A stretch of DNA of 54,085 nt. Source: a virus. Its lineage: Duplodnaviria > Caudoviricetes. Positions 1-54,085 of the stretch are shown piece by piece. Under the pieces are notes generated by a model, which was not told the origin of the DNA, ran no database searches, and saw only the letters and a program-made list of their open reading frames with translations. The translations under genes and the position numbers were made by a program. How positions within the stretch are numbered: the first letter of the stretch is position 1; every line of letters starts with the position of its first letter. The DNA is taken from IMG/VR virus record IMGVR_UViG_3300014502_000008, positions 1 to 54,085 of that record. One strand, 5' to 3'.

Positions 1-38
1 ACCCACACGGTTTAATGTGTAAGTGTCTGATAATCTTT

Positions 39-87
39 GTAGCGAGACGGGGGAATGATCCCCGGACCTCATGATTATGAATCATGC
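39..87 (-). repeat. att site: 3' half of tRNA-Met(CAT) duplicated by integration
   Basis: Reverse complement GCATGATTCATAATCATGAGGTCCGGGGATCATTCCCCCGTCTCGCTAC gives the anticodon arm (CAT), T-arm and acceptor 3' strand. The D-arm and 5' half are absent. Confidence 0.85.
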
Positions 88-197
88 AGGCATAAAGCTG
101 TATTATATCTGTCTGTCTGTCTGTTATATGGTTTACAAATGTTCTATGTATCGCATTTGTATATTTTAACCTTAAAATCACATGTCAATAACTTTGT

Positions 198-228
198 TTT
201 GAAAGCATGAATTTATAGGTTATGTTTG
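198..228 (+). promoter_or_regulatory. Bacteroidota sigma-A promoter
   Basis: TTTG (198-201), 19-nt spacer, TATGTTTG (221-228); matches the -33/-7 consensus. Confidence 0.55.
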
Positions 229-285
229 TAGCTCCATTTCGTCTTTCATTCATTATTGGTTGAGTTTGAGTTTGTCTTGTTACCA

Positions 286-318
286 GAAAAGCCCCTGATT
301 GACTACCAGGGGCTTTTC
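286..318. terminator. Bidirectional intrinsic terminator ending the late/lysis operon
   Basis: GAAAAGCCCCTG-9nt-CAGGGGCTTTTC perfect inverted repeat just past the stop at 342. Confidence 0.8.
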
Positions 319-341
319 ATTTATACTAGGTCCGTATTGGC

Positions 342-1148
342 CTACTGGAAGAAGTCAGTCACCCTCCTTGCCGGTATCTTATATTGAAGAAGCGTACCTC
401 TGATCTTTGACAGCTGGTTATTCCATTCAGCCTCTTCTATCGGGTAGTCGTTAGTGTTCCGGTTGATCTTATACCATTCCTTCACTGAATAGATAACAAG
501 GGCTTCCTGAATAGCTGCTCCTACACCCAGGAACAGGTTAAGGTCCCAGCTCGGATCTAAGGTAAGGTAATAGATCACCAAATTACCAGTCACCGGGCAA
601 ACAACATACTCCATGCCTTCAACATCAGCAGTAAAAGCTGATGCAAGGGTTATGGCAGTGGCTGTATTACTCAGGATTACTCTCTCCTGGTTCAATCCAA
701 TCCCCGGTGTGGTAATTACCACCTTCATGTCCTTTAGCCCATCAACGGTAAAGGCTTTGGTTGAATCTGTCAGGACAGCTCCCGCAACAGTAGTAGCTAT
801 ACCGGAGTGTAGAGGATTGCCAAACTTAACATTATGCCTGGTCGCATTGGTGATGTCCTTAGTCCAGGATGAAAGTTTCCGGGATACCTCGGTGGTTCCG
901 TTTTTGATGATCTCATCAAACCAGTCCCTTTCGTCCTCTGTGAGGGCAAGTTTCTCAAGTATAGACTGGTTTTGTCCGTCAACGGCAAACCTGCCTCTTA
1001 AAGCTGTTCTCTTTTTTGCTGCTGCAAAAACCTGGTCAAGATCAGTGAGAACCATGACCCTTAAAACGTCAGTAGCATCGGTTTTAGCTGCGCTAAAATC
1101 TGCAATAGACTGATACGTGTTCTTAGTTGCATTATAAACGTAATTCAT
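342..1148 (-). CDS. Putative virion/head-tail adaptor-like protein
   Basis: 268-aa ORF in the late operon; helical N- and C-terminal parts around a Thr/Ala-rich beta insert. Confidence 0.45.
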   Translation of the reverse strand: MNYVYNATKNTYQSIADFSAAKTDATDVLRVMVLTDLDQVFAAAKKRTALRGRFAVDGQNQSILEKLALTEDERDWFDEIIKNGTTEVSRKLSSWTKDITNATRHNVKFGNPLHSGIATTVAGAVLTDSTKAFTVDGLKDMKVVITTPGIGLNQERVILSNTATAITLASAFTADVEGMEYVVCPVTGNLVIYYLTLDPSWDLNLFLGVGAAIQEALVIYSVKEWYKINRNTNDYPIEEAEWNNQLSKIRGTLLQYKIPARRVTDFFQ

Positions 1149-1166
1149 AGCTTGTAAAAAATTTAT

Positions 1167-1859
1167 TTATTTAAGATATTGATGTACTGCTTCTGCTGTG
1201 GCTGCACCGACAAGTACGTGTAACCACCATTTTTCATACCATTTTTTTCTATCCTCCACTATCAGGATATCCATCTGTTTAACTTTAAGGTAAGGGTTGT
1301 TCGTAGTAAATACACCCTTTGGGGTGGTCTTAAAGAATCCGGATTTCACATAGCCTATTGAGATGGTCCCTGAAAACGGGACAGACAGGTTAAAATAGCC
1401 CTTCTTGTTAGCATGAATCCCAAAGGCTAGTTTGACATACTCACTTTCGTAAGGCCATTCCCAGGGTATTCTTAATGCCTGGTAATTACCTTCTATTGTA
1501 TCCTTGACTGTCACAATTTGAATCTCAGGAGGTATTTTCAGGGAATCTCTTAATATATCGATTGTGCCTGCCAGCTCTGCATTGGCAACCAGCTCGGCAA
1601 AATGTAATTTCCTTAAACGCTCCCTTTCGATTATCCCGGCAGCAATGGCGTCTTTTTGCGTAAGGATTATAGCATCTTTCTCCGACACATAGGTCCTTAG
1701 GCCTGCAATCTTTACGGAGTATGTTTCTATGCTATCCCTGGCAGCGATAAGATTAGCCTGTTGCTCTGATCTTTCTTTTCTGGTACTATTCCTTCCTGCG
1801 ATAAAGGCTGCTGTAAATACCCCTGTAACTGCTAATGCGATATAAACGTATTTTATCAT
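1167..1859 (-). CDS. Spanin-like lysis protein
   Basis: N-terminal TM, coiled coil, C-terminal KKWYEKWW plus hydrophobic tail; follows holin and endolysin. Confidence 0.6.
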   Translation of the reverse strand: MIKYVYIALAVTGVFTAAFIAGRNSTRKERSEQQANLIAARDSIETYSVKIAGLRTYVSEKDAIILTQKDAIAAGIIERERLRKLHFAELVANAELAGTIDILRDSLKIPPEIQIVTVKDTIEGNYQALRIPWEWPYESEYVKLAFGIHANKKGYFNLSVPFSGTISIGYVKSGFFKTTPKGVFTTNNPYLKVKQMDILIVEDRKKWYEKWWLHVLVGAATAEAVHQYLK

Positions 1860-2089
1860 TTCGTTTCGTAGCTTTTTTGAAGTGCTTTAAATCCAAATGC
1901 CGGTGCGACGAATACGCCAATAGCTCCAATGGCAAAGGCTATCCCTTCCCATTTTATTTCAGTTTCCTTGACTGCCATTATTACGATAGCAATCATGATA
2001 GCCAGGACCAGACCGGCAGCCATGCCGATTATCCAGTAGAGGCTTACTCTCATTGATGATCTTTTCCCTTCAGGGTTTTTTAGGCTCAT
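1856..2089 (-). CDS. Putative holin
   Basis: 77 aa, two TM helices, charged termini, overlaps the endolysin. Confidence 0.65.
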   Translation of the reverse strand: MSLKNPEGKRSSMRVSLYWIIGMAAGLVLAIMIAIVIMAVKETEIKWEGIAFAIGAIGVFVAPAFGFKALQKSYETK

Positions 2090-2654
2090 AGTTGTTTTTC
2101 TCCAAAATATTATTTAACAAAAATTTATGTACGTCAAAATTCGGGCATGTCTTATTCGCGAAGTCATTATGACCAGCTATCAGGAGTGTAGGGCATTTCT
2201 CTATTTCTTCCTTGATAGTCCGTATTAGAGTAATCTTTTGCGCCTCGGTGTAAAGAGTGCTAAACTGCTCTATCTTGCTATTACTGCCTCCACCTTCCAG
2301 GCAAATATGCCGGGAGATCGAATTTACTCCGGTAGCTCCCCAGGTTATTTCATCATTTTCTATATCATTATCACCATCAAAGGGAGTAAGTATTTCTTTC
2401 ATCCCGTTCCGGTGAATCAAAATAGAGTATCCTAACCTGGCCCATCCCCTTCCTTTTAGATGAAGAATAGGTTTACTATTAATAATATCCTCCGGCAGAT
2501 CAGCCCTGGATTTATAATTCTTCTCTAGGTATCTCACCCCTCCGTCAGATTGATCGCATGGTCCTTTATGCCATTCTTCCAACATTCCTTTTGTGACGGT
2601 CATGGTTGCCGGGGTTGCCGAACAATGAATGACCAGGTATTTAAGTTTTCCCAT
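2070..2654 (-). CDS. Endolysin, N-acetylmuramoyl-L-alanine amidase (Amidase_2/T7 lysozyme-like)
   Basis: LVIHCSAT, GY, GHNDFANKTCP zinc-ligand motifs. Confidence 0.92.
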   Translation of the reverse strand: MGKLKYLVIHCSATPATMTVTKGMLEEWHKGPCDQSDGGVRYLEKNYKSRADLPEDIINSKPILHLKGRGWARLGYSILIHRNGMKEILTPFDGDNDIENDEITWGATGVNSISRHICLEGGGSNSKIEQFSTLYTEAQKITLIRTIKEEIEKCPTLLIAGHNDFANKTCPNFDVHKFLLNNILEKNNYEPKKP

Positions 2655-2656
2655 AT

Positions 2657-5600
2657 TTAAAGTATTACTGTAATTTCGTTTGCACCCATTATTATATTCT
2701 GACCTGCAGATGCTCCCCAGGGACTTACTACCCCTCTTATCCTTGCTTTGGCTCTAATAAATCCCAATTGAGCCGAAGCCACCCCTTCAGATCTCCCTGC
2801 GATATATCTAAACATCCCGTTTAACGGTGATGCAGTAACATGAGCCAGACAATTTATCTGGCCTGATAGTGTTGTTTTACCCCGGATATCTGCATATACA
2901 ATAGCAGAACCAGATAATTGCCCTACTACCGGGATTTTGCCTTTTAAGCTCCCCGAAACGGAAACCACACCATTCGCCTGGCTTACTAATGTTCCTTTGC
3001 CCTTAATATTGCCCGATATCGTAACTACACCGTCTGCCTGGCTTACTAAATTTCCTTTGCCCTGGATGCTGCCTGAAACAGTTCCGGTTCCGTCTGCCTG
3101 GCCTGCTAAAGTCTCTTTGCTTTTGATATGGCCTGAAACTGTTACCACACCGATTGCCTGTCCTGCTAAGGTCCCTTTTCCTTTAACAGAGACTGAAATA
3201 GTTACCACTCCGTTTGCTTGTCCTGCCAGAGCCCCTTTTCCTTTAACACTGCCCGAAACAGTTACCACACCGTTTGCCTGTCCTTGTATATGTTCGGTAG
3301 TTGTGCTTGTGCCTGATTCGTAGGCTCCAATGTCAGGTGCAGATCCATTAAAAGGAAGACCTACATTCACCCCTGCGTCAATTGCAAGCGAACCGGGAGC
3401 TAAATGAAAATCAGTAGAACTAACAAAGAGGGTGATGTTGTTTGCAGTAACCCTTTTAAGCTCACCACTTACAGTTTTATTGGCAATCGTTCCGCCTACC
3501 TCAAGCAAGCTATTATTGTTCCCGCAGTTATATAACAGGTTATTCTGAGCAGTCAGTCCTGTCCATGATCCACCACCAAAGGCTGTTCCGTAAGGAGCCT
3601 GGACAAATCCACAGATGATATTATTCTGTATATAAACATTGTTAGCTGAATCCTCTGTGTCAATCCAGATGCCAATCCCTCCGGGAGATGCTGCATACGC
3701 AAGGATGGTATTGTTCCAGATATAAATATTGTTTGCATAAGGAGAGCCACCACCACCGAAGGCAATACCAAATCCAGCTCCATAAGTAACCCCACCCTCA
3801 GTACGATCCGACCAACTATTTGGCACATCCAGAATAAGGTTAGACCATATTTTAATATTTGTGAAACGACCTGCATCAGCCCATGTCCCGTTATGACAGA
3901 AGTAAATTCCACGATCACAATTCTTTATAATGTTATGGTGAATCTCTAATGAATCACATTTTTCCTCAAACTCAACCCCTGAATAATAAACACTTACGGC
4001 ATGAGTAGTATTATATCCAATGATGTTGTAACGAAAAGAAACAGAAAAGCTATACGTGCCTTTATAGGTCCCTGACCCAAAATCGAAGAGGCCTATTATG
4101 GTATTGCCATAAATTTCCAGACCATACCCTATTCCGGTATCTTTGTCATTGCACCAGGCTTCAAACAGAAAAGAAAAATCATCCCCGGCATACAGACCAT
4201 TCAATTCATTGTCATATATCTTGCATCCCCGGTTGCCATCCTCATACCGGATGCCATCCCCTGTGGTAGAATCTCCTCTTAAGTATTGATTCAGTACGCT
4301 GTTGTAAAACTGAAAACCTGTCTGATTCCTTATGAACAGAGTTGATTCCCTGTCATTCGTGTACCCACCGCAATTCTCTAATACGCAATCATGAACACTG
4401 TTGCCTGAGTTACCTGTACTACTTCCATTAAACCTGACACCTATAAGCTCAAAGTCTATTACAGTACAGTTAAGTATCTCAACATTACTCCTGTTATAGA
4501 CGATAATCCCAAAGGTTCCTGTCCGATTGTCACCACTTAAAGTGATCCCGCTGATATGCTGTGCTGTATTTGCTCCTCCTGAAAGATACAGATACCCATC
4601 ATCACGACCATTATTCCAATCTGTTGTATAGTGAGACTTAATGATGGTTGTTGCCATCCCTGCACCTTCGATGTTTACGTTCTGTCCAAGTACTGCTCTT
4701 GATGTTTCTGTATATGTCCCAGCGTTAACATGTATAATACTCCCTGCTATATAAGCTCGTGAACAAGCATACGCAAGTGTGCGCCAGGGGCTTCCTGCTG
4801 TACCATTAGCAGGATTATCTACTCCTGTTAAGGCTACATAGTAATGTACCCCAATAGATTTATTGACGCATGTACCTACCAATGTCGATAAACCGGCAGA
4901 AGCACCTACTAACTTTCCTCTTGGACTAAGTATCCCAAGTACGGTTGCAGCACCAGGCGAATTACCATAAAGTTTCCCTTTACTGATAATATTGGCAGAC
5001 TGAGAAGCGATTCCTGCGGATAGCCCTAATAAAGCTCTCTTACTCTTAACGGTCCCTGATACAGTTCCGACACCGTTTGCCTGCCCTAATAATGTGCCTC
5101 TGCCTTTAACACTGCCTGAGATTGTAACTATACCATCCGCATGTCCTAATAGCGTACCCTTACCTGTTACAGTCCCTGATACGGTAACGACACCGCTTGT
5201 TTGTCCTAATAATGTCCCTTTGCCCTTAATGGTCCCTGAAACAGTAGCGATACCATCTACCTGGCCTAATAACGTCCCTCTCCCCTTTGTGCTGCCAGAT
5301 ATTGTAACTAATCCGTCTGCATGGCCTAGCAGCGTTCCTTTGCCGGTTAATGCCCCTGACAGACTTGCTATACTCTCCGAATTACCTACAATCGCCTTGA
5401 TAGGGGAATCAGCGTTATGTAATGTTCCTGAAATTACAACTACACCGGCAGCCTGGGCCAGCATCCTGCCAAACCCTGTTATAATCCCTGTCACTGTGCT
5501 AATTCCATCAGACAACCCGATCATGGCTGCTCTAGCTCTTGGAATTGCTGAGACTGTGGTACTCCCAATGGACAGTCCGGTTGTGGTTGCCCTACCTCTT

Positions 5601-6916
5601 GGGATTACTGAGACTGTGGTACTCGCATTAGATTGACCTATTATTTTTGTTCTTGCATTTGGGTTTGCGCTTACCGTTGTGGAGCCATTGGATTGACCTA
5701 TTGTTCTGGCCCTCCCCTTTGGGGTACCTGAGACAGTTGTGGAACCAGTGGCTTGAGCAATTATACGTATCCTTGCTCTTAGTGTCCCTGCTACAGTAGA
5801 AATGCCATTAATCAGACCGGATATAGCCCCGGCAACACCCTCGGTCAATGTTCCCCAAACTGTTTCTACTGCTTCAGAAACAACAGGCTTTACACTTACA
5901 TTATCCAGGTGCATTACACCAGCCGAATCGTATGTGTAAAATGTCAGTGTCGAAGGAGGAGCCCCTGCGCTATCAAACGGTATATCTGCGGAGTAATGAC
6001 CATTGGCAGAGTAATCTATATCATTCTTAGATCCACCATCAGTAGTTCCGAAGATAAACCTTATCGTCCCGCTAACATAATTGTTAATATCAAATTCAAC
6101 CCGGTAGGTGTTTCCATACTCGATAGGGATATCCTGGCTCATTACAGTTGAGTAACTATCTACCGTATTAACTACAGCTTCTCCCCCTGTTATAGTTGCA
6201 CGAACTAAATTCCAATCTGTATCTGCATCAAAAGCCCCGTTTGTAACCTTTTCAGGATATCCACCTGAAGTAGATTCGCCTACTAATGTTCCAATAGTAT
6301 AAGGATGGACCGCAAGGGTAAATGAGACCCACTGTTCTGTAACTGATGTAAATGTACCAGGGTCTAAAACAGAATTATTGACAGTTCTTTCTGCTGTGTT
6401 GGTTGAAGCACTACTTGTACCTACACCTGCCTGGCTCTGTAAGTTTGAAAAGTTTGTTGGTGCAACTGTAGCTAATACTGTTGAATCCCCTCCCCTGGTT
6501 GTTATCCACAAATAGTCCTTTGCTCCACCGGTTGGGGTAAGCGATGGAGGATTAGAGTTAGTGCTACTCCCGTTTGCGGAAGCTCCTTCAACTCGATATG
6601 CTCCGGTTATTCTTAATGAAACATGGCTCGATTGTTCGGCTGCTGAAGTGGTAAGGGTAAGCGCATCTGAACCCTCGGCTATCTTCCAGGCATAAACACT
6701 CTTGACAGTGGTACTGTATGCTGCTGCTGTACCAAGCGTCCAATTACTCCCGGATGCCCCTGTATTAATTGAAATTGTAGGATTCCCGTCAACAGAGAAA
6801 ACAACAAGCAACAAGTTACCCGCTACTATACCAGAAGGTAAAGTAATGGGGTGACTTGTTACATCTGATGCTGTCGTACGTGCGGCTGCTCTTGCAGCTA
6901 CTATCGGGAATGCCAT
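2657..6916 (-). CDS. Large tail fibre/receptor-binding protein with beta-helix and 19-aa Gly-rich repeats
   Basis: YYVALTGVD...PWRTL start and PDIGAYE end typical of pectin-lyase-like beta-helices, flanked by GTLxGQAxGVVTVSGxVKGK repeats. Confidence 0.75.
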   Translation of the reverse strand: MAFPIVAARAAARTTASDVTSHPITLPSGIVAGNLLLVVFSVDGNPTISINTGASGSNWTLGTAAAYSTTVKSVYAWKIAEGSDALTLTTSAAEQSSHVSLRITGAYRVEGASANGSSTNSNPPSLTPTGGAKDYLWITTRGGDSTVLATVAPTNFSNLQSQAGVGTSSASTNTAERTVNNSVLDPGTFTSVTEQWVSFTLAVHPYTIGTLVGESTSGGYPEKVTNGAFDADTDWNLVRATITGGEAVVNTVDSYSTVMSQDIPIEYGNTYRVEFDINNYVSGTIRFIFGTTDGGSKNDIDYSANGHYSADIPFDSAGAPPSTLTFYTYDSAGVMHLDNVSVKPVVSEAVETVWGTLTEGVAGAISGLINGISTVAGTLRARIRIIAQATGSTTVSGTPKGRARTIGQSNGSTTVSANPNARTKIIGQSNASTTVSVIPRGRATTTGLSIGSTTVSAIPRARAAMIGLSDGISTVTGIITGFGRMLAQAAGVVVISGTLHNADSPIKAIVGNSESIASLSGALTGKGTLLGHADGLVTISGSTKGRGTLLGQVDGIATVSGTIKGKGTLLGQTSGVVTVSGTVTGKGTLLGHADGIVTISGSVKGRGTLLGQANGVGTVSGTVKSKRALLGLSAGIASQSANIISKGKLYGNSPGAATVLGILSPRGKLVGASAGLSTLVGTCVNKSIGVHYYVALTGVDNPANGTAGSPWRTLAYACSRAYIAGSIIHVNAGTYTETSRAVLGQNVNIEGAGMATTIIKSHYTTDWNNGRDDGYLYLSGGANTAQHISGITLSGDNRTGTFGIIVYNRSNVEILNCTVIDFELIGVRFNGSSTGNSGNSVHDCVLENCGGYTNDRESTLFIRNQTGFQFYNSVLNQYLRGDSTTGDGIRYEDGNRGCKIYDNELNGLYAGDDFSFLFEAWCNDKDTGIGYGLEIYGNTIIGLFDFGSGTYKGTYSFSVSFRYNIIGYNTTHAVSVYYSGVEFEEKCDSLEIHHNIIKNCDRGIYFCHNGTWADAGRFTNIKIWSNLILDVPNSWSDRTEGGVTYGAGFGIAFGGGGSPYANNIYIWNNTILAYAASPGGIGIWIDTEDSANNVYIQNNIICGFVQAPYGTAFGGGSWTGLTAQNNLLYNCGNNNSLLEVGGTIANKTVSGELKRVTANNITLFVSSTDFHLAPGSLAIDAGVNVGLPFNGSAPDIGAYESGTSTTTEHIQGQANGVVTVSGSVKGKGALAGQANGVVTISVSVKGKGTLAGQAIGVVTVSGHIKSKETLAGQADGTGTVSGSIQGKGNLVSQADGVVTISGNIKGKGTLVSQANGVVSVSGSLKGKIPVVGQLSGSAIVYADIRGKTTLSGQINCLAHVTASPLNGMFRYIAGRSEGVASAQLGFIRAKARIRGVVSPWGASAGQNIIMGANEITVIL
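2880..3300 (-). repeat. 57-bp (19-aa) tandem repeat block, C-terminal
   Basis: Repeated GQANGVVTVSGSVKGKGxLA units. Confidence 0.85.
4880..5830 (-). repeat. 57-bp (19-aa) tandem repeat block, N-terminal of beta-helix
   Basis: Repeated IGQSNGSTTVS and GTLLGxxDGxVTxSG units. Confidence 0.85.
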
Positions 6917-6930
6917 ACAAAAGTATTAAG

Positions 6931-6957
6931 AAGGGCAGAAGCCAAGCCGCTGCCCTT
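6931..6957 (-). terminator. Intergenic hairpin/weak terminator
   Basis: AAGGGCAG...CTGCCCTT inverted repeat between two tail genes. Confidence 0.5.
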
Positions 6958-6965
6958 AATTATTA

Positions 6966-7415
6966 CTAGTCCTCAGTTACAGTCAATGCTCCGGCTGCAA
7001 ATTCCGGGATGATGCCCTGGGTAATGGAAAGAGATGCAGGGGATGTTAATGCTCCGCTGTATAGAATCTTACCAGCACCAGAGGTAGATGTACCAACACT
7101 AAAATATGTTGCTACTGATGTGCCAACGTCTGATCTTGCGCCAAAGGTTATTGCAGCAGCGTTCACAACGCTATTGGCTGTTACGGTCCATCCTCCGATA
7201 GTTCTTGCTACCGCTACCCTGGCATAACCAGTGTAAGCTACTTCGGAAGTTGCTTGATTGCCTGCTTCACCCGGATCAGCTGTATGAAGAGCTACAAATA
7301 AACTACCTACCGTTGCTGCTGCCGGTAATCCAGTTGCATCACCAATTAAGGGGATGGTTGCATTCTGAAATATATGTTTCAGAAGGTCATTTTCGAAAGT
7401 ATCTGCCTTTGCCAT
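6966..7415 (-). CDS. Conserved phage tail-fibre-associated structural protein
   Basis: LFVALHTADPGEAG...SEVAYTGYARVAV motif common in small phage tail proteins preceding long fibres. Confidence 0.65.
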   Translation of the reverse strand: MAKADTFENDLLKHIFQNATIPLIGDATGLPAAATVGSLFVALHTADPGEAGNQATSEVAYTGYARVAVARTIGGWTVTANSVVNAAAITFGARSDVGTSVATYFSVGTSTSGAGKILYSGALTSPASLSITQGIIPEFAAGALTVTED

Positions 7416-7471
7416 TTTAGTATTTATTTAAAGTGATTATTATTCAATTAGTTATTACATTTTTCATCGTT

Positions 7472-8611
7472 TTAAAACACCAGATCATCGCACAGTTTAG
7501 CAGCACTATCAGTGCGCATGTTATACACCCTGTAATTGTCGCAGTATAGCGCTGCGCTGTCGGTATGACCTGCCTGAGCAATTATTTTATCAGTATTGTT
7601 ATGCCCTTCTCCTATTAGATCAGACGTTGTACCTATCAATGTATCTGTTATATTGCTCCATGCCTGGGACTCTGACCCTGACGGAGCTGCCTCATAATAA
7701 GTGTAGGAGCCGTCACCATTATCTACAATGTGAAATATATAACCGCCTGCAGGGCCTATATCCCTTAAATCGTAAGAAGGAGAAGCGGAAGTAAATGAGC
7801 GAATTGCACGAATAGCATTTAGATTTTCTTTACCATCCATGCCATTATTATTAGTAGTAAAATTATGTCTATACGCATACACATCTACTACTTCGCTTGA
7901 ACTCCAATATCCATATCCTCCAAATCCACCAACATTATATACATATAGAACATCATGCATTGCTTGTAATTCATTTATCGAAGGCAGGAACCAGTCACTG
8001 AATGAATTAGTTGCGATAATCTTTCTGGTATTTTCCTTCCCTGTACCTATTGCAGTGCCGGTGCCTATCGCCCTGTTAGCTATAATGCTCCAGAAGTAAG
8101 ACAATGATGTGTCCATTGGCATTGACTCATAATACAAGCCATCTGCATAGGCAAATATATACCCACGTGCCGGGCCAATGTCTCTGATGTTATAATCGCC
8201 AACGTTGCCGGCAAATGACCTGATAGCTCTCACATGGCTATTTGTATCGCTTTTTAGTGTGACATTTGCAGCTCCTACTAAAAAATGAATCGAGATAGCA
8301 TTTATATCAGGTGATTGGTCCCATTCCGATGAAGACCAGTACTGCGCATTAGCAAAGTCACCAATGCCATATACTTTAAGCTGATTATACATTTCGAGCA
8401 ATTCGAGACGAGAAGGCAGGAACCAGTCGTCAAAATCATTACCTCCGTAATTGCGGAAATTATAGAGGCTATCCTTGCCCCCTTTGTATGCAGGATCGAA
8501 AAGGGAATCTATTGCCCTGGCAAAACAATCAACCAGGTCGTGTGCAGCATCAATAATGAAATCAACCACGTCCTGAAGGGAGAAATTATCTGTATCGGGT
8601 ATTCGTGCCAT
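7472..8611 (-). CDS. Tail protein with two tandem Lcl/DUF1566-like C-type lectin domains
   Basis: Two copies of DWFLPSxxEL...YWSSSE...RAIRSF. Confidence 0.75.
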   Translation of the reverse strand: MARIPDTDNFSLQDVVDFIIDAAHDLVDCFARAIDSLFDPAYKGGKDSLYNFRNYGGNDFDDWFLPSRLELLEMYNQLKVYGIGDFANAQYWSSSEWDQSPDINAISIHFLVGAANVTLKSDTNSHVRAIRSFAGNVGDYNIRDIGPARGYIFAYADGLYYESMPMDTSLSYFWSIIANRAIGTGTAIGTGKENTRKIIATNSFSDWFLPSINELQAMHDVLYVYNVGGFGGYGYWSSSEVVDVYAYRHNFTTNNNGMDGKENLNAIRAIRSFTSASPSYDLRDIGPAGGYIFHIVDNGDGSYTYYEAAPSGSESQAWSNITDTLIGTTSDLIGEGHNNTDKIIAQAGHTDSAALYCDNYRVYNMRTDSAAKLCDDLVF

Positions 8612-9411
8612 TAGTTCTGCCTCCCTTCCAGTTCAATTATCCTTGCTTTCAGGTTTGCTATTTCACGAAATACCAGGTCTAATGCCGACACAGACAGGAA
8701 GCCAGCATGTTCATGGACAAGCTCAGGGTGTTTTTCCTGTAATTCCTGTGCGATAACACCGTATCTGATTACTCCAGGTTCTGAGATAAACTCAAATTGC
8801 TTGTATTCAACTGTAATCGGAGTTCCAGGGATGGGTTTTATTTTCGTTTTGAGCCTTCTGTCAGAAGAAAGCCTATGATTTGTCGCTAATACTGTACCTG
8901 CAACAGTAACATTTCCCTGGAAGCTAGGGCTGTTTATCGGTGCGAAGTAGCTTTTATGCTCACCATCGAGAGTGTCGGCATCCAGTCCAGATGCGTCACC
9001 ATCCACTTGTTTAAGTATAGTGAGAATCTGCTCCCCGGTTATATTGACTTTGGATAATAATTCAGATAACTTCTTAGTGCCTAAGTAAATTTCAATAAGG
9101 TCATTGGGATTCTCCAAGTATATCTTAACCTGGGGTAGATATGTGTTTGTTGGATGGTAGATTATTGTTCCGTCAATCGTTATATCGATGTTATGGTTGT
9201 TGTCCATAACAAACTCAATATTTCCGGTAGATGATTCTTCAAGAAAAACAATACTGGAATCGCCTTCTTTCTCAATTTCTATTCCTATGCCTCCTGTTTG
9301 CTGTTCAACCAGTAGGGCTGGTGAAGCTGAAAGAATAAGTTCAACATCAAGATCACCCGGATAGAATACTCCAAGAGCATGTTCCCAGATATGTATTATC
9401 TCCTCTTCCAT
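8611..9411 (-). CDS. Tail fibre protein with peptidase S74 intramolecular chaperone domain
   Basis: GLDADTLDG, SSDRRLKTKI, YGVIAQEL, C-terminal coiled coil. Confidence 0.8.
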   Translation of the reverse strand: MEEEIIHIWEHALGVFYPGDLDVELILSASPALLVEQQTGGIGIEIEKEGDSSIVFLEESSTGNIEFVMDNNHNIDITIDGTIIYHPTNTYLPQVKIYLENPNDLIEIYLGTKKLSELLSKVNITGEQILTILKQVDGDASGLDADTLDGEHKSYFAPINSPSFQGNVTVAGTVLATNHRLSSDRRLKTKIKPIPGTPITVEYKQFEFISEPGVIRYGVIAQELQEKHPELVHEHAGFLSVSALDLVFREIANLKARIIELEGRQN

Positions 9412-9416
9412 TGAAC

Positions 9417-9806
9417 TTAGGTTTTGGCCTTGAGGATCTCGCTGAATTTTCCGGTCTTGATTATTACCCTGGTCCCTGCTGGTGCGTCTGCATCTGGCAC
9501 CGAAACATTGACTTGTATTTTATTGGCATTGCCCTCGGCAGCCTGTGTCTGTGCTGCTGATAGGATTAGTTGAAGCCTGATATCGGTGCTGCTGATATCT
9601 TTATGGACCATGACCGTCCATCCTGTAAGGGGATTAGGTTCAGTCCCGTAATAAAATCTAGCAAAAACAACTCCGGTAATAGCATTGAAGATGAATACCT
9701 GCACCCCTGTTACCTGGTTGGTATCAGTTGGATTCAGGATAATACCTGCTTCATCCTTCACCTTTATTAAAAACTTAGGTGTACTACCTGCGTAAATCGC
9801 TGCCAT
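9417..9806 (-). CDS. BppU-like Ig-fold tail protein
   Basis: IYAGSTPKF...LSAAQTQA pattern; position in tail module. Confidence 0.45.
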   Translation of the reverse strand: MAAIYAGSTPKFLIKVKDEAGIILNPTDTNQVTGVQVFIFNAITGVVFARFYYGTEPNPLTGWTVMVHKDISSTDIRLQLILSAAQTQAAEGNANKIQVNVSVPDADAPAGTRVIIKTGKFSEILKAKT

Positions 9807-9824
9807 TACCGGAGTTATTAATGA

Positions 9825-10568
9825 TTAAATTGCTTCGATATAAGTCACAAAAACCGCTACTTCCCCGGCTGTGACATTTGCCCATGACAAGTTTGACTGA
9901 AACACGAAATAAACATTGCTTGCAGATGCAGACGGAATACTTTCAGGCTGCATTACTCTAATAGTGTCAATCTCTTCAATGGGAGGGGGCTCCGTGCTAG
10001 CTTCCACACCCGTTTCTACCGATGCTACAAGGGAGAGAACAGGAGTAACCATTCCTTCTGTAACTTCCACCTCTAATATGTCGTCATGCTCAAGAGGTAT
10101 AGTGAAGGTTGACGGATTTATAACTGTAGCTTCAAAAGAACCATTAAGGTCCTCTTCTTCCATGCCTGTAAGATTGACATCAGCCGTTTCTGAAGTAATT
10201 CCATGACTTGTCGCTGTTGTAATTGTTGCAACATCATCAGTTAATGAAACTGTTGCTATTGCTATTGACTTTGAAGAAAATCCAGAAAGGGTATGTGTTT
10301 TTGCCATCATAACATTTGCAAGGGCCGGGATGATCGAACCAAGATCAATAGCCCGATCAGCTTCTACATCTGATGAGAAGTTGAAGTCACATCCTGCTAC
10401 TCCTGGAGCTCCGATAGTTTTCTTGACGGTCTTGATGTTTGAGAACACCACGTCATTAAGAGTGAGCTGTGATCCTGATATTCCAATCCATGCCCGGAAG
10501 CCATATTTCAGGGACTCAAGCAGTACCCTGGGGGTCCATTTCTTTACTATTAAATCTTTACCTGACAT
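9825..10568 (-). CDS. Putative virion structural protein
   Basis: 247 aa, beta-rich, internal ATITTATSHG...LNGSF (FCCH-like) insert. Confidence 0.5.
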   Translation of the reverse strand: MSGKDLIVKKWTPRVLLESLKYGFRAWIGISGSQLTLNDVVFSNIKTVKKTIGAPGVAGCDFNFSSDVEADRAIDLGSIIPALANVMMAKTHTLSGFSSKSIAIATVSLTDDVATITTATSHGITSETADVNLTGMEEEDLNGSFEATVINPSTFTIPLEHDDILEVEVTEGMVTPVLSLVASVETGVEASTEPPPIEEIDTIRVMQPESIPSASASNVYFVFQSNLSWANVTAGEVAVFVTYIEAI

Positions 10569-10592
10569 TTTGAATAATTTTAGTTGTTAGTA

Positions 10593-11207
10593 CTATGTTT
10601 GTGATAATGAATTTGCAAATTGCTCATAAGCCATTTTGGCCTTGTCTCCCTGCCCTCCGATAAGTAATATCTTTGAAGCACATAACCAGCTAAGACTTTC
10701 AGCAAGAAGGTCTGATAACTCCTCAGGCTTTGCAGTCTTGATGTAACTTGCTGTTGATGGTACTGCACTAGCAACTACCTTGCTACATTCTAAATATTTT
10801 GATACCGCACCACCATTGACAGACGTGCTTCTGATAACTACTGAAGGTCTGCCATAACCACCAGGTATTAACTCCTGGATGGCATAAGCTGGATTGTCGG
10901 TTGATATTGCTTTTTTAACTGATCTTTCCCATAGCGGGAATTTAACCTCATGAAGCCTGACCCAATTAGCAGGTACAGGTATGTATGCTTTGTTGTTGGT
11001 TGTGTCATAAAGAATGGTTGTCACTTCCCCTGACACAATGGGGATCAATGCGGGGGTCAATAAGTGCATAGGACCCTTTTCCAGTATCTCCCTGGCACTC
11101 TCATCAAGCATCGGCCCGATATACTCATCGAATGGAAGAGACACCCCTTCCGGGGTGTACTCATCCAACTTGATTTTAACTTTATTTATTAACCCTGATC
11201 TATCCAC
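10593..11207 (-). CDS. Putative head-tail adaptor/tail tubular protein
   Basis: Helical N- and C-termini around a beta core (YIPVPANWVRL); downstream of capsid. Confidence 0.55.
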   Translation of the reverse strand: MDRSGLINKVKIKLDEYTPEGVSLPFDEYIGPMLDESAREILEKGPMHLLTPALIPIVSGEVTTILYDTTNNKAYIPVPANWVRLHEVKFPLWERSVKKAISTDNPAYAIQELIPGGYGRPSVVIRSTSVNGGAVSKYLECSKVVASAVPSTASYIKTAKPEELSDLLAESLSWLCASKILLIGGQGDKAKMAYEQFANSLSQT

Positions 11208-11216
11208 GTTAATGAA

Positions 11217-11612
11217 TTATTTAAGGTCTGGAAATGCTATTTTATATTTCTCAGCAATTGCCATTACTGCTGTTTTGTTTGGAAGTGATCCCTGCGTCAA
11301 TCCATCTATTTTGGCAAGCAGGTAGTCCCTGGCTCCCTGGACAGTGTTGATGCCTTCAGCTTTTTTAATGTCTGATTTTTCTATAACCGGCTCTGCTTCA
11401 TCATCGAATGAGCTTATTTCTTTGAACGAAATACCATTGCTGGAATCCTTTGCAAGAATATCCTGCAATACCGGGTCAGTTGTCTGGAATTTACCATTGA
11501 TAGGAGGTCTTAAACTTCCGCCTCTGAATGAGATTAATGTCCTTTTCCCCTGAAACATGACATACATTTCATAGCTCTGATAATGTAGTGCCTGATAAGT
11601 TTTTGTGATCAT
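11217..11612 (-). CDS. Conserved phage protein downstream of capsid
   Basis: Likely start ATG at 11612 (MITKTYQ); the longer ORF call runs through the terminator. Confidence 0.6.
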   Translation of the reverse strand: MITKTYQALHYQSYEMYVMFQGKRTLISFRGGSLRPPINGKFQTTDPVLQDILAKDSSNGISFKEISSFDDEAEPVIEKSDIKKAEGINTVQGARDYLLAKIDGLTQGSLPNKTAVMAIAEKYKIAFPDLK

Positions 11613-11646
11613 AATGCTGTTTTTAAATAGATTTTTAGGTTTGAAG

Positions 11647-11672
11647 AAAAAAAGGGGTGTGGTTAGCACCCC
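11647..11672 (-). terminator. Terminator after major capsid gene
   Basis: GGGGTG-7nt-CACCCC followed by T7 on the minus strand. Confidence 0.75.
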
Positions 11673-11688
11673 GTCTTTTTATGTGTTA

Positions 11689-13050
11689 CTAGGCTTTTGG
11701 CCCTATGATTGCGTGAGTATCCGGGTATCTGGTGATAACACCGGTTGTTTCTTCCAGGACAACTGCATCCACGTTTCTCTGGCCTGATTCTTTCAGGTTC
11801 AGTTTACGGGTAGCCATTGGCTTCATGGTATGCTTCTCAATCTGGTTAATGTCAAGTACGATACCTTTCTCTCCCCAACCTGCATGATCAAGTAAGGAGT
11901 GGTGTTTGTAAAGCAGGATGCCGAAGTTTGTTTCAATCTGGTTCCACTTAATACCCCACTTCACTTCAACCTTCTTAGCTTCAATCTGCTTCTGTACTGT
12001 GCTGATCTTGGAGATATGAGCTGTAAGAGCGTCACCACCGAAGAATATCCTGGTCTCAGAACCGCTATTGCCGGTAAAGATTGATTTAGTCCAGTCAACG
12101 AATGTTGCATCGTCAATGGTCCTGTCTGCACCACCAGTACCATACTCAAGAGACTTGGTTATGAATCTGGTTATTCCACCGGTAGAGTATCTTTCTTTAG
12201 CTTCAACCAGGTCAATAAATTTAGCTCTGACACCGAAGAGGAACGAAAGCTCCATAGTCTGTCTCATGTCATAGATATTCTGAGCTTCATAGTCAGTGAA
12301 TGACCAGTCAACTTCTTTATCATGAATTTTCTGGAAGGTAGATTCTTCAACCTGTGCCATGAATATCTGCATGAAGTTGAAATCTTTAACCGGGATGATA
12401 GCATAGGGTGAAGTCTGTGCATCAAGTTCATGCTTGCAAGAACCCATCCTGACTAGTTTCGTATTTACAGGGATAGTTACGCCAATAATCATATTACCTG
12501 CGTTTACGCCACTGCCAAGAGGTCCATTAAGAGGCTGTATTTTAATTGTGCCATCGCCAACACTCTTTGATATAATGAAGCAGGCCAGGTCTTTGCTGTC
12601 AGCTCCGGTAACACCAGATATCAAGACTGTATCATCAGCACTCCATGAACTTATATTATGAACTGCAAGGTCAGTTGTGGTATTTCCGTCTCCTGCATGA
12701 GTGTAGGCTTCATGAACAGTGTCAGTAATTGGCCTGGAATCAACTGCGTAGTAATCCGACACAAAGGATTTAATGTCAACCCCGTTAGTTATAGATCGCA
12801 TTATGGTGTCAAGAGGTGTAGCGGAAGGCCTCATTTCTGTTACCTTCTTACTGATGTAATTCTTATCAAGATCCGGGGACCCTGCTTTTACACCACCGAC
12901 AGTTACAGGACCGTCAGCAACAACAGCACCAACCGCATAAGTGGCACCGGCAGCAAGGGCAGTAAGCCCGGAGAATACCATCGAGACTGTTACTAAGAAC
13001 AGTATCCCGAAGAGATATGCCCCAATGTTAAAAATATTGTACTTTCTCAT
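11689..13050 (-). CDS. Major capsid protein (SU10/DUF5309-like) with hydrophobic N-terminal extension
   Basis: Downstream of scaffold and followed by a terminator; PSATPLDTI, FNFMQIF, MELSFLFG, TGGITRFI patterns. Confidence 0.75.
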   Translation of the reverse strand: MRKYNIFNIGAYLFGILFLVTVSMVFSGLTALAAGATYAVGAVVADGPVTVGGVKAGSPDLDKNYISKKVTEMRPSATPLDTIMRSITNGVDIKSFVSDYYAVDSRPITDTVHEAYTHAGDGNTTTDLAVHNISSWSADDTVLISGVTGADSKDLACFIISKSVGDGTIKIQPLNGPLGSGVNAGNMIIGVTIPVNTKLVRMGSCKHELDAQTSPYAIIPVKDFNFMQIFMAQVEESTFQKIHDKEVDWSFTDYEAQNIYDMRQTMELSFLFGVRAKFIDLVEAKERYSTGGITRFITKSLEYGTGGADRTIDDATFVDWTKSIFTGNSGSETRIFFGGDALTAHISKISTVQKQIEAKKVEVKWGIKWNQIETNFGILLYKHHSLLDHAGWGEKGIVLDINQIEKHTMKPMATRKLNLKESGQRNVDAVVLEETTGVITRYPDTHAIIGPKA

Positions 13051-13110
13051 TTTAAATTTCTGTTTTTGTGGATTGTTTATAATTAGTGATTATTAATAAA
13101 TAGTTGTCTA

Positions 13111-13946
13111 TTAAGAGAATACGTCCCTTTTCTTTGTTTTAGCTACCATATCATCCATGTAATTGGGTGCTGGTTTAACTACTTCAGGTTCCTGAGCTGA
13201 TCTGTTAGGTCTTGGCAGTCCGTCACCAACAGCAGGGGCAGCCTGTTTCGTTGCGACAATCTTCTCATTGCGTCCTGCTATCTTGCCCTGTTCGGTGGCA
13301 GCAACCACGTCACCGTCATAGCTAAAAGCCTTCATTATGGCTTCCAGGTGATCTTCTGTGATCTTACCGTTATTGATATCTTCTAGCATACTGTCAAACT
13401 TCTGGAAGAACTCTTCAGCCTGGGCTTCATCCATTCCCTTCTTTTCGACAAAGGCTGTGACAGCCTGCTCTGAAAGGCCTATGTTCTTGGAACGTTCATC
13501 CTCAAGCTGTTTGCGTTTTGCTGATTTATCCTCAAACTCGGCCTTGTTCTTAGCCCAGCCTGCATAGTCCGGGTCTCCTTCAATGGCTACCAGGTCAGCA
13601 GGATCTAGATGCCTTGCAAGAGCTTCCCGGAATGTCGCACCGTTGATGCAATCCCTGACCACCTCACCTGCCAAGGCTCCCTTTCAAATAGGGCTATGAG
13701 TTTCTGATTAGAGAGCTGGCCCTTTTCCCTGTACCCTTCCAGGTCCTTAACATGCTCCTCATGGCCTGCTTCATATTCTTCGTCTGTCTTAAATTCCCTG
13801 CCAGGGTATGCCTTAGCAAGGCGATCAGCGTACTTATGTTTAGCCGGGGGTGTTGCTTCTCCTGCGACTTCTTCTGCTGGCATCGGTGTTTCGACTACCG
13901 GATCAGTCTCAGGGGTATCGATATTTTTTTTAGTCTCTTCTTCCAT
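13111..13946 (-). pseudogene. Scaffold protein split by a -1 frameshift (ORFs 13605-13946 and 13111-13674)
   Basis: An acidic N-half and a helical C-half overlap in different frames directly upstream of the capsid gene. Confidence 0.65.
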
Positions 13947-13995
13947 TTGATTAAAATGTTAATTATTACTGCTATTACGCTGCAATCATCGTGTT

Positions 13996-14035
13996 CAAAT
14001 CTATGTATTCCGTTGATAACTTATAGGTTTAATAG
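13996..14035 (-). promoter_or_regulatory. Putative late promoter for the head/tail operon
   Basis: TAGATTTG -7 box (rc of 13996-14003) in a divergent intergenic region. Confidence 0.5.
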
Positions 14036-14088
14036 TCCATTTATATGGCGTATTAACCGTAGATTTACACGATATACACAGTATTATT

Positions 14089-14307
14089 ATGACGAACAAA
14101 AAATTAACACAAACCAGGAAGAGGCACTTAAAGTTGTACCACAGGTTCCTTAAACTAAAAGGTGATGATTTGACTAATGACATTAAGAGAGCTTTAAAAA
14201 CCTCTAATACACTTTATTACGACAGGATAGCCGAAGAAGAAGGTTGGAGCACTGACCATGTAAGGAGGGTGTGTAATACGATGATAAAGGAAAATCCAAA
14301 AGACTAG
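14089..14307 (+). CDS. Small HTH-like DNA-binding protein
   Basis: YDRIAEEEGWSTDHVRRV HTH pattern; coupled to terminase. Confidence 0.6.
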   Translation: MTNKKLTQTRKRHLKLYHRFLKLKGDDLTNDIKRALKTSNTLYYDRIAEEEGWSTDHVRRVCNTMIKENPKD

Positions 14308-16295
14308 TGGATTCCAGGATAGACATAAACACCATCATTGAGACGAACAAACAGAGACGATCTGTATTGTTTTGTCCTTATAATCCCATTACCGGAGAGG
14401 GCTCCCCTATTGAGAGGACCAAAATACACTACTTCGCTAAGGGTGAAAGATGGGATTATTCTATTCCTACCATTATGTATGATGAAAACAAGGAGTTCAT
14501 TGATCTTCTTGTAAACGAAGGGAGTGTTGAATCCCTTCTTAATGGTGTTGCCCAATTAACAGTTGATGATTTTCTGGTACTCTTTACGACACTCAGGTTT
14601 AAGTATGACTTTGAGTTTTGGGCCTATACAACTGTCAAGATTCAGGATAAGAGAACCAAGCTCATAATTCCCTTCATGTTGAATAGACCACAGAGAAGGG
14701 TACTTGCCAGGTTAGAAAAAATGCGCCTGGCTGATGTACCTATAAGGGCTATTATTCTGAAGGCTCGTCAATGGGGAGGTTCCACCCTGGTACAGGTTTA
14801 CATGGCATGGATACAGCTGATTCATAAAAAGAACTGGCACTCAGCCATTGTAGCCCAGGTAGAGAACCAGACCAGGAATATACGAAGCACATACTCAAGG
14901 CTTGCAAAGGAATATCCGACTTCAATAGGAAAGGTTAAATTCCTGCCATTTGAAGGGTCCAGCAAAAACAAGATCATTGAGGGGAGGGACTGTATTATAG
15001 GTATCGGGTCAGCTGAGAAGCCTGATAGCTTACGGTCATTCGACTTCGCTATGGTCCACATGTCAGAGGCAGGACTATGGAAGTCCACCCCTCAGAAATC
15101 AGCAGAGGACCTGGTACAGGGTATCCGGGCTGGTATCCCTGACGTGCCATATTCATTGGAAGTACTAGAATCAACAGCCAAAGGGGTAGGGAACTTCTTT
15201 CACCGGGAATGGCAGGCAGCAGTGGAGGGTAGAAGTTCGTATGACCCAATCTTTGTCCCCTGGTTTGAGATTGAAATGTACCAGAAGCATATCACAGACC
15301 TATCTAAGTTCATACAATGGATGCGGGAGAATGATTATGCCATGACCCTCTGGAACCTGGGAGCCACACTAGAAGGCATAAACTGGTACTTCAAGCACAA
15401 GCTAGGCATGAACTATGACGACTGGCGTATGAAGTCAGAGTTCCCATCCACTGCACTAGAGGCATTCCAGTCAACCGGGAGAAGGGTGTTCGCTCAGTCT
15501 TATGTAGAGAAGGCACGTAAGAACTGCAGGCCTCCTCAGTTCTATGGCGATATGTTCGCTAAGTCACAGAAAGGGAAAGAAGCCTTTGAAAACCTAGAGT
15601 TTCAGCAGGACGACAAGGGGCTGATGTTGGTGTGGGACGTGCCAGATAAGACTATGGAGGTATCATCCAGGTATGAGGTCACTGTGGATATCGGAGGAAG
15701 AACAGCAGGAGCTGACTGGTCAGTAATCAAAGTCTTTGACCGGTACTGGATGATGGAGGGAGGAAAGCCTGAGGTAGTTGCCACATGGAGAGGCCACCTT
15801 GATCAGGACCTGGTTTCATGGAAGGCTGCACAGATAGCAAAGTTCTACAACAATGCCCTGCTGACAGTTGAATCGAACTCGCTTGACACAGAGGAATCGG
15901 AAGGGAATCACTTCCTGACAGTACTGGATGAGATTGTCAAGTATTACCCTAACATATACGGGAGAACGGACCCGGAGAAGGTAAGATTAAACCTGCCTGT
16001 TAAGTATGGCTTCCAAACCAATAAGTCAACTAAACCGATGGTCATTGACCTGCTGAACGGATCAATGAGGGACGAAGAGTATTACGAAAGGGATCTCAGG
16101 GCATGTGATGAAATGGACACCTATGAGATTAAGCCCAATGGCAGTTATGGAGCTGTGGAGGGCTGTAAGGACGACCTGGTGATGGTTACTGCAATAGGGC
16201 TATGGATATGCTTCCAGTATATGGCTATGCCAAAGCTCATAGTAAAATCAACAGGAACGACAGGAAAGAAAATAATTTCGGAAGCAAGTATATAA
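14307..16295 (+). CDS. terL: Terminase large subunit
   Basis: LKARQWGGST Walker A, VHMSE Walker B, ESTA coupling motif, VDIGG and DDLVM nuclease motifs. Confidence 0.92.
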   Translation: MDSRIDINTIIETNKQRRSVLFCPYNPITGEGSPIERTKIHYFAKGERWDYSIPTIMYDENKEFIDLLVNEGSVESLLNGVAQLTVDDFLVLFTTLRFKYDFEFWAYTTVKIQDKRTKLIIPFMLNRPQRRVLARLEKMRLADVPIRAIILKARQWGGSTLVQVYMAWIQLIHKKNWHSAIVAQVENQTRNIRSTYSRLAKEYPTSIGKVKFLPFEGSSKNKIIEGRDCIIGIGSAEKPDSLRSFDFAMVHMSEAGLWKSTPQKSAEDLVQGIRAGIPDVPYSLEVLESTAKGVGNFFHREWQAAVEGRSSYDPIFVPWFEIEMYQKHITDLSKFIQWMRENDYAMTLWNLGATLEGINWYFKHKLGMNYDDWRMKSEFPSTALEAFQSTGRRVFAQSYVEKARKNCRPPQFYGDMFAKSQKGKEAFENLEFQQDDKGLMLVWDVPDKTMEVSSRYEVTVDIGGRTAGADWSVIKVFDRYWMMEGGKPEVVATWRGHLDQDLVSWKAAQIAKFYNNALLTVESNSLDTEESEGNHFLTVLDEIVKYYPNIYGRTDPEKVRLNLPVKYGFQTNKSTKPMVIDLLNGSMRDEEYYERDLRACDEMDTYEIKPNGSYGAVEGCKDDLVMVTAIGLWICFQYMAMPKLIVKSTGTTGKKIISEASI

Positions 16296-16305
16296 AATTA
16301 AAGCT

Positions 16306-16647
16306 ATGCAAAAGATTGAGATTAAACCAAGCGATAAAGTATTATTCACAACCTCATACCTCGTGAGGGATGAGTATAAGGAACATTATAAAGAGAACCC
16401 TGATTATTTAAAATGGGTATTCAACAACAAATTAGCTGAACCCCTTGCAAATAACATTATTGACAAGCAGGTGATTATAGAAACTTCAATGCCTGAAATA
16501 AAAAGCACTGAGTTCAGAATTGCGTTCTATTTATTCACACCGGAGGAAATGAAGCAGTTCATCCAGGAAGTTGAAGAAACAGTACTGAAATTCGCTGGTA
16601 AACGGTGTTTCTGTGCCATTGATGAGCCTAAAACCTGTAAAAAGTAA
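16306..16647 (+). CDS. Hypothetical phage protein
   Basis: ORF in a tightly packed operon. Confidence 0.6.
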   Translation: MQKIEIKPSDKVLFTTSYLVRDEYKEHYKENPDYLKWVFNNKLAEPLANNIIDKQVIIETSMPEIKSTEFRIAFYLFTPEEMKQFIQEVEETVLKFAGKRCFCAIDEPKTCKK

Positions 16648-16895
16648 TGGAAGAGACTAAGGCCTTAATCCAGGCATTCCTGGAAGAACAAAACAGTAAA
16701 ACCAAATTCCCCTTCACATCAAGGGTAATACTCTTTCACAAGTTCGGACCACTTACAGACCAGGCACTAATAGCCTTACAGAGTGAGGGGATTGTTTACC
16801 CAAGTCCCGGAGTTAATGGACCACTGGTGCGCTACATTGTGGAAGATATAGTAAGAGAGAAAGTAAGAAAACATTTTTTTAAAACAAAAAAATAA
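16647..16895 (+). CDS. Hypothetical protein, possible winged helix
   Basis: TAATG overlap; ALIALQSEGIV...GVNG. Confidence 0.6.
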   Translation: MEETKALIQAFLEEQNSKTKFPFTSRVILFHKFGPLTDQALIALQSEGIVYPSPGVNGPLVRYIVEDIVREKVRKHFFKTKK

Positions 16896-16900
16896 AAATT

Positions 16901-17275
16901 ATGCGAAAGAGAAACATTTTCAGCGACTTCAGGAATAAGATAGCGAAAGACTACTATGAATGGTGGTCGTACTTGGTCTCATTCTGGAATGTTCAGACCG
17001 ACAATAGGCGAATCAAGAGAGCTTTGAAAAGAGGAAGAATCAAAAACGCCGGAGACAAACGCACTTATTATATTCTCAGAGACAAGACCGGAGGAATTAA
17101 TGAGCTGAATAAATCAGAGATCAACATGCTTGTTAAAGCTGGGATATTTGCCAAAAGAAGCCACATGCAGATAATTTCAGATGCAATTGATATCGTCTGT
17201 AAAAACAGTCAGATCCAAGAGGAGTTCAATCAGGAAAAGCTCAGGAAGGAGGCTATAAATGACACCGAAGGATAA
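16901..17275 (+). CDS. Hypothetical phage protein
   Basis: ORF in operon, basic composition. Confidence 0.6.
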   Translation: MRKRNIFSDFRNKIAKDYYEWWSYLVSFWNVQTDNRRIKRALKRGRIKNAGDKRTYYILRDKTGGINELNKSEINMLVKAGIFAKRSHMQIISDAIDIVCKNSQIQEEFNQEKLRKEAINDTEG

Positions 17276-17486
17276 AAAGATCATTGAGGATGCAGAAAAG
17301 GCCGGGATTCCGATATTCGTTCTGACTGCAAAAGACCTCCTGGCTGCTGATATTATTAGAAGTTATGGCTTCGCATGTCTGACAAACCATTGTCCCGATG
17401 AACACATAAAGGGAGTGGCAATCAGGATGAGAGAATTCCATAGCTGGAAAGCTAAAAACCCGGACAAAGTAAAACTACCTGACTAA
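17259..17486 (+). CDS. Conserved small phage protein
   Basis: PIFVLTAKDLLA motif, C-terminal KLPD. Confidence 0.65.
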   Translation: MTPKDKKIIEDAEKAGIPIFVLTAKDLLAADIIRSYGFACLTNHCPDEHIKGVAIRMREFHSWKAKNPDKVKLPD

Positions 17487-17511
17487 TAATTAACCATTTA
17501 ATAAATAATCT

Positions 17512-17949
17512 ATGTCACTAAAGAACTCAGTAACTTTAATCGGAAATGTAGGCAAGGACCCGGAAGTAACATACCTGCCTAGTGGCTCAGTTGTAGCCAA
17601 TTTTGCACTTGCAACCAGTGAGCCTTACAAAGATAAAGAAGGCAAGAAGGTAGAGCATACCGAATGGCACAACCTTGTAGCATGGGGTGAATCTGCAAAG
17701 CTGGTTGAGAAATATGTAAAGAAAGGTAGTAAGCTGGCAGTTGAAGGCAAGTTGCGCACCAGGAACTATGAGAAGGATAGTCAAAGGCATTATGTCACTG
17801 AGATTATTGTATCTGAATTTTTGTTCCTGAGTCCAGTTACAAAGACTGCACCTGCAAACCCCTTGACGGACAACCTGCCAGCATCAGCGACCCGAATGAC
17901 AGATAACCAGGGGCCTCAGAATGATGAGCTTTCTGACTTACCTTTTTGA
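17512..17949 (+). CDS. ssb: Single-stranded DNA-binding protein
   Basis: NSVTLIGNVGKDPE, TEWHNLV, VEGKLRTR, acidic DLPF tail. Confidence 0.97.
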   Translation: MSLKNSVTLIGNVGKDPEVTYLPSGSVVANFALATSEPYKDKEGKKVEHTEWHNLVAWGESAKLVEKYVKKGSKLAVEGKLRTRNYEKDSQRHYVTEIIVSEFLFLSPVTKTAPANPLTDNLPASATRMTDNQGPQNDELSDLPF

Positions 17950-18173
17950 GCATGGATAACAAGTTCAAAACAAAGGAAGCAGTGAAGGTAGCATATACCG
18001 GGTCCCGGCATACAGGGAAAATCGGTTTAGTAAATGAGATCTTCCAGCTCAAAACTGTTAATAAGACTATCTTCTATGTACTGGATTTCCTGGATGGTTC
18101 AACCGGAACAGAGGAGCAGCACCACCTAGAAAAGTATAATGGAGTGATACCAAAGTATGTTAAATCGAAATGA
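17946..18173 (+). CDS. Small SH3/KOW-like phage protein
   Basis: Overlapping ORF; HTGKIGLV pattern. Confidence 0.55.
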   Translation: MSMDNKFKTKEAVKVAYTGSRHTGKIGLVNEIFQLKTVNKTIFYVLDFLDGSTGTEEQHHLEKYNGVIPKYVKSK

Positions 18174-18592
18174 ACTTCCGAGTACTTAGAAATAAGAAAC
18201 AACTCCTTGACTACTGTGAATATCTTATGAAGTCCAGGCTTCCAAAAAAGGTAGCAGATCAGGATATTTACCCTTTACGGTCTCTGGAATCAAACGCATA
18301 TTATTGGGGAATCGTTCTGAAATATATATCAGACGCAACAGGAGATTCCCAGGAGAAATGCCATGACGGTTATAAGTTGTTATTTAATTTCAATTACGAC
18401 ATTGAATACAATCCTAAGACAAACATGTATGAATGGGTAATGGGAGTTAAGTCAACAGCTAACCAAGATGATAAAGTTTTTTGGGATTTTGTTATGCGTG
18501 TGCGTATTGATGGTGAGCTTGAACATCATATCGTTATCCCAATGCCAAATGAGGTATTTGTTAATGAGCTTAAATTTGAAAAAGAGATATGA
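18170..18592 (+). CDS. NinB/Orf-like recombination protein
   Basis: RSLESNAYYWG and KSTA motifs; follows ssb. Confidence 0.65.
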   Translation: MNFRVLRNKKQLLDYCEYLMKSRLPKKVADQDIYPLRSLESNAYYWGIVLKYISDATGDSQEKCHDGYKLLFNFNYDIEYNPKTNMYEWVMGVKSTANQDDKVFWDFVMRVRIDGELEHHIVIPMPNEVFVNELKFEKEI

Positions 18593-18996
18593 ATCAAAAC
18601 CAGATTAACCAGGAGCTTGCGAAGATTAAGAGCTGGTACAAGCATAATTGGCCCTTATGTATCTTCTGTAACCACCGTGTTAAGGGTGGACAGCTTGCAC
18701 ACCTGATCAGACGATCATACACCAGGGGTAACTTGCACATTTTGAAGCTCAACACCGGGCTGGCCCATCATGACTGCCATGAATTGTTTGATAACAACAT
18801 GACACAAGCTCAGTATTTACCCCGGATGGTAGAGGTTTTGTATATCATCTGGACCCAGGACAAGGAGTATTTCAATCAGATAGCTGATAACTTCCCGGAG
18901 CTGACCCCGGCAATAGAACAATTCCCGAACGTGCCGATCATGCCTCTGGAATATCATGGAGAATTATTATCTTTACAGTACTTACTCCAGTTTTAA
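18589..18996 (+). CDS. HNH/NinG-like zinc nuclease
   Basis: CIFC...AHLI...N...HHDCHELFD. Confidence 0.55.
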   Translation: MNQNQINQELAKIKSWYKHNWPLCIFCNHRVKGGQLAHLIRRSYTRGNLHILKLNTGLAHHDCHELFDNNMTQAQYLPRMVEVLYIIWTQDKEYFNQIADNFPELTPAIEQFPNVPIMPLEYHGELLSLQYLLQF

Positions 18997-19044
18997 TTTC
19001 ATCTTTTATTTGCGTCGTATCACATAATTTCCGACATTTGATAT

Positions 19045-19116
19045 GCGGCATTTCCTTCCAATTGACTTGACTTGACAAAACGCAGCGAGACTTTCAATCA
19101 GGAGATGCCGTTTCTT
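19045..19116 (+). ncRNA. Dispersed hairpin element copy 1
   Basis: GCGGCATTTCCT...GCAGCGAGACTTTCAATCAGGAGATGCCGTTTCTT. Confidence 0.6.
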
Positions 19117-19193
19117 AAATTGTTTGAAATCAGCCAAGCGAGTACCTACTATCTTGATTTATTGAATTATTTATGACTAATCCACTAAGGATC

Positions 19194-19661
19194 TTAATTA
19201 GATAATGCTTTACCCACCTTTTCGATTACATTTGGAATACTGTCAATAAAGAAACCTAAGAAAAATGATAAAAGAGCAGATGCCACCAAGGGTTGAATTC
19301 CTTCCAATTTAGCAAAATGAGTAATAGAAATAATTGCAGAAAATATAGCCATTACAATAATCAAGAAAGGATAAAATCTGAAATACCTCAATCGGATTTT
19401 TTTATTTTCTAATTCCTCATTATCTGTAAGAGCTAAATTCGTAACTTTCTTAATGTGATTGATGCAAACCTTTAGAATTAATAAGCAAAATCCGAGTAGA
19501 GTAAATGCCAAACACCAGAGATAATATGTCCAACCAATTATACCATCGAAGATAAAGATAATAAGTAAACCTATAATTAGCATTATAGCAATAACAGAGT
19601 AACTTACTGCAAACTTAAATCGAAAGTCATCTTTAATTTTTGAGGTTTCCATAAGGTTCAT
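19194..19661 (-). CDS. Accessory membrane protein (about 4 TM)
   Basis: AT-rich; four hydrophobic segments. Confidence 0.7.
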   Translation of the reverse strand: MNLMETSKIKDDFRFKFAVSYSVIAIMLIIGLLIIFIFDGIIGWTYYLWCLAFTLLGFCLLILKVCINHIKKVTNLALTDNEELENKKIRLRYFRFYPFLIIVMAIFSAIISITHFAKLEGIQPLVASALLSFFLGFFIDSIPNVIEKVGKALSN

Positions 19662-19722
19662 TTTATAATGGTTAATTAAATCTATTTTGAAAGTTACGAA
19701 ATAATTCTGACCTTTGATATCA

Positions 19723-19802
19723 GCGGAATTTAATTCAAACTACTTTAACGAGTAGAATCATTGCGAGACATTTCTATTCCAACCAGGGGATGCCGCTTCT
19801 TT
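19723..19802 (+). ncRNA. Dispersed hairpin element copy 2 (diverged)
   Basis: GCGGAAT...GCGAGAC...CAACCAGGGGATGCCGCTTCTTT. Confidence 0.5.
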
Positions 19803-19931
19803 ATTCACTTCAAAACAAATAAAGGGTCTAATAATATAAACTTCAAGATAAATTAGGTTTTAAAATGTTATAATAAACGTTCCCTAAATAACTACAGAAT
19901 TGTTAATTATGTTTAAGTAGAAATATTTTTT

Positions 19932-21197
19932 TTAGTTCACTTTACTGTTTTCAATTAGCAACTTAGCAATTTCGATTTTTGCCTTTACAAGTTCTCCTTT
20001 ATCAATATCCTCACTGTCTATTGTATCCAATATTTTCATGGACATCCCAACGTTGTTAATCTTTTCTAAGGTATGAGTATATTTTAATGCTTGTTTAACT
20101 GTAGATCTAAATATAAAGAGAAACGTCGTTCCAATAAACTCTGTTAATACGCCACATGAAATTGCAATAATTGAAATGTTTTTATTGCTCCCAATGAACG
20201 ATAGTAAAATTCCCAAACCTATAATCAAAAAGCCAACTATCATTACTCTAATACTTAGTTGATAAATTGAATTAATATGTTCAAGGTTTTTTTCAAAATA
20301 TTGCTGTAGAGTGAGATATGCTACATCCCACGAAGGCTTTATTTTATTTGGTTCATTTTTTAATTGCTCTTTTGCCTCTTCAATATCTTTCTCAGTTTCC
20401 TTATTACTATTTGGTTTCTTGTTTCCGCTTATTAGCATTAATAATAATATGATAAAAGTACCTGGAAAAAACAACCATGGACCATAATTATAAAAAAATT
20501 CTTTGGTAGAAGATGTTTCTGAAATAAAGTTATCTAATATAATCCCATAATAACTATAAGTGCTCCTGGGTATTTTTTGAAGAAGATTAAATTTCAATTC
20601 ATCTTTATCAAGATACTTTCCTTTATTTACAATTAGAATTGAATCAGAAAGGGCATTCGATATTGGTTTAAGACCTAAGCTATCCAAATAAAAATATGTA
20701 TTAGCAGATTTATAAAATATATTTGTACCATGCTTTTCGATTTCTTTAAGATTTTCACCTTTAAACTTTAATAAGATTTCGTAATTAAGAGATTCCGAGG
20801 ATGAGAAAGGCTTGTTAAAATTTTCAATCAATATCTTACGTGTTGAAGGGCTAATATTTACAGTATCTAAATTATTATCCAAATATATGTACCCTTCATT
20901 TTTCCCTTTGATAGCTCTTTTAACAAAATCACCATATTCTTTTAGTTCTGAAAAACTTAAGATGTTATTTATTTCCGTCACTATACTGTCTTGTGTTAGA
21001 TGCCTCACATTAAGTATCGATTTTAATTTAATAGTAGTTTCATTGTAATGAGAGATTCGAGATTTGTCGAAATGATAGTAATCCTTCATAAATAGTGGTA
21101 CGATTAAGAAGACCAGGCCAACTATCGCGCATAAGGCTGATAACAAAAAAAAGATATCGAAGACAGTATTTTTGATCTTTACTTTTGTGATTTTCAT
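19932..21197 (-). CDS. Membrane protein with C-terminal TRADD-N-associated-like 2TM domain
   Basis: N-terminal TM, soluble domain, TM, then PSWDVAYLTLQQYFEKNL followed by two TMs. Confidence 0.6.
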   Translation of the reverse strand: MKITKVKIKNTVFDIFFLLSALCAIVGLVFLIVPLFMKDYYHFDKSRISHYNETTIKLKSILNVRHLTQDSIVTEINNILSFSELKEYGDFVKRAIKGKNEGYIYLDNNLDTVNISPSTRKILIENFNKPFSSSESLNYEILLKFKGENLKEIEKHGTNIFYKSANTYFYLDSLGLKPISNALSDSILIVNKGKYLDKDELKFNLLQKIPRSTYSYYGIILDNFISETSSTKEFFYNYGPWLFFPGTFIILLLMLISGNKKPNSNKETEKDIEEAKEQLKNEPNKIKPSWDVAYLTLQQYFEKNLEHINSIYQLSIRVMIVGFLIIGLGILLSFIGSNKNISIIAISCGVLTEFIGTTFLFIFRSTVKQALKYTHTLEKINNVGMSMKILDTIDSEDIDKGELVKAKIEIAKLLIENSKVN

Positions 21198-21423
21198 TGG
21201 ATAATCTTATTTATTTGCACTGTGTTTAAGTTTAAATGCAATATATCAAATAATTTCCAAAGTTTACTAAGGAATATTCCCTTCCTCTTTTGATACATCA
21301 CACAGTTAGACATGTTAGATCAGGGACCTCTGCTCTTACGAAGAATATCTTGTTTAGATTAAAAATTTCTTAACAAATCTATTTTTCTGGCCCCGGGACG
21401 TTTTAAATTTGAATTAAAATATT

Positions 21424-21494
21424 AGCGACACCCCTTTCCTTAAGCACGAGGAAATGCAGCGAGACAATTCAATCAAGGGGTGTCGCTTTTTTTT
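21424..21494 (+). ncRNA. Dispersed hairpin element copy 3 (compensatory stem)
   Basis: AGCGACACCCCTT/AAGGGGTGTCGCT perfect 13-bp stem, GCAGCGAGAC core, T-run. Confidence 0.6.
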
Positions 21495-21503
21495 AAAATT
21501 ATT

Positions 21504-21779
21504 CTATTCGCTCCGTAGTTTCACATAAAGTTCATTAATTAAATAATTACATTTAGGACAACTGTGCGTAGCATTTGGAATTCCCTCTGTACGGCAGAGT
21601 GGACATTTCCATGTTTTCTCATCTCTGCTAAGGAACAGCATGGACAACAAATAGAAAGATTTTCTTATTCTTGAAACGTTAATACATAGATAAATAAAAC
21701 ATATCAGGATTATTAGTCCAATTATTCCTGAAATTATTGAAGTGATTAAATAAATGGTGCTAAAAGATTCTATTTCCAT
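21504..21779 (-). CDS. Small TM plus zinc-ribbon protein
   Basis: One TM, then WKCPLC...CPKC. Confidence 0.7.
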   Translation of the reverse strand: MEIESFSTIYLITSIISGIIGLIILICFIYLCINVSRIRKSFYLLSMLFLSRDEKTWKCPLCRTEGIPNATHSCPKCNYLINELYVKLRSE

Positions 21780-21898
21780 AGTTTTACAAATTTATTTTTC
21801 TTAAAATAATTATATATCACAATTTTTAATATTAGGGTGAGCTTAATTTAATGTCAATATTAAATTGTTTTAAATCTGAATTATTCTAAAAATGAAAG

Positions 21899-22822
21899 TT
21901 ATTGTGGCGTAATAGATTCCGTGTTCACATATAGTTCTTCTGTTGATCCTTCTGGTCTTACAATACAATAACTCAACCTGCTTTTAACAAGGTAGACTAC
22001 ATCATTTTTATGCAAATACTTAATCTGGCCTGAAAGAACCATTAATTCAAGAGCTTGCATATCCTTATTTGATGCACAATTAATCATCATATCAAAATTT
22101 TCCTTACTTGTACCAGCAAAAATGACATCCCTATTTATAATATACCTACCAGTATAATTTGTTTCATTCCTATTAGATCTAGAATATGAAGGCGTTGTTT
22201 CTCTAGAATCTGACGCCGGTTTACAGATCTTGAAAACTACTACAATTGCAACTAAAACAAAGCCTATTTTTAACCAGTTGCCTATATTATCAAATAGACC
22301 CACTACATCTACTCCCTCATCCTCATCATCACTCTCAGGCTTCAATCTGAATCCACAACTATGGCATTTCTCAGAAGAGCTTATTATGTCTGCTTTGCAT
22401 TTAGGACACCATATGATATGCAAGTCATTAATATTCTTATGTGTAAAATCAAATCCACAATAACTGCACTTCAGTGAAGCTTTAGTTATGTTTCTTTTAC
22501 AGTTAGAACATTGCTTCAAATCTTCCTCATAAACAATTACCTCGGGGGCCATTTTATACCCACAATCGGGGCATCTTTTAGAATCTTCAGGTATTTTGTT
22601 TTTACAGTGAGGACACTTTATGAGTACTTTATCTTTAATTAATTGATATCCACAAAGCGGACAAAAGTGAGCAGCCTCTGGTATACTCTTGCTGCATTTC
22701 GGGCAGGAAATTTGCTTTTCTTCAGCCTCTTTCTGAGAGATAATCTTAAATCCGCAATGCAAACAGAATAGAGAATCGTCAGGTATTAACTTATGACAAT
22801 TGGAGCATTCTATATCTGCCAT
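21899..22822 (-). CDS. Five-zinc-ribbon membrane-anchored protein
   Basis: Ten CxxC motifs, an acidic linker, a TM and a C-terminal SH3-like domain. Confidence 0.8.
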   Translation of the reverse strand: MADIECSNCHKLIPDDSLFCLHCGFKIISQKEAEEKQISCPKCSKSIPEAAHFCPLCGYQLIKDKVLIKCPHCKNKIPEDSKRCPDCGYKMAPEVIVYEEDLKQCSNCKRNITKASLKCSYCGFDFTHKNINDLHIIWCPKCKADIISSSEKCHSCGFRLKPESDDEDEGVDVVGLFDNIGNWLKIGFVLVAIVVVFKICKPASDSRETTPSYSRSNRNETNYTGRYIINRDVIFAGTSKENFDMMINCASNKDMQALELMVLSGQIKYLHKNDVVYLVKSRLSYCIVRPEGSTEELYVNTESITPQ

Positions 22823-22940
22823 AGTTTATCATTCATATTATCAAATATAAGCAATTGCGTTGAAAATAAATATTATCTGACTTGAATTAATTATTTGGAT
22901 TTTGTTTGCAATTTATCCTTAAAATTCTGAAATTTACTCT

Positions 22941-23028
22941 GCGGCATTTCCTTCCATACGAGACATTGACTTTCGACATCAACTTAGGAACGCAGCGAGA
23001 CTTTCAATCAGGAGATACCGCTTTTTTT
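22941..23028 (+). ncRNA. Dispersed hairpin element copy 4
   Basis: GCGGCATTTCCTTCCA...GCAGCGAGACTTTCAATCAGGAGATACCGCTTTTTTT. Confidence 0.6.
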
Positions 23029-23046
23029 ATTAATTTTAAAAGGGTA

Positions 23047-23841
23047 ATGGAAACTAAAAGTAGAAGACCCTCAATTTTAGATATACTTGTTAGATATCTT
23101 ACATTTTTCTATTTGATATTTGTAATAATTGGATACTTAAGTAGCTATCTTTATTACATACAATTTAGAATTGATATTTCAAGTTACTTTACTCTTGAAG
23201 ATTATATTACTTCTTTTTTTGATGTTTTACCAGGACTTATTATTGGAGCTCTTACCTTATTAATACTCGGAATATTAAACTATAATAAAATAAAGAAAGC
23301 AAAGGCAAGAATAGAATCACATGTTAATGATGAAAATATTACTAATACAATTTATAGTCAAATTGACGAAAAAAATCTGAATTCATTTAGATGGGCACTT
23401 ATTGTTTCAACTATTTGCTTTGCCATTATTATATTGGTCCTAATTTTTACAAGAAGTAAATTGTTTTTTTTGTTTCTAATTCTATCTATCTGGTTTGTGT
23501 GTTTTTCAGGAGTATTCACTTTAATTTATTTTTTAAAAGTTAATAAAGCATTGGATTTTAACTTTGAAAAAATTAGTATTATAGCAGAAACTTTATTATT
23601 TATTTTATTTATTCAGTGTGGTTGGGGAACCCTGAATGGATTTTTTACTTTAAAATCCTCATCATGGGTTCCCAAGACTACGATAAATATTAATTCAGGA
23701 GAATCAATAAATAGCTCTGATAGCATCTTATTTTTAGGTGTTTCGAAAGACTATGTTTTCTTATACGACAAACTTGATCAAAAATCTATAGTTTTTAATA
23801 GATTAAATATTATTTCAATTGAATCTGAACAAAATAAATAA
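23047..23841 (+). CDS. Accessory polytopic membrane protein
   Basis: Likely start ATG at 23047 (METKSRR); about five TMs and a C-terminal beta domain. Confidence 0.7.
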   Translation: METKSRRPSILDILVRYLTFFYLIFVIIGYLSSYLYYIQFRIDISSYFTLEDYITSFFDVLPGLIIGALTLLILGILNYNKIKKAKARIESHVNDENITNTIYSQIDEKNLNSFRWALIVSTICFAIIILVLIFTRSKLFFLFLILSIWFVCFSGVFTLIYFLKVNKALDFNFEKISIIAETLLFILFIQCGWGTLNGFFTLKSSSWVPKTTININSGESINSSDSILFLGVSKDYVFLYDKLDQKSIVFNRLNIISIESEQNK

Positions 23842-23871
23842 GAAGCGAGGAAATACTATGCATTATTAAAT

Positions 23872-23948
23872 TGTCATTTTCTCCCTTCACAAACATTGAC
23901 CTGATAGCAACACAACAAGACTTTCAATCAGGAGATGCCGCTTTTTTT
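23872..23948 (+). ncRNA. Dispersed hairpin element copy 5 (5' arm degenerate)
   Basis: CATTGAC...AGACTTTCAATCAGGAGATGCCGCTTTTTTT. Confidence 0.5.
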
Positions 23949-24055
23949 AACCCGCTTTGTCTTACTGAAGATGAAATCTTAATGACTTACTTTAGGCAAG
24001 ATCATTCATTCAGGGAGACCAGGTTGTGGACTGCTTAAGATACTTTTTAATCAAA

Positions 24056-24586
24056 TTAGTAACCAACAATTTCGTTCTCATCTGGTATTTCAAATTTATT
24101 TGAATTATAGAAATACCTTATCTTGGTTACTTGCCTGAGATATCCACCATAACCATTCTTAGATCTATATGTTGCTAAAAAATAAACACAAAATTTTGTA
24201 CTGTTATTAGTCTTAAACCGTTTTAAAGAATCAATCACAGCCAATTCGGATTTTTTTATAATATTAAAACTGTCTATCTGAGTTTTGTATCTTACTATTT
24301 CTTTTTCAATGTTGACATCTTTTTTCTCAGCAGACTCTGCATTACTTAAGGCAACATTTATTAAGTCAATAATTTTTTCAGTGGATTGAATGCTACGTTC
24401 TCTTAGTTTTATTGGTATGTCACTTTCAGTAACAATTTCAGTAATGATAAAAGATTCTCTTTTATATGAATCAGGATCATTTAATTGAGTTAGTAGGAAT
24501 TTTTCAGCTTTCCGTATAAGCATATTATCTTGACTACAACTGAAATGAAGTAGAAGAATGATAAATAAAAAAATAAATCGCTTCAT
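24056..24586 (-). CDS. Putative lipoprotein
   Basis: MKRFIFLFIILLLHFSC lipobox-like; LNDPDSY and YRSKNGYGG motifs. Confidence 0.7.
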   Translation of the reverse strand: MKRFIFLFIILLLHFSCSQDNMLIRKAEKFLLTQLNDPDSYKRESFIITEIVTESDIPIKLRERSIQSTEKIIDLINVALSNAESAEKKDVNIEKEIVRYKTQIDSFNIIKKSELAVIDSLKRFKTNNSTKFCVYFLATYRSKNGYGGYLRQVTKIRYFYNSNKFEIPDENEIVGY

Positions 24587-24606
24587 AATTTTAAGATTAT
24601 CTATAA

Positions 24607-26250
24607 TTATAAATCAATTTTTATCTGTGTATCTGTATCAGTTGACTTCTTCTCAGCCTTCTTAAAAGTTTCAAACTTTGATTGTGGAATTAACGGACGT
24701 TTACCCTCAAGTAAATCCTCCACTGATATAACTTGAATCTTATCGCAATGAGCATTATTATAATCATCCGTAAACTGTCCTTCCTTCTTAGCAATTACCT
24801 GCATATTCCTTGTTATGTAATCTTTAAAACAAATAAAGATACCCATAGCTCCCTTCTTATCATTAACAGTCATGATGAAATGGTTTAGTTGTGTAGGTGA
24901 AGCATTACCACTTTTAACCTCCATCATAACAATGTACTTTTTATCATATATCGTGAAGGTTCTATAACCATCATAACCCATTTCGTTCCGGCGTTCGTTA
25001 GTTATGCCATGTAATAGAACTTCAATAATCCAATCCTCAAATTCTAATCTTCCACCCTTAACATTATTTGCAAGTTCCCTGGCTGAATCTATATCTTTCG
25101 GGAAGCCATGAATTTCTAAGGTCTTCATTATTTCATCGCCATAGCAATCAACCAATCGCTTTGTTATAAGTTTTACGGCGAGATGAGAAATATCAACACC
25201 AATCCATTTGCGTTTTAATTTTTCAGCGACAGTAACTGCTGTCCCACAACCACAGAAAAAGTCTGCAATAACATCGCTTTCGTTTGAGCTTGCTGTTAGT
25301 ATTTGTTCTAACAAGGCTTCGGGTTTTTGAGTAGGATACCCCATTTTTTCATTATGCCAAGAACGTAAAGGCTCAATATTGTCCCAAATATCTTGAGTAG
25401 GTAACCCTTTTGATTCATCTAAATATCTTTTACGTCTCGGTATATTATTTTTAGTATAATAAATCTTCCCTTGATTATCTAATTCTATCATAGTTGTCTC
25501 AGGACATCTCCAAAGCCCATTTATCCCTTTCCACTTATAATTATATCCACCTCCCGATAAGCCTTTTGCGCTCAAGTTATCCGACATCCATCTTCTCCCA
25601 TCTGAATCTTTATAGCGATAATATGTATCAGTATAATCTTTCGTATAAGGTTGATAAGTCTGTACCCATTTATTTTTGTCAGTTGCGGTATAATATAAAA
25701 TCACATCATGTGCATTACCAAAACCTTTAGCATCACTATGGGCACTTGTTCTTTTCCAAATTATCTCATTCCTAAAATTCTTTTCCCCAAATATTAGGTC
25801 ACATAATATCTTTAAGTAATGGCTCATTGTTGGATCACAATGCAAATAAAAACTTCCAGTATTTTTTAATAATCTGTGCATATACCATAACCTTATAGCC
25901 ATTGTAACCAAGTATGATATTGCACCTTTTGAGATATTAGTATTATCAAGATTCTTGAGGAAGTTATAAAGGCTTATGTCTAAATCTGAAAGCTCATTCA
26001 AAGTGTCCATATAGGAAACATTCGACCAGGTATCAGCAAAAGCCTCTTTCTGTGCAGTTGAATCAGTTAAGTCAACACTTTCAAACAGTACATTATAATT
26101 CCGTTTTGAGTTAAAAGGTGGGTCTATATAAATCAGGTCAATGAATCCTTGAGGATGCTCTCTGTATAACTGTTTTAGAATATCAAGATTATCACCGAAG
26201 TAGAGTTGATTTTTAGAGGGGAATTTTGGTGTTGGCTTGTTAGGGGTCAT
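24607..26250 (-). CDS. DNA N6A/N4C methyltransferase (beta class) fused to a PD-(D/E)XK/Mrr-like domain
   Basis: IYIDPPF, YPTQKP, DFFCGCGT, C-terminal GYDG...EVKSG; likely start at 26250. Confidence 0.88.
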   Translation of the reverse strand: MTPNKPTPKFPSKNQLYFGDNLDILKQLYREHPQGFIDLIYIDPPFNSKRNYNVLFESVDLTDSTAQKEAFADTWSNVSYMDTLNELSDLDISLYNFLKNLDNTNISKGAISYLVTMAIRLWYMHRLLKNTGSFYLHCDPTMSHYLKILCDLIFGEKNFRNEIIWKRTSAHSDAKGFGNAHDVILYYTATDKNKWVQTYQPYTKDYTDTYYRYKDSDGRRWMSDNLSAKGLSGGGYNYKWKGINGLWRCPETTMIELDNQGKIYYTKNNIPRRKRYLDESKGLPTQDIWDNIEPLRSWHNEKMGYPTQKPEALLEQILTASSNESDVIADFFCGCGTAVTVAEKLKRKWIGVDISHLAVKLITKRLVDCYGDEIMKTLEIHGFPKDIDSARELANNVKGGRLEFEDWIIEVLLHGITNERRNEMGYDGYRTFTIYDKKYIVMMEVKSGNASPTQLNHFIMTVNDKKGAMGIFICFKDYITRNMQVIAKKEGQFTDDYNNAHCDKIQVISVEDLLEGKRPLIPQSKFETFKKAEKKSTDTDTQIKIDL

Positions 26251-26308
26251 AATCAGTAAATTATAATCAAATCTACAAACATTTATTAGATTAGCATATA
26301 TCATAAAC

Positions 26309-26337
26309 AAAAAACCCCTCCAACTCGTACCGGGGGT
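26309..26337 (-). terminator. Terminator after portal gene
   Basis: ACCCC...GGGGT stem followed by T6 on the minus strand. Confidence 0.65.
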
Positions 26338-26374
26338 CAAACCTAAACCTAACCTATGAAAAAAAACTATATCC

Positions 26375-28372
26375 TTATGCTGCTTGCTTTTGTGGTATTC
26401 CTATTGCCTGCTGTGCCATAGCCATTGCCTTAGGATTAGCCCCCTGCTGTGCCTGTGTCATTACTTCTTCCGGTATCTGTCCGGGCATTCCCTGAGCCAT
26501 TTGCTCCTTACGCTGTTTAACTGCTCCCAGGAGCTTATCAGCAAACGGTAAGGAGGTTTGTTCCAGGAACATTTCAAGGTCAATCATCTGGCCTTCTAAC
26601 AACTTCATAAGAGTTTCATCAATTAGCTGACGGTAAACCGGCGTATCAGTCCCCTGTGTTACTGCCAGATCAAAGTCAATATTCTGTACCAGTTTTGGAT
26701 CGTATAGTTTAGAATCCTGATTGACAGACCTGCCATTGATAGCCAAATACCTGGGCTCTTTGTAGTACTGAACAATAACCTTCAATGCTTTCGTGTCTCG
26801 CTTCTGTCTGAAGTGCTGGAACGTCTGCATGTAGTCAAGGGTGTTCATGGTTGCGTTCTGTGCCTCCTGTGCGTACAAGGATGAAGGAGTACCGGAACCG
26901 GCAGTCTTACCCTGGACAGCTCCATGTATCCCGGAAATCTCCTGCATAAGCTGCATCTGCAGGGCAAGCATTTCATTGATACCTATGTTTGTGCTGTTGG
27001 CACTTATCTGTTGTGGCATCTGCGTATGGTTCTTGCTAGGGACGTAAGTAATAATCCCATTGAACCGGGTCCATTCCCTAGCAAAGTCAGCCTCCGTCAT
27101 ACCATCCGGGATACAATCTTCCGGTATCATAAGCACACCTTTTGCGGATGCACTCATAATGAAATCCATCATAATGACCAGTCTGTTTATGTACCTCTGC
27201 TGGTCAATGATATCCTCCACGAATCCCCAAACCTCACCATCAAGAAGAGGGTATAAGGTTATGGCGTAAGGGTGTTCCTCATGCTTGTAGGGTGTTTCCC
27301 CTTCAAACAGGGTGTACCCATAAGGAGTAAGAAACTTAACGTACCAGAATTGTTCAAACTTCTCTTCGGCCTCTATCAGGGGTATTTCTTCCTCAGGTAT
27401 GCCCTGCTCTAGTCCTACCCTTAGCCTCTCAGAGTTTTGTTCTGCAATCTGCTTCATGGTACATGAGACAATTGCGTAACTCCCGTCCATAGGGTCATGT
27501 GCATAGATGCGCCACTCTCCCTGGAGCTTCCATATCTCATAAAGCCTTGCCTTGTTCGGGTCCCTGGGATTAAAGAAGTCCATATTGTCAATTCTGCTGG
27601 AATCCAGGCCCCTGTCTGAAAGAAAATCCTTTGTTACCAGGCTGGAATATAGGTCCCGGATTCTTTTTTCATCCTGTGTACTCTTGGCGAACGTGCTTAC
27701 AATGTCATTGACAGTAGTATCAATGATCTCACCGATTAATCGAAGGTCATGGAGCCTTATATCTGACACATCAGCATTGAAAAACATTCTATTGACGTTC
27801 ACGTTCTCAATATACAAGTCCTCTAGGTTGCGCTCCTTCCAGTACTTGTAGCCTACCTTCTGCATCAAGGCTCCTGATATAGCAAACTCTTCAAATTCCC
27901 TTGCATCAAGCTCCTTTGTCATGTTTATCTGGTGCCCTGCCTGAAGGGCATTGCTTAACATCTCAGATATCCCGGCATTTTCCCTGGACCTGGCGATAAC
28001 AACTGACTGAGAAGGATTAGACCGGTATTGTCCAATAAGGTTTTTAACTAGCTGTCTGACCTGGTTTTGCTTCAATGGTACTTTCCCCTGGTTCTTCAGG
28101 TATTGCTCCTCGGTGATGTATCCGTCACCATCCGGGTCTTTAATCTCGTCACTCCACTGGTCCCCCCGGTAGTACTTTCGGTTACGAAGCCTCCGCTTAC
28201 GGAAGTCTCTCATGCTCTCCCAATGCCTTCGGCACTCTTCAAGTAGGTCCATGTTTTGCCGGGTATCTTCCATTGTCACATCTTTGACAAGTTTCAGAAT
28301 GGTCTGCTTACGCATCCCCAGGCTGGTATTGGTGGACTTTCGTAAGTCCTGCTTACTAGTTACTATTCTCAT
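26375..28372 (-). CDS. Portal protein (P22-like podoviral)
   Basis: YYRGDQW, NQVRQLV, IIDQQRYINR, Gln-rich C-terminal barrel. Confidence 0.85.
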   Translation of the reverse strand: MRIVTSKQDLRKSTNTSLGMRKQTILKLVKDVTMEDTRQNMDLLEECRRHWESMRDFRKRRLRNRKYYRGDQWSDEIKDPDGDGYITEEQYLKNQGKVPLKQNQVRQLVKNLIGQYRSNPSQSVVIARSRENAGISEMLSNALQAGHQINMTKELDAREFEEFAISGALMQKVGYKYWKERNLEDLYIENVNVNRMFFNADVSDIRLHDLRLIGEIIDTTVNDIVSTFAKSTQDEKRIRDLYSSLVTKDFLSDRGLDSSRIDNMDFFNPRDPNKARLYEIWKLQGEWRIYAHDPMDGSYAIVSCTMKQIAEQNSERLRVGLEQGIPEEEIPLIEAEEKFEQFWYVKFLTPYGYTLFEGETPYKHEEHPYAITLYPLLDGEVWGFVEDIIDQQRYINRLVIMMDFIMSASAKGVLMIPEDCIPDGMTEADFAREWTRFNGIITYVPSKNHTQMPQQISANSTNIGINEMLALQMQLMQEISGIHGAVQGKTAGSGTPSSLYAQEAQNATMNTLDYMQTFQHFRQKRDTKALKVIVQYYKEPRYLAINGRSVNQDSKLYDPKLVQNIDFDLAVTQGTDTPVYRQLIDETLMKLLEGQMIDLEMFLEQTSLPFADKLLGAVKQRKEQMAQGMPGQIPEEVMTQAQQGANPKAMAMAQQAIGIPQKQAA

Positions 28373-28378
28373 AGGTAG

Positions 28379-31300
28379 TTATTTATTGTGCTTTATGTTT
28401 AATGCTTTAATCTGCTCATTACACTGTTTCATGAGGTCAAGGACCTGGTTACTGCCTTCTGTATCACTAAAATCAATCTCTTTGGATAGCTCTTTGATGT
28501 CCTTGTCGTAACTATTAACTATCTCCTGGTACTCTGCATAGTAGCTATTGCTCTCTGTTCTCTGTACCTGATCGCTTCCCTGGCCTAGCTCTGCCCTCTT
28601 TCCGTATGCTCCAACCAGCTTTTTATGCTTGTCGGACGTCTCTTTCAGATCATAATATTCAGAAATGATATTCCATTTTGCCGGTGGTGTCTCCCGGATG
28701 AACTTATTCACAAATGGCACGTTCTTAAAATCGATTGCTTTATTCGGGTTCATCCATTGTGATAGGGTGGTAAGCAAGTCAGATGCCATAGTCCCGGTGC
28801 CTCCGGTGTAGCCCTGGAAGATATGTTCAATGTATGATGGGTTCCAGTCACGTATCCAGGGGATATCTTTCTCGTTACCATTCTTGTCAGTGTAGAACTT
28901 ATATTGAGTGTCACCGGGGAATATCAGATCGGTAAAGAACTTTATCGCGGGGTTTACATTATCCTTGCCTAGTCCAGAGCTGGCTAGTGAGGCCTCCTGA
29001 TCTTTGGTGAATGGCTCTTTTGCAATCTTAAAGCCCATATAGTTACGGTTTGATGCATTCTCCATGAATGGTTTAATGACTGTTGGCATAATCGGAGCCA
29101 GGCTAAATTCACCTTCCTGAAAGAATCCTCCCAGGTCAATAGGTGTGAGGGATGAAACGAAGTTAACAAGCCCTGCCTTCATCCCGTCTTTAGCTGTCAT
29201 TTTGCCCTGTGAGATATCAAATACTATCGAACCTACACTCTTAAAGCCTCTCCAAAAGTGGGGCAGTGGTATGCTTATGTACTTACCCCCCTTGTCTCCG
29301 CTGTTAAAATACTTCAAGAGGTTTGGGATAACCAGGTAGTTCTGGCGCATGTATGGATTGATGTTCTGGTATTTTTCATCATCATCGTCACCGTCAGTTG
29401 CAGAGTTCATGAGGGCCTCAAGGAATCCCGCTACCATGAAAGAGACTGCAACGGTAGTAAACCTGGCCGGCGCATCCTTCGCCAGTTTGGAGTTCTTCTG
29501 TAAGGACTGCAAGGCTACATTGAAGAAGGCATAGAGTGAATCCCAGGCCTTGCTTCCTTTGCCTTTCCTGTTGAAGTTTACAGAGGCTTCCTTCGCATCA
29601 TAAGCTGCGTCCTCGTCTGACTTACCCTCTTGTATTGCTGATATGAACACTGAAAACCTTGTAGCATCCTCAAAGACCTGGTTCCAATGTGTGATAGCCT
29701 GGGCAGCATTATAGACTGCTTCCCTTGATTCACCTTTCAGTGTACCCCTGCTTACCATTCTCCTGATCTCCCTGTTCAGATCCTTTTCAATCTCTTCCGG
29801 GGTCTTATTATGTGAATAGCCGGTAGCTGCTCCTGCATTATAAAACCTTTCTAACATCTGGTCCTCTTCGTTATTCATATTAGGCTTGCCTAGTATGTGC
29901 CTTATGATAGCTGGGAAGGACTTTTTATAATTTACAAGGACCTTAGTCCCGGAATTACCCTTTATCCATTGGGTCAAGGTGGCTTCTGGTGCATCCCTCA
30001 TGAAGTTAGTGAATGGGAATACTACATTCCAGCTGGTCATTGTAGCCTTCATGAAGTTGTTTATCTGGCCTATAAAAGCCAATCCCTTATTCATATCCCT
30101 GGCATCCGCAATACCACCAAGTATGCTATGGTACATGTAATTCTGCTTATTCAAGGCCTGAGCAACCGGCAGGTATTTACCTTTGAAGATCATAACGATA
30201 TCACCATTGAGTTTACGGACTGTTACCTCATGCTCGTCAGCGTTCATCGGGGCTCTTAATTTCTGGTGTTCCCTGTATATTCTGGTTTGTACCCTTCCTT
30301 CATCCCATAATGCCTGGGGTGGTCTTTCGATTGTCGGTTCATATTCATAAGTCCCGTCTGGCAGGTCAATCCTGATATAGTATAGCTTCTTAATGGTAGC
30401 CATATCGTGTATGTCGTCATTCGCCAGGTTCTTGAGCAGGAGCTTTAACATTGAACCCTTAACCTCATTATCAACCTGTTCGCCTATGGCTTGAAACTGT
30501 GTATTAAGGACATATGCCAGTGGATTGTCGGCTAAAGACTTCCTTCCCTCAGCATGTTTGAGTGAGTTGGAAGTACCTGAACCCTTTGTGTAAACCAGGC
30601 CCTTAGCTGCTCCCTCTCTCCATCCTCTGAGTGGCACGAAGTACTTGAACTTATCAAGGTATTCCTGTTTCTGTTCAGGAGATATCCGTTGGGCTACTTC
30701 CCAGGTATCAAGAATGTTTGATGTGGCAGTTTTCATATTACTCCAAAGATCATCTATAAGCTCTTTAGGTGCCAGCCCTTCAAACTCTTCTACTATATCC
30801 TTAGCCAGCTCTTCCGGGTTGGTGTATTTACTTTCCTTCCCTGCCAATGGCATCACCCCTGAATAGTCTTTATTCTCAATAGCCTGAATCAGTTCTTGCC
30901 TGGATTCTTCATACTGCTTGGTCTTTGTCCTTATCTGGCCTGCAGAAGCCTTCGGATTATCCTCTAGCCACTTGTTAAGTATCCCTGTCTGATCGTTAGT
31001 CCATTCTGTCAGCTCTCTTTCTCTGAATGACGGGTTACGTTCCAGGGCATGTTTGGCAATAAGGTATGGTAGTATATTCTCTCCTGTGAATCCTGCCTTG
31101 ATCAGCTTAGAAACAGATTTCAGTACTGGCTTCATCTTTAGCTCAGAGAAGTCCTTATACAGCTTCTCCTGCCTTCCGAATGCCAGGCTTATGTCTCGGT
31201 ATGATTTGGCATCATTGGTCTGCTTGCCTCCCTTCTTTAACATGGTTTCCTCAAACCAGCGTACTGGCAGGTTCATATCCTGAAGATATTCCCGGATACC

Positions 31301-34300
31301 CTGTAATGTCTCGTGCAGGCTCCGCTTTGTCTCCTTCTCAGCTGCAATATCGGTAGCTGTCTGCAATGGGCCTTCTTCATCTACCAACTTGGAATGTACC
31401 CCTGATCCTGGTCCATCAGTCCCTCCCTTGAATAAGACATAATCAGAACTACCGTATATGATTCCATCAATACCAGCCCTGCTAAGGAATTGTGAGGCTG
31501 CCTTAGTAGTTCCCAGGGCCTTAGTGAGCATGTCATATACTTTTGATGCTGGTGTTACGTCCCAAACTGCAAGCTCAAGGGCTGCATTGTTTATGCCCTC
31601 TGCCTTCATCTGGTCAGCTATCTTAACAGTCTGTGCTGCGGTAAGGTGTTTCTTCGTATTAAGCATGTCCTTACCGGCAATCTTCGTCATATCAGAGCCA
31701 TAATTGCCCCAAATGTCTGACCGGACCGGATTGATTGACCTGTCATAAACAGTCATGGCGTCCAGGTAGTCTTCCGCTGTTGTGAAGTCTTTACCTTTGG
31801 GCTTTGCCTGCTTCTCAAGGTTCTTTTTGCTTTCCCGGAGTAAGCTATGAATATCGCTAGGGGTAAAGTCCACCTTGAAGATATTGCGTAACAGTTCCCT
31901 GATCTTGGATATTACCCGATTAAGCAATGTTGGGTTGATATCCTTCTCTGCCATGTCTGCCAGGTACTCTTCAGCAATCAGGTCCGGGTCTTTCGATCTG
32001 TAAACCTTACCAATCCGGGATATTTCTTCCTGTTCCATGCTGTCATACACATCGTTTAGCAGCTTCTTGTGTGCTGTCTCTCCTAGTAGTGTCCTTAATC
32101 CTTTGTGCGCTACTGCCTCATGTAAAACTGTTACCAGGGCCTCCTGGAAGTTCTTTGTTTCAGCAAGGTTTATCCATATCTCACCTGTTTCATCAACATA
32201 CAAGCCCGGTACCCGCTTGTTTCCTGCTGTCTTTTTAAGATAATCCTGAACGTCACTCGGGAACTCTGATCTGTTACGTGCAAAACTGACCTTAATACCT
32301 AGCCTGTTGGCAAGCAATTCAACCCTTCCCCTGATTTCCCTTTCCTTCTGGCTCTCCTGTCCGTTGTTCTTTGCTTCCAACCATGCAACCGGGTCAACCT
32401 CATTAATAATTGGCTGTGCCTGCACTTCTGTTGTAGGGGAAAACAGTACATCACCAATATTGAATAGTAATTTCTGTCCCTGATTCTCTTTCTCGGCTGT
32501 TGTGGCTGTTTGCTCCATCTTTTTGAGCATGTCATTCATCCCGGCAAGAGTATTATCATAGTCCTGCAGAACCCTTTTTATGTTCTCAATGGAACCATCC
32601 TGAGGGATATCAAACATTGAAGCCTGTTTAACTACTGGCTCTGGTGTCCCGAATAGATCAAGGCTGCTCTGGCTGGCTAATCTCCTGGCTAGCTCGTTCT
32701 TCTTAGCATCCCTGGCCTGTACGGTATTTCTAATCCTGCGCTTTATGTCCTCAATCTCTGCTCCAAGAGAAGGGCTGTCAGTGGCAATACGAAGGTGTAC
32801 CCCTGGATCGTCAGGATCTTCCTCTGGTCCGTTATCTTCTAGGTCGCTAAGTTCATTCTCCAGGTCTTTGAGGCTTCCCCCTTTCACATTCTCTAGGTCC
32901 TTGCTCGCTGCCTGGTTCTCACCCTGCATCTTAACCTCTAGTTCTGCAACCTCTTTGGCAGTTTCGTCCAGCTTGGCCTGTTTATCGAATGGCTTGGTGA
33001 GAAATTCTTCAAACTCAGGTATGTTAGCCTCGTTCCGCTTCAAGTATTCTTGAAAATACTCAACCTTTTCAGGATATATTTTTAACTGATTCGTAAAGGA
33101 TGTCAGGAACCCTCCCCCTGTGGTGAATGAGCCTGAAATATCTGTACTCCGGGACGTTGAGCCTTCTGGTGAATGGTCATAGAAAAACTTGTCCGGTCCG
33201 ATATTGTAAGTAACTCTTATCGGGGCTGCATACCCATTGACCTTAATCATTAAAGGATTAGCATTGTCCGTTGTACTCTTCTTGTAAGCAATGTATTTCA
33301 GCATTTCCACATCAAGCCTCTTGATCATAGCCTCTTTGCCTTCTGCTTTCGTGCCTCCCACTGTTACACTGGTTACTTCATTCTTAGGGAAGTCCTTAGC
33401 AAATAGCCCTATGGAATGCTTTACCTCTTCAAGTATCCTGGTGTATGTAACCACTGACTGCTTCGCATTCTTCAGGTTGCTCTTTGCCTCAATAAGACTT
33501 CGTTCATGGTTGAGTTTGGCTGTCTTTAGCTTTCGTAAATCAAAGGACTTCTGTTGCCAAAGGATAGCGAACTGACTGCCTGATAACTGGCTCATCATTG
33601 CATCGAATGACTGATCAGTCTGGTTATTGTCCGAATCATCGTTCATCTCCCTGTCTAATCCTTCGGCCTTCATCATCTGATTGATGAACTTCTGCTTAAT
33701 GGCTAGTCTCTGGTAGGCTGTTGCGTCCAGTGTCTTTTCAACTCCGTATGTCAGCACTTCAACCGGAAGTCCTAACTGTGAATGGCTATTCCCCTGTCGT
33801 ATAATCCTGCCATTGCGCTGTTCAAACTTCATCGGCATATCTGGTGCATCAATATGATGAGCAGCTTTAAGAAGGTCCTGAATATTTACCCCGGTGCCTA
33901 ACCTGGGAGTACTCCCCATTATAAACCTTAATTCTCCGCTACGCACTTTCTGGAAAATACCTTCCAGCTTCGTCCCCTTTTGATCTGATATTATTTCAAT
34001 CTCATGAGCTGGTACGCCCTGAGCCATGAGCTTCTGTTTAATATCATGATAAAGATTAAACCTTTCTTGTCCTGTCCTTAAATTCGGGGACTGGTACATG
34101 TCTGAGAAAATCGCCTGTGTCCCTAAGTAATCTGCTGATTTGTGATACAGCCTCATTGCCTCCTTGACAACCATGTTCGTCTTGCTCCCTGGGTCGTCAG
34201 GATTGTCTGGACTTAACAGTCTAAGGTCAATGGCTGCTTGCTTGGCTCTCCCGAATATTACAATAGGGATATGCCTCATAGCTCTCTTCTGTTTACCGGT

Positions 34301-37300
34301 AAGTTTCTCCCACTCAGCCAGCGTTCTCTTAAATACATTCATCTGTGCCTGTAATGGTTCGGTCTGTGGCATTATAACCTTTGTGAACTCACCGTTTTTT
34401 AGCTTGGGTATATTATTGCCCTCTTTGAACTCCTGCACATCATCGGTAAGAACGACATCAGCAACGGACCGGAAAGCCTTTAATAGTTCAGGTGCATTGA
34501 TATATGATTTGAACCTGTTTACGATCTTGAAGTTCCCGGAAGCGTTAAACTCAAGGGATGGCTCTATGCTTCCGAAGGTCCGGGCAAAATCGTCAAACCT
34601 TTCAATCCTGTATGCTTTTAATACATCAGGTGACAGGAACTTCATTACAGTCCATAACTCAGCCATTGTATTTGTTATCGGTGTGCCGGTAGCAAATACA
34701 ACATTCTTTTTCCCCATCTGCTCATGAATGAACCTAACCTTCATGTGAAGGCCTAAAGCTCTTTGGGACCCTGTGGTATCAATACCTTTGACATTGGTCT
34801 GTGCTGTGGCAAAACCTAGCTTCTTGTAAGCGTGTGATTCATCAACAAACAAGGCATCGACACCCATCTTCTCAAACAAGACAACATCGTCTTTGCGCCT
34901 GGAAGCCTGAGTTGTTATCTTAGTTGTTACTGCTGCTCCTGCTTTTGCCACGTCTTTAACAGACTTACTCCTGCCTTTGGGCTTCCCTAAGTTCACTAGG
35001 TCCTCTTCCAGTGCCTCAATAGCCTTCCTGGTATTCTTGGCTGCAACATTGTTATAAGCCCCATCGTCAACCTCTGCGAGTACATCTTCCAGCTCTGCAA
35101 TACGTTCCCTTATATACTCTCTCTCTCTAGCAGGATCATCAGGAATGAAGTTCAGGAAGCTCTGAGGAATTATGACTGCATCCCAATCGCCATAAGCTAT
35201 TTTATTAAGGAGCTTCTGCCTGCTCTCGGATTCCATCTGGTTCTTTGTCGGCACAAGTATCTTTGCCCCAGGGTATAGCTTTTTAAAATCACCCCCAAAC
35301 TGTTCAAGGGTGGAATTGTTGACCACCATTAAAGGTTTCTTTGCTATTCCTAGCCTACGCATCTCCATTGCAGCGGTAATCATGGTATAAGTCTTGCCTG
35401 TCCCAACCTGGTGAGCCAATAAGGTAGTGCCTCTTAATATCCTGCCTACTGCTTTGCTTTGATGTGCTCTCAGTGTTATATCCGGGTTTGCACCTGGGTA
35501 TTGTTTGAATGAAGGCATGGAGTAATTCTTCTCTACATAATCATTGTACTGATCGTTATAGATTGTCTCCAATGTTTCCATTTCTGTTTTCTGGTTCGGC
35601 ATCCAGTTAAGGAATAAGTCTGAAATCTCATCCATCTTACCCTGAGCTGCTGCTGTGGCTTCCGGGTCCCTTCTCTCTGTCCTCTGTCTGGTAACCGGAT
35701 CGTATTCCCGTTTCATTACGGTAGGGGTATGCAGGTTGAGAATCTTATCAATAAGTTCAATAGCTTTAAAATCAGTGGTTGCGTAAGTTCCCTGATTCTT
35801 TGCATTGTATTCATTACCTTTGTTTGATATCAACCAAGTACCGGTTCCCTGGTTAAAGAAAACCTTGCAGTCAACATCGATAGTCTCTTTAATAAACCTT
35901 TGGACTATATGACCTGGTATCCAGGGAGTGCCTAGCTTGTATTTAATCATCAAGCCCGGTATGTCTTTAGGGATAACCTTCTTGAGTGCGTCAACATTCT
36001 TCTTATAATCCGGATTATCTTCAACCAGGGCCTCTGCTACCTTTAACTTAGTTCTTACATACCCTGACAAGTAGGTCTCCTTATCCTCTAACAAGGCATT
36101 GGACGGATTTATAAATGCCAGACCTTCTTCCAGGAGCTTGTTTGTTGCTGTTTCTTTGTCGGTCCCTGTAAGTGAGGCTATGTAGTCAATATCTAGCTTG
36201 CCCCGGTAACTCATAGATACATTCAGGGCATCTGCAACATTTTCAGCTTTGGTAGGTTCTTCTACCGGGTAGTTAATCCTTTTTGAGAATATGTCACTCT
36301 TTGAGATCTCATATCTACGATACACCCCGCCAACCTTATTTGTCAGTATCTTATTTTCTACATCTTCCAGGGCTGACACTAGGTTGAACTCTGAATCATC
36401 TTCCAGAAATTCAAGTTTCTTATTCCGGTTGAATGTACCATAAGCCTTTACAAAGGAATCATAGGCTGTGTTTAGCTTGCTGCGTGTATCCTCAATGTCC
36501 TGCTCTGAGCTGTCCTTGCTCATTTCACTATCAAGGAGGGCCTTAGCTAGCTGTTTCAGATTTAGATACTCCCTTGTTATGGTCTTGTAGGGTACTGACC
36601 TCTTGCCTGAAGTGAAGTTATCATTATTCCAGGCTACTGGATGAAGCTCACCACCATTGACCTCATAGATCGTATCGTCCCGGTCAATTATTGTCCCTTC
36701 TTTGTCCCCTACCTCTGAGCCCTTTGCGCCTACCTCTGCTTTTGTAGCTACGGTAATGTTCTCCGGAAGTGACTTAATAGCCTCTTCCAAGAGTGCCTGG
36801 GTGTCTTGACCTTTGTCCGGGGTCAGTGTTTCGGAATCACCTGAGTAAAGCCCTCCTTTATTCACCTGGTATGCCAATACCATCTTGCCTAACATCATTT
36901 CAGGGTGTTTGATGTAGTACTCATTAACATCAATACCAACCTCTGCCCCGTTCTGGTTTTTTGTCTTGGTTAGTTCTGCTACTGATCTGAATGGTTCTGC
37001 GTATGGAGAAGGTGTCGTGCTTAGTCTTTTCTGAAATATCAGCATGTCGCTGGTTACTTCCGTCCCTGCGTTCTCTGAAAAGGTGTTGTTTGGCAGTCTT
37101 ATTGCTCCGATAAGGTCTGCATTACCTTCTGCTGCTACCCACTCCCTGAACTTTGCACTTGCAGCATTATCCATTGACGATTTAGAGGTAATGAACACCC
37201 CAATTCCCCCGGCTTTAAGTTGCTTAATGCCTTTTGCAATGAAATAGTTATGAAGTGAGAAGCCTTTAAGGTCCTTATTCTTTGCATCAAATGGTGCAGT

Positions 37301-40300
37301 CTGTCCGAAGGGGACGTTTGTCATGATAAGGTCAATGCTTCCGGGACCTTCAACTGCATTTTCATACCCGGTCACCCTCATTGTACCCTCAGGATATAGC
37401 TTTGACAGTATCCTTCCGGTAGTATTGTCCAGTTCATACCCTCTGAAACTTGAATTTTGTGCTATGTTCTGTGGAGCAAGACCGAAGAAGTGACCTATTC
37501 CAGCCCCAGGGTCAAGCACTGAACCACCTTTGAACCCTAGTCTCTCTGCAATGGACCAGGCCTGCTTGATTATTGGTGCAGGGGTGTAGTATGCAGTCAG
37601 AGTGGAAGTAACTGCCTGAGCAAACTCTTCCGCTGTCAGGAGCTTCTTGACTGCCTGATAGTGTGTATAGTATTTCTTAGCCCAATTCTCAGCCTGAGCG
37701 TCACTTCCCCATCCTCTTTCTTTAATCCTTTCATAGGTCCTGGCATTCTCAGCATGCAACACATTAGCAAGGCCTCCCCATCCGGTATAGGCTGCTAGTT
37801 TCTTCTTCTCTTCGGGTGTTGCGTTACGATTCTGTTTCTCCAGGGTTTGGAGTAACCGTATTGCTTGAAGGTTGGCTGTGATCTTTGCTATTTCACCCCT
37901 GGGAACAATGACATCATCAGGGGTAATGACGTGATTAAGACTATTTACATCTCGCTGAACATCTGGTTTCGATCCTGTATCAGGTAGGCTACTATTTCCG
38001 GTGTCATTCCCAGGCTGTTCATTATTTCCCACTTCTGGTGTTTTGTTATCTCCAGGTCCGGCTTGGTCGGACTCTTCGGATACGGGAACATCTGGTGCAT
38101 TGCTTTGTCCCATGCTTCCCTGTCCGGGGTGGACATCAGCAGGTTTGTTAGAACTTTCCCTGCCTGCTGGTTTATTTCCAGTAGGTGTTCCTTTAGTTTC
38201 CCTTCTTGGTGCAAAGAGATCAGTAAGTGAGGTTGGTTCTTGATCAACCAGTTTATCCTTCCCACTGACCAGATTGTCTGGTGCGATTGAAGTGTTGGCT
38301 GTGTTTTCATTGACCGGAGTATTAGCTACATCTAAGTTATCACTTATATTCGGATTGACAGGTTTATTCCCTGCTAAATCTGCAATGCCATTCATGAAAT
38401 CATCAGACTGCTTCAGTTCTGGTTTCTTTAGCCCTGATTCTTTTACTACATTTTCCGGGACCGGTTTGCTATCGAATATAGCGTGCATTACAATAGGCTG
38501 GTAATGCTGATTTATGGCTTTATCAATCCATTCTTTAGCAATACCCTTGTTTTGCTCGTCTGTTGTAGCATGGTAGGAAGTAACGCTTTGTTGAATAGGT
38601 TTCTTGTCCTGGCCTAACTGTGCGAAGTCAATCTCCCCGTTATAAACAGCATCAGAGAACTCCTTCAAGGTCATTTGCCATATTTCTTTTGGCTCCTTCT
38701 TCTCTTCGGTGATCTTATTAACGTCAGCTTTCGATACTGTTTCATACTGGTCCATGCCCTCGGCATCAAATTCGGGCCAGTCTCTTACTGCGTTGTAGAA
38801 CGATTTTAAGTAGGGCTTAATGGCATCGCCCATATCTTGAATCATTGCCTTAACAAAGTCTGTGAACTTCCTGGCACCTGATTCTATATGATAACCAGCT
38901 AGGGTTATCCCGGCTTGCATTGTCTCCGGGTCTATTCCCACGTTAAGGTTGCCTAGTTTGCTCCTGAGTATTGCTCTGGCTTTATCGGCTGCCTCCTTAG
39001 TAAATACTTTATTGGATTCTCCGTAACCTGACTTGGCTACTTCTGGTTGTTTTCCCTGGCTGCTTTCCTCTGTTCCAGCTCGTACTTCATCTCCCTGATC
39101 ACGTCCAGCGGGTGTTTCTTCTCGGCTATGGCTCTGATTTTCACCAGGTCCTTTACTGCTTTCAAGACTTGTGCTCTTTCTTCTTCTTGCTTGCTCATTT
39201 TGTAGTTCAGTATTAAGGTCGTGTAACTGATCTTCCCGTAACTTGAATGGAAAGGTAGTGAAGTGACCTGGATTAAACTTAATATCCTCAAGTAATTTAT
39301 CAACATTCAGACCATTTTTGTCTGAATACTCCATCACTATGTCTTTGACTTCGGGGTCGTTCATAATCCCGTCAGCTACTTCTACAACTTCTGGCTCATT
39401 GTCAATGTCTGCCTTTATTTGTGCCTCGTCATAGCCTTCAGGTAGCATGTGGTCGGGCATTACCTCTTTCCCCTGGAATCTTTCCAGGGCTTTTAACATA
39501 TTGCCTGGGGTGGAATACTTCTTGAGTATGTCAATGATAGAGTTAGGCATATCTTTACTCTCCCCTCCATCGGTAAACTGGAAGGCGTTCTCTAGCTTCT
39601 CATGAAATACATCTAATGCCACACCATCCTCACTGACAAGTCCTAAAAATTGCAATTTCCGTAACTCTTCGGAGCCTCTTTTGAATCCGGTATCACTTAT
39701 TACATCCTCTGTCTTAACCTTCCCTTTTCCAACAAAGAACTGAAGTACTGCTTCTTCAAATGAATTGGCAGGGCTATCTAATGCTATCTGTGTCCGGGAT
39801 TTGCTTTTTTTCTTAGGCTTAACCTGGTATGCAGGTTGCTTGGTCCTTGTGCCATCACCTAACCACTTTTTGAAGTCACTAACCTTCATGGCTGTCACGT
39901 TCCCTAGTCCCTTCCAGTCCGGGGAGTAGTTAGAGTTATAAGCATCGGTAGCCTCTTTAGCGGACCGGAAGCCCATCATGACCTTATGTTCATCAAAATT
40001 GCCCTGCGTGTCTAACTGGTCAACGACAAATACCCATCCTGACCCTGGGTGATCTCCCAGGAATACATCAACCTGGTCACCATCCTTACCCTGGGTACGT
40101 CTGAAGTAACCATAGGAATTGTTCATCAGCTGACTGTGGCTCTTCCCCTTCCTGATCGTTCCGGGTGCGTTCTTTAGAGTTATATCCATTCCCTGAATGG
40201 TTACATGCCCTTTCTTTGCGTTCCCTGCTTCGATCTGTGCATCGGAAGGGTGACCATCTACCTGGTCATTGGCTTTTGTAATCGAAACATGATCTTTGTT

Positions 40301-43300
40301 ATGTGCCGGTGCCTGCTTCTCTTGAATATTTGTAATATCTTTCCAATACACATTAGAACAGACACCACCTATTTCCCCTTCGCCTTCTATAGGGTCTAAA
40401 GAGTGAACATTTAGAATACCTTCCGTATTGTCAATATCGTCAATCATCCACACCCCTTGTTTTAATACAGTTGTTGGTACTAATCCATCTTTATAAGTAT
40501 AAGAGACTTCTGCATCAGGATTGATTTCAATGATTTGGCCTTTTTTAAATGATTCAAGTGTATATTTCTCTGCCGGTGCCTGTTTTTCAATTTCATTCTT
40601 AGCCCACTGATTGTTTTGATATGCCTCCAATACATTCATTGGTACTTCTTTCCCGGCTGCAATCGCATCCTTAACATGTTGGGGATGGGCTGATTTAGCA
40701 ATGGCTATTTCATCAGACCCGGTTCCAATCGTAGAAGCATACTCGGAAGGTGTCATTTGCCAGGATTCCTTCTTAACTGGTGCCTGCTTCAATTCAGGAT
40801 ACTCAGCCAGTACATTGTCAGGAATTGTCTCACCCTGCTGTATTGCCACAGGTACAATCCGGTTCTTGTGTTCTGACAAGTACTGCTTCCTTAGTCTCTC
40901 AGATGAACCAGGCATTGCATGTTCTGATAGTTTTGTTAATTCCTGATCAGCATACTCCTTACTGGTCATTTGCCAGGGCTGCTTAGGTTGGCTCAATTCT
41001 GAGCCGATCTCTACCGGTCCTTTTGCCTCTCCCTGTGGCTCTGACTGTCTTATCCTTTCCTGTTCAGCCTCAAATTCAGCCTTTATCTCCGCATGAATCT
41101 GTTTTGCCTCCTCTGGTCCTACCTCCGGGACCTCGTTATAAATCTGCTCAGGTGTAGAATTGGCAGCATCCTCATACATGCCTCCGAAGTAGTCAAGTAC
41201 CAGGTTCTTTTTCTGCTGGTATGTTGGCTCTCCTGTACTTTTCTTGCTCTCATTGACTGCATTAGCCAGGGGAGTATCAAGATTCGGGGTGTTCTTTGAT
41301 ATGTTTGCCTGTGCTTTGTCAGCCAGGGGTGTGTCAGATTCAATAGGCCTGGCATTGCCCTGTAAATCGGATACCTGCCCGTCCGTTTGTGCGGTAGCAG
41401 TTTCATCCAGTACAGGGCTTGCCTTCTTCGCTGTTACAGCTTTGGGTGTGGCCTTAATCGTGTATGTGTCGGGGGTGAAATCATCACCACTATCTTGCAT
41501 TTGAACCTCAAAGTTCACCTTTGGGTATAGTTCTGTGAGCTTATCCAGGGTTGTGGTAGCTTGTTTGGGAGTGTTGAATACCTGGTCAACGGTATAAGTT
41601 CCGTCCTCTGCCGGGGTGATTGACAGCTCGTTCTTACCGTCTGAAATCTTCCGGGCTTTCGCTGGCGCAGGTTGTGTAGGTGGCAATTCGCTGTTTGCTA
41701 CTTCGCCATTTTGCCCCCTTTGATTATCAGGCTGTTGCAATATCGCGGCTCCCTGATCAGGGTTCGCGGACTGCTGCTGCTGCAATGATGCTACATCAGC
41801 TGTATTGGGTTGTGCGCCTGCTGATTGATCACCAATGATATTATTGAACTGGTCCGGCGTTATCTCTGCAAGGGTGCCGGTACCGTCTTTGGTAATCTCT
41901 TCAACGGATAATGTACCATCGGCTGCAACATCAGAAACAGTCCATTTCCTGCCCTGGTATTCAATAGGCTGTCCTGGTTGGTAGGCTGATTGTTGCATGG
42001 CTGCATCTTTCTCACCCTGTGCCTTACCTGCTTGGTACTCGTTCATTTCATTGTCAAACCATTCCTGGTAGGGAACTGGCTTCTGTTCTACTATGTCAGT
42101 ACTCTTTATGAACTTAGGACTGACCTTTGAGAAATCAAACTCAGCTGCTTTGAGTTCATCAATGTTATAGGCAGGGTGAAACGTGTCACCATTCACACCG
42201 GCAGGCTCTTTAATGAAATACTTGTCACCTAACTTGGTGCTGGCAATGGTCATGGTCGGATTCGGGTCCTCTGCAAGTGTCCCGTTGCCAAACTTTAGCC
42301 TTTCCCCGTATGAATTGATTGTGTGTTCTGCATTGTACTGTTCAGTTACGGCAGGAGGAACGTTCAAGGGGCCTGTTGTAAGGCCTGTTCCCTGATCTCC
42401 TGTTGTTGGAGGCTGTACTTTGGCTTTATTGGCTGCCATTCTCTCCCTGATACTACCTACACCAGAGAATCCGAAGCCTGTTGCAGCTCCGATAGCTGTT
42501 GATTCAACCACTCCATTGGTTAAGCTCTCTATACTCCATTGGTCCTGATCAGGATTCTCGTTTGTTGCAGCACTGATAATGTTGCCGGCAAAGGTGTTTA
42601 CTCCTTCTGACAAACCTTCATGTACTGGTGCCAGCCATAAGCCTATTCTCTTATAGGCATCACTTATGACCTTCTTCAATCCTGTTTTAACTGCTTCTGT
42701 TGCGCCTTCTCTTCCTGCTGACTTTATTGCACTCTTGACCATCTGTTGCATCTCGGCAGTACCATATACCTCTGTAAGGGATTCAAAGAGGCCATAACCT
42801 AGCATGTTTGCTACTTTTGCAGGGTCACCCATCTCCGGGTTGAAGTCCTCTAACTTGTCATACTGTTGGGCTGCTGCCTGTGCACCCATCCCTATCAAAC
42901 CTGCGGGACCTGTAAAGGCAGCGGTTAAGGTTGCTGGTAATGATTCAACTGCACCAAGTACTGTTCTGCCTAATGCCTTCCCGTATTGCTTGTTTTTGAT
43001 GTAGCTCCCGATTGATTTATCCAGGCTGTTACTCTGGTTCTGCATCTTTTCTGTAAAGGCATCCAGTTTCTTTACTGCTCCTGAGTGTGCCATTGTTACA
43101 GCTGGGCTCTGGTTCTTTGTCGAAACTCCTCCGCTTATGTTAGGCCTTAACCAAACATCATCATAATTCTTGAGTAGTGCCTGGCTCTCTTCGGGTGCTA
43201 GTGTTCCGTCTTTCCCAGCTTTCTCAATGTATGCCTTAGAAAACATATCAAATGGCAGGTTAGACAATGCATCAACAGCCTGTGGTATCTTCAATAATGA

Positions 43301-43579
43301 CGATACTGCACTGGCTGAACCACTGGCAAGCCTCTCACCCATGTCTCCAATGAAGCTACCAGCCTTTTGCAGGAAGGTAGGATCGGCATTAGTAACCTCC
43401 GGTTGTGTGGCTGGTTTGCTTGGTGCAAATTCGTCCAGGTTGATATCATCAGTGTTACCCCAGGGGTCAGCTACCGGACCAGTGCTGGGCGCAATTTTGC
43501 GCTCAGTGGGTGATTGTTGTTGAATCTGTTTGAGTGCTGCATTGACATTTAATGTCTTACCCTTTGTAACTTCTGCCAT
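28379..43579 (-). CDS. Giant polyvalent DarB-like virion protein (InPase, N6-MTase, SNF2 helicase, zincin, LPD38-like)
   Basis: YGYF..TQGKDGDQVDVF (about 40.1 kb), LDPGAGIG and NVPF (37.3-37.5 kb), HQVGTGKT and DESH (34.8-35.4 kb), QRNGRIIRQGN, HEAVAH (32.1 kb), SVNFNRKG region. Confidence 0.88.
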   Translation of the reverse strand: MAEVTKGKTLNVNAALKQIQQQSPTERKIAPSTGPVADPWGNTDDINLDEFAPSKPATQPEVTNADPTFLQKAGSFIGDMGERLASGSASAVSSLLKIPQAVDALSNLPFDMFSKAYIEKAGKDGTLAPEESQALLKNYDDVWLRPNISGGVSTKNQSPAVTMAHSGAVKKLDAFTEKMQNQSNSLDKSIGSYIKNKQYGKALGRTVLGAVESLPATLTAAFTGPAGLIGMGAQAAAQQYDKLEDFNPEMGDPAKVANMLGYGLFESLTEVYGTAEMQQMVKSAIKSAGREGATEAVKTGLKKVISDAYKRIGLWLAPVHEGLSEGVNTFAGNIISAATNENPDQDQWSIESLTNGVVESTAIGAATGFGFSGVGSIRERMAANKAKVQPPTTGDQGTGLTTGPLNVPPAVTEQYNAEHTINSYGERLKFGNGTLAEDPNPTMTIASTKLGDKYFIKEPAGVNGDTFHPAYNIDELKAAEFDFSKVSPKFIKSTDIVEQKPVPYQEWFDNEMNEYQAGKAQGEKDAAMQQSAYQPGQPIEYQGRKWTVSDVAADGTLSVEEITKDGTGTLAEITPDQFNNIIGDQSAGAQPNTADVASLQQQQSANPDQGAAILQQPDNQRGQNGEVANSELPPTQPAPAKARKISDGKNELSITPAEDGTYTVDQVFNTPKQATTTLDKLTELYPKVNFEVQMQDSGDDFTPDTYTIKATPKAVTAKKASPVLDETATAQTDGQVSDLQGNARPIESDTPLADKAQANISKNTPNLDTPLANAVNESKKSTGEPTYQQKKNLVLDYFGGMYEDAANSTPEQIYNEVPEVGPEEAKQIHAEIKAEFEAEQERIRQSEPQGEAKGPVEIGSELSQPKQPWQMTSKEYADQELTKLSEHAMPGSSERLRKQYLSEHKNRIVPVAIQQGETIPDNVLAEYPELKQAPVKKESWQMTPSEYASTIGTGSDEIAIAKSAHPQHVKDAIAAGKEVPMNVLEAYQNNQWAKNEIEKQAPAEKYTLESFKKGQIIEINPDAEVSYTYKDGLVPTTVLKQGVWMIDDIDNTEGILNVHSLDPIEGEGEIGGVCSNVYWKDITNIQEKQAPAHNKDHVSITKANDQVDGHPSDAQIEAGNAKKGHVTIQGMDITLKNAPGTIRKGKSHSQLMNNSYGYFRRTQGKDGDQVDVFLGDHPGSGWVFVVDQLDTQGNFDEHKVMMGFRSAKEATDAYNSNYSPDWKGLGNVTAMKVSDFKKWLGDGTRTKQPAYQVKPKKKSKSRTQIALDSPANSFEEAVLQFFVGKGKVKTEDVISDTGFKRGSEELRKLQFLGLVSEDGVALDVFHEKLENAFQFTDGGESKDMPNSIIDILKKYSTPGNMLKALERFQGKEVMPDHMLPEGYDEAQIKADIDNEPEVVEVADGIMNDPEVKDIVMEYSDKNGLNVDKLLEDIKFNPGHFTTFPFKLREDQLHDLNTELQNEQARRRKSTSLESSKGPGENQSHSREETPAGRDQGDEVRAGTEESSQGKQPEVAKSGYGESNKVFTKEAADKARAILRSKLGNLNVGIDPETMQAGITLAGYHIESGARKFTDFVKAMIQDMGDAIKPYLKSFYNAVRDWPEFDAEGMDQYETVSKADVNKITEEKKEPKEIWQMTLKEFSDAVYNGEIDFAQLGQDKKPIQQSVTSYHATTDEQNKGIAKEWIDKAINQHYQPIVMHAIFDSKPVPENVVKESGLKKPELKQSDDFMNGIADLAGNKPVNPNISDNLDVANTPVNENTANTSIAPDNLVSGKDKLVDQEPTSLTDLFAPRRETKGTPTGNKPAGRESSNKPADVHPGQGSMGQSNAPDVPVSEESDQAGPGDNKTPEVGNNEQPGNDTGNSSLPDTGSKPDVQRDVNSLNHVITPDDVIVPRGEIAKITANLQAIRLLQTLEKQNRNATPEEKKKLAAYTGWGGLANVLHAENARTYERIKERGWGSDAQAENWAKKYYTHYQAVKKLLTAEEFAQAVTSTLTAYYTPAPIIKQAWSIAERLGFKGGSVLDPGAGIGHFFGLAPQNIAQNSSFRGYELDNTTGRILSKLYPEGTMRVTGYENAVEGPGSIDLIMTNVPFGQTAPFDAKNKDLKGFSLHNYFIAKGIKQLKAGGIGVFITSKSSMDNAASAKFREWVAAEGNADLIGAIRLPNNTFSENAGTEVTSDMLIFQKRLSTTPSPYAEPFRSVAELTKTKNQNGAEVGIDVNEYYIKHPEMMLGKMVLAYQVNKGGLYSGDSETLTPDKGQDTQALLEEAIKSLPENITVATKAEVGAKGSEVGDKEGTIIDRDDTIYEVNGGELHPVAWNNDNFTSGKRSVPYKTITREYLNLKQLAKALLDSEMSKDSSEQDIEDTRSKLNTAYDSFVKAYGTFNRNKKLEFLEDDSEFNLVSALEDVENKILTNKVGGVYRRYEISKSDIFSKRINYPVEEPTKAENVADALNVSMSYRGKLDIDYIASLTGTDKETATNKLLEEGLAFINPSNALLEDKETYLSGYVRTKLKVAEALVEDNPDYKKNVDALKKVIPKDIPGLMIKYKLGTPWIPGHIVQRFIKETIDVDCKVFFNQGTGTWLISNKGNEYNAKNQGTYATTDFKAIELIDKILNLHTPTVMKREYDPVTRQRTERRDPEATAAAQGKMDEISDLFLNWMPNQKTEMETLETIYNDQYNDYVEKNYSMPSFKQYPGANPDITLRAHQSKAVGRILRGTTLLAHQVGTGKTYTMITAAMEMRRLGIAKKPLMVVNNSTLEQFGGDFKKLYPGAKILVPTKNQMESESRQKLLNKIAYGDWDAVIIPQSFLNFIPDDPAREREYIRERIAELEDVLAEVDDGAYNNVAAKNTRKAIEALEEDLVNLGKPKGRSKSVKDVAKAGAAVTTKITTQASRRKDDVVLFEKMGVDALFVDESHAYKKLGFATAQTNVKGIDTTGSQRALGLHMKVRFIHEQMGKKNVVFATGTPITNTMAELWTVMKFLSPDVLKAYRIERFDDFARTFGSIEPSLEFNASGNFKIVNRFKSYINAPELLKAFRSVADVVLTDDVQEFKEGNNIPKLKNGEFTKVIMPQTEPLQAQMNVFKRTLAEWEKLTGKQKRAMRHIPIVIFGRAKQAAIDLRLLSPDNPDDPGSKTNMVVKEAMRLYHKSADYLGTQAIFSDMYQSPNLRTGQERFNLYHDIKQKLMAQGVPAHEIEIISDQKGTKLEGIFQKVRSGELRFIMGSTPRLGTGVNIQDLLKAAHHIDAPDMPMKFEQRNGRIIRQGNSHSQLGLPVEVLTYGVEKTLDATAYQRLAIKQKFINQMMKAEGLDREMNDDSDNNQTDQSFDAMMSQLSGSQFAILWQQKSFDLRKLKTAKLNHERSLIEAKSNLKNAKQSVVTYTRILEEVKHSIGLFAKDFPKNEVTSVTVGGTKAEGKEAMIKRLDVEMLKYIAYKKSTTDNANPLMIKVNGYAAPIRVTYNIGPDKFFYDHSPEGSTSRSTDISGSFTTGGGFLTSFTNQLKIYPEKVEYFQEYLKRNEANIPEFEEFLTKPFDKQAKLDETAKEVAELEVKMQGENQAASKDLENVKGGSLKDLENELSDLEDNGPEEDPDDPGVHLRIATDSPSLGAEIEDIKRRIRNTVQARDAKKNELARRLASQSSLDLFGTPEPVVKQASMFDIPQDGSIENIKRVLQDYDNTLAGMNDMLKKMEQTATTAEKENQGQKLLFNIGDVLFSPTTEVQAQPIINEVDPVAWLEAKNNGQESQKEREIRGRVELLANRLGIKVSFARNRSEFPSDVQDYLKKTAGNKRVPGLYVDETGEIWINLAETKNFQEALVTVLHEAVAHKGLRTLLGETAHKKLLNDVYDSMEQEEISRIGKVYRSKDPDLIAEEYLADMAEKDINPTLLNRVISKIRELLRNIFKVDFTPSDIHSLLRESKKNLEKQAKPKGKDFTTAEDYLDAMTVYDRSINPVRSDIWGNYGSDMTKIAGKDMLNTKKHLTAAQTVKIADQMKAEGINNAALELAVWDVTPASKVYDMLTKALGTTKAASQFLSRAGIDGIIYGSSDYVLFKGGTDGPGSGVHSKLVDEEGPLQTATDIAAEKETKRSLHETLQGIREYLQDMNLPVRWFEETMLKKGGKQTNDAKSYRDISLAFGRQEKLYKDFSELKMKPVLKSVSKLIKAGFTGENILPYLIAKHALERNPSFRERELTEWTNDQTGILNKWLEDNPKASAGQIRTKTKQYEESRQELIQAIENKDYSGVMPLAGKESKYTNPEELAKDIVEEFEGLAPKELIDDLWSNMKTATSNILDTWEVAQRISPEQKQEYLDKFKYFVPLRGWREGAAKGLVYTKGSGTSNSLKHAEGRKSLADNPLAYVLNTQFQAIGEQVDNEVKGSMLKLLLKNLANDDIHDMATIKKLYYIRIDLPDGTYEYEPTIERPPQALWDEGRVQTRIYREHQKLRAPMNADEHEVTVRKLNGDIVMIFKGKYLPVAQALNKQNYMYHSILGGIADARDMNKGLAFIGQINNFMKATMTSWNVVFPFTNFMRDAPEATLTQWIKGNSGTKVLVNYKKSFPAIIRHILGKPNMNNEEDQMLERFYNAGAATGYSHNKTPEEIEKDLNREIRRMVSRGTLKGESREAVYNAAQAITHWNQVFEDATRFSVFISAIQEGKSDEDAAYDAKEASVNFNRKGKGSKAWDSLYAFFNVALQSLQKNSKLAKDAPARFTTVAVSFMVAGFLEALMNSATDGDDDDEKYQNINPYMRQNYLVIPNLLKYFNSGDKGGKYISIPLPHFWRGFKSVGSIVFDISQGKMTAKDGMKAGLVNFVSSLTPIDLGGFFQEGEFSLAPIMPTVIKPFMENASNRNYMGFKIAKEPFTKDQEASLASSGLGKDNVNPAIKFFTDLIFPGDTQYKFYTDKNGNEKDIPWIRDWNPSYIEHIFQGYTGGTGTMASDLLTTLSQWMNPNKAIDFKNVPFVNKFIRETPPAKWNIISEYYDLKETSDKHKKLVGAYGKRAELGQGSDQVQRTESNSYYAEYQEIVNSYDKDIKELSKEIDFSDTEGSNQVLDLMKQCNEQIKALNIKHNK

Positions 43580-43582
43580 AGA

Positions 43583-44755
43583 TTACTTTCTAGTTAAGGT
43601 CTGGTAAATTTGTTCTGCATAAGCTTTTACGCTTGTTGAATCATATCCCTGCTTGGTGAGGTATTGAAATACTGCCTTCCGTTTCTGTTCCGGGGTATGC
43701 TTGGCAGATATGCTGATATTCTGAATGAACTGTGCTTCATCAGGAGCTAGGGTACCTGGCTCTTGTGCCGGTTGTACTCCTGCTGGATTCCCGAATGTGT
43801 TTAACGGGCCTGCTCCCTGCTGATATGTCTGTGGTTGTTGTGGCTGACTGCCGGGTAATAGCGGAGAAGCAGTTGCCGGTTGTGTCGTTGTGGTGTTATC
43901 CTCATAACCCAGGGTCCCTTTAACCTTCTCCCAATTCTTCTTGAGGGTCAGTAAGGCTGATTCCTGCTTAACTGCGTCATTCTTCATCAGGTCTTTGAGT
44001 GCAGCATCCAGGGTAGGGTCCCATTTGTTTTTATCCCCTATCAGTTGTGACTGCATTTCAAGTAATTCGGCAGGGTTGATGTAGATAGTCTGCCTGGTTC
44101 CGGGTATTATGAAAGGAATATCCTCTTTGCTGGCTCTTACTGTCCTGTCTCTTTTCTTGTTGTATGAAGCCAATAGCCCTTTCTGATACTCTGCATTAGT
44201 CTCCCTGTTGAGCTTGGCTTGATTCTCTTGCCTTGACAGAGCGTTCTTCTGTGTTGTTCCCTGGTCTGTTAGCTCGTTTTTGCGCTTCCCTTGCTGGTCT
44301 GTAAGCTCATCATTCCTCTTACGGGTGTAGTCATTCTCGGATTTAGTCTGTTCGTACTCCATCTTTTGCTTTTGGAGTTCAGCTGCGTCAGTCCGTCTCT
44401 GTTTATCTGCGTTCAATGCCTGCTTATACTGCATATTCCGGCTCCTGTTAGACAGGTCAGTGAGTTTTATCCTGTCCATCCTCTGTGTGCTCTGGTCCTG
44501 CAGGGCATCAATCCTGCTTGCTGCATTTGTTATGCCTGGATTTATCCCTCTTGGTTTGATTGTTGCACCCTGGGAGCCACCTATACCCTCAACCAGCAAT
44601 CGAAACGCATCACCAATGGCATTGGTACGCATGATCTTCTTTTCAGACTCTTGTAGTTGTAGTTTCCGGGCTTCTTCCTTCTTTGCTTCATCTTCATAAT
44701 TGAAGAGTGAAGAGAATGGGCCAGGGTCTTGGGGTAATGTGGCAGGGGTTGGCAT
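43583..44755 (-). CDS. Putative internal virion/ejection protein
   Basis: Helical, Gln/Lys-rich; between pilot-like and giant genes. Confidence 0.55.
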   Translation of the reverse strand: MPTPATLPQDPGPFSSLFNYEDEAKKEEARKLQLQESEKKIMRTNAIGDAFRLLVEGIGGSQGATIKPRGINPGITNAASRIDALQDQSTQRMDRIKLTDLSNRSRNMQYKQALNADKQRRTDAAELQKQKMEYEQTKSENDYTRKRNDELTDQQGKRKNELTDQGTTQKNALSRQENQAKLNRETNAEYQKGLLASYNKKRDRTVRASKEDIPFIIPGTRQTIYINPAELLEMQSQLIGDKNKWDPTLDAALKDLMKNDAVKQESALLTLKKNWEKVKGTLGYEDNTTTTQPATASPLLPGSQPQQPQTYQQGAGPLNTFGNPAGVQPAQEPGTLAPDEAQFIQNISISAKHTPEQKRKAVFQYLTKQGYDSTSVKAYAEQIYQTLTRK

Positions 44756-44757
44756 TG

Positions 44758-45135
44758 TTATTTTGATTTTAACCAGGTGAATAGCTGTTCCAGTAATGGC
44801 AATATGTTGATCAGTGCCAAAAAGATGAATCCATAGAGTAAAAGCCTTACCTGCTTAGGCCTGTTTTTGTAGTAACGAAGGTCCTCTGTATCTACCCTGA
44901 GCTGTCTGAACTCTTCCTTAGTCTCGGCCTTATGATCTTTAAGCGATTGTGCTACTAATTCGATAGGGCATGTGAGCTGTAATCTTTCAACTACCTTAAC
45001 TCGGTTTTCCAGATTCTCCGCTTCCTTAGCGAATGTTTTCTGGTATCCTATCACTGTGTCAAGTTTTTGATTGAGGGTTTCAAACCTTTGGTCCAGATAG
45101 AGGTCCCGGTAGTCTTTTACTTCTGCTTCTGACAT
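44758..45135 (-). CDS. Coiled-coil protein with C-terminal TM
   Basis: Heptad pattern plus LLLYGFIFLALINILPLL. Confidence 0.6.
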   Translation of the reverse strand: MSEAEVKDYRDLYLDQRFETLNQKLDTVIGYQKTFAKEAENLENRVKVVERLQLTCPIELVAQSLKDHKAETKEEFRQLRVDTEDLRYYKNRPKQVRLLLYGFIFLALINILPLLEQLFTWLKSK

Positions 45136-45146
45136 ACTGAATATCT

Positions 45147-45725
45147 TTATACGGTTATTTTTGGTGTCTTTACCTTTGCTTTCCCATTCTTGAATAGGGT
45201 GCCGAGCTTATTATCCCACTTGTCAAAGGCTCCTGACGCTCCTGCTTCTGCGAATCCTATACCGGCAGACATGGCATTATTGGTAAAATTGGACCAGTTG
45301 GCTGATTTCTGTGCCAGGTTTGCTGCTTGCAGGTTATCCAGGTTCATCTTCTTCATATCATAGGACCCTTGAATCCTGTCTTGCCTGGCTGTTCCCTGTG
45401 CTGCTACTCCTGCTACATTGTTGGCATAGTTCTTTTGTACTGCATCAGCTGTGGCTACTGCCTTTTCGTCTGAAGCACCTCCAATAGCATTACGCTGGGA
45501 GACCTTCTTCATAGTCTCTCTGTTATTGTTGCGTAAAATCTGAAGGGTTCCCCTGGCTGCCGATGTGTCCAGGTAGTTAGTGTTGTATTCTTTGTCGTAC
45601 CAGTTTTGTAGTTCAGTCTGCCTTTTCTTTAGTTGGGCTTCTTGTAATTTATTAGCCTGTGCAGACTTGAGAGTACCGTATAACGATCCTGCTGCTGATA
45701 CCGCTGCTAGTATTCCTCCTATCAT
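45147..45725 (-). CDS. Putative DNA-ejection pilot protein
   Basis: MIGGILAAVSAAGSLYG Gly/Ala N-terminus plus Gln/Asn-rich coiled coil. Confidence 0.65.
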   Translation of the reverse strand: MIGGILAAVSAAGSLYGTLKSAQANKLQEAQLKKRQTELQNWYDKEYNTNYLDTSAARGTLQILRNNNRETMKKVSQRNAIGGASDEKAVATADAVQKNYANNVAGVAAQGTARQDRIQGSYDMKKMNLDNLQAANLAQKSANWSNFTNNAMSAGIGFAEAGASGAFDKWDNKLGTLFKNGKAKVKTPKITV

Positions 45726-45757
45726 GGTATATAATGTTGAGTGTTAATTAACAGGGC

Positions 45758-45851
45758 TAAACATATATTCTTTACAGTGATTTATGAGGGCAATTAACCC
45801 TGTTATCTGGCTTAATAATCTCATAAAGTCAGTGAGTTATAAGAACCTTTG
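45758..45851. promoter_or_regulatory. Divergent promoter pair with shared upstream motif
   Basis: -7-like boxes TATGTTTA (minus) and AACCTTTG (plus), each preceded by TTAAT..CTCATAAA.TCA(C/G)TG. Confidence 0.5.
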
Positions 45852-45871
45852 ACCTAACTAATTAAATCATT

Positions 45872-46330
45872 ATGAGTAAACCAGCAGTAGCATACACAAC
45901 AGAGCAGATGGTTCAGATCTTAAAGATGCATGAGCTTAATGCTTTTAACGTCTCAAAGACATCAAAGGAATCAGGAGTATCAAGACCGACACTCCGAAGG
46001 TGGGTTGAATCAATGGGACCAGAGGTATTCAACCACAACAACGTACAGGAGATTGTTTTCAAGGTGGATGAGCAGGTCATTGACAGGAAAACCAAACTTG
46101 CCAATAGGGTCATGGATGCCAAAGAGAAGATGCTTGAAAGAATCATCAAGCGCATTCCTTCAACAAAGGACATGGATTCTCTCACCAGGGGTATGAAAAT
46201 ACTCAATGAGCTTGACAAGATCGTTATCGATCCTGATAAGGGAGGCGATACGACCATCAATAACAACACATTCGTTCAGTATATAATGGATCAACGTAAA
46301 CTAAGTAGCAATGCCACAAAAGACAATTGA
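45872..46330 (+). CDS. HTH protein, probable terminase small subunit
   Basis: YTTEQ...VSKTSKESGVSRPTLRRW HTH, helical oligomerisation region, NNNTF tail. Confidence 0.55.
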   Translation: MSKPAVAYTTEQMVQILKMHELNAFNVSKTSKESGVSRPTLRRWVESMGPEVFNHNNVQEIVFKVDEQVIDRKTKLANRVMDAKEKMLERIIKRIPSTKDMDSLTRGMKILNELDKIVIDPDKGGDTTINNNTFVQYIMDQRKLSSNATKDN

Positions 46331-48806
46331 ACTAGCAGGGATAATAAGGAACCTCCCGGACAATAGCGTTCCTGATGGAACTATGCAGGAAGTCATAAAC
46401 CTTCGTCCCAGGGATGGAGCCTGGCGACCTGTGGGTCCGAAAGTGAAAGAAGTATCCACACCTACCGATGTGAGGTACCTTCACTCTATCAATGAGAACT
46501 ATGAAGCTGTCATTGGTGTTGCCGGTGGATTCTTAGCTTACTGGCTATACCTCGATGGTGTGTTTAATAAGACAGTTACCACTAGCTTGTCAGTAGGCAC
46601 CAATGTTTTGAAGTTCGCACAGCTGGACAAGTCTCTCGTTGTAGGGAACAATACCACAAAGGATACAACTGTCCTGATCTTCGACCTGGTTACCTTAACA
46701 TACAATGCCTTTGACGGGCTGCCTGACTTGCCTGATATCCAGGTGTCACTATATGCCAATGGACAGGAAACAGTTGTAATACCAAGTGGCTCTAATGCTC
46801 CTGTCTTTGTAGCAGAAAGCACAAAGTTGATTGCTGACAAAGTAAAAGTAGCTTTATCAGGACCAGTACTGCTCCGGTTTGCATGGGAACTGGTTGACGG
46901 TACGATAGTCAAGCACTCGACACCGGTTTATACAACCACTTCGTTCTTTGATTATGTAGATAATGTAAATAATATGCGCTGGAATGGCAGGATGATACTG
47001 CTTGGCACAACCATGACCGTTGGAGATAGGATAGCCTTAACAACAACGTACAAAGGAATTATCAAGTCTCTTAATGTCTATGCTACCAGGATGCAGCCAT
47101 TGGTTGAGAATCTGATGTTCATCCCTACCTTTACTGAGCCATCCATTGCTGATGAATCTCTTTACTACCTGGTACAACAGATCGGAATTGAAGATCTACC
47201 CTTTAGACTTGGTGGTACTTTTCTTAACGGTCCAATTCCTCCTCCTTTTGATTCGATGGAAACAAGGGATACCCTGCCGGTTGATAGCTTCTCACATCAC
47301 AAGCTGCATGGGAAAAGCATGTTCGCCTACAATGCCAGGATATTCTTTGGTGATATAACAATGAAAGCCTACAAAGGGTATAACCCTGCCAGCGTAGTTG
47401 AGAAGGTCCCTGGTGGTTTTACCGGAGCAACGTATGAGATAGGCATTGAGGTTGACATTAATGCAGGTGATGGGATCAGCACAGTTTGGAGTGGTTGGGC
47501 TACATGCAACTATTACAATGCTGATTCAACACAACCAGCCTTTAATGTAGCCAAGTATTTCAGCTATCCTGATTACAGGGCTACTTATTTCAGAATGTTT
47601 GTGCGATCCGGTGGCATAATCAGACAGGCAACTCTTGTCAGTGGTGGATTGATCCCTATCCCTCTCAATAACTTTGCCTACAAACAGGATTTCTCTCATC
47701 CGCCATTTCCTTATCCCTTCGTTGACTTTACTGGACCGTTCACTGATCATGCTGTTTCAACTCTGACTGTGAATCCAAATAATAACTATTCAGATCAGAA
47801 CCGTATCCAGGCATGTGAGCTCAACAATCCACTTAACTTCCCTGCAAAGAATAGTTACAGGGTACAGGGCCGGGTGATAGGCATGTCAACAAACGCAATA
47901 GCACTCTCCCAGGGACAGTATGGACAATACCCGGTGTATTGCTTCACCACTGAAGGGATATGGGCTATGAACATAGGAAATGGCGATCTATTGATAAATA
48001 CAATCAGCCCTTTATCCAGAGAAGTATGTAACAATCCTGACAGCATAACACAGATTGATGGAGGGACTGTTTTTAGCACGACTAAGGGCCTGTATGTTCT
48101 TCAGGGTACACAAGCTATTGAAATAAGTCAATCGGCTGAAGGAAGCTATAAAGGAAGGATTACAGGCACATTAAACTATGAAGCGATTGCCAACAATCCA
48201 AACCTGTACCAGGTGAAAGCCTATTTATGCTCTGCCTCATTCCTGAATTATATCTCGGGAGCCAAGATCGCCTATGATCAGACAGAGGAACATAAAGAGA
48301 TAATCATTTCAAACCCTGCTTACAAATACTCATGGGTGTATTCATTGAAGTACAAAAGATGGTTTAAGATCAGCCAGGTATTTACATCATTCGTTCAGGA
48401 TTTTCCGGTAACATACGGATATCACATGGAAGGGACGACTTATTGCAAGTACTCCTTGTCCGAAGAGGATTACAGTGAGCTGGTGCCAGTACACATGGAG
48501 ACCAGGCCTATGAAACTTAGCCCTATTGCGTTCAAGAAGATCAATAGAGCTGTTATCGGAGGTTATATCAATAACAACAATGAATATCCTTTCAGTGTAA
48601 ACCTATTCGGGTCCCCGGATAAAAGAAACTGGTATCTGTTAAATGCCAGCAATACCTTTGGAGCCAGGAGCCAGTTGATCATTGGACGTGCCACATTCTC
48701 CTGTTTATATTACATACTGGTAATAGGTGGAAAGGTTGATGAAGAGGCTTATTTCACAGGGGTTGACGTTGATTTTGATGAAACCTTTGGAAATAAACTG
48801 AGGTAA
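46311..48806 (+). CDS. Tail nozzle/stabilisation protein (podoviral)
   Basis: PDGTMQEVINLR start, ALSQGQYGQYPVYCFTTEGIWAM motif, 831 aa beta-rich. Confidence 0.7.
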   Translation: MPQKTIELAGIIRNLPDNSVPDGTMQEVINLRPRDGAWRPVGPKVKEVSTPTDVRYLHSINENYEAVIGVAGGFLAYWLYLDGVFNKTVTTSLSVGTNVLKFAQLDKSLVVGNNTTKDTTVLIFDLVTLTYNAFDGLPDLPDIQVSLYANGQETVVIPSGSNAPVFVAESTKLIADKVKVALSGPVLLRFAWELVDGTIVKHSTPVYTTTSFFDYVDNVNNMRWNGRMILLGTTMTVGDRIALTTTYKGIIKSLNVYATRMQPLVENLMFIPTFTEPSIADESLYYLVQQIGIEDLPFRLGGTFLNGPIPPPFDSMETRDTLPVDSFSHHKLHGKSMFAYNARIFFGDITMKAYKGYNPASVVEKVPGGFTGATYEIGIEVDINAGDGISTVWSGWATCNYYNADSTQPAFNVAKYFSYPDYRATYFRMFVRSGGIIRQATLVSGGLIPIPLNNFAYKQDFSHPPFPYPFVDFTGPFTDHAVSTLTVNPNNNYSDQNRIQACELNNPLNFPAKNSYRVQGRVIGMSTNAIALSQGQYGQYPVYCFTTEGIWAMNIGNGDLLINTISPLSREVCNNPDSITQIDGGTVFSTTKGLYVLQGTQAIEISQSAEGSYKGRITGTLNYEAIANNPNLYQVKAYLCSASFLNYISGAKIAYDQTEEHKEIIISNPAYKYSWVYSLKYKRWFKISQVFTSFVQDFPVTYGYHMEGTTYCKYSLSEEDYSELVPVHMETRPMKLSPIAFKKINRAVIGGYINNNNEYPFSVNLFGSPDKRNWYLLNASNTFGARSQLIIGRATFSCLYYILVIGGKVDEEAYFTGVDVDFDETFGNKLR

Positions 48807-48837
48807 AGTCTCAAAAAGTGTAACATAAGTGGAACAT

Positions 48838-48866
48838 AAAAAAACCCGGTCATTAGCCGGGTTCTT
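48838..48866. terminator. Bidirectional terminator between convergent genes
   Basis: A7-CCCGG-7nt-CCGGG-TTCTT. Confidence 0.75.
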
Positions 48867-48891
48867 CGTTATGTAACTACTAATCTATTAG

Positions 48892-49143
48892 TTACGCTGC
48901 TGCGGCTTTAGCTTCCACTTCCTCCTTCTTCATGTAGGCTATCTCTTTTAGCAGTTTTTTAATTTCAGCACACCTATCCATAAGGGCTAGTTGTTCCTGG
49001 TAGGTCATATCGCAGTATTCATGTGTCAAACAATATTTAAGTTGAAGGGTAGAAATAAGGTCCACATATACTAATGGGTGTGTCTCACTACTCTTAAAAT
49101 TTGAAATGATTGAGCTGGGCGATTGATTGCTTATTGTATTCAT
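48892..49143 (-). CDS. Hypothetical protein
   Basis: ORF with AT-rich upstream region, ending before the terminator. Confidence 0.5.
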   Translation of the reverse strand: MNTISNQSPSSIISNFKSSETHPLVYVDLISTLQLKYCLTHEYCDMTYQEQLALMDRCAEIKKLLKEIAYMKKEEVEAKAAAA

Positions 49144-49307
49144 CGAATCTAGATTTAGGTTAAATAATGTTAATAAAATGACATGCTTTCAGGGACAAGA
49201 ACTGCATATAAAATGTAACTACAAAATAATTTCGCTGTATTTTGACGAAGTACGCTAAATAATTCTTTAATTTTTCGACTGCATTATTCATTACCTTCTG
49301 CAAAACG

Positions 49308-49829
49308 CTAAACCATTGGATTTATTATTCGTCCTATCACTCCCAGGTTACGCCAGTCCTCTATTTTCTTGTTAGCTGCCTCAAGAGCTGCTTTAAGGAA
49401 AGTTACTTCGTTCTCGGCGGTAAGGAACTGCGCCACTCTTTCCCTTACAGCCCTTAACTCCCTTTGCATTTCCTCAATGGCTGTTTTGTGTTTCTCCAGG
49501 TCCTTTATCCTTTCTTCTCTGAGGGTCTTAATCTCTTTTTCCAGCTTCCGGGTATTGCTGGCGACCTTGACCGCCTCCTCTTCCCTGATAGCTTTTATTA
49601 CCTCGTCCAGGTTGATGTAGGTATGAGGGAGTGTCCTCCATTCTGTTCTCGGCACATAGAACTGTGAGCCACCTAATCTGACTGATTCATGAGAAGCGTA
49701 AGCCTCCCGTACTTCTACCCTGACCTTTGCCTGTGTTGATTCCAGTTCTTTTACCCTGGCCATACTGGCAGCGTGATCATTTCTTAGCGCATCTATCTCT
49801 GATAGTGGCATTGTTACTGTTGCATTCAT
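49308..49829 (-). CDS. Coiled-coil phage protein
   Basis: ATVTMPLSEIDALR start, long coiled coil. Confidence 0.65.
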   Translation of the reverse strand: MNATVTMPLSEIDALRNDHAASMARVKELESTQAKVRVEVREAYASHESVRLGGSQFYVPRTEWRTLPHTYINLDEVIKAIREEEAVKVASNTRKLEKEIKTLREERIKDLEKHKTAIEEMQRELRAVRERVAQFLTAENEVTFLKAALEAANKKIEDWRNLGVIGRIINPMV

Positions 49830-49860
49830 AAGCTATCTATTTGGTTATTGGTGTCGATTT

Positions 49861-49894
49861 AAAAAGGGGATCACCCTCCTCTGGTTCGATCCCC
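49861..49894 (-). terminator. Terminator-like hairpin
   Basis: GGGGATC...GATCCCC followed by T5 on the minus strand. Confidence 0.55.
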
Positions 49895-50168
49895 ATTAAC
49901 CTTAGTCTTTGTCGGCTGTGTACATCAGCCTGAATTTAAACACTCTCTCTCGCTTGGTTTAATTGCCTTAAAAAAGAAGGAGTGCGGTTAGGCCTTTAGC
50001 GTGATTAGTCCATAATCGTTATTGCCTCCCCCTCCTATCTCTTGTCCCTTTGTACCCCATGTTGCAGGGGTACTTCCTAAACTTCGGTTAACCTCGGTTG
50101 TTGCATCTTGCATAATCTCACTTACCAAAGACCAGACATACTTCTCAGGAACCTACTTCGGATGGTTG

Positions 50169-50240
50169 TTGCGGAGGGAAGATTCGAACTTCCGACCTCT
50201 AGGACATGAACCTAGCGAGCTACCGCTGCTCTACCCCGCT
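50169..50240 (-). tRNA. tRNA-Met(CAT), initiator-like, phage-encoded
   Basis: AGCGGGGTAGAGCAGCGGTAGCTCGCTAGGTTCATGTCCTAGAGGTCGGAAGTTCGAATCTTCCCTCCGCAA forms a cloverleaf with a 1:72 mismatch. Confidence 0.9.
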
Positions 50241-50307
50241 AAAAAATCAAAGAACTGTCAATAAAATAATGAATTATCTTAACAAATATAGTGAACAAGA
50301 AGTATCG

Positions 50308-50637
50308 TTACACTATATGTGCAGTATAATTATCAACATTGGATATACTCCTTTCGATTGCTTGTACCCGGTCTATCTCAGCTGCTATTAAAGCTCCTGC
50401 AATTACTAGACGGTCCCTGTATGATTTATTGATCATCTTGTTCCATTGGTCATAATCCCACCCTTCTGGCGCACTATCTTCAATGCCATGTATATCTTCA
50501 ATATTCTCAAATGCGAGCATTGAAGCTGCTTCAGGTAATTGGCCTGCAGAATTGTTGTCAACATCGTACTTAATAGTTTCCCCCTGATCCATTATTTGGT
50601 CAGATCGTTCTTCTCTGATACTTGATACCCCCTTCAT
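50308..50637 (-). CDS. Conserved phage protein
   Basis: IREERSDQ...RDRLVIAGALIAAEIDR motif seen in phage early genes. Confidence 0.7.
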   Translation of the reverse strand: MKGVSSIREERSDQIMDQGETIKYDVDNNSAGQLPEAASMLAFENIEDIHGIEDSAPEGWDYDQWNKMINKSYRDRLVIAGALIAAEIDRVQAIERSISNVDNYTAHIV

Positions 50638-50691
50638 AGTTTAAGTTTTAGCTGGTTGTGTATTTATGACATTTACAATTCTCACTATTCC

Positions 50692-50901
50692 CTACCGATA
50701 AACTTCTTCCCACCAGGTGACGTGTCCGCTCCCTTCGATATAACTTCTATAATTCATCTGGTGTGAACCACACTTCCTGCATATCCGGTTAAAGGGATTG
50801 TGTCCCTGTTTGAATAGTTTCTTTTGTTTATACCAGGATATAAGGCAAATACTTACTGTCAGAATTAAAAATGAAATGAATATGATAGCAGGGTAGTTCA
50901 T
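50692..50901 (-). CDS. Small TM plus zinc-finger-like protein
   Basis: N-terminal TM, RICRKCG. Confidence 0.5.
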   Translation of the reverse strand: MNYPAIIFISFLILTVSICLISWYKQKKLFKQGHNPFNRICRKCGSHQMNYRSYIEGSGHVTWWEEVYR

Positions 50902-51086
50902 GATTTCTTGTCTAATAATTCATCCAGGGATATGGTAAATAATATTTCCCTATTTAGCTTATTTTGTGTACCTTTTGTGGCTATATAAGTAGTTAGAAAC
51001 AAGGTGAGCATCGTGCCTTTATATTGCGCGATTGATATTAAAATTGCATATTTACAAAACCTTAATAGATAACTAGACCAAATTTT

Positions 51087-52151
51087 ATGGCTCAAATACA
51101 AGGTCAGATTGAATCCCTGAAAAAATTAAAATATGAATTAAAAACTTGTGGCATTCATAGATTTAATTCAATAAAAGAGATAAATGATTTCTTGTTTAAT
51201 TTTCAAGACGAAAAAGAAGCAATAATCAACACTCAAAAAGAAATCCTTAGAAATGAAATCAAAGATTTAAACCTTAGAAAAAAAGAAAACCAAGAAAAAT
51301 GTGAGAGAACAAAAAGTAAAACACAAGCTGAAATAGAAGTTAGAATTGACACTATCAGAATAAACATCGATAATCTGACAGCAAAAATAAATAAAGGCCT
51401 TATTCATAAGATTTTATATAGCTTCAAACTAAAGAAACAGAAAGAACTATTGGACTATTATAGTTTGAATACACCAATGATTATTAAAAATGCCACCAAG
51501 AACATTCAGGAAAAAATCGAGAATGACGAAAATCAACTTAAGTATATCAGTGAAAACAATGAACTAATCATTAAGGAGCGAAGCTTGCCAGAGATTCGAA
51601 AACTGAATAATGTCAAAAAAACGATTGAAGATTTGCAACCGCTAATAGCAGGTGCTGTTGGAGAGAGTTTGGTAGTGAAAGAAATAGAGAAATTGCCCAA
51701 TGATTATATTTTAATCAATGACTATAACCTGAAATTTAATCCACCAATATATAAGAGGAATACTAATGATAAAATATTTTCAATTCAAATCGATCATCTT
51801 CTAATCTCAAAATCTGGTATTTATATTTTAGAGACAAAAAACTGGAGTAAAAAGTCTGTTGAGTCTTTGGATTTAAGATCTCCAGTTGAACAGATCACGA
51901 GGACAAGTTATGCTCTTTTTCTAATTGTAAATGACGCAAAGATTAAATTGACTGAACATCATTGGGGGAACAAACAGATTCCTATCAAAAATATTATCGT
52001 AATGATAAACGAAAAACCCAAAGAAGATTTCAAATATGTAAAAGTAAAATCATTAAAAGAATTGAATAAATATATAACCTATTTCGAACCGATTTTCACT
52101 GAAGATGAAGTTGACCGGATTTCAAAATATCTTATTAGAATTCAAGATTAA
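51087..52151 (+). CDS. NERD-domain nuclease with N-terminal coiled coil
   Basis: GAVGESLV...QIDHLLISKSGIYILETKNW...SPVEQ. Confidence 0.85.
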   Translation: MAQIQGQIESLKKLKYELKTCGIHRFNSIKEINDFLFNFQDEKEAIINTQKEILRNEIKDLNLRKKENQEKCERTKSKTQAEIEVRIDTIRINIDNLTAKINKGLIHKILYSFKLKKQKELLDYYSLNTPMIIKNATKNIQEKIENDENQLKYISENNELIIKERSLPEIRKLNNVKKTIEDLQPLIAGAVGESLVVKEIEKLPNDYILINDYNLKFNPPIYKRNTNDKIFSIQIDHLLISKSGIYILETKNWSKKSVESLDLRSPVEQITRTSYALFLIVNDAKIKLTEHHWGNKQIPIKNIIVMINEKPKEDFKYVKVKSLKELNKYITYFEPIFTEDEVDRISKYLIRIQD

Positions 52152-52162
52152 AAAACCCTGTT

Positions 52163-52561
52163 TCTAACACGGACAATATGGGTAAGTTGTTTGTCACACT
52201 TTTTGCTTTTACTCCTGCCTCCGAGACAGATTTGTAATGGTTCTTGCACCCGGACACGCGCATCTGCAAGCAATTAAACTCCTGCACTGTGACAGTTTTC
52301 TGGCTCCGAGACAAATTGTACCGCGACACTGCGCCAGTGCCCATAACCAAACTTGTAACCGGGGATAAGTTCAAGGCTCCGATCAAACTTGTACCGCGAT
52401 CGCGCCTGCATCCAATAAAATTTGTACCATGACGGCAAAAAGTGCGCCATACCCTCCTTGCACCGGGACAGTTATATGGCTCGCCTGCCGGCGAGTACCA
52501 GGACAGTTGCCGGATGCTGCGTCGGGTAACACAACCTCCCCATATTGCCGGGCCGTTAGGT
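52163..52561. repeat. GC-rich long inverted-repeat element, attC-like
   Basis: Left end TCTAACACGGACAATATGGGTAAGTTGT and right end ACAACCTCCCCATATTGCCGGGCCGTTAGGT are complementary. Confidence 0.55.
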
Positions 52562-52984
52562 GTAAGAATTTCGTCGCAATACCGAAACATCCAACGTACA
52601 AGCAAGAGGTTGGCAGGTCGTCCCGGCTCTGCCAAACACATGCCTTTTTGCCAACCCGAGACTACTATATGAGAACGATTCTGTACTTTTAAGATTATTT
52701 CTAAAATAATTTATACAAAACTTAGATTGGTCAACTTAAAATTAACCTTATAAGCAAGTTAGCACACATTCCATCAGATACTCAGTTAAATTCTTATGCT
52801 AACGAGAAATAAGAATGCGGGTTTGGATAACAAATTGTAAATTGCAGAGATTTGATTACATAACAATAAACGGTTTTTCAGTTAGTTAATCAAAAAAATA
52901 ATGTGCGCTAAAAACGAGTCATAGCCAATGCAAAAAGACATCCAGACATATAAGTTTTGCTTAAACATAAGAAACTAACTATAA

Positions 52985-53821
52985 ATGGAAACAGTACCTG
53001 AAATAAAAATTCCTTATGATGAATTAAAATCTTTAGTAATTGATTCAATTAAGGAATGTGGAAATCCTTTTCAATTCAAACACCTTTGTAATACAATTGG
53101 TAATAAAGTTGTAAAAAGAGGAATAGTAAAAAGTCCACATCCTGATAGTTTTCAAGTTATTTATTCCCCTTTACAAAAAAAGGATGAAAATAGAGTTCGT
53201 GAAATTCTGTGGGATTTAATTATCGAACGTGTATTAACAATTGGAGATTATCAAAACGATTCTTGGCCTCATTTAAGTCTAACTGAGTATGGCGAAGAAG
53301 TTATAGAATCAAATATGCCTGTTCCCAACGATACCAATGGCTATCTAAATAGAATTAAAAAAGAAATTCCCGATCTTGACAGTGTTATTGAAATATACCT
53401 ATCCGAAAGTATTAGAACATATAATATTAATCAATTATTGTCCGCAACGATTACCTTAGGTTGCGCATCAGAAAAAGCCCTTTTACTATTAATTGAAACC
53501 TATAGAGATACTTTTAAAGATAATACAAAGCAGGAAAAATTCATTAAAAAGACCGAAGGTAAATTTATTAAAATTCAATTCGATGAGTTCAATGAGGATT
53601 TTAAAGGTATAATTGGACAATTGCCCTATGAATTAAAAGATAATTATATGAATACATTAATTGGAATTTTTGAGATGATTAGGTGTAATAGAAATTTAGC
53701 CGGACATCCAACGGGGAAACAGATAGATAAAGACACATTATTCGCTAATCTGCAAGTATTCATCCCATATTGTAGGTTTATATATGAATTGAAAAGATAT
53801 TTTATAAAAAATAAGCACTAA
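52985..53821 (+). CDS. HEPN/DUF4145-like protein, possible abortive-infection defence
   Basis: C-terminal RNLAGH (RxxxxH) motif and an N-terminal wHTH-like region. Confidence 0.55.
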   Translation: METVPEIKIPYDELKSLVIDSIKECGNPFQFKHLCNTIGNKVVKRGIVKSPHPDSFQVIYSPLQKKDENRVREILWDLIIERVLTIGDYQNDSWPHLSLTEYGEEVIESNMPVPNDTNGYLNRIKKEIPDLDSVIEIYLSESIRTYNINQLLSATITLGCASEKALLLLIETYRDTFKDNTKQEKFIKKTEGKFIKIQFDEFNEDFKGIIGQLPYELKDNYMNTLIGIFEMIRCNRNLAGHPTGKQIDKDTLFANLQVFIPYCRFIYELKRYFIKNKH

Positions 53822-54085
53822 AAAATGGTAGCACACACATAAATATTATATCAAAGAAAAAGGGCAAAAGTAATTTAACTACAAATAGATTGTCATAATT
53901 AAACCGAAATAATGTGCTCAATATCAGCGTATTTTATAAAAACAAAATGTAAATTTGTTAGGTCCTTTTATTGCGAATGTCTTAACCCCCCAAATAGCTG
54001 GACATAATTTGAAAAACAAATTAGGTCTGATTAAATTTGGGAACTATGACAACAACAAGAAGAAAATTTACACCTGAAGAACGAT

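Follow-up and report, generated by a model that had tools for sequence, protein, structure and literature searches.

A 7.3-kb island in this phage genome (GC 0.27-0.34, compared with 0.39-0.50 in the backbone) carries five similar hairpin elements between small genes, which raises the question of whether these elements encode RNAs, serve as sites of recombination, or both. The initial annotation of the window, i.e. the whole 54-kb phage record analyzed here, placed the five elements on the plus strand, in five of the seven intergenic gaps among the cargo genes, and saw in them either a multicopy phage small RNA family or cargo-swapping sites analogous to the PeSL modules of T4-like phages. All five (E1 to E5; Table 1) are present in the sequence, occupying five of the seven gaps between 18996 and 24607 and no other place in the record. 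A covariance model of the five had no other matches in the window than these (E 1.5e-21 to 5e-14); after them came the reverse strand of E3, at E 0.0035. The 23-mer GACTTTCAATCAGGAGATGCCGC (≤3 mismatches) occurred three times compared with 0 in 100 shuffles.

Table 1. Elements and genes of the accessory island (positions in the phage record).
Feature	Position	Strand	Description
Accessory island	18997..26313	.	AT-rich; five elements, six small cargo genes, DNA methyltransferase
E1	19009..19125	+	Full unit; T-rich tail; five-copy model 95 bits
E1 promoter motif	19009-19012, 19033-19040	+	TTTG, 20-nt spacer, GACATTTG
E1 stem and core	19045-19056 / 19100-19111; 19082-19091	+	Core is box GCAGCGAGAC
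Cargo gene	19194..19661	-	155 aa, no family match
E2	19686..19805	+	Full but decayed unit
E2 promoter motif	19686-19689, 19709-19716	+	TTTG, 19-nt spacer, GACCTTTG
E2 stem and box	19723-19734 / 19785-19796; 19763-19769	+	9/12 pairs; degenerate box GCGAGAC
Cargo gene	19932..21197	-	421 aa, CyanoTRADDas_TM domain (E 1.2e-12)
E3	21404..21494	+	TAAATTTG at 21404-21411, 13 nt before stem; T8 tail
E3 stem and box	21425-21436 / 21475-21486; 21456-21465	+	Stem GCGACACCCCTT / AAGGGGTGTCGC
Cargo gene	21504..21779	-	91 aa, weak zinc-finger matches only
Cargo gene	21899..22822	-	307 aa, repeated zinc ribbons
E4	22905..23028	+	Full unit; T7 tail
E4 promoter motif	22905-22908, 22929-22936	+	TTTG, 20-nt spacer, GAAATTTA
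E4 stem and box	22941-22952 / 23010-23021; 22992-23001	+	One C-A mismatch
Cargo gene	23047..23841	+	264 aa, no significant family match; between E4 (full) and E5 (3' half)
E5	23871..23948	+	Mainly 3' half, without promoter; T7 tail; five-copy model 66 bits
E5 arms and box	23871-23882; 23913-23921; 23930-23941	+	Degenerate 5' arm; box remnant CAACAAGAC; 3' arm
Cargo gene	24056..24586	-	176 aa, phrog_21933 (function unknown)
Methyltransferase	24607..26340	-	N6/N4 DNA methyltransferase

The covariation claimed for the closing stem (P1) was confirmed both in the five copies and in 29 family members aligned with MAFFT. In the phage copies 90% of 60 cells were paired and double-sided changes occurred at four P1 pairs, all from E3. 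In the 29-member alignment, which was not fitted to structure, 92.7% of 343 cells were paired and 9 of 12 pairs showed double changes, a level reached by 0/500 shuffles, although, the copies being related by descent, the shuffle and binomial figures treat them as more independent than they are. Pairing of the family on the other strand was 86.0%, with 11 G-U cells compared with 34 on the element strand. The assertion that the G-T pairs work on the plus strand only agrees with a preference for that strand in E1 (12 pairs vs 10) and E2 (9 vs 7) but failed for E3, which pairs 12/12 on both strands, and for E4, which pairs equally on either strand (11/12) because of its C-A mismatch. The A-rich 5' flank of E3 makes this copy look bidirectional. 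Across the family the stem is 10-13 bp long and covarying, and the same loop is closed by at least six unrelated stem sequences; besides the closing stem, part of the family has a second covarying hairpin, and an inner hairpin with a UAGCAC loop has at least eight different stems. The inner hairpin of E3 is TTTCCTT-AAGCAC-GAGGAAA. Inside the loop lies the conserved box GCAGCGAGAC, which is unpaired; in E2 a chromosomal-type loop (ATTTCTATTCCAAC) follows the box. Six copies are 3' halves, with box and 3' arm but no 5' arm, and two (L016:689 and L023:138) have promoter and stem but no box. Fold z-scores were strong for E1 (-3.0) and E3 (-4.8) only, the folds of E2, E4 and E5 being no better than shuffles, and the stem of E5 keeps 10/12 pairs by eye, yet was not formed by RNAfold.

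In the majority of full copies the stem is preceded, at a distance of a few bases, by a promoter motif of Bacteroidota type (consensus from PMC7366714). NAnnTTT[G/A] ending 2-11 nt before P1 was found in 36 of 51 copies, compared with a background of 7.4% at randomly chosen positions of these loci, and an additional TTTG 19-21 nt upstream in 18 of 51, compared with 0.34%. The motif follows the subfamily, TATATTTG in the chromosomal and GAAATTTG in the mobile type. The conserved promoter-like block immediately preceding E1, E2 and E4 had been overlooked in the initial annotation; E3 has no TTTG upstream of TAAATTTG. At the other end, 35 of 36 unique copies were judged by eye to have a T-rich tail (a rough script, which undercounts, found at least five T in 8 for 37/51). 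A simple terminator scan found 0/5 phage elements because the interior is 40-70 nt long, and the putative terminator is atypical. Judging from the sequence, termination cannot be complete, since co-oriented ATGs lie 13-22 nt past the tail in 12 of 56 copies, including E4 (19 nt before gene 23047) and the FabG-linked copies that precede an M48 peptidase gene, and tRNA genes lie within ~15 nt downstream in three loci (L065, L066 and L070). With such neighbors, a leader or processed RNA fits as well as a free small RNA.

The family extends well beyond the phage. Model R1 had matches in 18 of 21 metagenome loci, 26 copies in all, and 15 matches in five Bacteroidales or Bacteroidota MAGs, and model R2 matched 37/41 sampled genomes of one Bacteroidales genus, 13/41 of its family and 2/151 of its order. 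The carrier genus is peat-dwelling. Within it 27 genomes had one match and four had 7-12, where matches are not copy numbers, the search having scored 29-150 first-look candidates per genome. In the loci read, the single copy lies directly downstream of a FabG-like gene, whose stop codon is 24-29 nt before the stem in nine loci (Pfam checked for two). Some of the genomes with 7-12 matches resemble the phage in that their accessory genes are interspersed with arrays of elements on the same strand: all 18 host-array matches at E ≤0.1, 15 of them at E ≤0.001, lie on one strand of their loci, the genes being in both orientations. No family of Rfam 15, FopS included, matched the elements. By its distribution this is an uncatalogued, mostly chromosomal RNA family of one Bacteroidales genus, whose 'mobile' subfamily looks to have expanded around accessory genes, both in this phage and in a few genomes. 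The proposed multicopy small RNA is supported by the promoter look, covarying stem, unpaired box, U tail and lack of an Rfam match, but it is not a phage family, the same RNA being present in the chromosomes of the genus, mostly as a single match. A host-wide repeat, which the initial annotation had named as evidence against a new element, describes the host copies in letter only because they act like a conserved gene and not like a generic repeat.

An element is usually the only DNA common to different loci, and homology between loci stops inside the elements at differing positions; L015 and L028, for instance, are 91% identical over 218 nt from the box onward and unrelated upstream. One gene-plus-element module is common to the phage and a host genome: host locus L046 aligns closely with the E2 promoter and the divergent gene 19194-19661, identity in most columns being judged by eye and not computed, and falls off in identity at the 5' arm; tblastn gave this gene 71% identity over 69 aa to L046/L052. 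The whole island is absent from two related phage contigs, in one of which (L004) 79 nt separate the ORF135 homolog from the portal end, the other (L005) having ~640 bp of other DNA in the slot; the right edge of the island is a hairpin common to both. No recombinase, integrase or transposase was found among the 40 ORFs scanned in the phage window. The PeSL-like swapping of cargo is supported as an evolutionary pattern by the shared DNA, the breakpoints and the absence of the island from relatives, but there is no sign of an active or dedicated shuffling system, and of the two halves of the earlier reading the small RNA family is better supported.

We consider it somewhat probable that the elements are paralogous small RNA or leader transcription units that punctuate the cargo and supply homology for its exchange. 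For transcription, termination, RNA action and recombination we infer a scheme in which each element would be a small plus-strand unit, with a sigma-ABfr-type promoter (TTTG, 19-20 nt, NAnnTTTG) that stops a few bases short of a structured RNA of ~75-95 nt. The 5' and 3' ends of this RNA would pair in the 10-13 bp stem and a U tract would come after it, resembling an intrinsic terminator. In the phage, E1, with the last plus-strand early gene (18589-18996) before it and a convergent gene after it, would end the early operon, E4 would be promoter and leader for the only plus-strand cargo gene, and the remaining elements, of which E5 follows that gene, would stop read-through into convergent genes. 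The released small RNA might bind a target RNA or protein through the unpaired box, whose complement found no match in the phage mRNAs. As the sole homology between unrelated cassettes, the elements could also let general recombination swap cargo there, in exchanges running between host chromosome and phage.

A plausible, if unlikely, alternative is that the elements are purely regulatory and recombination cassettes like PeSLs, in which promoter and stem-loop only express or insulate accessory genes and give homology for shuffling, the RNA having no function of its own. Promoter and terminator-like stem flank ORFans in a hypervariable slot that related phage contigs lack, and breakpoints within elements as well as chimeric-looking arms, with 5' and 3' arms that differ in type, in L012, L022 and L028:1987 agree with this. 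Yet loop and box sequence are kept while stems change completely, and most genomes of the genus have a single match, beside a housekeeping gene with no swapping evident in the loci read, both of which fit selection on the RNA or a bound factor. Moreover, the PeSL stem-loop lies between or over the promoter boxes in the part of PMC2839356 that describes it, whereas here the promoter is upstream of the stem, so the element's own transcript would contain the terminator. More doubtful is a cis-acting leader or attenuator, in which transcription would continue past stem and U tract into the gene just downstream only where some factor or condition permits, and would otherwise stop there, short RNAs being by-products. 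The nearby ATGs, which leave no room for another promoter, and the tRNA genes directly downstream argue for it; against it, 20 of 49 copies face a convergent gene, among them four of the five in the phage, the downstream genes are unrelated to each other, and no conserved antiterminator pairing was found, the candidate 5' arm/AGGAAAUGCAGC being available in few copies (by eye).

REP and REPIN sequences, associated with RAYT transposases, are likewise dispersed extragenic hairpins of strain-variable copy number and often terminator-like. It is nevertheless very unlikely that a transposase, for example an IS200-type Y1 enzyme, has spread the mobile subfamily as a selfish repeat of the REP, REPIN or MITE-like kind that brings the phage no advantage. 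The jump from 1 to 7-12 matches in few genomes, back-to-back copies without genes (L078 9457-9848) and a Y1_Tnp gene 2.2 kb from an array speak for it, but copy number shows no link to Y1_Tnp, which is equally frequent in five single-match (1-7) and five 3-12-match genomes (1-6). The arms, which a transposase would recognize, are the variable part and the loop is kept, unlike in REPs; most genomes have one match, at a conserved place in the loci read, and by eye the flanks show neither terminal repeats beyond the stem nor target duplications, and no transposase occurs among the 40 phage ORFs. In integrons, single-gene cassettes are separated by attC sites, imperfect inverted repeats of 60-140 nt that all lie on one strand, and the same-strand hairpins between single-gene units in phage and host, whatever the gene orientation, resemble these in their tight gene-element-gene layout, as do genes between direct repeats of the 3' half (E4-gene-E5; L023, L018 and L024). 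We regard folded-DNA sites for a site-specific recombinase as hardly credible here, however, because no integrase is encoded among the scanned ORFs, the arms lack RYYYAAC / GTTRRRY (R''/R' core) boxes by eye, breakpoints fall at different element positions rather than at a fixed one, and G-U pairs, U tail and upstream promoter point to RNA.

Among known RNAs, the closest to the proposed transcription units is FopS / GibS (RF04319), which PMC11697453 describes as a multicopy Bacteroides family with sigma-ABfr promoters and a terminator hairpin, its members being intergenic, antisense or 3'-UTR derived and one phage being reported with the sequence. The elements share the multicopy state in Bacteroidales, the promoter type and the terminator-like hairpin; by that description, FopS differs in having a single-stranded 5' seed followed by the terminator, whereas the 5' end here is paired with the 3' end, a conserved box lies inside the loop, and one match per genome is the rule in the genus, expansion the exception. 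RF04319 gave 0 matches to the five elements and nothing above its cut-off in three host-lineage genomes. PeSLs, according to parts of PMC2839356 and PMC4122927, are composite promoter and stem-loop motifs flanking ORFans in a hyperplastic region, and chimeric copies, motif-internal breakpoints and the lack of a known dedicated recombinase are common to both; the likeness seen here is at the level of sequence. In contrast to these accounts of PeSLs, whose promoter is sigma-70, the elements have a Bacteroidota-type promoter from which the stem would be transcribed and a long interior with a conserved box, and the host lineage has the family as a conserved gene in its chromosomes as well. At the right end of the island, the true start of the methyltransferase is probably below 26214; its homolog in contig L026 (67% identity over 498 aa) aligns from residue 43 and carries a family element at its 5' end.

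All five hairpin elements that the initial annotation had described in the phage record (E1 to E5) were found in the sequence, every one of them on the + strand. A 23-mer from the 3' part of the element occurred three times at ≤1 mismatch versus none in 100 shuffles, and a covariance model made from E1-E5 picked out these elements alone (E 1.5e-21 to 5e-14) across the 54,085 bp of the record, which is the entire virus contig, the next match being the reverse strand of E3 (E 0.0035). Covariation of the closing stem was borne out, as 90% of 60 cells are paired in E1-E5 and four pairs are double-changed, all owing to E3. Folding energy clearly beats shuffles in E1 and E3 only, and in E5 the 5' arm is mostly gone. 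As described, the elements occupy five of the seven intergenic gaps between 18996 and 24607.

Features of the window discussed in the text
Feature	Coordinates	Strand	Remarks
E1	19009-19125	+	hairpin element
E2	19686-19805	+	hairpin element
E3	21404-21494	+	hairpin element
E4	22905-23028	+	hairpin element
E5	23871-23948	+	hairpin element
Cargo gene	19194-19661	-	
Cargo gene	23047-23841	+	
Cargo methyltransferase gene	24607-26340	-	
Cargo proteins			155-aa protein, CyanoTRADDas_TM protein, small zinc-finger protein, zinc-ribbon protein, 264-aa protein, phrog_21933 protein, N6/N4 methyltransferase
Hairpin and AACCTAA...CCTATGAAA stretch	26314-26375		beside portal stop; kept in L004, L005
5066-aa ORF	28379-43579	-	LPD38, SNF2/ResIII helicase and InPase domains; directly upstream of portal gene
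tRNA-Met	50168-50240	-	beside NERD gene
Second AT-rich stretch	51000-54085		GC 0.29
NERD nuclease-domain gene	51087-52151		in second AT-rich stretch

Searching beyond the phage, we recovered 21 loci with a degenerate core pattern in one scan of metagenome contigs; model confirmation retained 26 copies in 18 of the 21 loci, with a maximum of three in a locus of 2-4 kb. Applied to species genomes, this pattern returned six loci, five of them in MAGs titled Bacteroidales or Bacteroidota, which hold one to six matches each. A second covariance model, trained on 29 full copies aligned with MAFFT, matched 2 of 151 sampled genomes of the order, 13 of 41 of the family and 37 of 41 of the genus of one carrier, in a search that scored candidates up to a limit in each genome, many of the genomes being incomplete. 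Within the genus, where the matches fall at about 75 places, 27 genomes have one match, four have two, two have three and four have 7-12; the sample labels of this lineage are peat and permafrost. Other phages yielded no loci in four pattern scans of viral contigs, no blastn match to E1 among 50,697 phage records and no match to the family model R1 in the five searched of six portal-relative loci (L007 was left out). One host chromosome carries three copies back to back near def and ruvX, gene-free between (L078, 9457-9848, - strand), and elements near the same two genes in a second genome (L048) suggest a recurrent hot spot.

On the MAFFT alignment 92.7% of 343 cells of the 12-bp stem are paired and nine pairs are double-changed (26 cells), a pairing reached by none of 500 shuffles, and slid controls are 36-59% paired. 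Reading the opposite strand lowers pairing to 86.0% and G-U cells from 34 to 11. The earlier argument for the + strand from G-T pairs within the phage copies holds for E1 and E2 only, E4 having a C-A mismatch. Among copies that keep the inner hairpin, which is absent from many mobile copies, at least eight different stems carry one loop, and a T-rich tail follows in 35 of 36 unique copies (by eye). Covarying stem, G-U cells and tail point to a structured-RNA family on the element strand, as expected of the multicopy sRNA family proposed in the initial annotation. No Rfam 15 family matches either form of the element: the gathering scan of the whole window detected tRNA-Met only, the E-value scan of 18900-24100 gave four chance-level matches, none on the elements, and eight host loci gave tRNAs and chance matches only.

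A small peptide was considered as a product, given the 11-codon frame that starts with ATG-CAG-CGA-GAC in FabG-linked copies; it was ruled out by ACG, AAG or TTG in place of the ATG in at least 12 mobile copies and by differing frame ends. The mobile-type 3' arm AGGAGAUGCCGC (window 23010-23021; family-wide) is identical at 10 of 12 positions to AGGAAAUGCAGC (21449-21460), which comprises the 3' strand of the inner hairpin and the beginning of the box, and judged by this likeness the mobile stem may have originated by internal duplication. An antiterminator based on the same resemblance was rejected: the alternative pairing is possible in few copies and is therefore not a conserved switch. In the window the complement of the box has four matches with one mismatch: three are antisense to genes, the fourth is at 39-48 (-). 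A literature search for the box in connection with 'Bacteroid', the one name searched, found nothing related.

The initial annotation had overlooked a conserved block 5' of most full copies. In the mobile form it consists of TTTG, 19-20 nt and then GAAATTTG, GATATTTG or GACATTTG; in the chromosomal form the -7-like box is TATATTTG or TATCTTTA, likewise after TTTG and 19-20 nt, and the block ends 2-11 nt before the stem. The -7-like motif is present in 36 of 51 copies and is accompanied by TTTG at 19-21 nt in 18 of 51, versus 7.4% and 0.34%, respectively, of random positions in the same loci; since the copies are kin, the binomial P values, minute as they are, should not be read at face value. 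Both boxes are found in E1, E2 and E4 of the window and neither in E5, while the -7-like box of E3 lies 13 nt off and is without TTTG. The sigma-ABfr consensus is TAnnTTTG at -7 with TTTG near -33 (PMC7366714), and the motifs of the upstream block fit it. Sigma-70 promoters within the loop (TTGAC repeats) were discarded, as the spacing is variable and sigma-70-like sites are no commoner than by chance.

Sequences fetched from the family-level genome search revealed a chromosomal form with the stem GCAGGGCGCC / GGCGCCCTGC, an inner hairpin with the loop UAGCAC, an unpaired AAUGCAGCGAGACAUAUUUAUUCCACAC and a U tract. Its stem variants GGGTCCC/GGGACCC, GGACGCC/GGCGTCC, GGAGGCGGTAC/GTACCGCCTCC and GGGTGACGCAT/ATGCGTCACCC are completely compensated. 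At nine loci this copy begins 24-29 nt past the stop of a 248-aa short-chain dehydrogenase gene, identified as FabG-like by Pfam in L045 and L049 and by the conserved 3' coding end in the others; five more loci have an upstream ORF of 245-248 aa. The gene on the 3' side differs (M48 peptidase, tRNA genes, others). In L065, L066 and L070 (about 1425-1600) two tRNA genes lie within about 15 nt after the chromosomal copy, and by this spacing the RNA and the two tRNAs are probably co-transcribed. The phage copies represent a second, 'mobile' form with the stem GCGGCATTTCCT / AGGAGATGCCGC and the loop end UUUCAAUC. The two are bridged by intermediates: E3 shows the inner hairpin of the chromosomal form, and E2, L058 and L071 combine a AUUUAUUCCA loop with mobile-type stems.

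The phage itself encodes a P22-type portal, an SU10-type capsid protein and a terminase-like gene, and its nearest cultured relatives, judged by the portal, are Bacteroides phages at 37-42% identity. The stretch with the elements has a GC content of 0.27-0.34 versus 0.39-0.50 in the rest of the record and separates the end of the + strand early genes (ORF 18589-18996) from that of the portal gene on the - strand. The same two gene ends are 79 nt apart in the related contig L004, and in the related contig L005 the slot is filled by about 640 bp of unrelated DNA. A hairpin adjoining the portal stop is common to all three, which sets the island bounds at about 18997-26313; in this hairpin we probably see the bidirectional terminator that the convergent junction had originally. 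The TTG listed as the start of the methyltransferase ORF (26340) is part of the hairpin stretch, so the true start probably lies further in.

In all-against-all blastn the element was usually the sole DNA that loci had in common, and where they share more, homology ends within the element. L015 and L028, unrelated upstream, share 91% identity along 218 nt that run from the GCAGCGAGAC box into the following gene. The phage gene at 19194-19661 together with the E2 promoter resembles host locus L046 (71% amino-acid identity over 69 residues), most columns matching up to the -7 box (by eye), after which identity falls. Contig L026 encodes a homolog of the phage methyltransferase, 67% identical, whose 5' end is adjoined by an element. 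Where host genomes have many matches, they contain arrays resembling that of the phage: in four fetched regions 18 of 18 matches (E ≤0.1) are on one strand, with genes in both orientations, and the neighbours, ordinary chromosomal as well as defence-type, include def, ruvX, glycosyltransferases, ComEC, restriction-modification genes and one integrase. A phage-type integrase lies 4.5 kb from one host array. The suggestion that the elements are homology sites for cargo swapping finds support, at the level of evolutionary pattern, in the breakpoints inside them and in the absence of the island from relatives; the further idea of a dedicated cassette-shuffling system is not supported. The DNA after the E1 tail (CCAAGCGAGTACCTACTATCTTGATTTA, window 19112-19175) also follows the L037 and L025 copies and precedes the promoter of L018:861. 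The repeated unit is therefore longer than the promoter-to-tail span, and its flanks suggest that it may once have been tandem.

Neighbouring genes within 400 nt of 56 copies are co-oriented upstream in 31 of 47 cases and downstream in 29 of 49. In 12 of the 56 copies, E4 included, a co-oriented ATG lies 13-22 nt past the tail; there is no space for a further promoter, so such closely following genes must be read through the stem. Termination would then be partial at most, and a role as leader or attenuator stays in play. In the phage, four of the five copies point at convergent genes, and for these only a stand-alone RNA or a terminator role is sensible. Six copies consist of the 3' half (box, 3' arm and tail) and stand behind a gene, giving a recurring order of full unit, gene and 3' half, as in E4-gene-E5 and in L023, L018 and L024; two copies keep promoter and stem with a different interior. 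One metatranscriptome run contains 78% of the sampled words, as assembled contigs that are blind to RNA starts, ends and strand. One contig joins 19731 to 23923 with 23 nt on the shorter side; this is probably another family member and gives no evidence of a mini-circle. Loose contig ends led to other family members in RNA and DNA runs alike.

The elements were compared with several known systems. An intrinsic terminator shares the G+C-rich stem followed by a U tract, but its loop is 3-8 nt whereas the interior here is 40-70 nt, and a consensus terminator scan detected none of the five, in keeping with the earlier view that the loops are too long for plain terminators. Integron attC sites carry R'' (RYYYAAC) and R' (GTTRRRY) at the palindrome ends and accompany an adjacent IntI-type tyrosine recombinase. 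The arms GCGGCATTTCCT / AGGAGATGCCGC and their variants lack R''/R' sites (judged by eye), the initial annotation having already missed a GTTRRRY core, and the 40 window ORFs scanned include no integrase or transposase domain. REP elements have a conserved palindrome sequence and are tied to a Y1 (RAYT) transposase; here, unlike REP, the stems vary and the loop is conserved, and a Y1 link to the expansion was dropped, as Y1_Tnp counts do not differ between many-match and single-match genomes.

Two further systems are the promoter-early stem-loops (PeSL) of T4-like phages and the paralogous FopS sRNAs of Bacteroides. The elements have a promoter-like block, a stem and a U tail, with a promoter class and an order of parts other than those described for PeSL. 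Recombination among PeSL copies adds, removes or exchanges ORFans, and inverse PCR can reveal their mini-circles. PeSL carriers are T4-like myoviruses with sigma-70 early promoters, unlike a phage with a P22-type portal and SU10-type capsid protein. With FopS they share multicopy genes with sigma-ABfr promoters (here predicted), a functional resemblance only. FopS traits also include RbpB binding and repression of susC-like mRNAs. In the elements the 5' end is paired in the closing stem and the box is internal, unlike the FopS structure (PMC11697453). Against a gathering score of 56 bits (RF04319), the FopS model hit the window only at 11617-11685 (24.5 bits) and 25286-25353 (11.6 bits), neither of them an element; cmscan of 18900-24100 with E up to 10 gave no FopS or GibS, and three carrier genomes had nothing above threshold with the FopS model. 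The match at 11617-11685 (+, E 0.004) lies inside the structural gene region and is probably due to chance. The elements are like PeSL in logic (PMC2839356, PMC4122927) and like FopS in kind (PMC11697453) and belong to neither.

The best-supported reading of these sequences is a family of small transcription units, each with a putative promoter, structured RNA and terminator-like end, native to one Bacteroidales genus. A mobile subfamily would travel with accessory genes and would have come into the phage together with them. There, E1 would end the early operon, E4 would drive and perhaps gate a + strand gene, and units would insulate convergent genes and yield small RNAs showing the conserved box, while the common element sequence would serve as the joint where recombination linked unrelated cargo. 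A bolder version, which we regard as improbable, is a dual-role RNA: a core sRNA beside host fabG whose portable form is a 'plug' moving cargo between chromosome and phage, the five phage copies flooding the cell as mimics with the GCAGCGAGAC box and usurping or titrating its partner. The kind of element is already known, and an RNA function here is a proposal only. The membrane proteins, zinc-ribbon proteins and methyltransferase of the cargo are plausible infection-conflict genes, and the elements would then mark sites of their exchange. The family appears to parallel the PeSL idea in Bacteroidota, with small regulatory units doubling as recombination joints for accessory genes, and it gives a second case, after FopS, of an sRNA-like family of Bacteroidales that also rides in a phage. 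For a Bacteroidales lineage that is uncultured and little studied, this is an RNA family absent from catalogues and backed by structure; its chromosomal type copy next to a FabG-like gene is clear, so that modelling and submission to Rfam are possible.

Elsewhere in the window, the second AT-rich stretch holds no family elements and may be another accessory region, and the 5066-aa ORF looks like a 'large polyvalent protein'.
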